Assembly (NCBI GenBank): GCA_032718475.1
Contig: JAUCBJ010009138.1
Location: 1 to 48,265 of the forward strand
Length of the DNA stretch: 48,265 nucleotides
Direction: 5' to 3'
DNA from: Nemertoderma westbladi
Lineage: Eukaryota; Animalia; Xenacoelomorpha
A model generated the notes under the pieces. The model saw only the letters and a list, made by a program, of their open reading frames with translations. It was not told where the DNA came from and did not search any database. Each line of letters opens with the position of its first letter. Positions within the stretch are counted from its first letter, which is position 1. Of the stretch, positions 1 through 48,265 are shown one piece after another. The position numbers and the translations under genes are program-made.

Positions 1-1
1 C

Positions 2-1546
2 AGTCTGGAATCGAGGTATGTTAAGATGTTGGATGCTCTCATCCTCGTCCCAATTATAAAGGTCTGCTTGAGTAGTAGCGAAGTTCTTTATAGCCACCAT
101 TTTCACTGACCTTATCCTATGTTCTCCTAGTTCGTCTTGTGGGGTGGACAACACGCCTACATAATAATCAGCTGTTATTGTAGATTTCCAAACTTGCATA
201 ATGCCTGACATGTTGAGCTTAGTTTGGAACTTGGGTTGTCCAGCAAATATATCTTCGGCTAGCTCTTTATCGATGAATGTTCCTGTGCTGCCGGAGTCCA
301 GGAGGGCGTTCACTACATAACTCCGTTTAGGTCCGTGCACCCTTACCTGCACCACAGGAAACTCTCGGATCCCTACATTGGAAGATGGCTCTTTCCAAGA
401 TGGTTGTCGTTCAGAAGTAGTTAGAGTGAAGTCGCTGTCTGTATCCTTTTCATATGTGAGTGCTCGATACACTGCGGTATTTATCATGTAACAGGATTCG
501 TTTTCGTCGGAGAACTCGTCTGTATAGAATCCTTCCATCTCAGATTGATCAGTGTCGTTCACATCACTGAATTGGACATGTAGCTCGGAATCACTTACCT
601 GATTCGGACTATTTCGATCGAATTCAGCGTGCAACAAGATATGATGTTTCGCACCACACTTTGCACACCTTATGTCAGAGAAACAGGTTCGCCGTTGGTG
701 TCCTTGTCTGAGGCAATTATAACATAACCGCTTATCCCACATGACTTCGCGTCTCTCCGTTAATGATTTCTTTAGAAATTCGTCACACCTATTCAAATGG
801 TGGGTCCCGTCACACAGCGCACATTTTGGTTTGATGTTACTTACCTTATTCTGAGTCACATTGTGTACACTGGCCTTTTCTTCGGGCTTTCTCACCTGAA
901 TTCTCTTGGGAGACGTGGGAGGAGTTTTTCTTACCTGTTCTCTCCTGTCATTTGCTCGAGACTTGAATTTACTTACCTGATCTTTAGGCATTTTATTGAC
1001 ATAATAAGATCTATCAGTGTCTTTCCCGCTATCTTCTCCTTGAGAAGTCTGGCTTTCGCCGTCGTCTGTATAACACACTGGTGTTACCTTTCTCCTAGAG
1101 ACGGGTTTTTCACTTACCTTGTTTTCCGGTGTCTTCTCTCGGGACTGCTTGAGGAGTTGCAATTTCACTTCTCCATCCAAGAATGACATGAGATCAGCCA
1201 TGGTAGGGTCTCGTCGTTGTTGTTCCATCATATATAGTACTTTCTTATCCCAGCGTGTACCTACTCCACCCTTCGGTAAAGTAGAAGCCACTGCTCTAAT
1301 AACCATAGTGTTCTGATACTCATGAGACTTGCCTAGCCAATCTAATTGTCTGCAGATCTCCTGGATCTCATCGGAAAACTCGATAATTCCGCTACTAATA
1401 AACTTTCGGGGCGCTACTAACTTTGCATACAAGTACCCAGCGATATTATTCCTATTACCATACCTGATGTTTAGTGTATCCCAAACTTGTCTTAATCCGT
1501 CTGGATGTCCAATAAACTTTAACGCCATTAACTTGGGAGATCCTTC
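2..1546 (-). pseudogene. gag-pol: BEL/Pao element A gag-protease polyprotein fragment (5'-truncated, runs off the left edge)
   Basis: Manual translation of the minus strand is open. It gives a DUF1759-type Gag (VWDTLNIRYGN...IIEFSDEI), three BEL-type knuckles (CALCDGTHHLNRC; CYNCLRQGHQRRTC; CAKCGAKHHILLH) and the aspartic protease motif ALLDSGSTGTFI. It is absent from the ORF track because there is no stop before the window edge. Confidence 0.9.
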
Positions 1547-1553
1547 CTTCCTA

Positions 1554-3623
1554 GGAACTACGCGAATGATACATATACGAGGACCCGCTGGTTCTACCCA
1601 CGTATTCACTCGAGCGTGTTCCGACGTGATTGATTATTCTTTTGAAACTCTTACGGAGATACAAAAGAAACTTTGACATGGACAATTCGAGCTCGCGCAG
1701 CGTTACGTCACCGACACCGAGCGCAAACCGGCCATGGGTATCGATGGATCAATGTTACCCCAACCTGTACTCGCAATGTTGTTTAACGAAAGAATTCTAA
1801 AAATCGGCTCAGCTGTTTATGGAGATCTCCAAAACGACTTCCGGAATATGGAGAACATTCCATACCCTTTCGTTGATACTCAGCTGATTGCTCCTTGGGC
1901 CGAAGGCCGAGGTTTCTTTCGCACCATGTATGCCAATACCCCCAGCGGCATTACTAAAGTACAACGGACATCCATCGGACATCTGGCCTTTCAAGAATAT
2001 GGTTGGAATTTCAAAGTTGGAAATCCTATAAATTACCAGCAAGTATATGGGGATCATTACTCTCGTTTATATTTTGATGGACCATTAACTGCGCCTGGTG
2101 CCGTATATAGCTTTATGAGTGTTCCCCTTCGTCCTTCCTTAGCTATATACACGATCTTTGAAAACGCAGCACTTGCCGGTTGGCTAGCCGATGTGTGCAG
2201 TCGTACCATACGCGCTCACCCGTTAATACTTGGAACTAAACTCGCCAAGTTAGACGAACACAATAAGTTCATACGTTTCGAATGTTTCCGGCGCTTTCTG
2301 ACTCCGTTCCGTAACGTCGATAGTCAGTTCAAGGATCGCGCGCTGACCAAGCTCAGTCTTAGAGACTCAGCTGCAGAGAAACTGAGTAGCGCTGGATTTG
2401 CCGTCTTTCAAGACGTTTGTATACAGAACCTACATTCATCCGTTATACAAAGACCCCGAATATCTACAGGTTATTCTGTCGTGGAAATACAGACAGTGGG
2501 TCCACTTACGGAAACCGACGCACCCACTTCGTCTATGCAGCTGGAGGATGAACCAGTATGCTTGGAATCAGAAGCGATTCAACCTACGGCTTCCCGGAGC
2601 AGTGACAATGATTATGTCATAGAGTGGTATCAAGGTCCACAGCGTCTCACAGCGTACGATTATCGACACGCCAACTACGTTTCCCGAAAACGTTGTCGAT
2701 TATGCGCATCGAGAGACCACTTCACTCCTCTAGACTCGAGCGTACCTTGTTCCTATTTCCTCGAACAACCGATGATGGAAATATATTGTGCTTATTGCCG
2801 GCTTAATAACTCTCATATATTTGCCGTCTGCCCACAATTTATGACTCAATGTCACTACTGCCAACTTAAAGGACACGAAAGTTACAATTGTCCCTTTAAT
2901 CGCGATTTAGAGAGCGTAGACGAGATGATCACCCTGCGATACATCCGAGCTTGGGAAGCGAACGCAGATTTACATTGCGAATCCAGACATCGCTATTACC
3001 CTGGACGAGCTTACGAGGGAGTTTACGCGTTCCATCCTTACCTATTCGCGTCGATTGAACAGAAAACACGCGTACCAAGTTACGAGTTAATAAAGCGTGT
3101 TGGTGAGTGTATTTCCACCAAGTTTGTCAGGAAATACCTTAGAAACGTTAACCCTAATGATATAACCACATATCACCTGATCAATTTTATCCGTCAGGAC
3201 CCTGAGTATGGCGACATTTTCGTGAACTCGCATCCTGAACTCCAGGAAGTATCTCGGCGCCCATATGAATATCGAACCCGAGAACGCGAGCTGGAGAGAA
3301 CCATTAAACCGAGAAAGTTCCTCACCACTCACGGTCCACCCACCGCTAGTGTCCAGACGACCCGTCAAGGACCCGTAGGAGCTGCTGTCCTGAGACGCGC
3401 TCTAAAGGCCGTTAGATCTCGCTCCACTGAGGTTGATATTAATCAACCAGGTACTTCGACCGGCGGGTATACCGATCGTAACCCTGCACCTTCTGATGCA
3501 ATTATATTGCACCCTTCGCCTAGGAGCTACAGCCCTCCTCGTAAAGTGGCTCGCCCCAAAGAGAAAAGGACTCTTGCTAGCCTCAAGAAACTGCGTAAAC
3601 GCCGTCCGCGCAAGAAAGACTAA
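1554..3623 (+). pseudogene. Element A accessory ORF: DEDDy 3'-5' exonuclease-like domain plus CCHC zinc knuckles and a basic C-terminus (N-terminus lost, in-frame TGA at 1674-1676)
   Basis: ORF 1734-3623 is in frame with 1554-1673. Motifs: LPQPVLAMLFNERILKIGSAVYGD (ExoII region), FVDTQ, SIGHLA, PLRPSLAIYTIFE (ExoIII region), CRLC..H..C, CAYC..SH..CP, CHYCQLKGHESYNC. The tail KKLRKRRPRKK is NLS-like. Clearly homologous to 15610-17661. Confidence 0.75.
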
Positions 3624-3693
3624 CTGTTTAGAGTATTTTTATATTTTAGAAATTGTGATTTTGTATATTTTATAGACTTAAATCCCATTTTCT

Positions 3694-3701
3694 GGGAGCG
3701 G
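3694..3701 (+). promoter_or_regulatory. Probable polypurine tract of element A
   Basis: GGGAGCGG lies directly before TGTAAAAG, about 70 bp after the accessory ORF stop. Confidence 0.55.
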
Positions 3702-4917
3702 TGTAAAAGCTTTTGTGGGATAACTGATTCGTTTGCCTTGTTGGCCAGTTCCCCCCCGGTCGCTAGAATACTCTAAAGGGATCTATAGCTAAAAATAGTG
3801 CAAGCTACCAGCTTATTGGCTGATTTGCTGTACGCAGGTATCTGGGCTCTGTTTAATCGGCCAACCAGCCTAGGGAGGTTGCGTCATAGCCTTGTTTTTG
3901 TATCTCCCAATAGAATTTGAGTTAGCCTTGATTTTGACCTATCACAGAGCTACTGAACTGAAATTTTCCTATCTCACTGCTCTTTCTCTGTGTTGAACGG
4001 GAGCTTCGTGGAATAAGGGTAGTTGGTATCCTCGTATAGAGAGTAGTCACGAGTTTTTCAAAGCCACGAAAGAACGGCTTTTTAGTGTTTTGTGCTTTCT
4101 GCTTTTTAGCTCAACACTAGTAGGTTTAATTATAAGGACATATATCCTTTAACTGCAATTTCGTAATCACTGGCGGCTGTGAATATCACTGGCTTTTAAT
4201 CACTTGAATATCTCACTGCTAAAAATTACCTGCTCAATCAATACTGTATACTGCTATTTGTTGTCGGTTATTCATTATATTTGTTGATGAATTATTATAT
4301 TGGAATAACGAGAAATAACCCCGAAAACCCAATATTCTTGATATACCGAAGGTAAGAGAGAAAGGTTACCAATAACGATTGTGACTTATGTTAAAGTGGT
4401 TTGAAGTGAATCTAATGTTATTTGATAGACCCTACATGAGTCAGTCTGTGTTCCTTTTATATGTGACTAAAATCAGTGAAGATTGGCAGATTAGTGTGCA
4501 GTATTGTGCAGCATTGTGTACGAGTGAGTCTGTTAAAGAAGCATTTCCTAAAGAATGCGCCATATATGTGAATTATAATTAAGCCATATCGTTGTGAGTA
4601 GTTTAAGTCATAACTCTGTTTATATAAATAAAGCGCCACGTCCTAAAGGAACTGTTAATATTCCCGAAGGTGAATAATATTGTCAGAGATTATATAATAC
4701 TGTCAGTCGAATAATACATTAGGCTTACATAGCAATAAAATTAAACCGTCGAACCCAATCTCCCGGGAATATCCAGCGGGTGAATGATCGCGCACAGATT
4801 GGTTTCGACTAGTGTAGTGAATCAAATACTTGTCATAGGCTAAAAAGCGATTTAATATCTAGAAGACATCTTAATTTGGCGGGTTAAACTGCCAAAGGTC
4901 TGAAAGCGCGAACAACA
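3702..4917 (+). mobile_element. Probable 3' LTR of element A (right end uncertain)
   Basis: Starts with TGT after the PPT. Contains TATATTGG...CCCAATATTCTTGAT (~4296-4342), resembling the promoter-like region of the element B LTR. AATAAA at ~4627 and ~4734. Candidate end ...GAACAACA at 4917. No partner LTR in the window. Confidence 0.5.
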
Positions 4918-6186
4918 TCCTTTAAAAATCAAACGAACACTGTGTAGGCCTACAGTATATGTTATAAATTCTTATCACCACTTGGTCAGTATAGAATAAA
5001 TTGAAAATATGCCCATCATAAAATATATTGGCTCAAATGATATTTTCGCACAAAATCGTATATTTAATAATAATGGATTGGAGAAGTAGATATTTCTGAT
5101 TGAAAGCTACAAATTTCAGATATCCAAATTAATATTTCAGTCAACCATGGACTTCAAGAATTTATTTCAATTGATTTAATATATTTGTGGTGATGGTTAA
5201 TGGAATTTTAAATTGCCTGAAATAAGTGATTCGAACGGCACAGTGCTTAAAATAACTTTTTAGGTGAGAGGCTGGCTGGCCTCCGACCTAACAAAGCAGT
5301 GTGAGTAACATTATAGATATTCCCATAGGATTCACTGGGAAGAGCTATTCAGCTGGTGGGGTAAAACGTTACAAACTAACAGTTGATGTTTGATTACTGT
5401 CTGGGATAGAGTGAGAGAGTAATAAATTTGGCAAGTAATATACTTCTGTGCAGTTTGGGCCTATCCATTCAATAAATAGTAGTAGCTTACTAGGCCCTCA
5501 TGAGCAACAGCAGCTGGTGTTTCTATCATGGAGTCTATGGCAATTTTTGTGTTTTGGGGATATTTTTCGAAATAAATAAAAGACACTTTAGTAATTTTTT
5601 TCAATACTTACTTCCACTACTGGGTTAACCTGCGTTGTTTGATATATCTTTCATTGATGGATGAGCTATAGGTTCGGACCTCGCAGTTTTCACTTTCCCC
5701 ACAGCAGTACAACTATCGCTCAACTTCATAATCGCTCACCACACTTACTATACTATAGAAAATTCACTAAACTATAATTAACCAAAGTAACTAAAAGTAC
5801 AACACGAAAACCATTCCAATGTTTAGTTAGTGCATATCGGCTTTCAATAATCGTGACATGAGTTCTTGTTTTGTCATTTAAATAATAATACACATAATCT
5901 TCAACTTCTTTCTATTAGTTATCTATTCTAAATCATTATTAAAATTTATCTGAATTACCGGAAAACAGTCAATTTTAAGTCGTTTTCACTATCTTCCGAG
6001 TTAAACTCAGTACATTAAAATTTAACATAACTTATTTCCAGAAATCTTTACAACTCTGCGAACCAGGGATTAATCAGTATATTAAACCCAGGCTACTACC
6101 CACACGATGATGCTTTCCAACCTCTCGCTGGCAACGCTGCAACTTCTATGATACGCCACATAGAACATGTAAGATACATTTAGATA

Positions 6187-6440
6187 TTAATTAATTAATT
6201 AATTATATAGCGGTTTTCTATGCTCAGCATACTCAAAGCTTTTTTATTATTCCCAGCCAGGTTCAGGTTCCCAGCAATAATGCAAGGGTCCTATTATATA
6301 TACAGCTGAGTTGGTGTACAGGGACATAGTAGGGACACAATAGTGGGAAATTTCTACATAAATTTGATGGATTCGAACTTATATCACCAAATGCAATTGT
6401 GAAAACAGGATCAAGCGCTGTATCCACTCAGACACTGGCA
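6187..6440 (-). mobile_element. Degenerate tRNA-derived SINE with an L2-like 3' tail
   Basis: On the minus strand: A-box-like TGTCTGAGTGG, B-box-like AGTTCGAATCC (6369-6379), then tail GCTTTGAG...GAAAACCGCTATATAA followed by (TTAA)n. Confidence 0.55.
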
Positions 6441-7603
6441 CATTCATGTGCATGGCTGGATTTATGAATAGGACAACTAGGTCATGGCCTCGGGACCTCC
6501 CTCCAGGAGGGGGCCCCCCTGCTTCATTACATTTGCACTTCCATTAAAAGCCCATTAAGGAATATGACCTGACCAGTAGTGCCCCTCGTGATTCAGTAGT
6601 AGGCAGATTTGCCTGCTAGCATATTATTAAATGACAACATTCCAGGTTTGTGGTTTCCCAAAATTTCGATAACCTATTCCACTGGTGATTGTTGAATTTT
6701 CTTCATTGTTTTGTTGGCTAGGTTCAGAAACTAAACAAAAATGCTTAATGGAACTGGATAGATTGCATGATTAAAATGATATGTTAGGTCGACCCTGATT
6801 AGCAGAAAAGTTGAACTGGCCGTAGAGAACCCGAAGACTACTCCTTTCTTTATCCATCAATGCGCGATTCTTATCAGCAATATCTTTCATATCAATTGGT
6901 TGCATTTTATGAGTATAGTTGTGTAGAACGATCCCAATCTGATTTGTAGATTCTTGAGCTATTTTGTTGCTGACATAGTTGAACTGTATACTTTCCTCAG
7001 TGCGAACTGAAGCTTTATAGTTTTTATTTCTTGTAGATTCAAATATTTTGTACCACATTATAGTATCTCATTGACATGAGTTGTCGTAATGCCCTGTATT
7101 TCCTTATTGACGATGAGATAGGAAACTGCTGTATCAAATGATTGCATTCACACAAAACTTCCTTGAAAATGAAGTACTATTGTCGTCACCTTCATTCAGT
7201 CCATAGATACATTCTGAAAAGCTGTAGCTTAATATGTATTATCCTCCCTCGTCGGTTTCAGAAATATTTCATGGTTTGGGCATGATCCTAAAGATATGCG
7301 CAGTGTTCGCGGTATTTCAACTTTTCATAACGCGAGTTGAATATTTTTTGTATTTATTTAAAATGATTATTCCGATATCACTACTGGGTGCGGGACCATG
7401 GGTTTTGGGCACACTCAATGAACTGGGGCGATTTATGGCCGAATATTGGGGCGACTTACAGGGTACGGGATTCATTTCATGTATATAAGGGCCAGGGGGG
7501 GAAGGAAAAGTTAAGCAGTATTCAGGTTTACCTGATTACTATTAGGTCTAGCCAACTTCCTGCTGCCTGTAGAGGTGGATTTGGTAACTCGCTAGGTCTA
7601 AAG

Positions 7604-8420
7604 GACAAGGACTGCCCTTAGCGGTCCCTGGCCAACAGCAGTTATTATGAGCCTGAAAAGGACATCGGAAAGGCTGCTGCTTGTGTCAGGGATTTGCGAC
7701 GGGAAACGACGACAGACCCCGTAGCCAAGCCGTACTGGTTCTCGATTATCGTTCCCTTCGGGGTTCGTGAGGGGTGGGACGGACACGCGAAAGGGTCGAC
7801 CAACTAACAAGAGGAAGGGTTTGACGAGGACTGCCCTTAGCGGTCTCTGGTCAACAGCAGTTATTACGAGCCTGAAAAGGACATCGGAAAGTCTGCTGCT
7901 TGTGCCAGGGATTTGCGACGGGAACCGACGACAGACCCCTTAGCCTAGCCGTACTGGTTCTCGATGATCGTTCCCTTCGGGGTTCGTGAGGGGTGGGACG
8001 GACACGCGACGGGGTCGAAAGACAAAGGACTGGACTCTACTGGCCTACCGACTGTTCGGAGCAGTTTCTCGGCTGCCGAAGCGACTACGAGCCTGAATAA
8101 GGACTCGGAAAGCCTAGGTGGTTGGGTCCTGCGATGAACCGACGGACCCCTAGCCAAGCCGTACTGGTTCTCGATGATCGTTCCCTTCGGGGTTCGTGAG
8201 GGGTGGGACGGACACGTGAACGGGTCCACCGACACGACAGACTCCTAGCCAAGCCATACTGGTTCTCGATGACCGATCCCTTCGGGGTTCGTGAGGGGTG
8301 GTACGGATACGCGACAGAGTCTACTGACTGGACCGACCCTTAGCCAAGCCATACTGGTTCTCGATGATCGATCCCTTCGGGGTTCGGGAGGGGTGGTACG
8401 GACACGCAACAGGGTCGACC
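7604..8420 (+). repeat. Tandem GC-rich repeats within the LTR (two ~219-bp units plus shorter units, five hairpin cores)
   Basis: Core CCGTACTGGTTCTCGATGATCGTTCCCTTCGGGGTTCGTGAGGGGTGGGACGG at ~7730, 7949, 8159, 8254 and 8349. Confidence 0.9.
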
Positions 8421-8567
8421 GACACCGACACTACGGCACCAAGACTAGGACCGAGGGAAAATCTGGGGAACATTAGTTAGGCTAAAATCTGAGAGAACAG
8501 TGGGTAATTAAATAATTTACTGTAGGGATTTATATTGTCGTGTATTATTATTGTGAATAATTTGGTG

Positions 8568-8602
8568 TATATTGGTTTGGGGAAGCCCAATTTATTCTCA
8601 AT
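8568..8602 (+). promoter_or_regulatory. Candidate LTR core promoter (TATA-like plus Inr-like)
   Basis: TATATT at 8568-8573 lies about 26 bp before TTATTC (TYAKTY Inr-like, A at 8594). This coincides with the segment complementary to the PBS position. Confidence 0.45.
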
Positions 8603-8800
8603 CAAGGTTCAACTGTAGGGAAGTTACATTAAAGAGTATATCCAACCAATGCAGCTTTTTCTCAACCGCAATCTTGCATTTAAGAACGGGTTCCTTATCC
8701 ACAATCAATATCCGGTGACTGGCCGGGATTCCGTGGTCTGTAAAGTTCCGCCTCCAGCATCGGCGTTTTCCCCCATGGTGTCGGGAATAACGGCAACAAA

Positions 8801-8812
8801 ATTGAGAATAAA
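8801..8812 (+). promoter_or_regulatory. Primer-binding-site position: non-tRNA, complementary to LTR 8591-8602
   Basis: ATTGAGAATAAA lies 2 nt after the LTR end, has no TGG, and is the exact reverse complement of TTTATTCTCAAT. Confidence 0.7.
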
Positions 8813-9005
8813 ACGCGGCCAACTTCAACTGGTGGAAGTTGGGAATCCTGCAATACTCTTCAAACTCTCTCCGTGCTTACCCAGCACCCACTACGAGGAA
8901 ACTCTGGTATTTGAGTTAAGACAAAGCCGTGGTTTAATCAATCGACAAACTCGATCAAATAAACTCGTAGTCGGCAGATCACATATAGAGAGTCGTTAAC
9001 AGGGA

Positions 9006-9197
9006 ATGGAAGTATCGATCACACCCATTGACATAATTCAAGTTGAGCCAGGAATCTGGCACGTCGAGGTTGAAGTACAAGGAACGAACGTCGGACGATT
9101 CAGGATTACCGTTCGAGTAGTCCAAGCCGAGTACGAGAGCTACGAAGAACTATTCTATGACATCGCATATCTCGCTATCAACGAGGCGCTAGAATGA
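9006..9197 (+). CDS. 63-aa small upstream ORF overlapping the gag start (ATGA)
   Basis: Good start context (GGAATGG). Alternating hydrophobic beta-strand pattern followed by an acidic amphipathic helix. Its TGA overlaps the gag ATG at 9194. Confidence 0.4.
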   Translation: MEVSITPIDIIQVEPGIWHVEVEVQGTNVGRFRITVRVVQAEYESYEELFYDIAYLAINEALE

Positions 9198-12100
9198 CAA
9201 CGAACAACGTCTCCGACACCGATGAGATGGACACCCGCACAGACTCGGAAGCCGACGAGGTACCGAATATCAAGAACATGACCCGTCGACTAGGTGCTCT
9301 CAAAGGCGGAGTCACTCGAGCGTATCAGCGTATAGAGAAACAACTCAAGAGAGTCGAAACTCCCCTCAACGAGATACAAACTCAGCTTCAGAATATCCGA
9401 AGTATCTTACAACGATATGAGAGGATGATACAGGCGTATCAAGAACTCGTTCCCTCCACCGATCAGGTAAACTACCCCAGGTTAGAAGAACATGTTGTAC
9501 ATCTAGATGAGTTCCGCAAACAACACCGGAGGACCCTCAGCCTTGTGAGAGGCTACGAAGAACAGTACTACAAGAGAGCTGAAAGAACAGACGCAGAATC
9601 GGTGCGAACCTCCAGCACCAGGACAGCAATACATCGAAAGAGAACGGGGTCCTCTAGGAACCAGCACTCCAGCGCTAGGAGCGCGGTGTCCGGTTCAGCA
9701 CACAGCTCTCAAGGGGGTCAGCCACTCCGGTCAGAACAGAAGGCATTAGCCCTCAAAGCTCGGATGGAAGATGAGTATGTTCAACTGCGAACCGAGCAAG
9801 ATGTATTAGCCGCCGAAATGCAAAACGAGAGGCCGAACAAGCGGCCGAACGGCAGGTTGAACAACGCGAACAGGAGGCTGAACAACATAGACAAGAGGCC
9901 GAACGGCAGGCCGAACAGCATAGACGAGAGGCCGAACAACGTGAACAGGAAGCTGAACAACGTGGACGAGAGGCCAAACAAGAGATCGAACAATGTAAAT
10001 GGGAAGCAGAAATGCGTAAACAACACGCCGAGGCCCAAGCGATTCTCATCCACAAAAAGAATGCGGATATTGCGAAACTCGCGGAATACGAAGCCGCGCT
10101 TTTAGAACGAGATATTCAAATATACGAGGACTGGGAAAGGGGTATAGACCAGAACTATGAACCAATACCGATACCAGAATTAGAGAAGTCCTTAACGACA
10201 CCGGCGGTGAAACCTCCGAAACCCGAGTTCCCGCCTACCATACAGTCTACGTTATTGGCACAAGCACCGGTATTCCATCCCCCACCGGTTACGCTTAAGA
10301 ATGAGGAACCTTATATCCCAGCCAACCCCACGGTCCCGAGCGTTCCCAAGTACGAGCCTGAAAAGGACTCGGAACGGGTCGCTACTCCTCGATCCAACAA
10401 CCCGTTTACATCCACACCACAAATCCGTAGCCGCGTCATCATTAAAACTCCACCTATCATCGATCCATCGTGCATGGGAGAGAGTGCCAATAACTATAAC
10501 CCTCCTAGTCATTCCGGTTCAGACGACGTTGGCATTATCCAGGCATTAGAGAACCGACTGGCCATGCCCAAGATGGAGATCCGCACCTTCGAAGGAGATC
10601 CCGTCGATTACCTCAGATTCAAGAAACGGTTTTTCGCGCAGATTGGATCAACGGACATAGCCGACGCACAAAAGCTAGTATATTTATCCCAATACCTGGG
10701 CGACAAACCACGCCGGATTATTGCATGCTTCGAGGGAGGAGCTCATGAGGCATACTATGACGCATGGAAAACTCTAGATAAAAGATACGGAAATATCGGG
10801 ACTATAATTAATAAAACTCTCGAGAAACTGATACAGGACGCGGGATCCCTAGGGGACCCACAGAATATCCAAGAATTCTCAGATTCGATGAAGGATGCCT
10901 ACTACACTCTAAAACCATTAAATAAGGAGGAACAAGTAAACAACATTCTAAACCTCCGACAGATCGCCCGGAAGTTCCCCGGATGGCTACAAAGTAAGTG
11001 GGCGTATAAATGCGTAGATCTCCGGCGCAGACACCCAGATCGATGATCCCAGTTTCCTCGAAATGTCGGCATTCCTGGACGATATCTCCGAAGCCATGAA
11101 TGACTCGATGTTCTCGAAACAGAGTCTCGCCAAGTTAGACGGAATAGAGAGCAACTCCAGGAGTAAGACGCCCACTCAGAAACCGAGATTCCGTCCCCCT
11201 CCGGTGAGTACGATGGCCATCACCATGGCCGAGGATTCCGATGACGAAGACTACGAGGAACCGACATCAGCCGAGGAATGGGCGTGTTACCTTGCGAATT
11301 GGGCACCCGAAAGGGGAGGCATCACAAACTCCCTTCTCTGTCTCTTCTGCGGAGAGAAACATAAAGTGGAATTCTGCAGGAAGTTCCAGTTTGCCGAACT
11401 CGTCCCACGCTTCGAGGCAATAATGAAACACCGAGGATGCTTCCGGTGTCTTGGAACAGGTCACTATGTTCGGGATTGCGACCAAAGATCATGCTGTGCG
11501 GTCTGTAATGACCTACGTCATCACACACTCCTCCACATCCCCACGAACTTTGACTTCACCACCCTCCCCTTTCGGATTGAAGCCAAACGAAGAGGAGAAA
11601 CGAACCACGTTTCTAAAGGAACCCGGACGACCCAACGGAGAGAAACCAACCCGTTTAAAACCTCCACCGATGCATCACAAGTAACAAATATCTCAGCCAC
11701 GATCAACCTTATAAATCGCCGTTACATGGTCTTCGCCAAAGTAATCCCAGTAAGAATTCAAGGGGTCGGGAAATCCTTGACAACGCTCGCGTTCCTTGAT
11801 AACGGGTCGGACGGAACCATCATCGACCGGGATTTCCTCGAGCAAATCGGCCTAGACTATGAACCTTGCAAACGGCCCATACAAACTATCACCGACCATA
11901 GAGAAGTAGAATCCGGGGAGGTGCAGCTCCAGATGGAAGGAGTAATGAAGGGCTACGAGACGGTTAAGCTGACAATCAAGAATGCCTTGGTACACACCGA
12001 TCTCCGAGTGCGGTTCCGACAATCAGCCGAATACGCCCCTCTCATACAGTTAGACCGGGAAGATGTAGACCTAAGGTGCCTGCCGTTGGACGTAAACCGC

Positions 12101-12511
12101 ATCACCCTATTGATCGGACTTGACACACCGGAATTACACATACCCACCGGAGACGTCGCCCGATCTATAAAGCAGGATGACGGCTTTTACGCTGAACGAA
12201 CAATAATGGGATGGACACTCTGCGGCATCAAGGAAGAGACTACAGACACCTATACATACCTTCCTAAATGTCAGATTAAAGAGAATGCAACCTCCGTGGG
12301 TTATTGTTCGGTGACCGACCTCCACTCACCATCACGGCGACACACCACGTTTGTAGCGAACCGAGCCACGGAGATAAAACAGTGCACCGGCCGAGAACAG
12401 TGGCACCATGTAAATGGGAAAGAAAACCCAGCTGACTTATCGAGCAGAGGCGCCACCCCACGACAGCTCGGTAAAAGTAAACTCTGGCTTACAGGCCCGA
12501 AATTCCTATAG
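9194..12511 (+). pseudogene. gag-pol: Element B gag-protease fused to an RNase H C-terminal remnant; frameshifts at ~9822 and ~11042; RT deleted at ~12320
   Basis: Coiled-coil Gag and DUF1759-like FEGDPVDYLRF...KLVYLSQYL. Knuckles CLFCGEKH..C, CFRCLGTGH..C and CAVCNDLRHHTLLH. Protease AFLDNGSDGT and RTIMGWTLCG, followed directly by FVANR...WHHVNGKENPADLSSRG. Confidence 0.92.
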
Positions 12512-14245
12512 CAGCCACAATTAACATGGAGTACCCGATTCGATCCCGAACTCGATAGCGGAAAATACTCCGAGGACGACAAAAAAGGCCGTAAAGTCCA
12601 TAGAAGCAGCGCAGTGGAAATCTATAGTTGTCTGACCGAGCCTGCAAAGGACTCGGGTAGGCACTATAACGTCGCGACAATCACTCAACCAGCGGCGTCT
12701 TTACATCTGTTGATCGAGCGAACTTCATCAATGAGACGGCTCATCCACCACATTATAACCCTTCGCTACTTCCTACGGTGGAAAGACAACAAGCCGATAG
12801 TTCAACGGAGTATACAAGAACTCATTATCGCGGAGAAGTGTATTGTTGGATATGTCCAGAGAGAAAGTTTCCCCGATGAGTGAGAACAACTCAGTGCGGG
12901 CAAGACCTTGAAACCGGACAACCCAGTCTACCAACTGAGACCAATGATGGGAGAGGACGGACTGATTCGACTGAATACCCGGATGGCAAACGCCCCGGTT
13001 GAATATGAGGTTAAATACCCAGCGCTTCTGCCCGGAATGTCGACACTAGCCAAGCTATTAATCCAACAGTGCCACGAGGAAAACCATCACGCAGGACAGA
13101 ACTGGATTATAGCTAATATACGACAAAGGTATTGGATCACCCACATCCAGCCACTGATCCGGAATGTGTTAAAACGTTGCTTTCCCTGCAGAAGATATCT
13201 AGCGCCACCACTCACACAAAAGATGGCCGACTTACCAGCCACCCATCTACAGTCCGATTCCCCACCGTTCTATGTAACCGGAGTAGACTGTTTCGGACCG
13301 TTTACAATCATCGAGCGACGATCCAACATCAAATGCTGGGGAGCCATCTTTACCTGCCTTAGGTCTAGGGCAATCTACCTAGACATCGTGGTGAACCTTA
13401 CGCAACACGCATTCATCAACGCCCTGCGTCGGTTTGTGGCGAACAATGGGACATGTCTTCATATGTACTCCGATAAAGGTACAAACTTTGTGGGAGGAGA
13501 AAGAGAACTTAGAGAGGCGATCGAGGGATGGTTTACCAAGGACACCGCATCCCAAGTCTGGAGGGACCACCATATACAGTGGCACTTCCAAACACCCTTA
13601 GCACCCCATACGAGCGGGGTATGGGAGAAGCTAATCGACTTAGTAAAACGATCTATGCGCGTCGCATTAGGAGACACCCGCGTAACCCATGACACCCTCC
13701 GCACAACATTCTGCGAGATCGCGGCTACCCTGAACAACCGGCCCATTGTCCCTATCCGCGACGACCCCACAGACCTGGAGCCTCTCACTCCTAACCACCT
13801 ACTGGGAAGACCCAAAACCCATATTCTCCCAGAGATGATGTTTCCGGATCCCAACGATATCGCGAGACATACAAATTGGAAGAAGGCCCAAGCGTTGGCG
13901 GCGCATTGGTGGAGAATCTGGGCCCAGGAGTACCTCATAACCCTCCGGACCAGGAGGAAGTGGAACAACACCTATAGGAATGTCGCGGTTGGCGACATGG
14001 CGCTAGTGAAAGAAGATCTCAAAGACCGCGTCCACTGGCCTGTGGCGCGAGTCGTGACAATACACCCGAGCAAAGACGGACTTGCGAGGACTGTGACGAT
14101 ACGAATGGCAAAGGGCCACTACCAACGCCATATCCAGAGGCTGTGCCTTCTTGAAGGCAATGACAGTGGTGACTCTACGAGAGGTGATATGTTCCCTACT
14201 CAGGATCCTGCTGCAGACATTGGTGACAATGCTAAACCCGTGTAA
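12512..14245 (+). pseudogene. pol: Element B integrase region (same frame, read through stops at 12509-12511 and 12881-12883)
   Basis: HHCC finger (HEENHH...CFPC), DDE core (GVDCFGP, SDKGTNFVG, GVWEKL), PLTPNHLL, and the BEL C-terminal domain (WAQEYL...WPVARV). Confidence 0.93.
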
Positions 14246-14518
14246 ACCCTTCTCATACTGTTGACAAACTCTTTTAAAATGTGATTTATCGACAATGAAA
14301 ATGGACACCCTTAAACCAACTGTAACCACGCAATGGTATTTGTGTTTCCTCGTGTGTTATGTGGAGTCCAGCGTCACCCTGCAGATGTTTCGACTGATGC
14401 AGTGTCGTTTATGTATTGTTAACCCTGATTTTGGTCAACAGGACCAACGACATTGGATTATTGGAAATGGTAAAGATTTGAAGTGGAATTCATTGTATTC
14501 ATTGTAGTATGTTATGTT

Positions 14519-14945
14519 GTCCGTTGCGTGCGCAGTTCGGGGCGTAGGCGGTGTAACTAGTCCAGCTGTAGATCCCGGATTGCCGCGCAACACCCCCTCT
14601 ATCCCGTTATTCTGGTGGGTCCATGGTGCATCCACATGACTTCGACGATAGAGGTTTTAAGTTTCTCAGTCGCGCTATTCTGGTGGGACCGTTCCGTGGA
14701 TTTTGGGGCGTAGGCGGTGTAACTAGTCCAGCTGTAGATCCCAGAATGTTGCGTAACCCCATCCCACATGACTTCGTCGGCTGAGCTTTATGTTGCTGGG
14801 AGTGTTATTCTGGTGGGTCCCTGGTGCATTCCACGTGACTTCACTTCCAGCGTCTTCATTGTCCGTTACGTGTGCAGTTTGGGGCGTAGGCGGTGTAACT
14901 AGCCCAGCTGTAGATCCCAGATTGCCGCGTAACACCCCTTCCACA
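14519..14945 (+). repeat. Three imperfect direct repeats between integrase and the accessory ORF
   Basis: GGGGCGTAGGCGGTGTAACTAG(T/C)CCAGCTGTAGATCCC at ~14539, 14705 and 14881. TATTCTGGTGGG also occurs three times. Confidence 0.85.
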
Positions 14946-15485
14946 ACGAAAATTTCCCAAAGAAGATGATTGAATGTAGTTGGAAATGATGAAAAGAAAC
15001 AGACGACATTATTATAAACTGAATGGTGACGCGTATGCTGATGAAAATGTAATGATGCGCACCCTGGTGCTGCGCTTATAACAAATGATGATAGCCGGGG
15101 GGCTATAACCCCAATGATGATGTGGAAATAAATGAAATGTGAAATGGTGGAAATAAATGATGAAATGTGTTGAAATAAATGAAATGTGAAATGAAATAAT
15201 AATGAGAAATGAAAAAAGACAAAAAAAAGGTATAAAAATGTAAAAAGAAAAGAATTGGAAAAAAGAAGAGGACATAAAAAGTCAAAACTGGTTGGATATT
15301 AATGTATAGCTATAGTAACTGTAAATGCTGAATGTATTAGCAATAAGATGGTAGATGCCTATATAGCAATGTTGTTTAATAAACTGAATTAAAAATAAAC
15401 TGAATTATTCTGCAATCACTATAGTATCAGACTTTCTAGACTTATAATTAACTGATATAAATTTGCAACGGACATAATTGTAAAT

Positions 15486-17686
15486 ATGGACCCAAATCGC
15501 CAAATTATCGGCGAATTACGTAATACGATAGATCTACTGCCTCAACCTGGATCCACAACCTGGAGCCCCTAACTTTGATACAAATTGGAGCACCCTGATA
15601 AATGAGAATGTGCGAGTCGTCAAATTCTCCGGGCGAGAGGGACCGGATTCCCGGAATCTACGAGCCCTCCGGTTGGCCGATGCTAGTACGAGACTGAAAA
15701 GAACTCGGAATGCAAAGGCTACCGGAGGGGATGAGTTGTCGTACTGGGATACGTTCTGGCAAAGCGTCTACAAATCCCAATGTTTGATATACGACAACGA
15801 GGGAAACGCAACGCCCACCTCGAAAGCGATGACGTTGGCGCGATGTCAAAGTTTCGTCGACGACAAGAGTACGTACTGGGGAAACCTAGCGGAGTGTACG
15901 GCGACGCTACGAGAGGAACGTATATCGGTTATCCAGAATCGCGACGACTACCAGGAGAAGTACGAGACGAAAGAATACGGTCGATCCTTGGTCGTCGTCT
16001 TCGGTACCCTGGACGGTTTGGTGTTGGTGTGTCGAATATTTCCGACACCCAGACAGGAGGTACGGACAGCCGGAGCGATCTGGCTACTACCGCCGGAGAT
16101 CCAAAAGATCCTCTTCGACTTCGACGTTATTAAAATCGGGTCGGATATAAAAGCGGACGTCCGTAACGACTACGCGAACGCTCCTTTCGGAAGAGACCGT
16201 AAAGAAGATCTCAATGCCATTAGTCACTGCATCGACACCCAGACACTACTAGCCTGGTTACGATCCGCCGAATTCATGCGAGGATTCCGCGAGGTGAGAC
16301 AGACGAAATCCGGGATCGGCTACCTCGCTGTGCTAAACGGCGGCATCGACTTTAAACCTCAGAAATTCCAGGACTATAATAAGATATATGGTGGATACCC
16401 GGGATTAGAAATAAGGAGCGAGCGAGAGAGTCGATGGAAGGACGTTGACAGGAGGTGGACGATACACCAAAGGTGGGAGAATCCCAATCGACGGAACTAC
16501 ATCTACGTTGTTATGGAGCCCTACACCGTCGCTAAGTTTATATGTAAAACTCTCGATAACCTCATTACGGCGGTTCCTCTTTCCTTTGTCGACTACGACT
16601 GGAACGAGGTTATAAACAACGCGTTCAAAGCGGTCGAGAATATTACACTGGGAGAGACAAAAACGTTCACCGTTATCGATTCCTGGGACGAGAACGGACC
16701 TTACAACATCCCTACGATTACCGATCTTCTCGGTGCGGAGGAGCCTCTGATTTCTTCGGAAGGGGAAGAACTATGGCTACATGAGGGCGTTCTACTGTCT
16801 ACCCCAAAGCGACCACTCGAGCCGGAAGCTGCGTATGAACCGGCCGCCAAATGGGTTGCCTCGGCCGAACCTGCGACGGAAGCAGGTGCTTCCACCCCAC
16901 TCGGCTCCGGTAGCCCTGCGAGGGAGTTAGTCACCACCTCCGCGTTGAGCGACTTTGGCGACATATGCCAGAGGTTATCCCCATATCCTTTCCCGGGTGG
17001 CGAAGACTGGTCGTCGGAGATTCCGAGTACCAGCAATCAACAGACCCGCTCAGCGATACTGGTCGAGAAGGGTCCTAGCGCTACGCCGACTCCCGAAGAT
17101 CTCCTTGGAATTCCTCCGTCGAAAACCCCGGCACCTCTGCGCCGACCAGCAGTGACAACTACCCCCTCCGTTCCACAGGATCCTATGCGATTAACCCGAT
17201 GGTACGCCGAGCAGACCGAATGGATCCACCGCCAGAAACGGTCGTCCGAGATGAGACTGGCAGGACATAAAGAAGGTTATCGGAGCGAGAACCTACTACG
17301 CCAAAGCCCAGCCTTCCGCGGGCTACCGGCCACCGCGAATATTCAAAAGAGCGACCGACGACTCGAGTATTACGTCGGCGTCTCAATTCCGATATTCCCC
17401 GGTCGAGAGATGCAGTTGGAGATATGCGCAAACTGCGGTTCGGAGCAGTGCCCACGTGGTAGACGAAATCGGGTTACCGATTCGTGCCTACAGCTCCTCG
17501 GGATCCTGTATTGCCCATACTGCGCGACATCGGGACATGATGTCTCGGTTTGTCCAATCCTTTATAACCTCTGCACAACTTGCGGTTTCCGTGGACATTC
17601 CACTAGCCCCCGCTGCTATATAAAATGTCCTACAAAAGACGTTACCACTATGGGAAATTAGGTCATGTTCGAAACATACGCAAACG
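15486..17686 (+). pseudogene. Element B accessory ORF: DEDDy 3'-5' exonuclease-like domain, Pro-rich linker, zinc knuckles
   Basis: Main frame 15610-17661. Probable true ATG at 15486 with a 1-nt frameshift at ~15549. ExoI IYDNEG, ExoII VIKIGSDIKAD, CIDTQ, GIGYLA, ExoIII W...YVVME, then CPYCATSGHDVSVCP and CTTCGFRGH. Truncated by the deletion into the 3' LTR. Confidence 0.78.
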
Positions 17687-18190
17687 GGGGTGGTACGGAT
17701 ACGCGACAGAGTCTACCGACTGGACCGACCCTTAGCCAAGCCGTACTGGTTCTCGATGATCGATCCCTTCGGGGTTCGGGAGGGGTGGTACGGACACGCA
17801 GCAGGGTCGACCAACACCGACACTACGGCACCAAGACTAGGACCGAGGGAAAATCTGGGGAACATTAGTTAGGCTAAAATCTGAGAGAACAGTGGGTAAT
17901 TAAATAATTTACTGTAGGGATTTATATTGTCGTGTATTATTATTGTGAATAATTTGGTGTATATTGGTTTGGGGAAGCCCAATTTATTCTCAATCAAGGT
18001 TCAACTGTAGGGAAGTTACATTAAAGAGTATATCCAACCAATGCAGCCTTTTCTCAACCGCAATCTTGCATTTAAGAACGGGTTCCTTCTCCACAATCAA
18101 TATCCGGTGACTGGCCGGGATTCCGTGGTCTGTAAAGTTCCGCCTCCAGCATCGGCGTTTTCCCCCATGGTGTCGGGAATAACGGCAACA
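17687..18190 (+). repeat. 3' LTR of element B (5'-truncated, 504 bp)
   Basis: Collinear with 8295-8798, about 6 substitutions by eye. Confidence 0.95.
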
Positions 18191-18995
18191 CGCAGAGATG
18201 GGATTTGATTTAAGGTGGTAAAAAGTATTTTTTCAATATTTTCTGGAAACCTTCCCATTACATTTAAAATTCGATGTAAAACAAATATGTATTCGAGCTG
18301 TACAAGTGGAACCTCAAATATTACATATTTCTTAAAGTAATGGCTCATGGGAGCATTTTTGAAAAAGAAAAAGTTTTTTTTCCTAAAATGGCCACACTTA
18401 CTTGAAATTTGCACTATTTGAGGTTCCACTTGTGTAGCTCAAAATTCAGTATACGGGTCGAAAATTTCATGACAATTGGATTTACAGATCTCGAGAAAAA
18501 GGAACGTGAATAAAATTAGGTCCGCAATATCGCGGAAGGAGTAAATGGAGCTGAAAGTCAAAATATATAGAATGTGCCATATTAATACATATACATATGA
18601 GTTTTGAAAGATTATGATTCATGTGATGTTAGTTGGATTTTCGGAATGAACATAAAATTCTGCTCTAGTGGGGAAATCTGGGAATAAAATTTCAAAATAA
18701 ATGAATTTCAAAAAATGATCTTATACGAATTACAAATGTCAATGCTGCATATATGCTGCATATATGCTGCATATAACAAAGACCAATCCGCCAAGGTAAT
18801 ATTTCATGAGCATAATTCAAACAAGAAAAGGGAATAACTGGAACATGTACTGGAAGTAGAACATGCCTCTTTAAAAAATGAGCCAAATTTTGAAAAATTG
18901 GCAAACCTCCGCTTTGATAAATTTCACCGAAAAATAATGCTTATAACTTTTGCATGCTTGGCATAAACCGTAAACATATATTATATTTGTTATAG

Positions 18996-19150
18996 GTGAC
19001 GGGGGACTGTGTTTCCCCAGAGATGACTATGTACGTTGACACTGACTACGGCGGAGATTCAGTTACCACTAATGGGCCACTTGCTTTCAATGCTCCCGCC
19101 GCCATCCAAATGGATAACAAGATATCTTCATTGAAGATCAGATGTGGGCA
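18996..19150 (+). CDS. Beta/gamma-crystallin-family gene, exon encoding Greek key 1 (upstream exon not identified)
   Basis: ttatag| ... |gtaagt. Translates VTGDCVSPEMTMYVDTDYGGDSVTTNGPLAFNAPAAIQMDNKISSLKIRCGQ with a phase-2 donor. Confidence 0.85.
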
Positions 19151-19267
19151 GTAAGTGAAGGGCTGAGCATAAAAAGGTCCTATATGACATTTTCTTAGAA
19201 TCAGAGTTCCACTCATACAGAGGTCCTATGAGAACTAACTTAACTAACCAATAAGGTTCTGAGATCA

Positions 19268-22200
19268 TATGAACAATACTGTCTGATATCCTGGAGTAAA
19301 ATAGTCCTATGTACAGTAAAAATCGCATAGACATAAACAAAAAAGGTCTTATGTACAATACTGCCTGATATCCTGGAGTAAAATAGTCCTATGTACAGTA
19401 AAAATCGCATAGACATAAACAAAAAAGGTCTTATGTACAATACTGCCTGATATCCTGGAGTAAAATAGTCCTATGTACAGTAAAAATCGCATAGACATAA
19501 ACAAAAAAGGTCTTTTTTACAATACTGCCTGATATCCTGGAGTAAAATAGTCCTATGTACAGTAAAAATCGCATAGACATAAACAAAAAAGGTCTTATGT
19601 ACAATACTGCCTGATATCCTGGAGTAAAATAGTCCTATGTACAGTAAAAATCGCATAGACATAAACAAAAAAGGTCTTATGTACAATACTGCCTGATATC
19701 CTGGAGTAAAATAGTCCTTATGTACAGTAAAAATCGCATAGACATAAACAAAAAAGGTCTTATGAACAATACTGCCTGATATCCTGGAGTAAAATAGTCC
19801 TATGTACAGAAAAAATCGCATAGACATAAACAAAAAAGGTCTTATGAACAATACTGCCTGATATCCTGGAGTAAAATAATCCTATGTACAGTAAAAATCG
19901 CATAGACATAAACAAAAAAGGTCTTATGTACAATACTGCCTGATATCCTGGAGTAAAATAGTCCTTATGTACAGTAAAAATCGCATAGACATAAACAAAA
20001 AAGGTCTTATGAACAATACTGCCTGATATCCTGGAGTAAAATAGTCCTATGTACAGTAAAAATCGCATAGACATAAACAAAAAAGGTCTTATGAACAATA
20101 CTGCCTGATATCCTGGAGTAAAATAGTCCTATGTACAGTAAAAATCGCATAGACATAAACAAAAAAGGTCTTATGAACAATACTGCCTGATATCCTGGAG
20201 TAAAATAGTCCTATGTACAGTAAAAATCGCATAGACATAAACAAAAAAGGTCTTATGTACAATACTGCCTGATATCCTGGAGTAAAATAGTCCTTATGTA
20301 CAGTAAAAATCGCATAGACATAAACAAAAAAGGTCTTATGTACAATACTGCCTGATATCCTGGAGTAAAATAGTCCTTATGTACAGTAAAAATCGCATAG
20401 ACATAAACAAAAAAGGTCTTATGAACAATACTGCCTGATATCCTGGAGTAAAATAGTCCTATGTACAGTAAAAATCGCATAGACATAAACAAAAAAGGTC
20501 TTATGAACAATACTGCCTGATATCCTGGAGTAAAATAGTCCTATGTACAGTAAAAATCGCATAGACATAAACAAAAAAGGTCTTATGTACAATACTGCCT
20601 GATATCCTGGAGTAAAATAGTCCTTATGTACAGTAAAAATCGCATAGACATAAACAAAAAAGGTCTTATGTACAATACTGCCTGATATCCTGGAGTAAAA
20701 TAGTCCTTATGTACAGTAAAAATCGCATAGACATAAACAAAAAAGGTCTTATGTACAATACTGCCTGATATCCTGGAGTAAAATAGTCCTTATGTACAGT
20801 AAAAATCGCATAGACATAAACAAAAAAGGTCTTATGTACAATACTGCCTGATATCCTGGAGTAAAATAGTCCTTATGTACAGTAAAAATCGCATAGACAT
20901 AAACAAAAAAGGTCTTATGAACAATACTGCCTGATATCCTGGAGTAAAATAGTCCTATGTACAGTAAAAATCGCATAGACATAAACAAAAAAGGTCTTAT
21001 GAACAATACTGCCTGATATCCTGGAGTAAAATAGTCCTATGTACAGTAAAAATCGCATAGACATAAACAAAAAAGGTCTTATGAACAATACTGCCTGATA
21101 TCCTGGAGTAAAATAGTCCTATGTACAGTAAAAATCGCATAGACATAAACAAAAAAGGTCTTATGTACAATACTGCCTGATATCCTGGAGTAAAATAGTC
21201 CTTATGTACAGTAAAAATCGCATAGACATAAACAAAAAAGGTCTTATGTACAATACTGCCTGATATCCTGGAGTAAAATAGTCCTATGTACAGTAAAAAT
21301 CGCATAGACATAAACAAAAAAGGTCTTATGAACAATACTGCCTGATATCCTGGAGTAAAATAGTCCTATGTACAGTAAAAATCGCATAGACATAAACAAA
21401 AAAGGTCTTATGTACAATACTGCCTGATATCCTGGAGTAAAATAATCCTATGTACAGTAAAAATCGCATAGACATAAACAAAAAAGGTCTTATGAACAAT
21501 ACTGCCTGATATCCTGGAGTAAAATAGTCCTATGTACAGAAAAAATCGCATAGACATAAACAAAAAAGGTCTTATTTACAATACTGCCTGATATCCTGGA
21601 GTAAAATAGTCCTATGTACAGAAAAAATCGCATAGACATAAACAAAAAAGGTCTTATGTACAATACTGCCTGATATCCTGGAGTAAAATAGTCCTTATGT
21701 ACAGTAAAAATCGCATAGACATAAACAAAAAAGGTCTTATGTACAATACTGCCTGATATCCTGGAGTAAAATAATCCTATGTACAGTAAAAATCGCATAG
21801 ACATAAACAAAAAAGGTCTTATGAACAATACTGCCTGATATCCTGGAGTAAAATAGTCCTATGTACAGAAAAAATCGCATAGACATAAACAAAAAAGGTC
21901 TTATTTACAATACTGCCTGATATCCTGGAGTAAAATAGTCCTATGTACAGAAAAAATCGCATAGACATAAACAAAAAAGGTCTTATGTACAATACTGCCT
22001 GATATCCTGCTGGAGTAAAATAGTCCTATGTACAGTAAAAATCGCATAGACATAAACAAAAAAGGTCTTATGTACAATACTGCCTGATATCCTGGAGTAA
22101 AATAGTCCTATGTACAGAAAAAATCGCATAGACATAAACAAAAAAGGTCTTATGTACAATACTGCCTGATATCCTGGAGTAAAATAGTCCTATGTACAGT

Positions 22201-22915
22201 AAAAATCGCATAGACATAAACAAAAAAGGTCTTATGAACAATACTGCCTGATATCCTGGAGTAAAATAGTCCTATGTACAGTAAAAATCGCATAGACATA
22301 AACAAAAAAGGTCTTATGTACAATACTGCCTGATATCCTGGAGTAAAATAGTCCTATGTACAGTAAAAATCGCATAGACATAAACAAAAAAGGTCTTATG
22401 AACAATACTGCCTGATATCCTGGAGTAAAATAGTCCTATGTACAGAAAAAATCGCATAGACATAAACAAAAAAGGTCTTATTTACAATACTGCCTGATAT
22501 CCTGGAGTAAAATAGTCCTATGTACAGAAAAAATCGCATAGACATAAACAAAAAAGGTCTTATGTACAATACTGCCTGATATCCTGGAGTAAAATAGTCC
22601 TTATGTACAGTAAAAATCGCATAGACATAAACAAAAAAGGTCTTATGTACAATACTGCCTGATATCCTGGAGTAAAATAATCCTATGTACAGTAAAAATC
22701 GCATAGACATAAACAAAAAAGGTCTTATGAACAATACTGCCTGATATCCTGCTGGAGTAAAATAGTCCTATGTACAGTAAAAATCGCATAGACATAAACA
22801 AAAAAGGTCTTATGTACAATACTGCCTGATATCCTGCTGGAGTAAAATAGTCCTATGTACAGTAAAAATCGCATAGACATAAACAAAAAAGGTCTTATTT
22901 ACAATACTGCCTGAT
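19268..22915. repeat. 82/83-bp intronic satellite, about 44 copies
   Basis: Unit TATGTACAATACTGCCTGATATCCTGGAGTAAAATAGTCCTATGTACAGTAAAAATCGCATAGACATAAACAAAAAAGGTCT, near-identical copies. Confidence 0.97.
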
Positions 22916-23483
22916 TTATGCAAAACAATTTTGAAGTTTTTGAAAATAATTGTTTTTGAAAGTAAAGATTTTGAAGTACTCTTATGTACTATGTACTCTA
23001 TGTAGTAATCTATGTACTTACTTGCATGCAAAAATACAGATTGCCAACATCAACTGTGTTTTTTATGCTGATCCCTTCATTTGCTTGCAGTTAGACTGTT
23101 TCTAAGTCTATCTTTTTCAATGTATTGTTTGAATGTTTATAATTAGTGTACATTATCGCTGCAAGTGTTAATATGCCTACTGTTAAATGTCATATTAATA
23201 AATATTCATAACAAAAACATAAACCTTTCCCACTGACTGACCTTTCAACCTCAATCAGAATAACCAAACCAATCTCTCTGCTCTTTTTTTTATTGTTGTA
23301 AATACCGTTGAGTAAAAAAATTAAAAAAAATGAAATTATTAAAAAAATTTAGTTTACTCGCTACGATCGATCACATTACTCTAACTAAAATGAGTAACAA
23401 TAAAATGTAACTTGGTAGAAGACAAACCTCCATCAATGGTGATTACCTAATCTTGCTACATTTATGTATCTTGTGATTATAAG

Positions 23484-23621
23484 GTGGGCAATATATAATA
23501 TTAACGGCGCAACGACTGACTACACTGGATGGAGCGCCATACTGACCCCCGGAGACTACCCAAATCTATACAACTTACCGAATTCATTTGGTGGATCAAA
23601 TTTCGACAATATTATCTCCAG
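23484..23621 (+). CDS. Beta/gamma-crystallin-family gene, exon encoding Greek key 2
   Basis: ataag| ... |gtaatg, 138 bp, phase 2-2. WAIYNINGATTDYTGWSAILTPGDYPNLYNLPNSFGGSNFDNIISS. Confidence 0.88.
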
Positions 23622-23971
23622 GTAATGCAAAATTGGACCTACAAAAAAAATAATATTATACACCACCATAGCGCTTGGTTCAGAAAAAAATGAACGCCAA
23701 TTCTGATTGCACATTTTAATGTGGGTTTGGTACCCAGTGTCGAAAAAGTGTAAAACGAAAAAAAATATTTCGCGGAATCTTTGAAAATCATTTAATATTT
23801 TAATTATTAACAAATATTAATAATATTAAATCCATTAATAATATATTGAATTAATAATAATATTATACAAACAATTAATAACATATGGAACGGACTAAAT
23901 ATTTATGCTGTTAAGTTGGAAATTCGCCCATTTGTAATTATTATATTTTAAATTATTAAATAATATTACTT

Positions 23972-24261
23972 GAATTTTCAGTGCTCACCACACTCTCATA
24001 AGATGGCATATTTTCAGTGATCACAATCTCATAAGATTGTATATTTTCAGTGATCACAATCTCATAAGATTGTATATTTTCATCAGTTACTCTTTCATAC
24101 AACCCCCACAAACTGTATATTTTCAGCAGTCACTCTCTCATACAACCCCCACAAACTGTATATTTTCAGCAGTCACTCTCTCATACAACCCCCACACACT
24201 GTATATTTTAAGTGCTCACAGTTGTATATTTTCAGCGCGATCACACTCTGTATATTTTCAG
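23972..24261 (+). repeat. Degenerate minisatellite of duplicated splice-acceptor-like units
   Basis: About 8-9 copies of TATATTTTCAG-like sequence at ~25-43 bp spacing. The last copy is the acceptor of the next exon. Confidence 0.7.
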
Positions 24262-24435
24262 TCTTCACCCTCTTACACGCCACGGGAACGAATCAACACT
24301 TGTACTGTTTGATGGGAATGAATTCCGCAATGCTTATCGCATTCTCACTGAGAGTAGTGCCGACTTGTCTACCATAAGTATGAATAATAAAGTTACTTCA
24401 GTGATAATAACAGGTGGAACTTGGGAGCTTTATAA
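24262..24435 (+). CDS. Beta/gamma-crystallin-family gene, exon encoding Greek key 3
   Basis: ttttcag| ... |gttagt, 174 bp, phase 2-2. LHPLTRHGNESTLVLFDGNEFRNAYRILTESSADLSTISMNNKVTSVIITGGTWELY. Confidence 0.9.
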
Positions 24436-26160
24436 GTTAGTTTTATTTATGCTATTTTGACTAAAATTGTAAATTTTTCCATCAAGCATCAAAAATCGGC
24501 CTGTTAATTTACAACTGGAAATTAATTTTGTATTTTTGACTTTTTATTTATTAATTCATTTTACATTTCCCACCGTAGTTAATCTTCTGCTGGTTTTTTT
24601 TTTTACTTTTTACTTAATATTCGCATTAAGTCATTATCATGTCAAGGTCATTATAATAACATAACATTTATTTACAGTATTTCCACAGATATCATTTTTT
24701 AGCGATTTTAATGACTTTAATCCCAAGCCATAACAGTATTTTTATTTTCCAGTAATAATATTTTAATAGTAATTTTAAATATTGATCTGTGAACAATTAA
24801 AATTAAATTACGTAAATTAGGTTATAATAATCTGATAACTTTTAAGACTATTTTAAAAATGTTACTGTTTATCATTTTTTAATTCGCCAGGAACTAACGT
24901 GCAGTCTGTGACTTGAATTATTTATTGCCTTAATTTACTTTCATTTGGCTTTTTAACTATTTAAAAACTAATGAATAAAAAAAAAACTGGAAATTGAGAA
25001 CTGAAACTTGGAAAAGGAAATTTAACAGGCAATACAATACCCTGTCATTATTGAGGAGCTTTTCAAAGTCGATTTCAAAATCGAAAGTTCGATATTATTA
25101 CTCTCGGAATTTTTACTCTCGATACTTTTTCTCTCGATATTTTAGTTTCCCCCTGGCAGCCTAGTAATTCCTCATAAAAATATATTAAAAGAAGACAAAG
25201 AAGACCACCTACACACCTTAGTACAAATACCCCAAAGCTAAATTCCGATTTTGTGTAACTTTTTTACGTTTTTCGAAATAATATTTAATTGTCTGCTGTG
25301 TACAGTACTGTACTTTATAGCCCTATAAAATCCCGATCCCGGACGACTTAGGGTAGACTTATGTAGATACAATAAATTTGAAGCTTTTATAGATTATACT
25401 TTTATTAGGATTATACATTGTAATTACATGTAAATTACATATAATATGTAATGTGTTATTGGAAACCGGTTTATGGACAATTGGTACTGATTTTAATACT
25501 ACGAATACACCAAATATAGCCATGCTATGTTCGACATAGCATGGTCTATAATGCTACGATACAAAGCTGTTGCTATGTTCTAGCCTAAATAACCGAAAGT
25601 AAAAGAAAATAAAAGAACCAGTCTACCTAATTACAGCTATTTTGAATGTCCAGAATTTATATTATTTTAATTTGATATTATGCTATGATGCTATATATAG
25701 CATTATTTAGGATGCTATGCTGTCAAAATATTGCTATGGTTAACTAAAATACCATAATTAGTACTAAATACATTGTGACTAACTTTTTAACTGCAATTAT
25801 TGGGGTCTGGTGTTGATAGACTGGTAGACTGGCCAATATGCTACATTGTGCTATGTATAGCATAATCAATCATGCTATACGGCAAATATGTTATTATGAC
25901 TCATATTAGGCCCAACTGAGCTACTTAGATTTTGGTGCTATATTGTATAATAATATGGCTCGAATGGACAGACTACTTGGGTTAATATAAACTTAATAAT
26001 GGTATGTGTCAAAATTGACACACACGGCCTTTCTAGGGGTAGTCATTGTCTGGCCTTTCTAATGTTAATATAATTATTTATCCTTAACTCTCTATTAGCA
26101 AATGTTTTACAAACTTTAATGAGTAACTTATATGAACTAATTGTATTTTATTCCTTTCAG

Positions 26161-26269
26161 TGGCGCATCCTTTACTTCCACAATGATCGGACCACTCACA
26201 ACAGGACAATATCTCTCAACTGATATAACCCCATTGAATAATCTAATATCCTCAGTGAAACTTGTATAA
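26161..26269 (+). CDS. Beta/gamma-crystallin-family gene, last coding exon (Greek key 4)
   Basis: ttcctttcag|, in frame: NGASFTSTMIGPLTTGQYLSTDITPLNNLISSVKLV*. Confidence 0.85.
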
Positions 26270-29200
26270 GATACTCGTATAAACTTGTATAAGATACTTG
26301 TATAAACTTGTATAAGATACTTGTATAAACTTGTATAAGATACTTGTATAAACTTGTATAAGATACTTGTATAAACTTGTATAAGATACTTGTATAAACT
26401 TGTATAAGATACTTGTATAAACTTGTATAAGATACTTGTATAAACTTGTATAAGATACTTGTATAAACTTGTATAAGATACTTGTATAAACTTGTATAAG
26501 ATACTTGTATAAACTTGTATAAGATACTTGTATAAACTTGTATAAGATACTTGTATAAACTTGTATAAGATACTTGTATAAACTTGTATAAGATACTTGT
26601 ATAAACTTGTATAAGATACTTGTATAAACTTGTATAAGATACTTGTATAAACTTGTATAAGATACTTGTATAAACTTGTATAAGATACTTGTATAAACTT
26701 GTATAAGATACTTGTATAAACTTGTATAAGATACTTGTATAAACTTGTATAAGATACTTGTATAAACTTGTATAAGATACTTGTATAAACTTGTATAAGA
26801 TACTTGTATAAACTTGTATAAGATACTTGTATAAACTTGTATAAGATACTTGTATAAACTTGTATAAGATACTTGTATAAACTTGTATAAGATACTTGTA
26901 TAAACTTGTATAAGATACTTGTATAAACTTGTATAAGATACTTGTATAAACTTGTATAAGATACTTGTATAAACTTGTATAAGATACTTGTATAAACTTG
27001 TATAAGATACTCTGTATAAACTTGTATAAGATACTTGTATAAACTTGTATAAGATACTTGTATAAACTTGTATAAGATACTTGTATAAACTTGTATAAGA
27101 TACTTGTATAAACTTGTATAAGATACTTGTATAAACTTGTATAAGATACTTGTATAAACTTGTATAAGATACTTGTATAAACTTGTATAAGATACTTGTA
27201 TAAACTTGTATAAGATACTTGTATAAACTTGTATAAGATACTTGTATAAACTTGTATAAGATACTTGTATAAACTTGTATAAGATACTTGTATAAACTTG
27301 TATAAGATACTTGTATAAACTTGTATAAGATACTTGTATAAACTTGTATAAGATACTCTGTATAAGATACTTGTATAAGATACTTGTATAAACTTGTATA
27401 AGATACTTGTATAAACTTGTATAAGATACTTGTATAAACTTGTATAAGATACTTGTATAAACTTGTATAAGATACTTGTATAAACTTGTATAAGATACTT
27501 GTATAAACTTGTATAAGATACTTGTATAAACTTGTATAAGATACTTGTATAAACTTGTATAAGATACTTGTATAAACTTGTATAAGATACTTGTATAAAC
27601 TTGTATAAGATACTTGTATAAACTTGTATAAGATACTTGTATAAACTTGTATAAGATACTTGTATAAACTTGTATAAGATACTTGTATAAACTTGTATAA
27701 GATACTTGTATAAACTTGTATAAGATACTTGTATAAACTTGTATAAGATACTTGTATAAACTTGTATAAGATACTTGTATAAACTTGTATAAGATACTTG
27801 TATAAACTTGTATAAGATACTTGTATAAACTTGTATAAGATACTTGTATAAACTTGTATAAGATACTTGTATAAACTTGTATAAGATACTTGTATAAACT
27901 TGTATAAGATACTTGTATAAACTTGTATAAGATACTTGTATAAACTTGTATAAGATACTTGTATAAACTTGTATAAGATACTTGTATAAACTTGTATAAG
28001 ATACTTGTATAAACTTGTATAAGATACTTGTATAAACTTGTATAAGATACTTGTATAAACTTGTATAAGATACTTGTATAAACTTGTATAAGATACTTGT
28101 ATAAACTTGTATAAGATACTTGTATAAACTTGTATAAGATACTTGTATAAACTTGTATAAGATACTTGTATAAACTTGTATAAGATACTTGTATAAACTT
28201 GTATAAGATACTTGTATAAACTTGTATAAGATACTTGTATAAACTTGTATAAGATACTTGTATAGATACTTGTATAAGATACTTGTATAAACTTGTATAA
28301 GATACTTGTATAAACTTGTATAAGATACTTGTATAAACTTGTATAAGATACTTGTATAAACTTGTATAAGATACTTGTATAAACTTGTATAAGATACTTG
28401 TATAAACTTGTATAAGATACTTGTATAAACTTGTATAAGATACTTGTATAAACTTGTATAAGATACTTGTATAAACTTGTATAAGATACTTGTATAAACT
28501 TGTATAAGATACTTGTATAAACTTGTATAAGATACTTGTATAAACTTGTATAAGATACTTGTATAAACTTGTATAAGATACTTGTATAAACTTGTATAAG
28601 ATACTTGTATAAACTTGTATAAGATACTTGTATAAACTTGTATAAGATACTTGTATAAACTTGTATAAGATACTTGTATAAACTTGTATAAGATACTTGT
28701 ATAAACTTGTATAAGATACTTGTATAAACTTGTATAAGATACTTGTATAAACTTGTATAAGATACTTGTATAAACTTGTATAAGATACTTGTATAAACTT
28801 GTATAAGATACTTGTATAAACTTGTATAAGATACTTGTATAAACTTGTATAAGATACTTGTATAAACTTGTATAAGATACTNNNNNNNNNNNNNNNNNNN
28901 NNNNNNNNNNNNNNNNNNNNNNNNNNNNNNNNNNNNNNNNNNNNNNNNNNNNNNNNNNNNNNNNNNNNNNNNNNNNNNNNNGATACTTGTATAAACTTGT
29001 ATAAGATACTTGTATAAACTTGTATAAGATACTTGTATAAACTTGTATAAGATACTTGTATAAACTTGTATAAGATACTTGTATAAACTTGTATAAGATA
29101 CTTGTATAAACTTGTATAAGATACTTGTATAAACTTGTATAAGATACTTGTATAAACTTGTATAAGATACTTGTATAAACTTGTATAAGATACTTGTATA

Positions 29201-32200
29201 AACTTGTATAAGATACTTGTATAAACTTGTATAAGATACTTGTATAAACTTGTATAAGATACTTGTATAAACTTGTATAAGATACTTGTATAAACTTGTA
29301 TAAGATACTTGTATAAACTTGTATAAGATACTTGTATAAACTTGTATAAGATACTTGTATAAACTTGTATAAGATACTTGTATAAACTTGTATAAGATAC
29401 TTGTATAAACTTGTATAAGATACTTGTATAAACTTGTATAAGATACTTGTATAAACTTGTATAAGATACTTGTATAAACTTGTATAAGATACTTGTATAA
29501 ACTTGTATAAGATACTTGTATAAACTTGTATAAGATACTTGTATAAACTTGTATAAGATACTTGTATAAACTTGTATAAGATACTTGTATAAACTTGTAT
29601 AAGATACTTGTATAAACTTGTATAAGATACTTGTATAAACTTGTATAAGATACTTGTATAAACTTGTATAAGATACTTGTATAAACTTGTATAAGATACT
29701 TGTATAAACTTGTATAAGATACTTGTATAAACTTGTATAAGATACTTGTATAAACTTGTATAAGATACTTGTATAAACTTGTATAAGATACTTGTATAAA
29801 CTTGTATAAGATACTTGTATAAACTTGTATAAGATACTTGTATAAACTTGTATAAGATACTTGTATAAACTTGTATAAGATACTTGTATAAACTTGTATA
29901 AGATACTTGTATAAACTTGTATAAGATACTTGTATAAACTTGTATAAGATACTTGTATAAACTTGTATAAGATACTTGTATAAACTTGTATAAGATACTT
30001 GTATAAACTTGTATAAGATACTTGTATAAACTTGTATAAGATACTTGTATAAACTTGTATAAGATACTTGTATAAACTTGTATAAGATACTTGTATAAAC
30101 TTGTATAAGATACTTGTATAAACTTGTATAAGATACTTGTATAAACTTGTATAAGATACTTGTATAAACTTGTATAAGATACTTGTATAAACTTGTATAA
30201 GATACTTGTATAAACTTGTATAAGATACTTGTATAAACTTGTATAAGATACTTGTATAAACTTGTATAAGATACTTGTATAAACTTGTATAAGATACTTG
30301 TATAAACTTGTATAAGATACTTGTATAAACTTGTATAAGATACTTGTATAAACTTGTATAAGATACTTGTATAAACTTGTATAAGATACTTGTATAAACT
30401 TGTATAAGATACTTGTATAAACTTGTATAAGATACTTGTATAAACTTGTATAAGATACTTGTATAAACTTGTATAAGATACTTGTATAAACTTGTATAAG
30501 ATACTTGTATAAACTTGTATAAGATACTTGTATAAACTTGTATAAGATACTTGTATAAACTTGTATAAGATACTTGTATAAACTTGTATAAGATACTTGT
30601 ATAAACTTGTATAAGATACTTGTATAAACTTGTATAAGATACTTGTATAAACTTGTATAAGATACTTGTATAAACTTGTATAAGATACTTGTATAAACTT
30701 GTATAAGATACTTGTATAAACTTGTATAAGATACTTGTATAAACTTGTATAAGATACTTGTATAAACTTGTATAAGATACTTGTATAAACTTGTATAAGA
30801 TACTTGTATAAACTTGTATAAGATACTTGTATAAACTTGTATAAGATACTTGTATAAACTTGTATAAGATACTTGTATAAACTTGTATAAGATACTTGTA
30901 TAAACTTGTATAAGATACTTGTATAAACTTGTATAAGATACTTGTATAAACTTGTATAAGATACTTGTATAAACTTGTATAAGATACTTGTATAAACTTG
31001 TATAAGATACTTGTATAAACTTGTATAAGATACTTGTATAAACTTGTATAAGATACTTGTATAAACTTGTATAAGATACTTGTATAAACTTGTATAAGAT
31101 ACTTGTATAAACTTGTATAAGATACTTGTATAAACTTGTATAAGATACTTGTATAAACTTGTATAAGATACTTGTATAAACTTGTATAAGATACTTGTAT
31201 AAACTTGTATAAGATACTTGTATAAACTTGTATAAGATACTTGTATAAACTTGTATAAGATACTTGTATAAACTTGTATAAGATACTTGTATAAACTTGT
31301 ATAAGATACTTGTATAAACTTGTATAAGATACTTGTATAAACTTGTATAAGATACTTGTATAAACTTGTATAAGATACTTGTATAAACTTGTATAAGATA
31401 CTTGTATAAACTTGTATAAGATACTTGTATAAACTTGTATAAGATACTTGTATAAACTTGTATAAGATACTTGTATAAACTTGTATAAGATACTTGTATA
31501 AACTTGTATAAGATACTTGTATAAACTTGTATAAGATACTTGTATAAACTTGTATAAGATACTTGTATAAACTTGTATAAGATACTTGTATAAACTTGTA
31601 TAAGATACTTGTATAAACTTGTATAAGATACTTGTATAAACTTGTATAAGATACTTGTATAAACTTGTATAAGATACTTGTATAAACTTGTATAAGATAC
31701 TTGTATAAACTTGTATAAGATACTTGTATAAACTTGTATAAGATACTTGTATAAACTTGTATAAGATACTTGTATAAACTTGTATAAGATACTTGTATAA
31801 ACTTGTATAAGATACTTGTATAAACTTGTATAAGATACTTGTATAAACTTGTATAAGATACTTGTATAAACTTGTATAAGATACTTGTATAAACTTGTAT
31901 AAGATACTTGTATAAACTTGTATAAGATACTTGTATAAACTTGTATAAGATACTTGTATAAACTTGTATAAGATACTTGTATAAACTTGTATAAGATACT
32001 TGTATAAACTTGTATAAGATACTTGTATAAACTTGTATAAGATACTTGTATAAACTTGTATAAGATACTTGTATAAACTTGTATAAGATACTTGTATAAA
32101 CTTGTATAAGATACTTGTATAAACTTGTATAAGATACTTGTATAAACTTGTATAAGATACTTGTATAAACTTGTATAAGATACTTGTATAAACTTGTATA

Positions 32201-34510
32201 AGATACTTGTATAAACTTGTATAAGATACTTGTATAAACTTGTATAAGATACTTGTATAAACTTGTATAAGATACTTGTATAAACTTGTATAAGATACTT
32301 GTATAAACTTGTATAAGATACTTGTATAAACTTGTATAAGATACTTGTATAAACTTGTATAAGATACTTGTATAAACTTGTATAAGATACTTGTATAAAC
32401 TTGTATAAGATACTTGTATAAACTTGTATAAGATACTTGTATAAACTTGTATAAGATACTTGTATAAACTTGTATAAGATACTTGTATAAACTTGTATAA
32501 GATACTTGTATAAACTTGTATAAGATACTTGTATAAACTTGTATAAGATACTTGTATAAACTTGTATAAGATACTTGTATAAACTTGTATAAGATACTTG
32601 TATAAACTTGTATAAGATACTTGTATAAACTTGTATAAGATACTTGTATAAACTTGTATAAGATACTTGTATAAACTTGTATAAGATACTTGTATAAACT
32701 TGTATAAGATACTTGTATAAACTTGTATAAGATACTTGTATAAACTTGTATAAGATACTTGTATAAACTTGTATAAGATACTTGTATAAACTTGTATAAG
32801 ATACTTGTATAAACTTGTATAAGATACTTGTATAAACTTGTATAAGATACTTGTATAAACTTGTATAAGATACTTGTATAAACTTGTATAAGATACTTGT
32901 ATAAACTTGTATAAGATACTTGTATAAACTTGTATAAGATACTCGTATAAACTTGTATAAGATACTTGTATAAACTTGTATAAGATACTTGTATAAACTT
33001 GTATAAGATACTTGTATAAACTTGTATAAGATACTTGTATAAACTTGTATAAGATACTTGTATAAACTTGTATAAGATACTTGTATAAACTTGTATAAGA
33101 TACTTGTATAAACTTGTATAAGATACTTGTATAAACTTGTATAAGATACTTGTATAAACTTGTATAAGATACTTGTATAAACTTGTATAAGATACTTGTA
33201 TAAACTTGTATAAGATACTTGTATAAACTTGTATAAGATACTTGTATAAACTTGTATAAGATACTTGTATAAACTTGTATAAGATACTTGTATAAACTTG
33301 TATAAGATACTTGTATAAACTTGTATAAGATACTTGTATAAACTTGTATAAGATACTTGTATAAACTTGTATAAGATACTTGTATAAACTTGTATAAGAT
33401 ACTTGTATAAACTTGTATAAGATACTTGTATAAACTTGTATAAGATACTTGTATAAACTTGTATAAGATACTTGTATAAACTTGTATAAGATACTTGTAT
33501 AAACTTGTATAAGATACTTGTATAAACTTGTATAAGATACTTGTATAAACTTGTATAAGATACTTGTATAAACTTGTATAAGATACTTGTATAAACTTGT
33601 ATAAGATACTTGTATAAACTTGTATAAGATACTTGTATAAACTTGTATAAGATACTTGTATAAACTTGTATAAGATACTTGTATAAACTTGTATAAGATA
33701 CTTGTATAAACTTGTATAAGATACTTGTATAAACTTGTATAAGATACTTGTATAAACTTGTATAAGATACTTGTATAAACTTGTATAAGATACTTGTATA
33801 AACTTGTATAAGATACTTGTATAAACTTGTATAAGATACTTGTATAAACTTGTATAAGATACTTGTATAAACTTGTATAAGATACTTGTATAAACTTGTA
33901 TAAGATACTTGTATAAACTTGTATAAGATACTTGTATAAACTTGTATAAGATACTTGTATAAACTTGTATAAGATACTTGTATAAACTTGTATAAGATAC
34001 TTGTATAAACTTGTATAAGATACTTGTATAAACTTGTATAAGATACTTGTATAAACTTGTATAAGATACTCGTATAAACTTGTATAAGATACTTGTATAA
34101 ACTTGTATAAGATACTCGTATAAACTTGTATAAGATACTTGTATAAACTTGTATAAGATACTTGTATAAACTTGTATAAGATACTCGTATAAACTTGTAT
34201 AAGATACTTGTATAAACTTGTATAAGATACTTGTATAAACTTGTATAAGATACTTGTATAAACTTGTATAAGATACTTGTATAAACTTGTATAAGATACT
34301 TGTATAAACTTGTATAAGATACTTGTATAAACTTGTATAAGATACTCGTATAAACTTGTATAAGATACTTGTATAAACTTGTATAAGATACTTGTATAAA
34401 CTTGTATAAGATACTTGTATAAACTTGTATAAGATACTTGTATAAACTTGTATAAGATACTTGTATAAACTTGTATAAGATACTTGTATAAACTTGTATA
34501 AACTTGTATA
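26258..34510. repeat. 23-bp satellite GAT(ACTTGTATAA)2, >8 kb, true length unknown
   Basis: Nearly invariant 23-bp period. Rare ACTCGTAT variants cluster at the array ends. Spans an N gap. Confidence 0.98.
28882..28981. other. Assembly gap (100 N)
   Basis: Run of N inside the satellite. Confidence 0.99.
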
Positions 34511-35596
34511 TTATCTTTGGTTTATCTAATTGGAACGTTTATTCTCTGATAATCTCTTATTTACATTATTTATTATCACTAGTTTCATCGAGTGAAAATT
34601 ATTTATTTAACATTAAAGTTACATTTTATTCGAAAATGGAAATGTAATTTTTTTGGTATTTTCTGCTTCTTATAAAGCAGGATAATATGTAATGTATGAC
34701 TTTTTACATCGTCATGTGGTTTTTAGTTGAATGAATAGGTCCCCAGTCTATCTGATTGAACGAATTGTTCTGGGCGAAAAACTTACTGCAGCGTAGGGGG
34801 AAAACGAGGTCCACCATCTGATAAGATCGGAAGGAAAGATTACAGGGAAAATAAAGGATTCTCGGCGACTAATCTCGGGTTATTATGTTATGTAATGTGT
34901 AATCGGATGTTTAACGGCACAGCGCACAGGTATACAATGCAGACAGCAGAGATCGGCCATCAAGCAATACCACAAAATACTAGCCTCGAGAAAACCAAGA
35001 CTCTTTCATTTCCCTGTCCATCTGGATAAACAGTTGCTTAACTCAATCACAAAATGAAATTTTATGTTGAATTTATTTTTAAAATATGTACATTTTTGAA
35101 TAAAATTAGAATATACTGTGATTAATCTAGCAATTTATACTATTGATATACAGTTCTTATCTCTACTAAAATCAAGCAGTAGTAAGGTAATCTTGAAAAG
35201 TTGATAATTATATTTCATTTATATTTCACGTCAAGCTACTTCTGCAGTCAGCTGATCACTGATTACATGCATGTCTGGGTCTCCAGTCGATTTTTATTTA
35301 CTTGTTTTACATACCTACCGGTACGGTTTTTTACTATTAGTTGACGTGAAATATAAATAAAATATAATCTATTAAAATCATCACTGACGATTATAAAACT
35401 CTTCGCGCGGTAATATTGAATAGTGGTAGATTATATCGGTTTGGTTAAAAGGTTTTATTTTTTGAGATAATTATATATCGACTGTTTTATACTGAAGATT
35501 CTATAACCACAGAAAGAAAATTATATATTTGCCTCATTTAAAAACATCCCTATCCGCATAGCAGAGTGCAATTTAGGGCTCTTGTGAGGTCAAGTA

Positions 35597-36302
35597 TACT
35601 ACTACTACTATTGCGACCGGCATGTTCCATTGCAGCTTTTTTTATACATATATTACATATATTAAGAATGCTGTGCCGGCTTGTCGATAAAATTGCTCCA
35701 ACTCCCTATCACCCATGACTTTTGCTAGATCATCCGCATTTTCAAGGCCAGTGTCCTTTAGGAGTCGTCTCAAGAAAGTCATGGGCTGTCCACCATGCTT
35801 ATTCACTCCATGAGGCTGCCAAAGTACGAGATTATGCACTGGATGGTCCTCACGGCGAAAGCAATGTCCTGCAAAGCAGGACATTGCAGGACAATGAGAC
35901 ACCTCCAATGTTATATATGGTCTGGTTGGAGAGGTTTGCATTGTACTTGACACAATGAACCCGGCATAGCATTCTTGTGAATGTGCCATCCAGAGATTTG
36001 GTGTCCTCAGCAGTTAGAGCCCAGCATGGACTCCCATAGAGGAGTACTGGAACTACTGCTGCTCTAAATTTATCGGACCTTAAGTTTCCGTTTAATTCTT
36101 GGTGACTTCCAAATCCTGGAAAGCCTATTCAAGGCTGCCCATGCCTTTCCCTTATGTATTCGAAGGTCCTCACCTGACTTCCGGATCCATGATCCCAGGT
36201 AACAGAAGTCATCCACATGCTCAAGCATACCATCTTTCGAGCTTATGCTCATCCGATCAGAGACTTGCTGAGGACTTTCAAAGTTAACTATCAAAATTTT
36301 GG
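35597..36302 (-). mobile_element. RTE-clade LINE 3' fragment with (TAG)n tail
   Basis: LEHVDDFCYLGSWI...AWAALNRLSRIWKS and FAGHCFRR. Same family as 46383-48265. Confidence 0.88.
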
Positions 36303-36625
36303 GACCTGGGAGCACGGGGAGCCGGCAATGGACTTTGCGGCAAGCACAATCCGACTGGGCGAGCAACCGGGGATGGCACCACGGGTAGTGTTTGGAGAAA
36401 CGATGCTGAGTGTGGAGGAGGACATCGATATGGGTAGGGAAGACAACGTCGAGATGTTTACCTACCAGCGGCTTCACAGACCCAGGAGCCCACGTGGAGC
36501 CAAGGACGACTTGGGGCGAGAGACAATGATACACGGTTACGATTTCTGTGGGAGATTAACCCATCAGCAAAAGAACTGTCTATTCGTTACCAGAAGGGGA
36601 CGGCGTGTCTTCACTTTACAAAATT

Positions 36626-37452
36626 GTGGCTGGCCACGAGAAAAGGGATCTTATGTCGCAAAACCTGATTCTGAGATAATCGCGTTTAAAGTTTCCCTCT
36701 ATTTTTGGACAAATTTAATTGGGTTATCAATTTAGAAATGTATAAAACGATGAGGGAAATTCAAATTGGTTCTGATATTCAATATACATAGGAAATAACT
36801 AATTACAGGAAGCAATATAAGATGTTGCAGTATTGTATATCCCACTGTTTTGGGGTTTTCATGTCTGAATTTAGGACTGAAATAAATTCTACTATGTAAT
36901 ATGTAGGTACTGTAGTAGGCCTACAGCTATTTTTTAAATGCAATATAGCTATCATTTTCTTAATTTCTCTTCGTTAGTTCTGAAATTTTGTAATCCCAAT
37001 AAAGAATTCAAAATACAAATAATTTTAAATTTTGCTAAAAAAATTTATCGTTTTGAAAAAATTTTAATTTTTTTTTGGTTACATGTTTTTTTGAAAATTT
37101 TGCAAAAAATTTTTTAAAATAGTTCATGAACAATATTAATAGTTTCAAAGTGTTAAAAGTTGTATAAAATGCCGAATAACATTGAGCTGCCTAACTATAT
37201 AGTAAGAATTGCTATGATATTATTAATATTTTCCATTTTTTTAATAATCGCTTATTATAACCGCTGCTATTAATAAAAATTTTTTTGCTACCCGATTCAC
37301 CTTCACATAAATCGCTATAACTTTTTTTTGGAAATAGATATTGAGACACCGTTTTTTTTGTTAAAATCTCTGGAAAATTCTGCATCTCATAGGCCTAATA
37401 ACTCAAAATCGACCTCCGGTGACATAAGGTCCCTTTTCTCGTGGCCAGCCAC
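36626..37452. mobile_element. Non-autonomous TIR DNA transposon (MITE) with AATT TSD
   Basis: ~32-bp TIR GTGGCTGGCCACGAGAAAAGGGA(T/C)CTTATGTC at both ends. AATT at 36622-36625 and 37453-37456. An AWWT target is compatible with Sola1, but the superfamily is unverified. Confidence 0.85.
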
Positions 37453-37776
37453 AATTGCTAATTATCATAAATATTGAAAACGATAATAGAAAAAGTGCGT
37501 GAAAAATATTATAAAAATTATAAGGCCTAAATAGTTCCTAAAGTAGCCCTATAGTTCCAAAAAATGGGGCATCAGAAAATAAAAATGGAAAATAACGGAG
37601 GAGTAGTCTTTTTAGTCAAATTTCTGACATCTCCAATTCACTGACATAGGGCGCGACGTATTTTTTGACGGTTCTCTTTTCGATGGTACTCTATTTCGTT
37701 TTCTATGCATATTTCAACCACATTGGAAAAGCTATTACGTTTCTTCATCTCCCTCAAATATCAAAGTCCATAATGC

Positions 37777-37905
37777 GGGGAGAGAGGGATAGAGAGAGGG
37801 GGAGAGAGGGGGAGAGGGAGAGAGAGAGGGGGAGAGAGGGTGAGGGGGAGAGGGAGAGAGATAGGGGGGGAGGGGGAGAGAGAGAGAGAGAGGGGGAGAG
37901 AGGGT
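37777..37905. repeat. GA-rich low-complexity tract (left half)
   Basis: GGGAGAGAGG-type repeats. Confidence 0.9.
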
Positions 37906-38113
37906 GGTTTTGATTGATTGATTGGTTTATTGTCCATAACAATATAAATAAACTTAAACCGAAATAGAAATTGAGAAACACCATACACCAAAAGCCATGT
38001 ATAGACCAGTTAAACATTAACATAATTATTGACAAGTTGTTCTGTAACAGAACATTACGTACTTAAAAAGAAAATCACATCATCATAAATTCAATACCGG
38101 ATATCTTATCGAG

Positions 38114-41100
38114 TTATAAATTTGCTTCTTTTGCTATTTTAAAAATAAATTTGGCAACAGCTACTTGGTCTGGTAGTGAGAATAGTTCAGTTAATGAACG
38201 CACAGGCGAGGGTAGTATATCCTCCCTAAACAAACGCGTTAGTCGACAGCTGATGAGAATGTGTTCCTCTGATTGTAGTTCACCACAGGCGCACTTGCGA
38301 TCCTCCAGTTTCACCTTTCTCCACCGCATAAACTCCACCGGTAGAGAGTGACTACCGATACGAAACCTGGACCACTCAATTCTCCAATGTTCAGGAATTA
38401 TCGCTTTCTTATATACGTCGCGAGGGTTTTTAATGTAGGGTTCATTAGTTCGTTTTGTTGTTGTAGATTTCGATATTCTGCTGGTTATTGCCTCAATATG
38501 GTTTCCTAAAAAACACGCATTTAGTTGTTTCAGCTTTTCTATTTCTTTAAACATTGGCGATGAAATACTTTGAGCAATTTTTAAAGCAGCATGCAAAGGT
38601 GACTCTGGAATTACATTAATCTTCTGAAAAAACTTCCTCTGAGTATTTTTAACAAAAGCTGGAAACTCTGGAAGATCCAACTCAGTTAGGCATAAATCTA
38701 GACAAGCTGACGGACTTACATCTAACATACGCCTCACCATAGAGTTGTATAGACTCGTAATCATATTAATGTCGCCCGTTATCCATGTCTCACATGCATA
38801 CGTGATTGATGATACAATTGCTGCGTCGAATACCATTTTCTTAATATTAACAGGTACATCTGGATTCTTTTGCAGATACGAATAGAACTTTAAGGAGTGA
38901 CTTTGTTTATTTTTTGCGTGTGAGATTATTGCACTGTTGACGTCACCATCGGCAGGTATTGGCGATCCTAGATAAACATAATTATCCGTGTGCTTTACTA
39001 CCGTATCATCTATTATGAGGTCAACTCTATCTTGAGCGATGCCGTTTATTACCATGAACTTAGTTTTAGTTTTTTTTATTTAAAACCATGCCCGAAATTT
39101 TACAGAAAGATAGTAACACGTGTAACTTCATCAGGGCCTGCTCGCAATCAGTAGCTAGGATTGCTGTATCGTCCATAAGTAGAATGCTGTGAAGATCTCT
39201 TAACCAACTGTCTAAAGGGAGAGCTTTCAATAATTTCACCAGTTCATTCATTAATAGTTTGAACAAATACCCACTTGAGAGAAGCCCCTGCCGAAGGCCT
39301 TTATTTGAATCAACTATAGTTGTACCAACAATGGATTTAGTTGAAGAATACATTGCTTGTAAAGCTTTTAACATAATCTTGCCACATCCTAAAATACATA
39401 ATAAATGAAAGATATAATTTCGTTTCACATTATCAAAGGCAGTCTTGAAATCCACAAATATAATAAATAGCTTTACTTTGGATATAAACGCATACTCTGA
39501 AATTAGCCGAAGTGCTAAAATTTGTTCAGTACAGCTACGTCCTTTTGTAGCGCCAGCCTGTTCTGATAATGGCTGCATCCAGCATTCCAATCTATCTGTT
39601 ATAGACATATCATAAAGCTTACATAGCGAATCAGATAAACTTATACCCCTGTAATTCGCACACAGCATACGGTCGCCACGTTTAAATGCTGACACTAATT
39701 TCACAAAAGACCAAATTATAGGATAGGCACCAGATTTAAAAATAGCAGTCATCATTAGAGTTAAAGTAACCAACCATTCCAAAGGTAGAGCCTTAATAAA
39801 TTCGGCTGCAATACCATCCGGACCACATGCTTTATTAGAATTCAGTTTCTTTGTATTTTTAACAATTTCATCAATCGATAGATCACTATCCAATAAAGGA
39901 ATTTCGACGGTGCTTATACACTCATCATCATCGACCGTTTTTTCATTCAATAAATCTGTGTAGTGACGATTAAAATCGTCATCACTAGGTCGTGTGACAT
40001 TATTATTAGAAGTACGTCCACCTTCAAAAGTGCCATTCCAATTTATTGCCCGCCATAACTGTCTTGAGTCGTTTTGGTCTAACAATTTCTGCCACATATT
40101 GTTATCAGATATACCTGCTAAAGTGTTCTGTATATTCGCCGAATTGCAGCATCTAGCGGCATTGTATAAGGTACTTGTGACATTATCACACATAAGATTA
40201 ATATCACCATCAGAATCCAATTGGTTGATAATTGGTGGTGTTACTGAGGCAATTGAGTTTTCAAATACAGATAACGTTGATCTATTAGGTTTAATACCTT
40301 TTTTACAATTAACACCGCTTATAATCGATTTAGATTGTGCTGTATGATTCTGAAAGCAGTAATTATTATTCAAGGACTCAGCCCCACGTAGTAGTTGACT
40401 ACCCGATATACCGGAACATTTAATTGTAACGCTAACAGGGCTATGGTTAGATGGCAAATCTTGATCAATCCAAGTGTTAAAGTTAGAAAAATTACTTAAT
40501 TCATCAGACATACTTGTGACCGGAGCAGCTACGAAGTCTAACAATGAACACCATTTATCCTTGATTTTAAAAGTTAGGTGGTTATCTAAAGTACCGCTAG
40601 GGGTAATTAACCCATTTAATAACACAACATTATTATCAATGCAAAGTTGTCTAAATATCTTTCCATTCTTATTCTGTGTGGAGTCGTCGGACAGAGAATG
40701 CTTGAAATAATGACTAGTATCGAGCGACGAACCAACTCTACTAATTAAAATCCCCGCCAAAAACAGTTACTGAATTAGATTTCAATTTACTTTGAATAGC
40801 GCTAAAGCTGCAAGGATCGTAATAGTTTGAAGAGCTCGGAGGTATGTAACAGCCAGCTATATAACCCTCACCAAGAAGCGAACATTTTAACCACAGCTGA
40901 TCTTCGGTCGAGTCATCAACTGAAGAGATATAATCAACTAGGTAGGGTTTAACAAATACTGCAATACCGCCTCGATGTGCACGGCCAGGAATCCGTAGAC
41001 TACGTTTAATAAGAATTAAACCTGGAATAGAGAAATTTAAACTAGTTTTTAGTTCACTTAAAAACACAATATCGAAGTTTAAGATAAATGTAAGAGTTTT

Positions 41101-41170
41101 TTCATTATTCAATTTGTTCTTTATACCATCAACATTCCACCAAAGTATCCTAATAAGATGATCTATACAT
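38114..41170 (-). pseudogene. LINE ORF2 (APE endonuclease plus RT) with frameshifts at ~40745 and ~39062
   Basis: WNVDGI, IVFLSE, GDFN and SNH (APE). GPDGI, NYRGISL, FVDFKTAFD, GLRQG, LLMDDT and YVYLG (RT). C-terminal CACG...EEH...C. Confidence 0.9.
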
Positions 41171-41268
41171 GGCTGTCCTAGAAAAACTGTTTGGGCTCAC
41201 GGTATAAGACAGCGTCACCACGCTTAACTGAACGGGATCTCCAGTCAATCGAGATTACAAATCCTGCA

Positions 41269-42111
41269 TTATCTGGTTTTTTTCCGCTCGTCTTCTAGCA
41301 CCTTTACCAGACATCGATTGGATTCAAGTTGATGCTCGTTTAGATCTCTGCGCAAGAAAACCTTACTGAACTTCATATTCATAAGATTTTTACCACCGGT
41401 GATTATTTTGTCTCTCGAATTCTTGGAGTCAACTGTTACCAATAAAGGACGAGGTCGAGGCTCATCTTCGGATGTTTGCCCATTAACGTTTAAAGGTGGT
41501 TTTCCAAGACGCTTAACAGCAATCAACACGGGTACATTAACTGCAGCCAAATCGGATTCTTGATGGTTTGTGGCAATCTTTATGATTTCTAAACAATTAT
41601 CGCTATCTTCCTCGCTGTAAGCACCTTCTTTTAAGCCACGGACAATTAGGTTTTTTGAACGACATTCTGAGTCAATACCGTCAAGCTGACGTTGGTGTAG
41701 TAGTACAGCTTTCTTAGTTGAATCAAGATCATTTCTTAGATGATTGTTATCTTTACGCAAGTTACTGACCTCATCTTCCAAGGTACCAACTTTTACACGT
41801 AACGCTCCGATTTCATCCAACTGTTTCCTAATATCAGTAATATCTTCTTTAACGCTAGAAAGTTCGCTGCGAACAGAATCTTTCACTGCAAGTTTAATAT
41901 CATTTATATCGAGGGATGGCTGGGCGGAAGTACTACCGGTACCACATAAGCATTGTGAAGTTGGTGGCAAGGCGAGTAGAGCAGAATTCTGATCGAGCAA
42001 ACCCGCTGAATCGAGTGCATCATACAGACGTTCTTTTGTGACTTTACTCATGATATGCTGCTTAGACATTCCAGCAAGCTCATCCAGCGAAAGAGTTTTT
42101 GAGGAGTTCAT
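41269..42111 (-). CDS. LINE ORF1 (coiled coil plus RRM-like), C-terminus probably frameshifted
   Basis: Heptad region followed by KNLIVRGLKE...RLGK...PRPLLV...FLRRDL. Confidence 0.85.
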   Translation of the reverse strand: MNSSKTLSLDELAGMSKQHIMSKVTKERLYDALDSAGLLDQNSALLALPPTSQCLCGTGSTSAQPSLDINDIKLAVKDSVRSELSSVKEDITDIRKQLDEIGALRVKVGTLEDEVSNLRKDNNHLRNDLDSTKKAVLLHQRQLDGIDSECRSKNLIVRGLKEGAYSEEDSDNCLEIIKIATNHQESDLAAVNVPVLIAVKRLGKPPLNVNGQTSEDEPRPRPLLVTVDSKNSRDKIITGGKNLMNMKFSKVFLRRDLNEHQLESNRCLVKVLEDERKKTR

Positions 42112-42203
42112 TGTCTTTTCCGTAATACGGTATAATTATTAATTATTGCATATATTTCAGAATTTATCCGGTATTAACAAATACAAAAAAGGCGGACATA
42201 CCG

Positions 42204-42395
42204 TGAGGGGGAGAGGGAGAGAGAGAGGGGGAGAGAGGGTGAGGGGGAGAGGGAGAGAGAGAGGGGGAGAGAGGGTGAGGGGGGAGGGGGAGAGAGAGAG
42301 GGAGAGAGGGTGAGGGGGGGGGGGGGAGAGATGGGGAGAGAGGGTGAGGGGGAGAGGGAGAGAGAGAGAGGGAGGATATAGATGGTGAGGGGGAA
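42204..42395. repeat. GA-rich low-complexity tract (right half)
   Basis: Same GGGTGAGGGGGAGAG motif as 37777-37905. Confidence 0.9.
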
Positions 42396-43845
42396 TTGTC
42401 GAAATCCCATATCATATCATATAGATAATATCTCATTGGTAAAAATGATATATTAACTACTGTAGTAATTAACGGAAATGAGCAGGTTGCAGTAACCAAA
42501 ACAATACCAAACGAAAGTCAATAGAACAGGATACGCTTTAGTTTCAACCAATCAGCTGCTATTTGCGTCAATTTTCCTTTGGGGAAGGATTTGATTACGT
42601 CAAGGGTCCCTCTTTTATACAGATAGAGAAATACTGTGTATTGCTGTTATACTATACGAAAAAGCGATACTGTAATACTGTTACATCCCGTATCTTTTGC
42701 AAGCAAGACAGCATTCTATACTTCTTCCTGTTCTCCCATTCTGACCAATCATATCCATTACTTAATTCCATTGATTTTGCTTCGGATATCTGAATCACAG
42801 GAACTATCCTTGATGTTTGTTTCCTCGCTATTCCGCAATAACCATTTATTTAATTTGTCTTACAGTAGATAAGTAAAGATGGATTATAATCAATAATGAT
42901 TTATTTATTTATAACTATTTTATTAAATACCGATCGAATACAAAATAAATAGGCCGAATATGCCATTAATACGCAATTTTTCAAATATCCTTAACGCATT
43001 CAATAAACGTGACAGATTAACAGAACAGGGGGGGGGGGGGGGGGGGGCTGGACGCTATAAAAATTCATCCCTCTCCAGGGGAAATTGGATGCAAAAAGCC
43101 TATAAAAAATCTAAAAAGCGTATATAAAATGAATAAAAAATTTAAATTCTAGCTCCATGTGGACATCGACGGTGAGTTGAATGGTTGTGTTTCAAATTGC
43201 AGTCACTATGATAAAGATTTGGCGACAAATATTGAGGGGGTTCGTGTTACCAGCAAATGACTCTCAATTTAAGGGGGGAGGGGGGGGGGGGGTACCCCCT
43301 CCTTTGGTGAAATTTTAGTTGGCTTGATTGCTTGTTTTTTCGTGGACCAGGGTCCACATTCACAATTACAAAAAAATTTCTCGAATTTTATATTTGAGTT
43401 CTACAATTGTCATCAACATCCAAAAAACGAGATATACCGCAAATAAATTTATTTTAGTTAGTCATTAAAACTTTTAAAAATTTTAGAACAAAAATACTGG
43501 AGATGGGTGTCAGAAAGTTAACAGGGAACGAAAATTAAGATAGATAAATAGATAGATAAATAAAATTAAGATTAAGATAAGACTGTTTTGGCAAATACAA
43601 ATAATTAAATTAATTACAAATAATTATTAGATTTTGAATTCAACGGAATACAAGTTGACAGAATACACAGATTTAATATAATTCACAGATAGACGGTATC
43701 GACATAAAGGAAACAATAAATCAACACTTAGTTTTTAATCTCAAATCAATCCAAGTAAAGATATATGGTTTTGGGAATTACTGTTATTGACAGATGTTGA
43801 CATAGACGGTGTTGGCAAAATAAGGACTTCATAATTACGTCTTAA

Positions 43846-45391
43846 CCCTATTAAACCCGGGGAGGGGGGTCAATATGACCCTCCCCGTGGTTTTTTTATG
43901 ATAATTCTGAAACAAACGCAGTTGGGAATCTGAAATTTTATGACTTTTCCTAAAAACCTTTTGTCTTCCTAGTAGTGAAAACCGTTTTCAAAAATATTGG
44001 GTAGTTTTCGAGTTATAGCACCATTTTTTAACCCTACTTTTGGCACTTTTTTTTGAGACGTTTTTTGAAAATTACATTTCATTAAATATTAATTGCAACA
44101 TCTCTATTTTTGATTTACACCGGTTTTTTAGTGTTAGCAATTGGATGTAATTCATATAAATTGATTTAGAAATTTCCAACTTGTTTTTTTCGGCGGGTGC
44201 CAAATTTTGGTGCCAGCACCAAATTTTGAAATATGTCAATTTTGTAAATTGATTGTTTGAAACTTGTTTTTTACGCAATTGGGGTTTTTTGGGGTTCTGG
44301 TTTCGATGAAATATATACGAGTTGCACCAAGCGTATCAAACTTGTATTTTTCGGTGCTGTGTGCAAATTTTGGTGCTAGCACGAAATTTTGAAAATCCAT
44401 TCAATAGATAAATTGCTTGTGACAATTTATTTCTTGCATTTTAGAGGTTTATGGCTGTCCTGAATTCAATGGAATATATAATTATCGAACTAGACATCTC
44501 AAACTTGTATTTTTCGGAAGTGGGTGCAAAATATAGTGCTAGCACCAAATTTTGAAAACCACCAAATATATCAATTGATTGTGTCATCTTGTTTCTTGCG
44601 TTATACGGGTTTGTTAGGGTTCTGAATTCAATGGAATCAGTAAAAATTTCATAAGAGTTTTCAAACTTGTATTTTTCGCCGGTGGGTGAAAATTGTTGTT
44701 TTGCACCAAATTTTGGAAAATGAGTAAATTGATCAGAAGATAGTATCATCTTGTTTCTTGCTTTATACGGGTTTATGAGGGTCCTGAATCCGATGGAATC
44801 AATAAAAACAGCACTGGACATCGCATACTTGTACTTTTTGGTGGTGGGTACGAAATTTGGTGCTAGCACCAAAATTTGCCAAATTACGCCGAAAAATACA
44901 AGTAGCAATGATCTGGCATATTAGAAATGTATTCCATTAGAATCAGCGCCCTCGAAAACCTGAAAATGTGAATTTATAGCTTTGTATAAGTGATTTAAAA
45001 ATTTTGTGTTCTAACTGAAAAGTGCTGGTTACTTGTTTTTTTCCTGTTTTTCCTACGCAGAGAGGACTAAACAGCCATTTATAGTAATCATATCATTTTT
45101 AAATATTTTCCATATTTTCCAATGTATTTTGCGCCCCCGAAAACCTGTATTGAAAAACAATTAGCCGCAAAAATGTAACTTTCAAATTTTGTGAAATTGG
45201 TGCACTACTTGTAATTTTGGTGCTGCAATATTACCACCCCAGTACATGTTTCCGAAAATTTTTTTTTCGGTCGGATCGAGATTAGTGATACCTACGTACA
45301 AACAAAAAAAACGGTTTCGTCAATATTTGTAGATTTTAGACTTTAGATTTGTAGGTATTTGTACAGCATTTTATAGCCCGGTAACTAAGGG
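43846..45391. mobile_element. Non-autonomous piggyBac-like element with internal ~162-bp tandem repeats
   Basis: TTAA|CCCT...AGGG|TTAA with imperfect TIRs (CCCTATTAAACCCGGG / CCCTTAGTTACCGGG). About 5 diverged units at 44140-44885. Confidence 0.65.
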
Positions 45392-46087
45392 TTAAGACTT
45401 GGCTAGAAAGATGTGCCTCGTTTTTCTGATTCCAAATATACATATGTCATACATATGTATGCATATGTCATTTTTCAAAAAAATTGAGTTAGACGGTTTT
45501 GGCATGTAAGGGCCGCCCCCCCCCCTTATCTAAATATATTTAATATTAACTTTTGATCTCGATGCCGACCACTTCACCTGTTTACTTTTGAATTAGAAGT
45601 TAATCGTAACAAGTTATAGCAAATTTGAGGTAGATTTTTCACCATTGTCTAATTAAATAATTCTAGCTATACTATATACTATGTAGCTATACTTTGTGAG
45701 TTGATATTCCAGAACGTTAATCAAATAATCAATTAAAAAATTTGATTAAACTAGCTACTTGAGCAAAATATCTTTCTACCACGGCCTACTTCCACTGAAT
45801 CCTTTATAGTCAGGTGGCTTAGGGGAAAAATCACGACAAAGGTGAGGAAAGCACCATTTTTTCACTATATATGTAAAATTTTACGAAGAATCCATTTCGA
45901 AGGGTATCCAAAGCTGTAGTTGAATGGATGACATTGATATCGATGCGTTGAGTGAACTTAAAATTATAATTTTTTCTTACAGTAAACAATTTTTGGTAAT
46001 AACGTACAAAATGGACTTACGAATTAAAATTTTTTTATATTTAACTCGTAGATGACATTGCCGACATTTGAAGTACTACATTAAAAC

Positions 46088-46129
46088 ACTTCCATTCACT
46101 ACTACTAGGATCGAACTACTTCCATTCAC
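46088..46129 (-). mobile_element. Ultra-short RTE insertion (18 bp) with 12-bp TSD
   Basis: ACTTCCATTCAC flanks TACTACTAGGATCGAACT, whose first 14 nt match the RTE 3' terminus at ~46397-46410. Confidence 0.7.
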
Positions 46130-46382
46130 AGTCAAATCTTGATATTATTTCTTAAAACTTGTAGCATTATGTTGTTCAATCTATTATTGATTAATTTCGT
46201 TAACAAACATTTTATAAATAATGAAGACTTCCCTGTATAATATTATAAAATACATTCGATGTAAAGAACATCATCAACGAAATTAGAGACTTTGAACGAG
46301 ACGATTAGAGACTCATGAACGGGGAAAAAGTCAGACCCAACATGGACCTGCTGCCATGACCATCTCCTGGCAAGCATTACGC

Positions 46383-46789
46383 ACTACTACTACTACTACT
46401 ACTAGGATCGGCATGCTGCATTGCAGCTGCATTTTTAAGAATGCTGTGCCGGCTTGTCAAAAAAATTGCACCGCCACAACTCCCTATCACCCATGACATT
46501 TGCTAGATCATCCGCATCTTTAAGGCCAGTGTCCTTTAAGATGCGTCTCAAGAAAGTCATGGGCTGTCCACCATGCTTATTCACTCCATGAGGCTGCCAA
46601 AGTACAAGATTATGCACTGGCTGGTCATCACGGCGAAAGCAATGTCCTGCAAAGCGGAGGCGATTTTGTTCTAGTGTCAAGCTTGGGGGAACCAATGAGA
46701 CACCTCCAATGTTATATAGTGTCTGGTTGGAGATGTGTGCATTGTACTTGACACAATGTACCCGGCGTAGCATTCTTGTGAATGTCACA
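46383..46789 (-). mobile_element. RTE LINE 3' end (about 400 bp) with (TAG)n tail
   Basis: TFTRMLRRV...RLRFAGHCFRR...DRELWR, stop at 46435, then the tail. Confidence 0.9.
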
Positions 46790-48265
46790 TCCCAGGCATG
46801 GAAATCGATCAATCTGCTTACTGGGCGGAAAAGCCAACCAACCACCAAGGTTAAGGCTGAATCACCAGCCGATCGCCTCAATGGTTGGAAAGCCCACTTT
46901 GAAAAGCTCCTCAATAATGACAGGGTATTGCCTGATAACTTTATAGAAGTAAAAGTGTCTGAGTCTGTACTCCCAGATATTCCCATTGGCGATATCTCCT
47001 TTGCAGAAGTGAAGGCTGCTGCAAAGAGCATTAAGACCAATCGTGCCAGTGGAGTAGATGGTGTTCCCCCTGAGGTCTTTAAAATACCTGAGTGTTTAAA
47101 GCTCATCTATCCCATCATAGTAGACATGTACCGTACAACAAGAGTCCCACAAGAAATGAAAACAAATAAGTTGGTGCCAGTTCCCAAGAAGGGCAACCTA
47201 ACACTCTATGGTTCTTTTCGGGGAATCTCATTGATCTCGATTGCTGCAAAACTATACAATAGAATTCTATTAAATCGCATCAGGGATCCCATTGAGAGAC
47301 TGCTACGTGGAAATCAGAATGGGTTCCGTAAAGGTCGTGGGACCATGGAGCCCATTTTGGCACTTAGAAGGATAATTGAAGAGTTATCAAAAAAGAAAGA
47401 CAGGCATCTGGCTGTTATCTTTGTTGACTTCTTCAAGGCCTTTGATTCAGTCTCTCGCTCACGTATGTTCAGCATACTTTCATTATATGGGATTCCTGAT
47501 GAAATTATTGCAGCAATCAGATCAGTATACGATGGTTCGAAAACATTCGTGTCTACTGTTGACGGTGACACAGAACCATTTGAAGTGTTATGGGGCGTCC
47601 TCCAAGGAGACACACTTGCACCATTCTTGTTCATTATTGTGGTTGACTATGTTCTACGCATGTCCTTAGATCATCATAATGATGATGGGGTGATGATAAC
47701 TCCACCTACTGGCTCCAGAAGTCGAGGAAATCCTGCCAAGTACCTAACTGATCTAGACTTTGCTGATGACTTAGGAGTACTCTCAGAATCATTAGAGGGA
47801 GCCCAGCGGCTCCTCAGCTCATTAGAACATGCTGCTTCTAGTGTTGGTCTTTTTATTAACTCCAGAAAGACCAAAATTCTGACAGTTAACTTTGAAAATC
47901 CTCAGCAAGTCTCTGATCGGATGAGCATAAGCTCAAAGGATGGTATGCTTGAGCATGTGGACGACTTCTGTTACCTGGGATCATGGATCCGGAAGTCAGG
48001 TGAGGACCTTCGAATACGTAAGGGAAAGGCATGGGCAGCCTTGAATAGGCTTTCCAGGATTTGGAAGTCACCTAGAATTAATCGGAAACTTAAGGTCCGA
48101 TTATTTAGAGCAGCAGTAGTTCCAGTACTCCTCTACGGGAGTCCATGCTGGGCTCTAACTGCTGAGGACACCAAATCTCTGGATGGCACATTCACAAGAA
48201 TGCTACGCCGGGTACATTGTGTCAAGTACAATGCACACATCTCCAACCAGACACTATATAACATT
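46790..48265 (+). CDS. RTE LINE reverse transcriptase, 5'-truncated, apparently open to the window end
   Basis: SQAWKSINLLTG...GVDGVP...FRGISL...NQNGFR...FVDFFKAFD...GVLQGDTLAP...LDFADDL...FCYLGS. Confidence 0.92.

Follow-up and report, generated by a model that had tools for sequence, protein, structure and literature searches.

Two highly diverged homologs of a predicted exonuclease gene with zinc knuckles, one of them in a BEL/Pao retrotransposon

The window analysed here, the whole stretch of 48,265 nucleotides, is repeat-rich eukaryotic DNA, likely from an animal, and carries satellites, LINEs and two BEL/Pao-type pieces. Two homologous accessory genes lie on its plus strand, ORF A at 1551..3623 and ORF B at 15486..17661. 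Elsewhere in the window, a tandem array with an 82-bp unit occupies 19098-23000 and a near-perfect 23-bp satellite, interrupted by a 100-N gap at 28882-28981, occupies 26086-34540. A minus-strand LINE (38114-42135) encodes a coiled-coil ORF1, an APE and an RT and has GA-rich microsatellite on either side (37761-37936 and 42172-42404), which suggests a target preference. A non-LTR RT is accompanied by nearby inverted partial self-copies (46592-48265, 46435-47106 and 35907-36302).

ORF A is a 5'-truncated gene composed of an exonuclease-like domain, a linker, zinc knuckles and a basic tail, and has no transmembrane segment. Its exonuclease core (1752..2200) presents the motifs in the order LP (at 1752), ExoII (Asp at 1824-1826), DT (1875-1880) and ExoIII (YTIFE at 2148-2162, with Tyr at 2148-2150 and Glu at 2160-2162). 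Upstream of the core, 1563..1610 likely encodes the beta-hairpin that comes next after the ExoI strand in the homologs described below; it was the best-scoring place for this hairpin in all four scans. Three Cys/His units follow at 2694..2891, the last two being CCHC knuckles (CX2CX5HX4C and CX2CX4HX4C). The C-terminal tail (3546..3620), with 13 Lys or Arg per 25 residues, is a possible nuclear localisation signal; the corresponding figures are 8 and 11 in the homologs P0004 and P0006 and 4 in B. A seemingly conserved motif after the knuckles fell short of significance, as 78 of 500 shuffles matched it. After 70 bp of AT-rich DNA come a PPT-like tract (3694-3701) and a TGT starting at 3702 (together 3694..3704, plus strand), where a 3' LTR likely begins; repeat coverage downstream of ORF A goes on to 5000.

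This copy of ORF A is broken. The earlier note had taken 1554-3623 for one open frame, which is not the case: an in-frame TGA at 1674-1676 interrupts it, and its 5' end is cut at 1548-1550. Nearly all other copies are free of the stop, at which more than 99.8% of the depth differs in each of four runs. No ExoI block above chance was found in this copy (99 of 1000 shuffles were equally good), since the 5' cut makes it begin downstream of ExoI.

Element B (7304-18190) is a defective BEL/Pao copy, the family being assigned from gag and integrase. Its 5' LTR (7304..8798, plus strand, TGT...ACA) is preceded by CGCAG at 7299-7303, which recurs at 18191-18195 as a 5-bp target-site duplication around the element. 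This LTR measures about 1.5 kb, against 0.2-1.2 kb stated for the BEL/Pao family, and contains tandem repeats (7604-8430) spaced about 95 and 219 bp apart. Gag, protease and integrase (9161..14245, plus strand) carry frameshifts and stops and stand in the expected order, with matches to DUF1759 (E=1e-13), Integrase_H2C2 (E=2e-9) and DUF5641 (E=3e-27). The RT is missing: no RVT match was found in the element, and merely about 1.1 kb separates protease from integrase. Within gag, a 21/33-bp tandem repeat (9825-10019) encodes a charged, coiled-coil-like stretch, with a frameshift near it.

ORF B fills the third-gene slot, downstream of the integrase and upstream of the 3' LTR. The long frame (15532-17661), which is in a different phase from the first ATG (15486), carries ExoI (Asp/Glu, 15793-15801), ExoII (Asp, 16156-16158), ExoIII (Tyr/Glu, YVVME at 16504-16518) and knuckles (17425-17616). 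The frame ends right after the last knuckle, without the basic tail that A, P0004 and P0006 have, and runs into a 3' LTR remnant (17687..18190, plus strand) in which only the final 504 bp of some 1495 bp survive, 98.8% identical to 8295-8798; the deletion that shortened the LTR thus likely trimmed ORF B as well. No clear PPT was found in element B. The proposal that a PPT and TGT follow both genes at the same position agrees with the PPT-like tract and TGT of A and is not borne out for B. A stretch starting with TGG, a candidate for the tRNA-Arg or tRNA-Gly primer site of BEL/Pao elements, is found some 30 bp past the LTR. A G-rich tract plus TGTAA, repeated three times in tandem between integrase and ORF B (14517-14945), has 9 bp in common with the PPT/LTR border of A at 3698; the copies are possibly relics of another LTR start, which would hint that B is recombinant. 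At 17667-17686, the first six letters of the 5' LTR reappear 20 bp ahead of the 3' LTR remnant, representing either the true start of the deleted LTR or chance.

The relationship between the two genes had been proposed from collinear protein blocks. All the quoted blocks are present and collinear, and pairwise alignment confirms the homology: BLASTP aligns 113 residues at 28% identity (E=2e-9) and the knuckle block at 35% over 34 residues (E=5e-5), and the Smith-Waterman score is 111, whereas 300 shuffles averaged 40 and never exceeded 61. At the DNA level no similarity was detected, as previously claimed, the best blastn match being 13 bp long (E=0.16). The ORFs are 27% identical.

More distant relatives were sought with a profile of the A and B domains against 1.84 billion representatives at E<=0.001. 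Three homologs were obtained, P0004, P0005 and P0006, which are singletons on contigs of 9449, 2199 and 9194 bp; no close cellular homolog was found among these representatives. The five proteins match each other at E<=0.001 in all 10 pairs. Word-based searches returned nothing for the whole of B or for the A/B profile and only P0004 itself for the five-row profile, and locus searches in viral and metagenome contigs gave no relative; two loci from a degenerate motif scan proved unrelated by tblastn. The exonuclease domain is combined with a C-terminal CCHC array in four of the five proteins, P0004 and P0006 ending in knuckles, and the linker between the two parts spans 130-300 residues.

Of the predicted active-site residues, DxE (placed on a strand), ExoII Asp and ExoIII Tyr occur in each of P0004, P0005 and P0006; the latter two residues are invariant in all five proteins, and the ExoI DxE is also present in B, at Asp88/Glu90. 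There, the block of 16 residues taken from the homologs reaches a score of 20, while no other place exceeds 3.7 (2 of 1000 shuffles), and the site remains the best with the D and E columns masked; this placement needs an insertion of about 40-50 residues after ExoI, as D and LP lie 98 residues apart in B versus 45-61. Two other ExoI candidates were rejected. DTE at residues 54-56 of A is too near LP, and P0006 has a second DTE there besides its true ExoI. A dead-ExoI reading derived from MAFFT (ISVIQN in B, SFE in A) was discarded for B, where another block fits far better, and may keep some residual chance for A.

The earlier note had also pointed to Glu at the last ExoIII position. YTIFE in A and YVVME in B do fall in the same columns as YxxxE in P0004 and YxxxD in P0005 and P0006, so the D-to-E variant is common to A and B and occurs in a third, outside protein. 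B and P0004 carry D, E, D, Y and E at the five positions. YxxxD being absent from A and B, we file these two as DEDDy-like variants. An unrooted five-row tree splits the E and D groups with a support of 95, which fits one change. The ExoIII placement in A rests on gapped alignments; an ungapped scan ranks YTIFE second, and the profile alignment leaves it unaligned.

Structural comparisons are consistent with the DEDD exonuclease fold, which the proteins are predicted to adopt from a low-confidence model of one homolog. Pfam gave no exonuclease match in A or B and only E=0.2 in P0004. The sole sequence-level family match is that of ORF A to RNase D (TIGR01388, E=0.015). HRDC had no Pfam match in any of the five proteins, although Pfam misses the exonuclease as well. 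In the Atlas, where the B domain only was used, PF01612 clusters reached 0.92 with 25 of 30 matches, the shared features numbering 160, below the 170 mark; a PDB sequence search with the same domain gave 0 matches. The single-sequence model is poor (mean pLDDT 34), and so is the five-row model of P0004 (mean 32, core 55-62). In a Foldseek search with the latter, no match reached E<=0.001; the first 11 listed rows are EXD2, and 35 of the 42 rows are DEDD-containing. Upon realignment this low-confidence model gave Z 8.8 against EXD2 (rmsd 3.2, 103 residues aligned) and Z 6-7 against RNase D, Nibbler, TbRND and Egalitarian, with WRN and polymerase proofreading domains listed as well; three rows of the realignment we take to be members of the DEDD family. 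The viral fold library yielded nothing meaningful and PHROGs only noise.

For the knuckles, the family profile matched the HIV-1 nucleocapsid (E=4e-5) and, far more weakly, Lin28 (0.36), Air2 (1.7) and TbRND (E=9.7). On this profile comparison they resemble retroviral nucleocapsid fingers and, weakly, those of Lin28 and Air2. Of the two comparisons suggested earlier, the one with Air finds a faint echo, whereas the 26 matches include no Nanos structure.

At 2..1547, on the minus strand, lie the 3' part of a BEL/Pao-type gag and a protease, with the 5' end cut at the junction and the other end running off the window (DUF1759, E=2.5e-4, below the cut-off; Asp protease, E=1e-3). The junction between this minus-strand gag and plus-strand ORF A (1548..1550) comprises three extra bases echoing the neighbouring CTTC run and, within 1541-1557, a 10-bp palindrome, an end-joining-like configuration. 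It appears to be private to this copy: in all four runs, contigs with loose ends terminate at 1547 or begin at 1551-1554, and of 3647 pieces the 32 listed include none that bridges it; gag and ORF A both appear to continue in other copies. No RT or integrase of element A was found in the window; the left part of the element, with any left LTR, lies outside.

We infer that ORF A and the BEL/Pao gag next to it are parts of one element. The earlier suggestion that A and B stem from an old lineage which kept the gene vertically may hold, but A has no RT or integrase in the window, B has lost its RT, and the connection of A to gag runs through a junction that no other listed copy shows. A single event, the internal inversion of one element, would yield the present arrangement, and a nested insertion followed by a deletion may also account for it. 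An alternative that we consider unlikely is that ORF A comes from another repeat than the adjacent gag, for instance a gypsy-type or non-autonomous element into which a BEL/Pao element was inserted before a deletion, the likeness of A and B then reflecting gene exchange and not one lineage. The private junction with no contig joining its two sides among the pieces listed would agree with it, as would a summed depth (not a copy number) 2-4 times higher on the gag side than on the ORF A side, and exchange of DEDDy ORFs between retroelement classes has been proposed (PMC5408684). However, inversion achieves the same arrangement in one event, both sides are present in all four runs, and the homolog B sits in a BEL/Pao element. 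Moreover, the gag-protease at 2..1547 is 27-29% identical to that of B, equal to the 27% of the ORFs, both values being near saturation.

The ORF A family is highly repeated. We compared copies among the contigs of four runs, three labelled as one organism and one as another, which gave 36,870, 9,373, 458 and 208 contig records on 1-5000. With 36,870 contigs of one run alone, A is not a single-copy host gene, the possibility raised as a refutation in the earlier note. Only differences with a share of at least 30% in a run were listed, and the sites are not independent events. In 1551-1760, 21 of the 27 listed differences fall on third codon positions (p=3e-6). When the two stop-codon rows are left aside, 19 of 25 are synonymous in these 210 bp, against 24-29% expected (p<2e-6), and pN/pS is about 0.10-0.13. 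The same is true for six of eight further listed sites of ORF A, which complete the scope of the test, and on the gag side 18 of 27 listed differences are at third codon positions. The excess of synonymous differences indicates purifying selection across the copies of family A, in agreement with what had been suggested.

These observations bear on the possibility that the gene was taken up passively from the host and is an exonuclease gene in decay that does nothing for the element. In its favour, neither copy in the window is intact, and rotifer ORF3s show no departure from neutrality (PMC5408684). We nevertheless regard passive capture as largely refuted and scarcely credible, given the synonymous excess in ORF A, the lack of the stop in other copies, the absence of indels inside ORF A among 12 of the 27 rows, the coexistence in one genome of two versions 27% identical, and the lack of a close cellular homolog among the representatives searched.

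In our joint reading, to which we would give an even chance, the family is a conserved accessory gene for an RNase D/EXD2-like 3'-5' exonuclease, likely active, whose knuckles hold RNA while RNA 3' ends are trimmed for the element. Activity would be retained with Glu as the last metal ligand. The four other catalytic residues are kept across proteins 27-29% identical, which argues for activity; the Glu may impair catalysis, since in TbRND metal A is bound directly by the ExoIII Asp (PMC7797062). The same position feeds a rival explanation that we find rather unlikely, in which the Glu-bearing members are pseudo-nucleases whose fold and knuckles only bind RNA in the way of Egalitarian or EXD1, and which serve as a CERV-like adaptor for export, localisation or packaging. 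The basic tails of A, P0004 and P0006 would suit such a role, Egalitarian and Exd1 are among the fold matches (Z 6.0-6.4), PMC5408684 counts EXD1 and Maelstrom among the inactive derivatives of DEDD enzymes, and CERV is an export factor of an LTR element (PMC10309623). Against it, none of D, E, D and Y is lost in B or P0004, and three proteins 27-29% identical have an acidic residue at the fifth position. Dead nucleases usually lose catalytic residues outright, which also counts against a binding-only role. Finally, a D-to-E change at another position is reported for rotifer ORF3s (PMC5408684).

If the family is indeed enzymatic, its action could be modelled on TbRND, which combines an exonuclease with a CCHC array and in which RNA binding and cleavage depend on the knuckles (PMC7797062, in part). 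By this analogy, the zinc knuckles would grip single-stranded RNA and the nuclease would trim its 3' end, RNA being the probable substrate. The likeliest job would be to remove host-added 3' tails from the element RNA or to destroy small silencing RNAs; LINE-1 is restricted by uridylation (PMC6191937). This counter-defence step is the weakest of the proposal, and we hold it only tentatively, as somewhat unlikely. The fuller version, an old BEL/Pao group with active 'DEDEy' exoribonucleases that share the TbRND-like build with a knuckle array and strip host-added 3' tails or destroy piRNA-type RNAs, we judge improbable.

The predicted exonuclease could also act on DNA, trimming the 3' ends of cDNA or of strand-transfer intermediates in the particle, in the manner of WRN or EXD2. 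EXD2 is the best fold match, WRN and polymerase proofreading domains are listed too, and the knuckles are nucleocapsid-like. Nucleocapsid fingers bind single-stranded DNA as well, a point in favour of a DNA substrate. But with a model this poor, differences in Z between DEDD members carry no diagnostic weight, RNase D is the only family matched at the sequence level, and replication proceeds in most BEL/Pao elements with no gene of this kind (PMC8742986 and PMC3118150). We consider a DNA enzyme distinctly improbable.

The published exonuclease genes of LTR elements that we found are restricted to rotifers and come without shown selection or function, whereas the present family shows selection. 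Because it naturally carries Asp in some members and Glu in others at one metal-ligand position, the catalytic and counter-defence questions can be tested directly. If the enzyme does remove host tails or small RNAs, it would be a rare case of an animal transposon countering silencing with an enzyme; should the 'DEDEy' reading be true, an animal retrotransposon would encode an enzymatic suppressor of RNA silencing.

An exonuclease domain was reportedly described in a C. elegans BEL element (Malik et al. 2000), which the literature search did not confirm. PMC5408684 states that none had been reported before. The search, whose coverage excluded subscription journals and Repbase, gave no paper on a BEL/Pao exonuclease among the matches listed; the word DEDE is in no paper among 15 listed of 31 matches, and the retrieved passages of PMC11662393 and PMC9094657 hold nothing further on exonuclease-bearing elements. 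Env-like genes are the sole third genes named for BEL/Pao in the ICTV profile (PMC8742986) and in the passages of PMC3118150, in which the word nuclease is absent.

Among cellular proteins, TbRND is similar in its DEDD exonuclease domain followed by a CCHC knuckle array (PMC7797062, in part), and it appears in both the fold matches (Z 6.0-6.3) and the knuckle matches. It is, however, a mitochondrial enzyme with four knuckles after a 28-residue linker and the canonical Asp (same source), whereas the present family has three units after 130-300 residues. The TbRND-like architecture may be convergent, the similarity being weak and showing no sign of orthology. EXD2, WRN and mut-7 (Nibbler), of PF01612, are the best fold matches and share the motif order DxE, LP, G..D, DT, Y; unlike them, our proteins have the ExoIII Glu, large lineage-specific insertions and knuckles, and no sequence match above the cut-off links the two groups. 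With canonical BEL/Pao elements (Belpaoviridae), as described in PMC8742986 and PMC3118150, the present ones have in common the DUF1759 gag, the protease, the DUF5641 integrase, the LTRs and the target-site duplication.

The closest precedent is found in bdelloid rotifers, where DEDDy ORF3s occur in the LTR retrotransposons Juno and Vesta and also in Athena/Terminons, with a DEED motif and no demonstrated activity, as reported in PMC5408684 and restated in three reviews (PMC6431247, PMC5718144 and PMC6338049). As in our family, the ORF3 of Juno and Vesta is an RNase D-like gene placed after pol, replacing env, and has an altered acidic signature. By description and not by sequence, the two differ in the signature (D-E-D-E here, changed at the last position, versus DEED), in the zinc motif (a knuckle array here, a Cys-His-Cys motif in two families there) and in the mode of evolution (purifying selection versus neutrality); the carrier here, for B, is a BEL/Pao element. 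Exonuclease ORF3s in rotifer elements are thus already known from that paper, and what is new is the BEL/Pao carrier, the TbRND-like knuckle array and the D-to-E variant.

Follow-up and report, generated by a model that had tools for sequence, protein, structure and literature searches.

Predicted GNRA-capped hairpins with a bulged-G-type loop, dispersed in a BEL/Pao retrotransposon of Nemertoderma westbladi: possible protein-docking tags on its RNA

CERV of the C. elegans element Cer1 is a precedent for an export factor encoded by a retroelement itself (PMC10309623, in its available part, where we found no description of an RNA element that CERV binds). HIV-1 Rev/RRE, the MPMV CTE and Cer1 CERV are the systems to which a structured cis element in retroelement RNA is most readily compared (same partial source). 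The RRE and the CTE are single regions, whereas the motif described here, motif A, is a small unit spread over R and three genes. Other LTR elements carry a third open reading frame of the DEDDy exonuclease type, whose role is left open in the available text of PMC5408684. Egalitarian has an exonuclease fold and binds bulged hairpins such as the K10 TLS (10.1101/2025.08.03.668247, in excerpt). Finally, AGUA and AUUA are known strands of bulged-G loops, and in the AUUA variant an arginine from a protein occupies the position of the G (PMC13085918, partial text).

Motif A lies in a BEL/Pao LTR retrotransposon, and we found no cis-acting RNA signal described for BEL/Pao elements in the literature searched. 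The repeated unit is larger than first described. It includes a bulged-G-type loop below the hairpin and outer helices, and predicted kink-turn repeats lie next to it; we regard these as its most telling features.

The retrotransposon and its open reading frames

The window, by which we mean the whole stretch of DNA analysed, is positions 1-48,265 (forward strand) of the Nemertoderma westbladi contig JAUCBJ010009138.1 (GCA_032718475.1). On its plus strand lies a decayed element (7304..18190), recognized by Pfam domains, a TSD and an empty-site joint. It encodes a DUF1759 Gag (E value 1.1e-13) with zinc knuckles (zf-CCHC, 1.6e-3), a protease (Asp_protease_2, 1.2e-4) and an integrase (Integrase_H2C2, 2.3e-9) followed by DUF5641 (3e-27). 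This domain order, together with LTR ends TG...CA and the 5-bp TSD CGCAG (7299-7303 and 18191-18195), identifies a BEL/Pao element. Moreover, contigs from sequencing runs X1 and X2 (one sample) contain the empty-site joint, in which 7298 is followed by 18191. The closest integrase relatives are Pol proteins with DUF5641, nearly all of which also have PF05380 (36-43% identity).

Both gag and pol are interrupted by frameshifts and stops, RT and most of RNase H are missing (a Pfam scan found neither between protease and integrase in this copy), and the 3′ LTR is truncated. At about 12306-12320, contigs from the sequencing runs diverge from the window sequence, consistent with an internal deletion. 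The 5′ LTR (7304..8798) matches the 3′ LTR (17687..18190) at 99% over 8295-8594. It has TATATAA at 7482 and ATTAAA at 8507, the latter with GU-rich sequence behind it, and from these signals we infer R at about 7510-8530. The 3′ LTR is without its first ~990 nt, which accounts for its having no motif A copies; it keeps one of the B units described below (17723-17811).

ORF3 (15532..17661, plus strand) has a putative DEDDy-like 3′-5′ exonuclease-type domain and C-terminal zinc knuckles, and is a candidate ligand of motif A. Its Atlas feature match to DNA_pol_A_exo1 clusters is 0.92, and it has three relatives at 30-32% identity. In the ORF3 alignment, Exo II- and III-like residues align, but Exo I lacks a clean DxE. 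There was no Pfam exonuclease match, the structure model (pLDDT 34.6) was too poor for use, and protein searches with ORF3 and Gag, restricted to near lengths, found nothing. P0003, which ranked first in the ORF3 search, was excluded from the alignment because this protein is repetitive and has no relationship to ORF3. Upstream of gag, a 63-aa ORF (9006..9197, plus strand) has a stop that overlaps the gag start (ATGA); its AlphaFold2 model, from one sequence, has a pLDDT of 88, and fold searches returned weak matches (Z up to 4.8), none at E 0.001. The window also contains another BEL fragment, which is rearranged and has a relative of ORF3 but no motif A; the gene parts that house motif A in the main element are missing from this fragment.

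Six copies of a predicted hairpin and their structural context

Motif A occurs six times in the element, always on the plus strand: three times in the 5′ LTR and once each in gag, pol and ORF3. Each of the copies listed in the original prediction is present, and no others were found elsewhere in the 48-kb window. From the outside inwards, the module is predicted to consist of an outer helix, a bulged-G (sarcin-ricin-type) loop, a short stem from which an A bulges, and a GNRA cap. Copies 1 (7644-7670, fold z -4.3) and 2 (7863-7889, z -3.3) have an AUUA/GAA loop and one additional A in the 3′ arm; copy 1 also has a long outer helix. Copy 3 (8084-8110, z -1.39) combines an ACUA/GAA loop with a five-base apical loop. 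An AGUA/GAA loop is found both in copy 4, in the proline-rich linker of gag (10349-10374, z -1.45), and in copy 6, in the N-terminal region of ORF3 (15685-15710, z -3.4), where one apical C-G pair has become A and A (core energy -2.6 kcal/mol). Copy 5, in the RNase H-integrase linker of pol (core 12637-12656; 12623..12668 with the outer stem), has a GCAA loop and lacks the NNUA/GAA loop; its anticipated TATAG/CTATA stem extension does appear in the predicted fold (z -3.5).

Relative to the 24-nt gag copy, copies 1 to 6 lie at edit distances of 2, 1, 1, 0, 5 and 2. Such repetition greatly exceeds chance: when the element was resampled 60 times with an order-3 Markov model, there was no match within distance 5, and 0.33 per run at distance 6. 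Furthermore, a covariance model built from three copies recovers the other three at E values of 3.8e-8, 2.7e-5 and 2.4e-4, the next match in the 48-kb window being at 0.34.

Besides the additional A of copies 1 and 2 and the lost pair of copy 6, two details of the original prediction need correction. The copies were said to lie in different reading frames: the ORF3 copy (TRLKRTR) does differ, but the gag (YEPEKDSE) and pol (TEPAKDSG) copies share a codon phase. The GAATA loop reported for the third copy has its five bases in the window but is not the majority state in runs X1-X4, where a 1-nt deletion at 8098 makes up 62, 53, 79 and 100% of depth, although some contributing contigs may derive from other motif A copies. 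An abundant LTR variant in X3 (depth 3603) keeps the motif core and has a changed 3′ flank. No substitution falls inside a motif A copy among the 40 listed of 1598 substitution rows (12 of 142 indel rows were listed), an absence that carries no evidential weight.

Below the GNRA hairpin, five of the six copies have, by read-out of their sequence, a 7 × 6 internal loop with the sarcin-ricin (bulged-G) signature, in which an AGUA-type strand faces GAA between predicted closing pairs. GAA is the strand opposite AGUA in bulged-G loops. Here the long strand is AGUA or AUUA in four copies and ACUA in a fifth, the bulged position varying between G, U and C. A strict 7 × 6 descriptor, composed like our other structural descriptors after the copies had been seen, recovers four of the six; it has four matches on the plus strand of the element, none on the minus strand, none in the other 37 kb, and four in 543 kb of BEL loci (both strands read).

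Across the six copies, the 7-bp apical stem shows neither compensatory change nor covariation. Every copy has a predicted outer helix of its own that closes it and is formed from largely unrelated flanks (5-14 of 28 bases common in the five contexts tested). Pairing of each copy's own flanks ranks first of 120 permutations over the five contexts, with combined Fisher p values of 1.4e-5, 1.4e-4 and 1.6e-5 for flanks of 10, 14 and 20 nt. The three coding copies alone give p values of 2e-4 to 8e-4. The effect is weaker with 8-nt flanks (p 0.017; coding copies 0.05). Among three copies, two outer-helix pairs are changed on both sides; in the controls a +1 slide also gave two, and 24 of 500 shuffles scored at least as high as the real alignment.

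In pol, the copy corresponds to a 20-codon insertion, its 20 residues falling in columns that are less than 20% occupied among 104 BEL proteins. The RNase H-integrase linker is 96 aa long here versus 63-82 in 82 homologues, and the motif-encoded peptides occur in none of 124 other proteins compared.

In the 5′ LTR, motif A is interleaved with five 89-nt B units (7712..8419, plus strand) in the order A-B-A-B-A-B-B-B. The B-unit alignment predicts a hairpin with a UUCG cap over a kink-turn signature (a 3-nt bulge, then tandem G-A/A-G pairs between two helices), a signature present in five of six B units. Of 120 cells in this alignment 93% are paired, and none of 20 pairs is compensatory. The kink-turn descriptor matches at 7960, 8170, 8265 and 8360, against a background of one other match in 48 kb (both strands) and 18 of 2000 resampled units.

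Rfam gave no match at gathering score in the whole window, ribozymes included, and between 6500 and 19200 its sole match overlapping a motif copy was a weak lncRNA (E 0.22). Hammerhead and twister readings were judged by eye and dropped, and Rfam agrees. The comparison set comprised 80 distant BEL loci (543 kb; integrase identity 35-41% for nearly all; many contigs without LTRs). Motif A is absent from these loci (best model match E 0.77), an approximate search gave three weak matches, all without structure, and ORF3 relatives were not found. None of the 58 distant BEL loci of at least 6 kb has a dispersed three-copy 20-mer, by a test that detects the motif A element. The exact or degenerate motif pattern had no match in the viral contigs, metagenome contigs and prokaryote genomes scanned, and the viral contigs yielded no integrase relatives.

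The bulged-G signature, the separate closing helices, the pol insertion and the kink-turn array point to a predicted RNA structure kept by selection, rather than to chance duplication. The proposal of a cis-acting RNA element is well supported, by copies in the sense strand only, by their own closing helices and by the linker insertion in pol; packaging, export and localisation are candidate roles, and the Gag or ORF3 knuckles candidate ligands.

Possible functions of the motif

We favour, with a probability of roughly 0.4, a reading in which motif A is a repeated docking tag that a protein, either ORF3 or a host adaptor, would recognize for RNA export or transport. The RNA would fold as predicted, selection would keep the fold, and the copies would single out RNA of the element for export from the nucleus and for transport. 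A protein would read the motif through both its bases and its shape, to judge from an apical stem that hardly changes in sequence and an outer helix that does. This reader would be ORF3, with its putative exonuclease fold and its zinc knuckles, acting in a Rev- or CERV-like manner, or else a host adaptor, and several sites would load several protein copies on one RNA. Given the inferred R, an intact RNA would have three motif copies at each end and at least three internally. The evidence singles out none of ORF3, Gag or a host protein as the reader. Against the docking-tag reading stand the defects of individual copies (the C-G loss in ORF3, the extra A in copies 1 and 2, the pol copy without a bulged-G loop), the weak fold z-scores of the gag copy and LTR copy 3, the apical stem without compensatory change, the weaker outer-helix signal with 8-nt flanks, the slide and shuffle controls, and the lack of motif A in the second BEL fragment. 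For the 961-nt leader, predicted folding was likewise no stronger than in shuffled sequence (z -0.34).

We think it unlikely that the whole forms a self-marking system, in which at least nine bulged-G/GNRA hairpins would be read by the element's own repurposed exonuclease-knuckle protein and kink-turn arrays in R would recruit a host L7Ae-family protein. If true, a Rev/RRE-like RNP code made of ribosome-type three-dimensional modules would be written into coding sequence.

The covariance model, outer helices and 7 × 6 loop would equally suit dispersed packaging signals, our second choice, with Gag zinc knuckles binding each hairpin and assembling the particle cooperatively along genomic RNA. 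Gag has a CCHC knuckle by Pfam, retroviral NC binds G-containing tetraloops, and ssRNA viruses have multiple packaging hairpins. We nevertheless find packaging doubtful: motif A is missing from all 80 BEL loci, whose Gag-Pol is of the same kind, and copies in R and ORF3 would be common to genomic RNA and any subgenomic ORF3 RNA (splicing being putative) and could not set them apart. Because any ORF3 mRNA would have these copies, export seems to us the better reading.

Protein-free RNA architecture appears improbable. GNRA and bulged-G RNA-RNA contacts would compact or dimerize the genome or organize the leader, with kink-turns as hinges. A leader role, namely control of translation or polyadenylation, would suit the distance of about 1.7 kb, with several upstream ORFs, between the inferred RNA start and the gag ATG. 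However, such control leaves the copies deep in gag, pol and ORF3 unexplained, and a near-invariant stem sequence better suits base-specific reading.

A DNA-level site for a transcription factor or chromatin factor, recurring both within the LTR and in the interior of the element, would account for sequence that is conserved rather than covarying, and tandem LTR repeats are often enhancers. We consider it very unlikely, because unrelated flanks pair around each copy, all copies share a single orientation, duplex energy favours the plus strand in five of six, and the TATA box lies upstream of the LTR copies. Least probable of all is a neutral origin, in which template switching at a stable hairpin would have produced micro-duplications that flexible linkers tolerate. 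It would fit the near-identical cores, the apical stem without covariation, the tolerant sites and the several defective copies in a decayed element, but leaves five different closing helices, the in-frame fit in pol and the abundant X3 variant unexplained.

A 26-nt unit repeated within an ORF3-bearing element is a small, concrete substrate with which the binding preferences of such an ORF3 could be tested. The element also provides a clear natural example of RNA modules placed in frame in protein linkers, and such modules offer a route to finding hidden RNA signals in other transposon families.

Comparison with known RNA modules and retroelements

In rRNA helix 95, a GNRA tetraloop sits one pair above a bulged-G loop. 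About 7 bp and a bulge separate cap from loop in motif A, and a direct mimic of the helix 95 SRL was rejected on this ground. Phage boxB is a GNRA-like pentaloop on a short stem. The suggested likeness of motif A to boxB is not supported, since five of the six loops have four bases and the sole five-base loop is not the majority form in the sequencing contigs. By its sequence, the predicted loop resembles the sarcin-ricin 7 × 6 class in its 7 + 6 nt loop sizes, flanking pairs and AGUA/AUUA strand (PMC13085918, partial text). Like the box C/D- and U4-type kink-turns bound by 15.5K/Snu13 (PMC5579392), five of six B units have a 3-nt bulge ending in U and tandem GA pairs; unlike them, these predicted kink-turns form a tandem array in an LTR, without a guide region or second box.

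If ORF3 is the reader, motif A would resemble the Egalitarian hairpins, which are bulged stem-loops read by an exonuclease fold and of which several are thought to cooperate. However, Egalitarian is a host protein without demonstrated sequence likeness to ORF3, and the excerpt describes no bulged-G loop (10.1101/2025.08.03.668247). Bdelloid Juno and Vesta are LTR elements with a third ORF of DEDDy exonuclease type, to which the putative domain of ORF3 would correspond; the available text of PMC5408684 names Juno, Vesta and Athena, with no BEL/Pao element and no repeated RNA motif among what it names. With HIV-1 Rev/RRE, the MPMV CTE and Cer1 CERV, the present element would share a structured cis element in retroelement RNA. 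ORF3 has a putative exonuclease-type domain rather than the domains of CERV; as with CERV, however, the element has an extra cysteine-rich protein as a possible reader (PMC10309623, available part).

Six copies of a hairpin unit within one retrotransposon

The original prediction of a GNRA-capped hairpin repeated six times holds for the number of copies. We found all six, on the + strand throughout and none outside the BEL/Pao element: three in the LTR (LTR1, 7644-7670; LTR2, 7863-7889; LTR3, 8084-8110) and one each in gag (10349-10374), pol (12623-12668, including its outer stem) and ORF3 (15685-15710). Five copies of this unit, hereafter motif A, lie at an edit distance of 0-2 from the 24-nt gag copy and the pol copy at 5, and no match at distance 5 or less arose in 60 Markov resamplings. 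Moreover, a model trained on three copies retrieves the other three at E values of 3.8e-8 to 2.4e-4; the next match has E 0.34. The five-base loop at 8098 in LTR3 is not the majority form by contig depth, and an abundant LTR variant in sequencing run X3 keeps the motif A core with a different 3' flank.

Motif A seems to be family-specific. It is absent from 80 distant BEL loci searched, and from a second BEL fragment in the window; this fragment includes a relative of ORF3 but not the gene parts in which motif A would be expected. A test that detects motif A in the element found a dispersed three-copy repeat in 0 of 58 distant BEL loci of at least 6 kb.

The gag copy lies in a proline-rich linker; in ORF3 the unit precedes the exonuclease domain. 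The RNase H-integrase linker has 96 residues here, compared with 63-82 in 82 measurable homologues. In an alignment with 104 homologues, the 20 codons encoding the hairpin and outer stem account for the long stretch of sparsely filled linker columns; the pol copy is therefore the RNA unit inserted in frame. The copies had been said to occur in different reading frames, which is correct for ORF3, but gag and pol share one codon phase.

Predicted RNA structure

The unit extends beyond the hairpin first described: in five copies a loop of 7 + 6 nt with flanking pairs lies beneath it. GAA is the opposite strand of the 7x6 sarcin-ricin loop. The strand facing GAA reads AGUA in gag and ORF3, AUUA in LTR1 and LTR2, and ACUA in LTR3; the pol copy lacks the loop in standard orientation. 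AGUA is the typical strand, and in RT-10 RNA, which has the AUUA form, a protein arginine stands in for the G (PMC13085918). A strict 7x6 descriptor, composed after the copies had been seen, gives four matches on the element's + strand. It gives none on the element's - strand, none in the remaining 37 kb of the window, and four across both strands of 543 kb from other BEL loci.

Every copy is closed by its own predicted outer helix. The 14-nt flanks of five contexts have 5-14 of 28 bases in common, and pairing left flanks with their own right flanks ranks first of 120 permutations. This outer-helix test omits LTR1, a near-duplicate of LTR2, and yields combined p values against shuffled flanks of 0.017 (8 nt), 1.4e-5 (10), 1.4e-4 (14) and 1.6e-5 (20). 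The LTR2 and LTR3 contexts probably come from an old shared duplication and hence are not fully independent; the three coding copies by themselves give 0.05, 1.8e-4, 7.9e-4 and 7.2e-4 at the same lengths. An alignment of three copies shows two-sided changes at two outer pairs, a result equalled by 24 of 500 shuffles and by a +1 slide. Several observations count against a selected structure: the apical stem shows no covariation among copies, the ORF3 copy has lost one pair, two LTR copies carry an extra A, two copies are only weakly better folded than shuffles, and the whole leader folds no better than shuffles. We consider it likely that selection maintains the unit as some form of RNA structure.

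Within the 5' LTR, copies of motif A are interspersed with those of an 89-nt repeat, the B unit (7712-8419), in the order A-B-A-B-A-B-B-B; a further B unit occupies 17723-17811. TATATAA at 7482 and ATTAAA at 8507 place these repeats in the inferred R, so intact RNA would have them at both ends. The B unit is 93% paired in its proposed structure, with zero compensatory changes among 20 pairs counted; judged by eye, the basal helix of unit 4 has one compensatory C-G to U-A change. Beneath a UUCG hairpin it carries a kink-turn signature, with a UA/GA loop at the base. The signature is standard in five of six units, where the third base of the bulge is U; its descriptor finds one further match in the window and 18 in 2000 resampled units. 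Kink-turns of this type are bound in snoRNAs by the 15.5K protein (PMC5579392).

Host element and surrounding sequence

The BEL/Pao LTR retrotransposon (7304-18190, +) has TG...CA ends, a CGCAG target duplication and Pfam domains (DUF1759, CCHC knuckle, aspartic protease, integrase zinc domain, DUF5641). Its empty site, 7298 joined to 18191, occurs in contigs of runs X1 and X2, which are one sample. The element is decayed: frameshifts and stops break up gag and pol, reverse transcriptase and most of RNase H are absent, and about 990 nt are missing from the start of the 3' LTR. Contig depths sum to tens of thousands in X1-X3, which suggests a large family, although depth is not copy number.

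A 63-aa acidic ORF (9006-9197, +) precedes gag, and the overlap of its stop with the gag ATG suggests that the two are translated in a coupled way. Its confident model has three strands and a helix, with weak resemblance to uS5 and dsRBD folds. The minus strand at 11501-11600 folds much better than mononucleotide shuffles (z -6.7), for which composition may account. Between pol and ORF3, three ~83-nt repeats (14517-14941, +) have a predicted common stem with two-sided changes in 3 of 25 pairs. E-box-like hexamers lie nearby, followed by an A-rich stretch that contains TATAAAA (at 15231) as well as several AATAAA; this region may act as an internal ORF3 promoter.

ORF3 (15532-17661, +) has language-model features like those of 3'-5' exonuclease clusters (score 0.92); a Pfam search of it gave no exonuclease match. 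Of its three relatives, which share 30-32% identity with it, one also carries the C-terminal knuckles. DEDDy ORF3s have been described in LTR elements of rotifers (PMC5408684). The second, rearranged BEL fragment comprises gag-protease (2-1633, -) and, diverging from it, a truncated exonuclease-knuckle ORF (1677-3623, +) related to ORF3 (28% over 113 aa). The genome has at least two BEL families with an ORF3-type gene.

A long inverted repeat directly past the 3' LTR (18300-18435) is probably a DNA transposon end; its miRNA-family matches are weak, far under the gathering score. Between them, 19268-22915 and 26258-34501 hold 44 copies of an 82-bp satellite and about 350 of a near-perfect 23-bp satellite, which has no stop codon in any of the three minus-strand frames. 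ORFs at 38114-42135 (-), with a reverse transcriptase domain (RVT_1, E 1.2e-20), an upstream coiled-coil ORF and GA-rich repeats on the flanks, likely form a LINE-type element.

Candidate function and known systems

We propose, with a probability of roughly 40%, that motif A is a tag for RNA export or transport. A near-invariant cap atop variable helices has the look of a protein-binding site, and the copies in R and ORF3 would ride on every sense transcript, an arrangement that would suit a general tag better than a signal selecting genomic RNA. For the same reason dispersed Gag packaging signals, a weaker candidate, fit the R and ORF3 copies less well. RNA architecture or translation control is improbable, a DNA site considerably more so, and neutral duplication comes last.

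An export or transport tag has precedents: export of Cer1 RNA needs CERV (PMC10309623), and in Egalitarian an exonuclease domain helps to bind a bulged localization hairpin (10.1101/2025.08.03.668247). No Rfam family matches motif A, and the full-text literature searched, which includes few subscription papers, describes no such signal for a BEL/Pao element. Motif A is a real feature whose building blocks and general role are already known; the literature searched does not describe an LTR element in which such units are dispersed and placed in frame, together with kink-turn arrays and a bulged-G loop.

What the first reader, a model, noticed from the sequence alone, without database searches (positions are those of the whole stretch)
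8591..8812. Apparent Tf1-style self-priming in a BEL/Pao element: PBS is complementary to its own LTR, not to a tRNA
Seen: after the 5' LTR end (CA at 8798) and a 2-nt spacer comes ATTGAGAATAAA, lacking the TGG that pairs with tRNA CCA. It is the perfect 12-nt reverse complement of LTR 8591-8602, which sits at an Inr-like TTATTC about 26 bp downstream of TATATT. Known: fission-yeast Tf1 primes with the first 11 nt of its own RNA annealed to the PBS, while BEL/Pao elements are generally regarded as tRNA-primed. Inference: independent evolution of self-priming. Speculatively, the encoded 3'-5' exonuclease could trim the primer.
Basis: partly seen in the sequence, partly recalled or inferred. Interest (0 to 1): 0.85.

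Follow-up and report, generated by a model that had tools for sequence, protein, structure and literature searches.

The report
Self-priming BEL/Pao retrotransposon, intron-less form
This jumping gene has no tRNA landing site: the site instead pairs over 11-12 bases with a stretch of its own terminal repeat, and distant relatives keep such pairing with different letters (most of them only across a predicted splice junction), so the group likely starts copying itself with a piece of its own RNA.

Summary
Observation confirmed. A young, defective BEL/Pao element (7304-18190, TSD CGCAG) has a non-TGG PBS (8801-8812) that is the exact complement of LTR 8591-8602; 6 of 20,000 LTR shuffles do this. 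Family contigs show no TGG form among the rows displayed; only 8812 varies, so the kept duplex is likely 11 bp. The covariation test passes: 18 of 19 distant relatives with a readable LTR and leader pair 11-15 nt with their own LTR, 14 different cores, and 0 of 258 cross-family pairs reach 11. In 16 of the 18 the match exists only across a predicted GT-AG intron junction in the LTR; this element and 2 others carry it contiguously. Self-priming is therefore likely a trait of a wide aquatic-animal BEL/Pao group, not an invention of this element. Not shown: the transcription start, the cut, any RNA. The exonuclease idea is not supported: relatives with the signature lack that ORF. No paper found describes it; the scan noted it before on other genomes.

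The parts
7299..7303 (+). left target-site duplication (CGCAG)
   Evidence: same 5 letters at 18191-18195
7304..8798 (+). 5' LTR, 1495 nt, TGTT...AACA
7482..7489 (+). best TATA-like word of the LTR (rival promoter, 1110 nt before the primer site)
   Evidence: sequence
7604..8430 (+). internal repeats of the LTR (units of 219 and 95 nt)
8577..8590 (+). 5-bp hairpin with 4-nt loop directly before the primer site
   Evidence: one contig of run X5 has two changes that lengthen it to 7 bp (tables 4, 7, 8)
8591..8602 (+). predicted self-primer site (12/12 complementary to the PBS; conserved core 8592-8602)
8628..8633 (+). ATTAAA poly(A)-signal-like word, 25 nt after the primer's 3' end: places the primer in R
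8779..8795 (+). predicted hairpin at the end of U5, its loop resembling part of the PBS
8801..8812 (+). non-tRNA PBS after a 2-nt spacer; 8812 varies in the family
8819..8842 (+). leader hairpin (8-bp inverted repeat) after the PBS
9161..12511 (+). gag (coiled coil, DUF1759, Cys-His knuckles) and protease, broken over several frames; RT and most of RNase H are missing
12884..14245 (+). BEL/Pao integrase (Integrase_H2C2, DUF5641); best database relatives 36-42% identical
15532..17661 (+). extra ORF, likely DEDDy-type 3'-5' exonuclease domain plus Cys-His knuckles, cut off at its 3' end
   Evidence: weak to moderate; no Pfam hit
17687..18190 (+). 3' LTR remnant (last 504 nt); PPT and LTR front deleted
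18191..18195 (+). right target-site duplication
1677..3623 (+). element A: homologue of the extra ORF (28% over 113 aa), next to an inverted gag-protease piece at 2-1633 (-)
3702..4796 (+). element A: probable 3' LTR after a purine tract (right end uncertain: 4729, 4796 or later); donor-like GT at 4352, acceptor-like AG at 4705-4706, AATAAA at 4734
   Evidence: inference, PBS of A not seen

Best explanation
This BEL/Pao family likely primes reverse transcription with its own RNA instead of a tRNA: LTR bases 8592-8602, predicted to lie within a few bases of the RNA's 5' end, would pair with the PBS at 8801-8811 and be cut free to give the primer. Shown: the complementarity, its conservation in the family contigs displayed, and its covariation across distant families. 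Inferred: transcription starts at or just before the site (best guess the A at 8589); the RNA loops so that the 11-nt stretch pairs with the PBS; RNase H of an intact helper copy cuts after 8602, as shown for Tf1; minus-strand strong-stop DNA then copies the spacer, U5 and the 25-45 nt of R left before the poly(A) site and jumps to the 3' R. Plus-strand copying of the primer would rewrite the PBS each cycle, which would explain why PBS and LTR change together. In most relatives the same 11-nt primer exists only after a predicted LTR intron is spliced out; the intron would survive through the unspliced 3' LTR copy, and this element would be an intron-less form (loss is likelier than never having had one, but unproven). 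This copy itself is non-autonomous.
For: 12/12 complement, 6 of 20,000 shuffles. Runs X2, X3, X5 on 8575-8925: 40 of 45 substitution rows and 12 of 15 indel rows displayed, none inside 8591-8602 or 8801-8811; 8812 A>T in 24% (X2) and 35% (X3) of depth with no answering change at 8591. Relatives from 79 metagenome loci: 19 had LTR and leader readable; 18 pair 11-15 nt with their own LTR, none starts with TGG; for 8 of them the LTR end is fixed by the direct repeat itself (7 exact, 1 approximate) and all 8 pass. In the 17x17 matrix every diagonal cell is 11 or more; of 272 off-diagonal cells the 14 between families with the same core reach 11-12, the other 258 reach at most 10; shuffled PBS reaches the observed length in 0-1 of 200. 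The minimum is 11, the Tf1 primer length (PMC7175516). 14 of 19 have AATAAA/ATTAAA 6-127 nt after the primer's 3' end. A pyrimidine-A lies within 4 nt before the core in 11 of 16 (background 0.37; post hoc). Folding of RNAs starting at 8560-8592 gives the duplex with probability about 0.9.
Against: No RNA data, so no start site, splice or cut is observed. The lack of family variants in the 22 paired positions is weak alone (P about 0.09 if variants were uniform; 5+3 rows hidden). Whole-fold energy is not unusual (z -0.75 and -0.37). An RNA starting at 7517 does not form the duplex in the ensemble, one starting at 8430 only with probability 0.25. 11 of the 19 LTR ends were inferred by me, partly from the match itself. 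L073 fails the rule (6 nt; a 12-nt contiguous match exists only with a 6-nt spacer). A 5'-terminal primer would need a first exon of only about 6-10 nt in the spliced relatives, and 3 relatives have their best TATA 134-167 nt before the core. This element sits on a long branch, so the relatives are evidence by homology of 34-40% integrase identity only.
Confidence: 0.6

Rival explanations
1. Still self-priming, but the primer is internal or supplied in trans: transcription starts upstream (for example about 30 nt after the TATA at 7482), and the 11-nt stretch, capped on its 5' side by the 8577-8590 hairpin, is cut out of a long RNA or comes from a separate short LTR transcript whose 3' overhang is trimmed.
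For: Best TATA at 7482; the hairpin abuts the core and one X5 contig lengthens it by two concerted changes; spliced relatives would otherwise need very short first exons; many cores begin with C or T, poor +1 bases.
Against: Long RNAs fold the duplex poorly; pairing stops at 11-15 nt in all 19 passing cases (this element and 18 relatives), as expected if the primer's 5' end is near; the hairpin is not seen before the core in most relatives; relatives lack the exonuclease ORF.
Confidence: 0.28
2. The duplex is a structural or regulatory stem (packaging, translation, PBS masking) and priming uses a host RNA such as a tRNA fragment, or a site elsewhere.
For: Internal tRNA fragments prime some copia elements (PMC6317226, passages); the host's tRNAs could not be compared (no genome; no tRNA in the window).
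Against: 15 different cores (this element and 14 in relatives) each match only their own LTR, always 0-5 nt after the LTR end, where priming must start; a host RNA would not track them.
Confidence: 0.09
3. Chance match in an AT-rich stretch after decay of a tRNA PBS in a dead copy.
For: Both 12-mers are AT-rich; the copy is defective.
Against: Shuffles; the LTRs differ by 1.2% only; the family shares the PBS; relatives show the same rule.
Confidence: 0.03

Closest known systems
Tf1/Tf2 of Schizosaccharomyces pombe, Tj1, and the Tf1/sushi-Tcn1 group (Ty3/gypsy chromoviruses)
   Same: No tRNA PBS; PBS complementary to the element's own LTR-derived RNA; 11-nt duplex; Tf1 is cut by RNase H between bases 11 and 12 (PMC7175516, PMC4600332, PMC6317226: passages).
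   Different: Different superfamily (BEL/Pao integrase, DUF1759 gag). Start site and cut are not shown here. In most relatives the primer spans a predicted splice junction, which these passages do not describe for Tf1.
Belpaoviridae (BEL/Pao) as described by ICTV
   Same: LTRs, gag-pol layout, metazoan host, protein families.
   Different: The ICTV profile (PMC8742986, whole text) gives an 18-nt PBS for tRNA-Arg or tRNA-Gly and tRNA priming; this element and 19 relatives have no TGG PBS. LTR of 1.5 kb exceeds the quoted 0.2-1.2 kb.
TAR lineage of plant Ty1/copia (Houba, Osr-1)
   Same: Self-priming predicted from sequence in a non-gypsy superfamily (PMC6317226, passages).
   Different: Copia, plants; shows that self-priming has arisen more than once, which lowers the surprise of a third origin.
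DEDDy ORF3 of bdelloid rotifer LTR elements Juno and Vesta
   Same: Extra ORF after pol with a DEDDy-like exonuclease and Cys-His motifs (PMC5408684, passages).
   Different: Those are other LTR lineages; no link to priming was shown; here the first acidic motif reads D-x-Q in this copy and D-x-E in element A and three homologues.

Membership tests
BEL/Pao (Belpaoviridae) | LTRs TG...CA with short target-site duplication | tested here: met
BEL/Pao (Belpaoviridae) | BEL-type gag (DUF1759, Cys-His knuckles) and integrase with DUF5641 | tested here: met
   (E 1e-13, 3e-27); 120 best integrase relatives all carry PF18701
BEL/Pao (Belpaoviridae) | pol order PR-RT-RH-IN and RT phylogeny | tested here: inconclusive
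   PR, RNase H tail and IN in that order; RT deleted in this copy
BEL/Pao (Belpaoviridae) | 18-nt tRNA-Arg/Gly PBS (ICTV description) | tested here: not met
   no TGG after the LTR. The element is filed as BEL/Pao-related by protein homology only; it does not fit the ICTV description of priming
BEL/Pao subclade (Sinbad, Suzu, Dan, Flow ...) | placement with named reference elements | not testable with these tools
   no named references held; hosts of named relatives are fish, echinoderms, cnidarians, a hemichordate, a mollusc, a crustacean; long branch, unrooted quick tree
Tf1/sushi group | Ty3/gypsy chromovirus proteins | tested here: not met
   proteins are BEL/Pao type: not a member
Tf1-type self-priming (mechanism) | PBS complementary over about 11 nt to own LTR, covarying between families | tested here: met
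Tf1-type self-priming (mechanism) | the complementary stretch is the first 11 nt of the RNA | not testable with these tools
   no RNA run listed; motif hints conflict
Tf1-type self-priming (mechanism) | RNase H cut at the 3' end of the duplex | not testable with these tools
   needs biochemistry
DEDDy 3'-5' exonucleases (extra ORF) | DnaQ-like fold with ExoI-III acidic motifs | tested here: inconclusive
   Atlas features point to PF01612 (score 0.91, 38% of members, recognition below the tool's 2300 mark); motif columns align; no Pfam hit; model pLDDT 35

The most novel reading that the evidence does not exclude
A broad BEL/Pao lineage of aquatic animals has replaced the tRNA primer with an 11-nt self-primer that, in most families, is assembled by host splicing of an intron in the LTR; the intron is handed on through the unspliced 3' LTR, and intron-less families such as this one arise when that copy is spliced too. 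This would be a third origin of self-priming and the first case in which splicing licenses reverse transcription.
Probability: 0.5. Interest if true: 0.88.

Novelty: new variant of a known kind. Interest (0 to 1): 0.75.

Why it matters
BEL/Pao replication has never been worked out and is assumed to be tRNA-primed (ICTV profile). If the reading holds, that assumption is wrong for a large part of the family, annotation tools that require a tRNA PBS miss these elements, and self-priming arose in all three LTR superfamilies. The splice-junction form ties the start of reverse transcription to host splicing and gives sharp, cheap predictions (junction reads, start sites, strong-stop ends). This element is the simplest test case: a many-copy family with the primer ready-made in DNA.

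Tried and rejected
No genome is held for the window, so no survey of sister families in the host. No RNA holder listed; this is no evidence on expression. Viral-contig scan found no relative. Word-index search with the extra ORF found nothing; HMMER on representatives found 5 proteins; the fold had pLDDT 35 and was not searched. Rfam scan of 3600-9300 gave one chance-level hit; ARAGORN found no tRNA. 60 of 79 loci were left out of the count because the 5' LTR, its donor half or the leader is off the contig, or because they repeat a family already counted; 14 such leaders were printed with an LTR end chosen by eye and none starts with TGG. A spliced primer inside this element's own LTR was looked for and not found (best 5 nt). 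The careful tree did not finish; only the quick, unrooted tree was read. Exonuclease trimming as a requirement was rejected: 17 of 19 relatives have only 112-531 nt between integrase and 3' LTR (2 contigs end first) and no locus of 79 matches the ORF. Element A's PBS could not be seen. Two papers asked for by id (Saci-1; Tf1 primer retention) are not held.

Full report
1. Observation. The window holds an LTR element on the + strand. A 504-nt direct repeat (8295-8798 and 17687-18190, 6 differences) ends in AACA on both sides. The five bases after the 3' copy recur at 7299-7303, directly before TGTT, so the 5' LTR is 7304-8798 (1495 nt) and the 3' LTR has lost its front together with the polypurine tract. 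After a 2-nt spacer, 8801-8812 is the exact reverse complement of 8591-8602. Six of 20,000 dinucleotide shuffles of the LTR give a 12-nt complement; the empirical rate in the window is 103 of 31,150 positions. The proteins are BEL/Pao type: DUF1759 gag, aspartyl protease, integrase with DUF5641. RT and most of RNase H are missing, so the copy is non-autonomous. The best integrase relatives are 36-42% identical and, where named, come from aquatic animals.

2. The family in its host. Three DNA runs of one coded organism hold the element; 1048, 791 and 584 contigs lie on 871 bases, so there are many diverged copies. On 8575-8925 at a 2% threshold, 40 of 45 substitution rows and 12 of 15 indel rows were displayed; none falls in 8591-8602 or 8801-8811, and none makes a TGG. 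Position 8812 is T in 24% (X2) and 35% (X3) of the depth with no matching change at 8591, which points to an 11-bp duplex, 8592-8602 with 8801-8811. Alone this is weak (P about 0.09 under uniform variation; variation is clustered in 8614-8745). A diverged contig in X5 keeps the primer site while the bases after it differ.

3. Covariation across families. One scan of metagenome contigs with an integrase alignment gave 79 loci. In 19 loci the LTR and leader were readable. Eighteen have, 0-5 nt after the LTR end, a stretch of 11-15 nt complementary to their own LTR; none has TGG. In 16 the target exists only if a GT-AG intron of 75-488 nt is removed (contiguous match 5-7 nt), each exon giving 4-10 nt; in L005 and L007 it is contiguous, as here. 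For 8 loci the LTR end is fixed by the direct repeat and all pass (6 spliced, 2 contiguous); for 11 I inferred the end, which is partly circular. L073 fails the rule. Counting shared cores once, relatives give 14 different cores. In the cross matrix all 17 own pairs reach 11 or more, the 14 pairs between families with the same core reach 11-12, and the other 258 reach at most 10; shuffled PBS reaches the observed length in 0-1 of 200 trials per locus. The primer's 3' end reads purine-A-pyrimidine in all 19 sequences tabulated, and 14 of them, this element included, have AATAAA or ATTAAA 6-127 nt further on, the layout needed if strong-stop DNA is to jump by the rest of R.

4. Mechanism. Shown: complementarity, conservation, covariation. 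By analogy with Tf1, whose first 11 bases pair with the PBS and are cut off by RNase H (PMC7175516, passage), I infer a looped 5' RNA cut after 8602. The start site is open. For a near start: pairing never runs beyond 15 nt; a pyrimidine-A lies within 4 nt before the core in 11 of 16 (background 0.37, post hoc, related families not independent), here at 8588-8589; short RNAs fold the duplex with probability about 0.9, an RNA from 7517 does not. For a far start: the best TATA is at 7482; a hairpin at 8577-8590 abuts the core and is lengthened in one contig; spliced relatives would need first exons of about 6-10 nt. Intron retention has a simple explanation (inference): after a cut in exon 2, everything upstream is copied from the 3' LTR, which need not be spliced; if it is, an intron-less family results and still works. 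In the quick tree L007 and L005/L060 lie apart among spliced families, which fits repeated loss, but this element is on a long branch and cannot be placed.

5. The exonuclease-like ORF. 15532-17661 and 1677-3623 are homologous and resemble DEDDy exonucleases with Cys-His knuckles (not confirmed by Pfam or by a fold). Such ORFs are known from rotifer LTR elements (PMC5408684, passages). No locus of 79 matches it, and 17 of 19 relatives have only 112-531 nt between integrase and 3' LTR, so it is not needed for the priming signature.

6. Element A. Its gag-protease piece is inverted against its extra ORF, and a probable 3' LTR starts at 3702 after a purine tract; its gag is only 27-29% like that of this element. 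Its PBS is not in the window. A donor-like site at 4352 and an acceptor-like site ending at 4706 (weak pyrimidine tract) would give a junction with the same end motif, a TA two bases before the core and AATAAA 21 nt later, as in the spliced relatives.

7. Literature. ICTV profile (PMC8742986, whole text): 18-nt tRNA-Arg/Gly PBS, replication poorly understood. PMC6317226, PMC4600332, PMC7175516 (passages): self-priming in Tf1/sushi/Tcn1, Tj1 and, predicted, TAR copia. PMC3118150 and PMC554778 (term counts and passages): no mention of PBS or priming. PMC8220671, PMC2774666, PMC6934838, PMC4558846, PMC3286476, PMC3601003, PMC6338049, PMC9094657 (passages): nothing on BEL self-priming. Ten searches (listings only for papers not named above) found no paper describing self-priming or an LTR splice-junction primer in BEL/Pao. 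Subscription papers, Repbase reports, GyDB pages and all supplements were not seen and may hold such a remark. Notes of this scan report the same signature on other genomes; they are leads, not support.

8. Verdict. Real feature; tRNA-independent self-priming about 0.88 (0.60 near-5' primer, 0.28 internal or in trans). New variant of a known kind; interest 0.75.

Noticed in passing
family variants at window 8797-8814 (runs X1, X2, X3, X5): A subfamily carries the LTR-end/spacer/PBS unit twice, 38 nt apart, with a 12-bp inverted repeat that covers the second copy's start (tables 5c and 7); the 8812 variant may belong to it. Could be a fold-back copying error or a PBS decoy.
   Followed up: partly
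L024, L029, L036 and window 8783-8790, 4804-4810: U5 often holds a 6-9 nt look-alike of the element's own PBS some 10-75 nt before the LTR end (seen by eye); not counted against chance.
   Followed up: no
L073:90-300: 12-nt contiguous LTR-leader complement with a 6-nt spacer, outside my rule; may be a third intron-less family.
   Followed up: partly
window 1480-1750: Junction between an inverted gag-protease piece and the truncated exonuclease-like ORF: element A seems to have a large internal inversion or is two elements head to head.
   Followed up: partly
window 7604-8430: G+C-rich internal repeats (219 and 95 nt) in U3, each unit with a small hairpin; they make the LTR unusually long.
   Followed up: no
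window 8579-8588 and 4320-4330: Both LTRs have a G/C-run word resembling a Rel/NF-kB site just before the candidate start (resemblance recalled, not tested).
   Followed up: no
window 14517-14945: Three imperfect repeats of about 80 nt between integrase and the extra ORF.
   Followed up: no
window 19268-22915 and 26258-34501: Satellite arrays of 82 nt (44 copies) and 23 nt (over 350 copies, with a 100-N gap); the long 'ORFs' there are artefacts.
   Followed up: no
window 38114-42135 (-), 46592-48265 (+), 35907-36302: Two non-LTR retrotransposons (endonuclease + RT between GA-rich repeats; RT + DUF6451 with inverted fragments).
   Followed up: no
window 18292-18443: 40-nt inverted repeat pair, MITE-like.
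   Followed up: no

What the first reader, a model, noticed from the sequence alone, without database searches (positions are those of the whole stretch)
15486..17686. BEL/Pao retrotransposons carrying a DEDDy 3'-5' exonuclease/zinc-knuckle gene in the env position
Seen: element B has, between integrase and the 3' LTR, a ~700-aa ORF with ExoI (IYDNEG), ExoII (KIGSDIKAD) and ExoIII-region (W..YVVME) motifs in the order typical of WRN-exo/EXD2/MUT-7 domains, then a Pro-rich linker and CCHC knuckles. It has no obvious signal peptide or TM helix, so it is not env-like. Known: related DEDDy domains act in small-RNA pathways (MUT-7/Nibbler trimming, EXD1). I do not know of such an ORF as a described BEL/Pao component. 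Inference: an accessory RNA-binding nuclease for anti-silencing, primer trimming or proofreading for RT.
Basis: partly seen in the sequence, partly recalled or inferred. Interest (0 to 1): 0.9.

Follow-up and report, generated by a model that had tools for sequence, protein, structure and literature searches.

The report
BEL/Pao retrotransposons carrying EXD2-like exonuclease gene
A multi-copy jumping gene of the BEL/Pao group in an animal genome carries, where some relatives carry an envelope gene, an extra gene whose protein is predicted to join an RNA-trimming enzyme domain to zinc knuckles and likely helps the element against host silencing; a similar cargo was already described in rotifer elements of another group.

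Summary
Largely confirmed. Window 7304-18190 is a defective BEL/Pao copy (TGTT...AACA ends, 5-bp target duplication, empty site in other contigs; reverse transcriptase missing). Behind its integrase lies a 709-codon ORF3 with ExoI (D88/E90), ExoII (D209), a variant ExoIII (YxxxE, not YxxxD), a ~50-residue insert, a Pro-rich linker and two CCHC knuckles. Pfam misses it and its own model is unusable; a homologue's model matches EXD2/Nibbler/WRN (Foldseek E 6e-7, Z 11.3). ORF3 is a regular part of the family: contig depth over it is close to that over integrase, and 19 of 30 listed differences between copies in the nuclease part are synonymous (27% expected). A second, 28%-identical ORF3 lies beside another BEL gag-protease in the window, and an outside protein shares the layout. 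This copy's ATG is out of frame. DEDDy ORF3s are published for bdelloid Juno/Vesta elements (PMC5408684), and this scan noted nuclease ORF3s in Gypsy elements of other genomes; 10 paper searches found none for BEL/Pao. Activity and role are untested; counter-silencing is my best guess. New variant of a known kind; interest 0.52.

The parts
7299..7303 (+). 5' target-site duplication CGCAG (partner 18191-18195)
   Evidence: contigs of X1 and X2 (one sample) join 7298 to 18191 with 5 letters fitting both sides = empty site
7304..8798 (+). 5' LTR of element B, about 1.5 kb, TGTT...AACA, with internal 219-bp and 95-bp tandem repeats
8801..8812 (+). primer-binding position; 12 nt complementary to LTR 8591-8602 (candidate self-priming)
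   Evidence: 0 of 1000 mononucleotide shuffles of the LTR give a complement this long
9161..12511 (+). gag (coiled coil, DUF1759, Cys/His knuckles) and aspartic protease, broken over three frames; protease runs straight into the end of RNase H near 12310, so RT is missing in this copy
12884..14245 (+). integrase (H2C2 zinc finger, core, DUF5641)
   Evidence: DUF5641 E 3e-27, Integrase_H2C2 E 2.3e-09
14246..15485 (+). 1.2-kb non-coding spacer with three copies of a ~80-nt repeat and an A+T-rich tract
   Evidence: repeats fold no better than shuffles
15486..15572 (+). ATG-started 28-codon frame, out of frame with the long ORF; break in this copy near 15540-15550
   Evidence: contigs of other copies differ in length at this spot (table 4)
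15532..17661 (+). ORF3, 709 codons stop to stop
15724..16566 (+). EXD2/WRN-like 3'-5' exonuclease-fold domain (aa ~65-345): ExoI D88/E90 (15793-15801), ~50-aa insert, ExoII D209 (16156-16158), ExoIII Y325-x3-E329 (16504-16518)
16789..17181 (+). Pro/Ser/Thr-rich linker (aa 420-550)
17425..17616 (+). CxxC plus two CCHC zinc knuckles (17512-17553, 17572-17616)
   Evidence: same pair in element A ORF3 and P0002; the P0002 pair matches retroviral nucleocapsid knuckles, E 1e-4
17687..18190 (+). 3' LTR remnant, equal to 8295-8798 with 6 mismatches in 504 bp; first 991 bp of the LTR absent
1677..3623 (+). second, 5'-truncated ORF3 (element A): ExoII, ExoIII YxxxE and two Cys/His knuckles; ExoI not present in this copy
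   Evidence: 28% over 113 aa, E 2e-9, pairwise; profile of three outside homologues, E 5e-11 among 947 window peptides
2..1633 (-). BEL gag-protease fragment abutting element A ORF3 head to head (probable internal inversion, inferred)
   Evidence: DUF1759 E 2.5e-4, Asp_protease_2 E 1.1e-3; 27-28% identical to element B gag/PR

Best explanation
This is a third gene (ORF3) carried by a multi-copy BEL/Pao LTR retrotransposon family, whose product is predicted to be an EXD2/WRN/MUT-7-class 3'-5' exonuclease domain joined to two zinc knuckles and likely serves the element by binding and trimming RNA 3' ends, most likely the host's small silencing RNAs or their target fragments. Shown: position between integrase and 3' LTR, motifs, knuckles, presence across family copies, excess of synonymous differences, a second divergent ORF3 beside another BEL gag-protease. 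Predicted: the fold (through a homologue's model). Inferred: expression as a separate protein from intact copies, metal binding by D88/E90/D209/E329 with Glu standing in for the last Asp, RNA binding by the knuckles, and the counter-silencing role. My odds: fold about 0.93; regular, selected family component about 0.9; catalytically active about 0.6; counter-silencing as main job about 0.4.
For: Fold: a profile of the five family sequences finds EXD2 as the only match among 177,635 PDB sequences at E up to 10 (E 0.13, with ExoII and ExoIII in register); the model of homologue P0004 (core pLDDT 60-85) gives EXD2 E 6.4e-7, then Egalitarian, NrnC, RNase D, WRN, EXD1, Nibbler and Z 11.3 EXD2 (rmsd 3.8, 116 aligned), 10.9 Nibbler, 10.2 WRN; the window protein is tied to P0004 by phmmer E 8.4e-4 among 1.84 billion proteins, BLASTP 22% over 289 aa and a three-homologue profile (E 7e-24 among 947 window peptides). 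ExoI placed by block test. Family trait: summed contig depth over ORF3 is 0.90, 0.69 and 0.81 of that over integrase in X1, X2, X3, and about 40-105 times the right flank; X5 contigs of 85-91% identity are colinear across the domain. Selection: 19 of 30 listed differences in aa 1-345 synonymous against 27% expected, binomial p 4e-5. Same exonuclease-linker-knuckle layout in element A and in P0002. Role: the nearest solved relatives include small-RNA pathway and RNA-transport proteins (Nibbler, EXD1, Egalitarian; their roles from my own knowledge and PMC5408684); most BEL/Pao elements have only gag-pol (PMC3118150 passages), which argues for an accessory rather than a core replication job.
Against: The window protein's own model failed (pLDDT 39.6; Foldseek best E 0.21; no Z of 5 or more), and Pfam, NCBIfam and phmmer against PDB gave no exonuclease hit for it. 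The P0004 model used the same five-sequence alignment, so it is not independent of my choice of homologues. ExoIII has Glu for Asp and a ~50-residue insert follows ExoI, either of which could impair catalysis. The selection count rests on the 40 of 345 rows that the tool showed as best supported (39 inside the ORF), so it is not a dN/dS; the linker/knuckle part shows no excess (4 of 9, p 0.33). Summed contig depth is not a copy number. Nothing here bears directly on substrate or role; PMC5408684 found no clear link between DEDDy ORF3 and copy number and largely neutral intragenomic variation in the env and GDSL ORF3s it sequenced.
Confidence: 0.45

Rival explanations
1. The nuclease works inside the particle during reverse transcription: it would trim an unpaired 3' tail from the primer or mismatched ends from cDNA (primer maturation or proofreading).
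For: The knuckle pair resembles nucleocapsid knuckles (for P0002), which could bring the protein into the particle; the element has a 12-nt complement between its primer-binding position and its own LTR, and a self-made primer needs a defined 3' end; WRN and polymerase proofreading domains are among the fold matches; PMC5408684 proposes 3'-end processing of element RNA for the bdelloid ORFs.
Against: Most BEL/Pao elements replicate without such a gene (PMC3118150 passages); unchecked notes of this scan report self-priming signatures in many BEL/Pao families without mentioning a nuclease; ORF3 is separate from pol, 1.2 kb downstream.
Confidence: 0.27
2. The domain is a weak or dead nuclease kept for RNA binding, as in Egalitarian or EXD1, and would carry or shield the element's RNA (for instance transport into the germ line).
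For: ExoIII Glu in B, A, P0002 and P0004; P0004 also has Glu at ExoII; the ~50-residue insert after ExoI; Egalitarian (including a complex with I-factor RNA) and EXD1 are among the fold matches.
Against: All four acidic positions stay acidic and the Tyr is invariant in the five sequences where present; P0003 keeps a canonical D-E-D-(Y)D set; none of the 30 listed differences in the domain falls on D88, E90, D209, Y325 or E329 (only 40 of 345 rows seen).
Confidence: 0.2
3. ORF3 is a captured host gene fragment that rides along without function.
For: This copy is frameshifted at the 5' end and the copy in element A is truncated; no expression data could be had.
Against: Excess of synonymous differences; a 2.1-kb open frame; two versions only 28% identical, each next to BEL genes, with the same layout; no introns; only 12-17% identity of the homologue's model to host EXD2/WRN structures.
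Confidence: 0.08

Closest known systems
DEDDy-exonuclease ORF3 of bdelloid rotifer Juno and Vesta LTR retrotransposons and Athena/Terminon retroelements (Rodriguez, Kenefick, Arkhipova 2017, PMC5408684; parts 1-3 of 5 of the text and passages read)
   Same: A DEDDy-type 3'-5' exonuclease gene downstream of pol in the env position, without env features, with one catalytic Asp changed to Glu; function untested.
   Different: Host element is BEL/Pao, not the bdelloid Juno/Vesta/TelKA/Mag lineages; the changed residue is the last Asp (D-E-D-E) rather than 'DEED'; the protein is ~700 aa with a Pro-rich linker and two C-terminal CCHC knuckles, which that paper does not report for its ORF3s (it notes a Cys-His-Cys motif in Vesta2/5).
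EXD2 / WRN exonuclease / Nibbler (MUT-7) / EXD1 / Egalitarian group of DEDDy-fold proteins
   Same: Predicted fold and order of ExoI-ExoII-ExoIII, including LP..l..lL.D..v.KiG and W...L...q..Y elements.
   Different: Below Pfam threshold; YxxxE at ExoIII; ~50-residue insert after ExoI; longer ExoII-ExoIII segment (102-120 residues); intronless, element-borne, fused to knuckles.
BEL/Pao elements with env (e.g. the few noted in PMC3118150, passages)
   Same: Third gene in the same slot of a BEL/Pao element.
   Different: The gene is a nuclease-fold/knuckle protein, not a fusion glycoprotein; the word 'exonuclease' does not occur in the main text of PMC3118150 or PMC2774666.
Dada DNA transposons with a DEDDy domain (Kojima and Jurka 2013, PMC3706591; passages)
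   Same: Mobile element encoding a DEDDy exonuclease.
   Different: There it is inserted inside a DDE transposase and keeps all four DEDD residues; not a retroelement, not a separate gene.

Membership tests
BEL/Pao LTR retrotransposons | LTRs with TG...CA ends and a short target-site duplication | tested here: met
   TGTT...AACA, CGCAG on both sides, empty-site contigs
BEL/Pao LTR retrotransposons | BEL-type Gag and integrase domains (DUF1759, three Cys/His Gag motifs, DUF5641; their link to BEL/Pao is recalled knowledge) | tested here: met
   DUF1759 E 1.1e-13, DUF5641 E 3e-27, Integrase_H2C2 E 2.3e-9; three Cys/His motifs visible in 11018-12511
BEL/Pao LTR retrotransposons | Order gag-PR-RT-RH-IN | tested here: inconclusive
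   gag, PR, end of RH and IN are in this order, but RT is deleted in this copy
BEL/Pao LTR retrotransposons | Placement in the BEL/Pao clade by RT phylogeny | not testable with these tools
   no RT in this copy and no genome held
DEDDy 3'-5' exonucleases (EXD2/WRN/RNase D group) | ExoI D-x-E after a helix and hydrophobic strand | tested here: met
   D88/E90; block score 21.0 vs -1.3, 2 of 2000 shuffles
DEDDy 3'-5' exonucleases (EXD2/WRN/RNase D group) | ExoII Asp | tested here: met
   D209 in KIGSDIKAD, in register with the EXD2 ExoII segment
DEDDy 3'-5' exonucleases (EXD2/WRN/RNase D group) | ExoIII Y-x3-D | tested here: not met
   Y325-x3-E329; Glu also in element A, P0002, P0004; Asp only in P0003. 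Hence filed as a DEDDy-fold variant, not a canonical member
DEDDy 3'-5' exonucleases (EXD2/WRN/RNase D group) | DnaQ-like fold | tested here: met
   met through homologue P0004 (Foldseek E 6.4e-7, Z 11.3 to EXD2); the window protein's own model was unusable
DEDDy 3'-5' exonucleases (EXD2/WRN/RNase D group) | Score above the curated cut-off of Pfam PF01612 or NCBIfam RNase D | tested here: not met
   no hit for the window ORF; P0002 PF01612 E 0.2; one member of A2 RNase D TIGR01388 E 0.0038 (by elimination, the element A sequence)
DEDDy 3'-5' exonucleases (EXD2/WRN/RNase D group) | Two-metal 3'-5' exonuclease activity | not testable with these tools
   needs an assay
Bdelloid DEDDy ORF3 group (Juno/Vesta/Athena) | DEED motif | tested here: not met
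   window protein has Asp at ExoII and Glu at ExoIII; paper states DEED
Bdelloid DEDDy ORF3 group (Juno/Vesta/Athena) | Clusters with these ORFs in a phylogeny | not tested
env (fusion glycoprotein) ORF3 | C-terminal membrane anchor / glycoprotein homology | tested here: not met
   no Pfam glycoprotein hit; the three most hydrophobic 19-mers all start at aa 152-154, inside the nuclease fold; no dedicated signal-peptide predictor was run

The most novel reading that the evidence does not exclude
An old BEL/Pao lineage spread over several animal hosts has carried, since before its families diverged to ~28% identity, its own active EXD2-like exonuclease with a non-canonical D-E-D-E metal site and zinc knuckles, which works as an element-encoded suppressor of piRNA/siRNA silencing and explains the family's high copy number.
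Probability: 0.25. Interest if true: 0.8.

Novelty: new variant of a known kind. Interest (0 to 1): 0.52.

Why it matters
LTR retrotransposons are usually taught as gag-pol with an optional env. Nuclease cargo in the env slot was reported in bdelloid rotifers but never assayed. Finding it in BEL/Pao, a separate branch of LTR elements, in two very divergent families of one genome, under purifying selection and fused to knuckles, points to repeated recruitment of RNA-end-processing enzymes by retroelements. It gives a compact domain with defined catalytic candidates, so the open question of what these ORF3 nucleases do (counter-silencing, primer or cDNA trimming, RNA transport) becomes directly testable. 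The YxxxE variant would also extend the known chemistry of DEDDy sites if active.

Tried and rejected
No whole genome is held, so no genome-wide tblastn or true dN/dS. Word-based protein searches: 0 hits for the window domain, only the query members for alignment A2 and P0002. P0001 was dropped as a false hit (fibronectin repeats). Locus searches for context in other taxa found nothing: viral contigs with A3, P0002 and the integrase, metagenome contigs with the window ORF and P0002; so whether P0002-P0004 lie in BEL elements is unknown. The protein Atlas could not take either sequence. tblastn of P0003 against plasmids: no match. PHROGs: nothing significant. phmmer of window ORF3, element A ORF3 and P0003 against PDB: no exonuclease. 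The window protein's AlphaFold model failed; its MAFFT alignment had ExoI out of register. I first read MAFFT alignments A2/A4 as showing ExoI lost in the window protein (aa ~130-142); the ungapped block test overturned this. 'DTE' near the start of element A's ORF is not ExoI (block score 5-9 against 19-28 for true sites). No RNA holder listed among sequencing runs. Rfam on 3600-18300: two chance-level matches only; LTR and spacer repeats fold no better than shuffles. Literature: 10 searches found no paper placing an exonuclease in BEL/Pao; one search's phrase cannot match the slash spelling, Repbase and GyDB cannot be searched, and Malik et al. 2000 (Genome Res) was not held, so absence from print is not proven.

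Full report
Anatomy. The window is animal-type repetitive DNA. Self-comparison gives a 504-bp direct repeat, 8295-8798 and 17687-18190, with 6 mismatches. Contigs of public runs define the true ends: contigs of X1 and X2 (one sample) join 7298 to 18191 with five letters that fit both sides, and the window has CGCAG at 7299-7303 and 18191-18195 around TGTT...AACA. Element B is thus 7304-18190, polymorphic for presence, with a 1.5-kb 5' LTR and a 3' LTR that lacks its first 991 bp. Inside are a gag-protease region broken over three frames (DUF1759 E 1.1e-13, Asp_protease_2 E 1.2e-4), an integrase (DUF5641 E 3e-27, Integrase_H2C2 E 2.3e-9) and no RT motif in any frame; the protease runs into the end of RNase H near 12310. 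That DUF1759 and DUF5641 mark BEL/Pao is recalled knowledge. This copy is defective.

The ORF. A frame of 709 codons, stop to stop, lies at 15532-17661. Contigs of other copies differ in length near 15540-15550, so the break belongs to this copy or a subset. Whether the C-terminus is complete is not settled: element A's ORF3 and P0002 run on for about 240 and 95 residues behind the knuckles.

Is it an exonuclease fold? Pfam gives nothing. An exhaustive phmmer search of 1.84 billion representatives with aa 1-383 returned 4 proteins at E up to 0.001; one was a fibronectin-repeat false hit and was dropped; the other three, P0002-P0004, are unnamed singletons from ENA contigs of 2-9 kb. They show D-x-E, ExoII and Y-x3-D/E motifs with spacings 68-76 and 102-103. 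A profile from these three alone finds 2 of 947 window peptides above threshold: ORF3 of element B (E 7e-24) and the ORF at 1677 (E 5e-11). A five-sequence profile finds EXD2 as the only PDB sequence at E up to 10 (E 0.13), with ExoII and ExoIII in register. The window protein's own model failed (pLDDT 39.6; EXD2 ranks first in Foldseek but at E 0.21; no Z of 5 or more). The model of P0004 has a usable core and gives 41 PDB matches at E up to 0.001, led by EXD2 (6.4e-7) and including Egalitarian, NrnC, RNase D, WRN, EXD1 and Nibbler; the wide search gives Z 11.3 for EXD2, 10.9 Nibbler, 10.2 WRN, with DnaQ-fold proteins filling nearly all of the 50 rows. P0004 and the window protein align over 289 residues at 22%. 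The fold is therefore well supported by transitivity, not directly.

Active site. MAFFT put ExoI of the homologues on aa ~130-142 of the window protein, where no D-x-E exists. An ungapped block test corrected this: the 20-residue helix-plus-strand block scores 21.0 at D88, -1.3 at the next best place, and 2 of 2000 shuffles reach it; leave-one-out scores for the true sites are 24-25.5. ExoII is D209. ExoIII is Y-x3-E in B, A, P0002 and P0004 and Y-x3-D in P0003. So the set is D-E-D-E, a variant; activity is plausible (all four acidic, Tyr kept) but not shown.

Family trait, not one-off. Summed contig depth over ORF3 is 0.90, 0.69 and 0.81 of that over integrase in X1, X2 and X3, and averages about 17,000 against 170-430 on the right flank; the tool warns that this is no copy number, so I say only multi-copy, probably hundreds. 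The four runs come from at most three studies, and the best holder may be the window's own source. Two X5 contigs, about 91% and 85% identical, are colinear over the N-terminal half of the domain, insert included. Of the 40 difference rows shown (of 345), 39 lie in the ORF; in aa 1-345, 19 of 30 are synonymous against 27% expected for the same mutation spectrum (p 4e-5); in the rest 4 of 9 (p 0.33). The rows were picked by the tool, so this is indicative of purifying selection, not a dN/dS.

A second family. The ORF at 1677-3623 is 28% identical over 113 residues (E 2e-9) and has the same knuckle pair. It starts behind ExoI and abuts, head to head, a BEL gag-protease fragment on the minus strand (2-1633) that is 27-28% identical to element B's. 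An internal inversion of one element explains this (inferred; the window edge hides the rest). If so, two BEL families about as divergent in ORF3 as in gag both carry the gene, which points to an old acquisition. P0002 has the same exonuclease-linker-knuckle layout, but its context could not be fetched, so the spread across taxa is open.

How it likely works. Shown: position, motifs, family-wide presence, synonymous excess. Predicted: fold. Inferred: intact copies make a separate ORF3 protein, the knuckles bind single-stranded RNA and the nuclease domain trims 3' ends. I favour a host-conflict role (degrading or mis-trimming small silencing RNAs or their target fragments; about 0.4) because the nearest solved relatives include small-RNA pathway proteins and because most BEL/Pao elements manage with gag-pol alone (PMC3118150, passages). 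Rivals: trimming of primer or cDNA ends in the particle (0.27; the element has a 12-nt complement between its primer-binding position and its own LTR), a non-catalytic RNA carrier like Egalitarian or EXD1 (0.2), and neutral cargo (0.08). No result here discriminates among the first three.

Comparison with what is known. Rodriguez, Kenefick and Arkhipova 2017 (PMC5408684; parts 1-3 of 5 and passages read) describe DEDDy-type ORF3s, with DEDD changed to DEED, in bdelloid Juno and Vesta LTR elements and in Athena/Terminon elements, acquired at least twice, and list 3'-end processing and a mut-7-like role as possibilities. Reviews repeat this (PMC5718144, PMC6431247; passages). Dada DNA transposons carry a DEDDy domain inside the transposase (PMC3706591; passages). 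Two BEL/Pao surveys do not contain the word exonuclease in their main text (PMC2774666, PMC3118150; their supplements were not examined). Ten searches found no BEL/Pao case (hits other than those named were seen only as listings, apart from passages of PMC11662393, which were irrelevant); Repbase, GyDB and most subscription papers were out of reach. Unchecked notes of this scan report Rrp6-like, DEDDh and TatD nuclease ORF3s in Gypsy elements of other genomes and none for BEL/Pao or for this sequence.

Verdict. Real, family-wide and probably functional cargo; concept known from another LTR group; new in host group, knuckle fusion and active-site variant. New variant of a known kind, interest 0.52.

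Noticed in passing
window 8801-8812 and 8591-8602: The sequence just behind the 5' LTR has no TGG start and is complementary over 12 nt to a stretch inside the LTR, about 25 nt downstream of a TATA-like word (8567-8574); 0 of 1000 shuffles give as long a complement (shuffles ignore the local A+T richness). Candidate self-priming, as noted for other BEL/Pao elements by this scan.
   Followed up: partly
window 2-3623 and ~3702-4350: Element A: BEL gag-protease on the minus strand head to head with a truncated ORF3 on the plus strand, followed by a possible LTR starting TGT at 3702 behind a purine-rich tract; looks like an internal inversion with a breakpoint at about 1634-1677.
   Followed up: partly
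window 7604-8430: The 5' LTR contains nested 219-bp and 95-bp tandem repeats with a CCCTTCGGGG hairpin; no Rfam match and no folding better than shuffles.
   Followed up: partly
window 19268-22915 and 26086-34540: Two satellite arrays: 82-bp unit, 44 copies, 97% matches, and a 23-bp unit over about 8.4 kb that is open in all three minus-strand frames.
   Followed up: no
window 38114-42135 (-) and 46388-48265 / 35597-36555: Two non-LTR retrotransposons: one with a coiled-coil ORF1 and an RT ORF flanked by GA-rich repeats, and an RTE-like one (RVT_1 E 7e-29, DUF6451) with inverted fragments.
   Followed up: no
proteins P0002-P0004: Three unnamed ENA singletons form, with the two window ORFs, a small EXD2-like family with variable catalytic sets (D-E-D-E, D-E-D-D, D-E-E-E); their genomic context is unknown.
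   Followed up: partly
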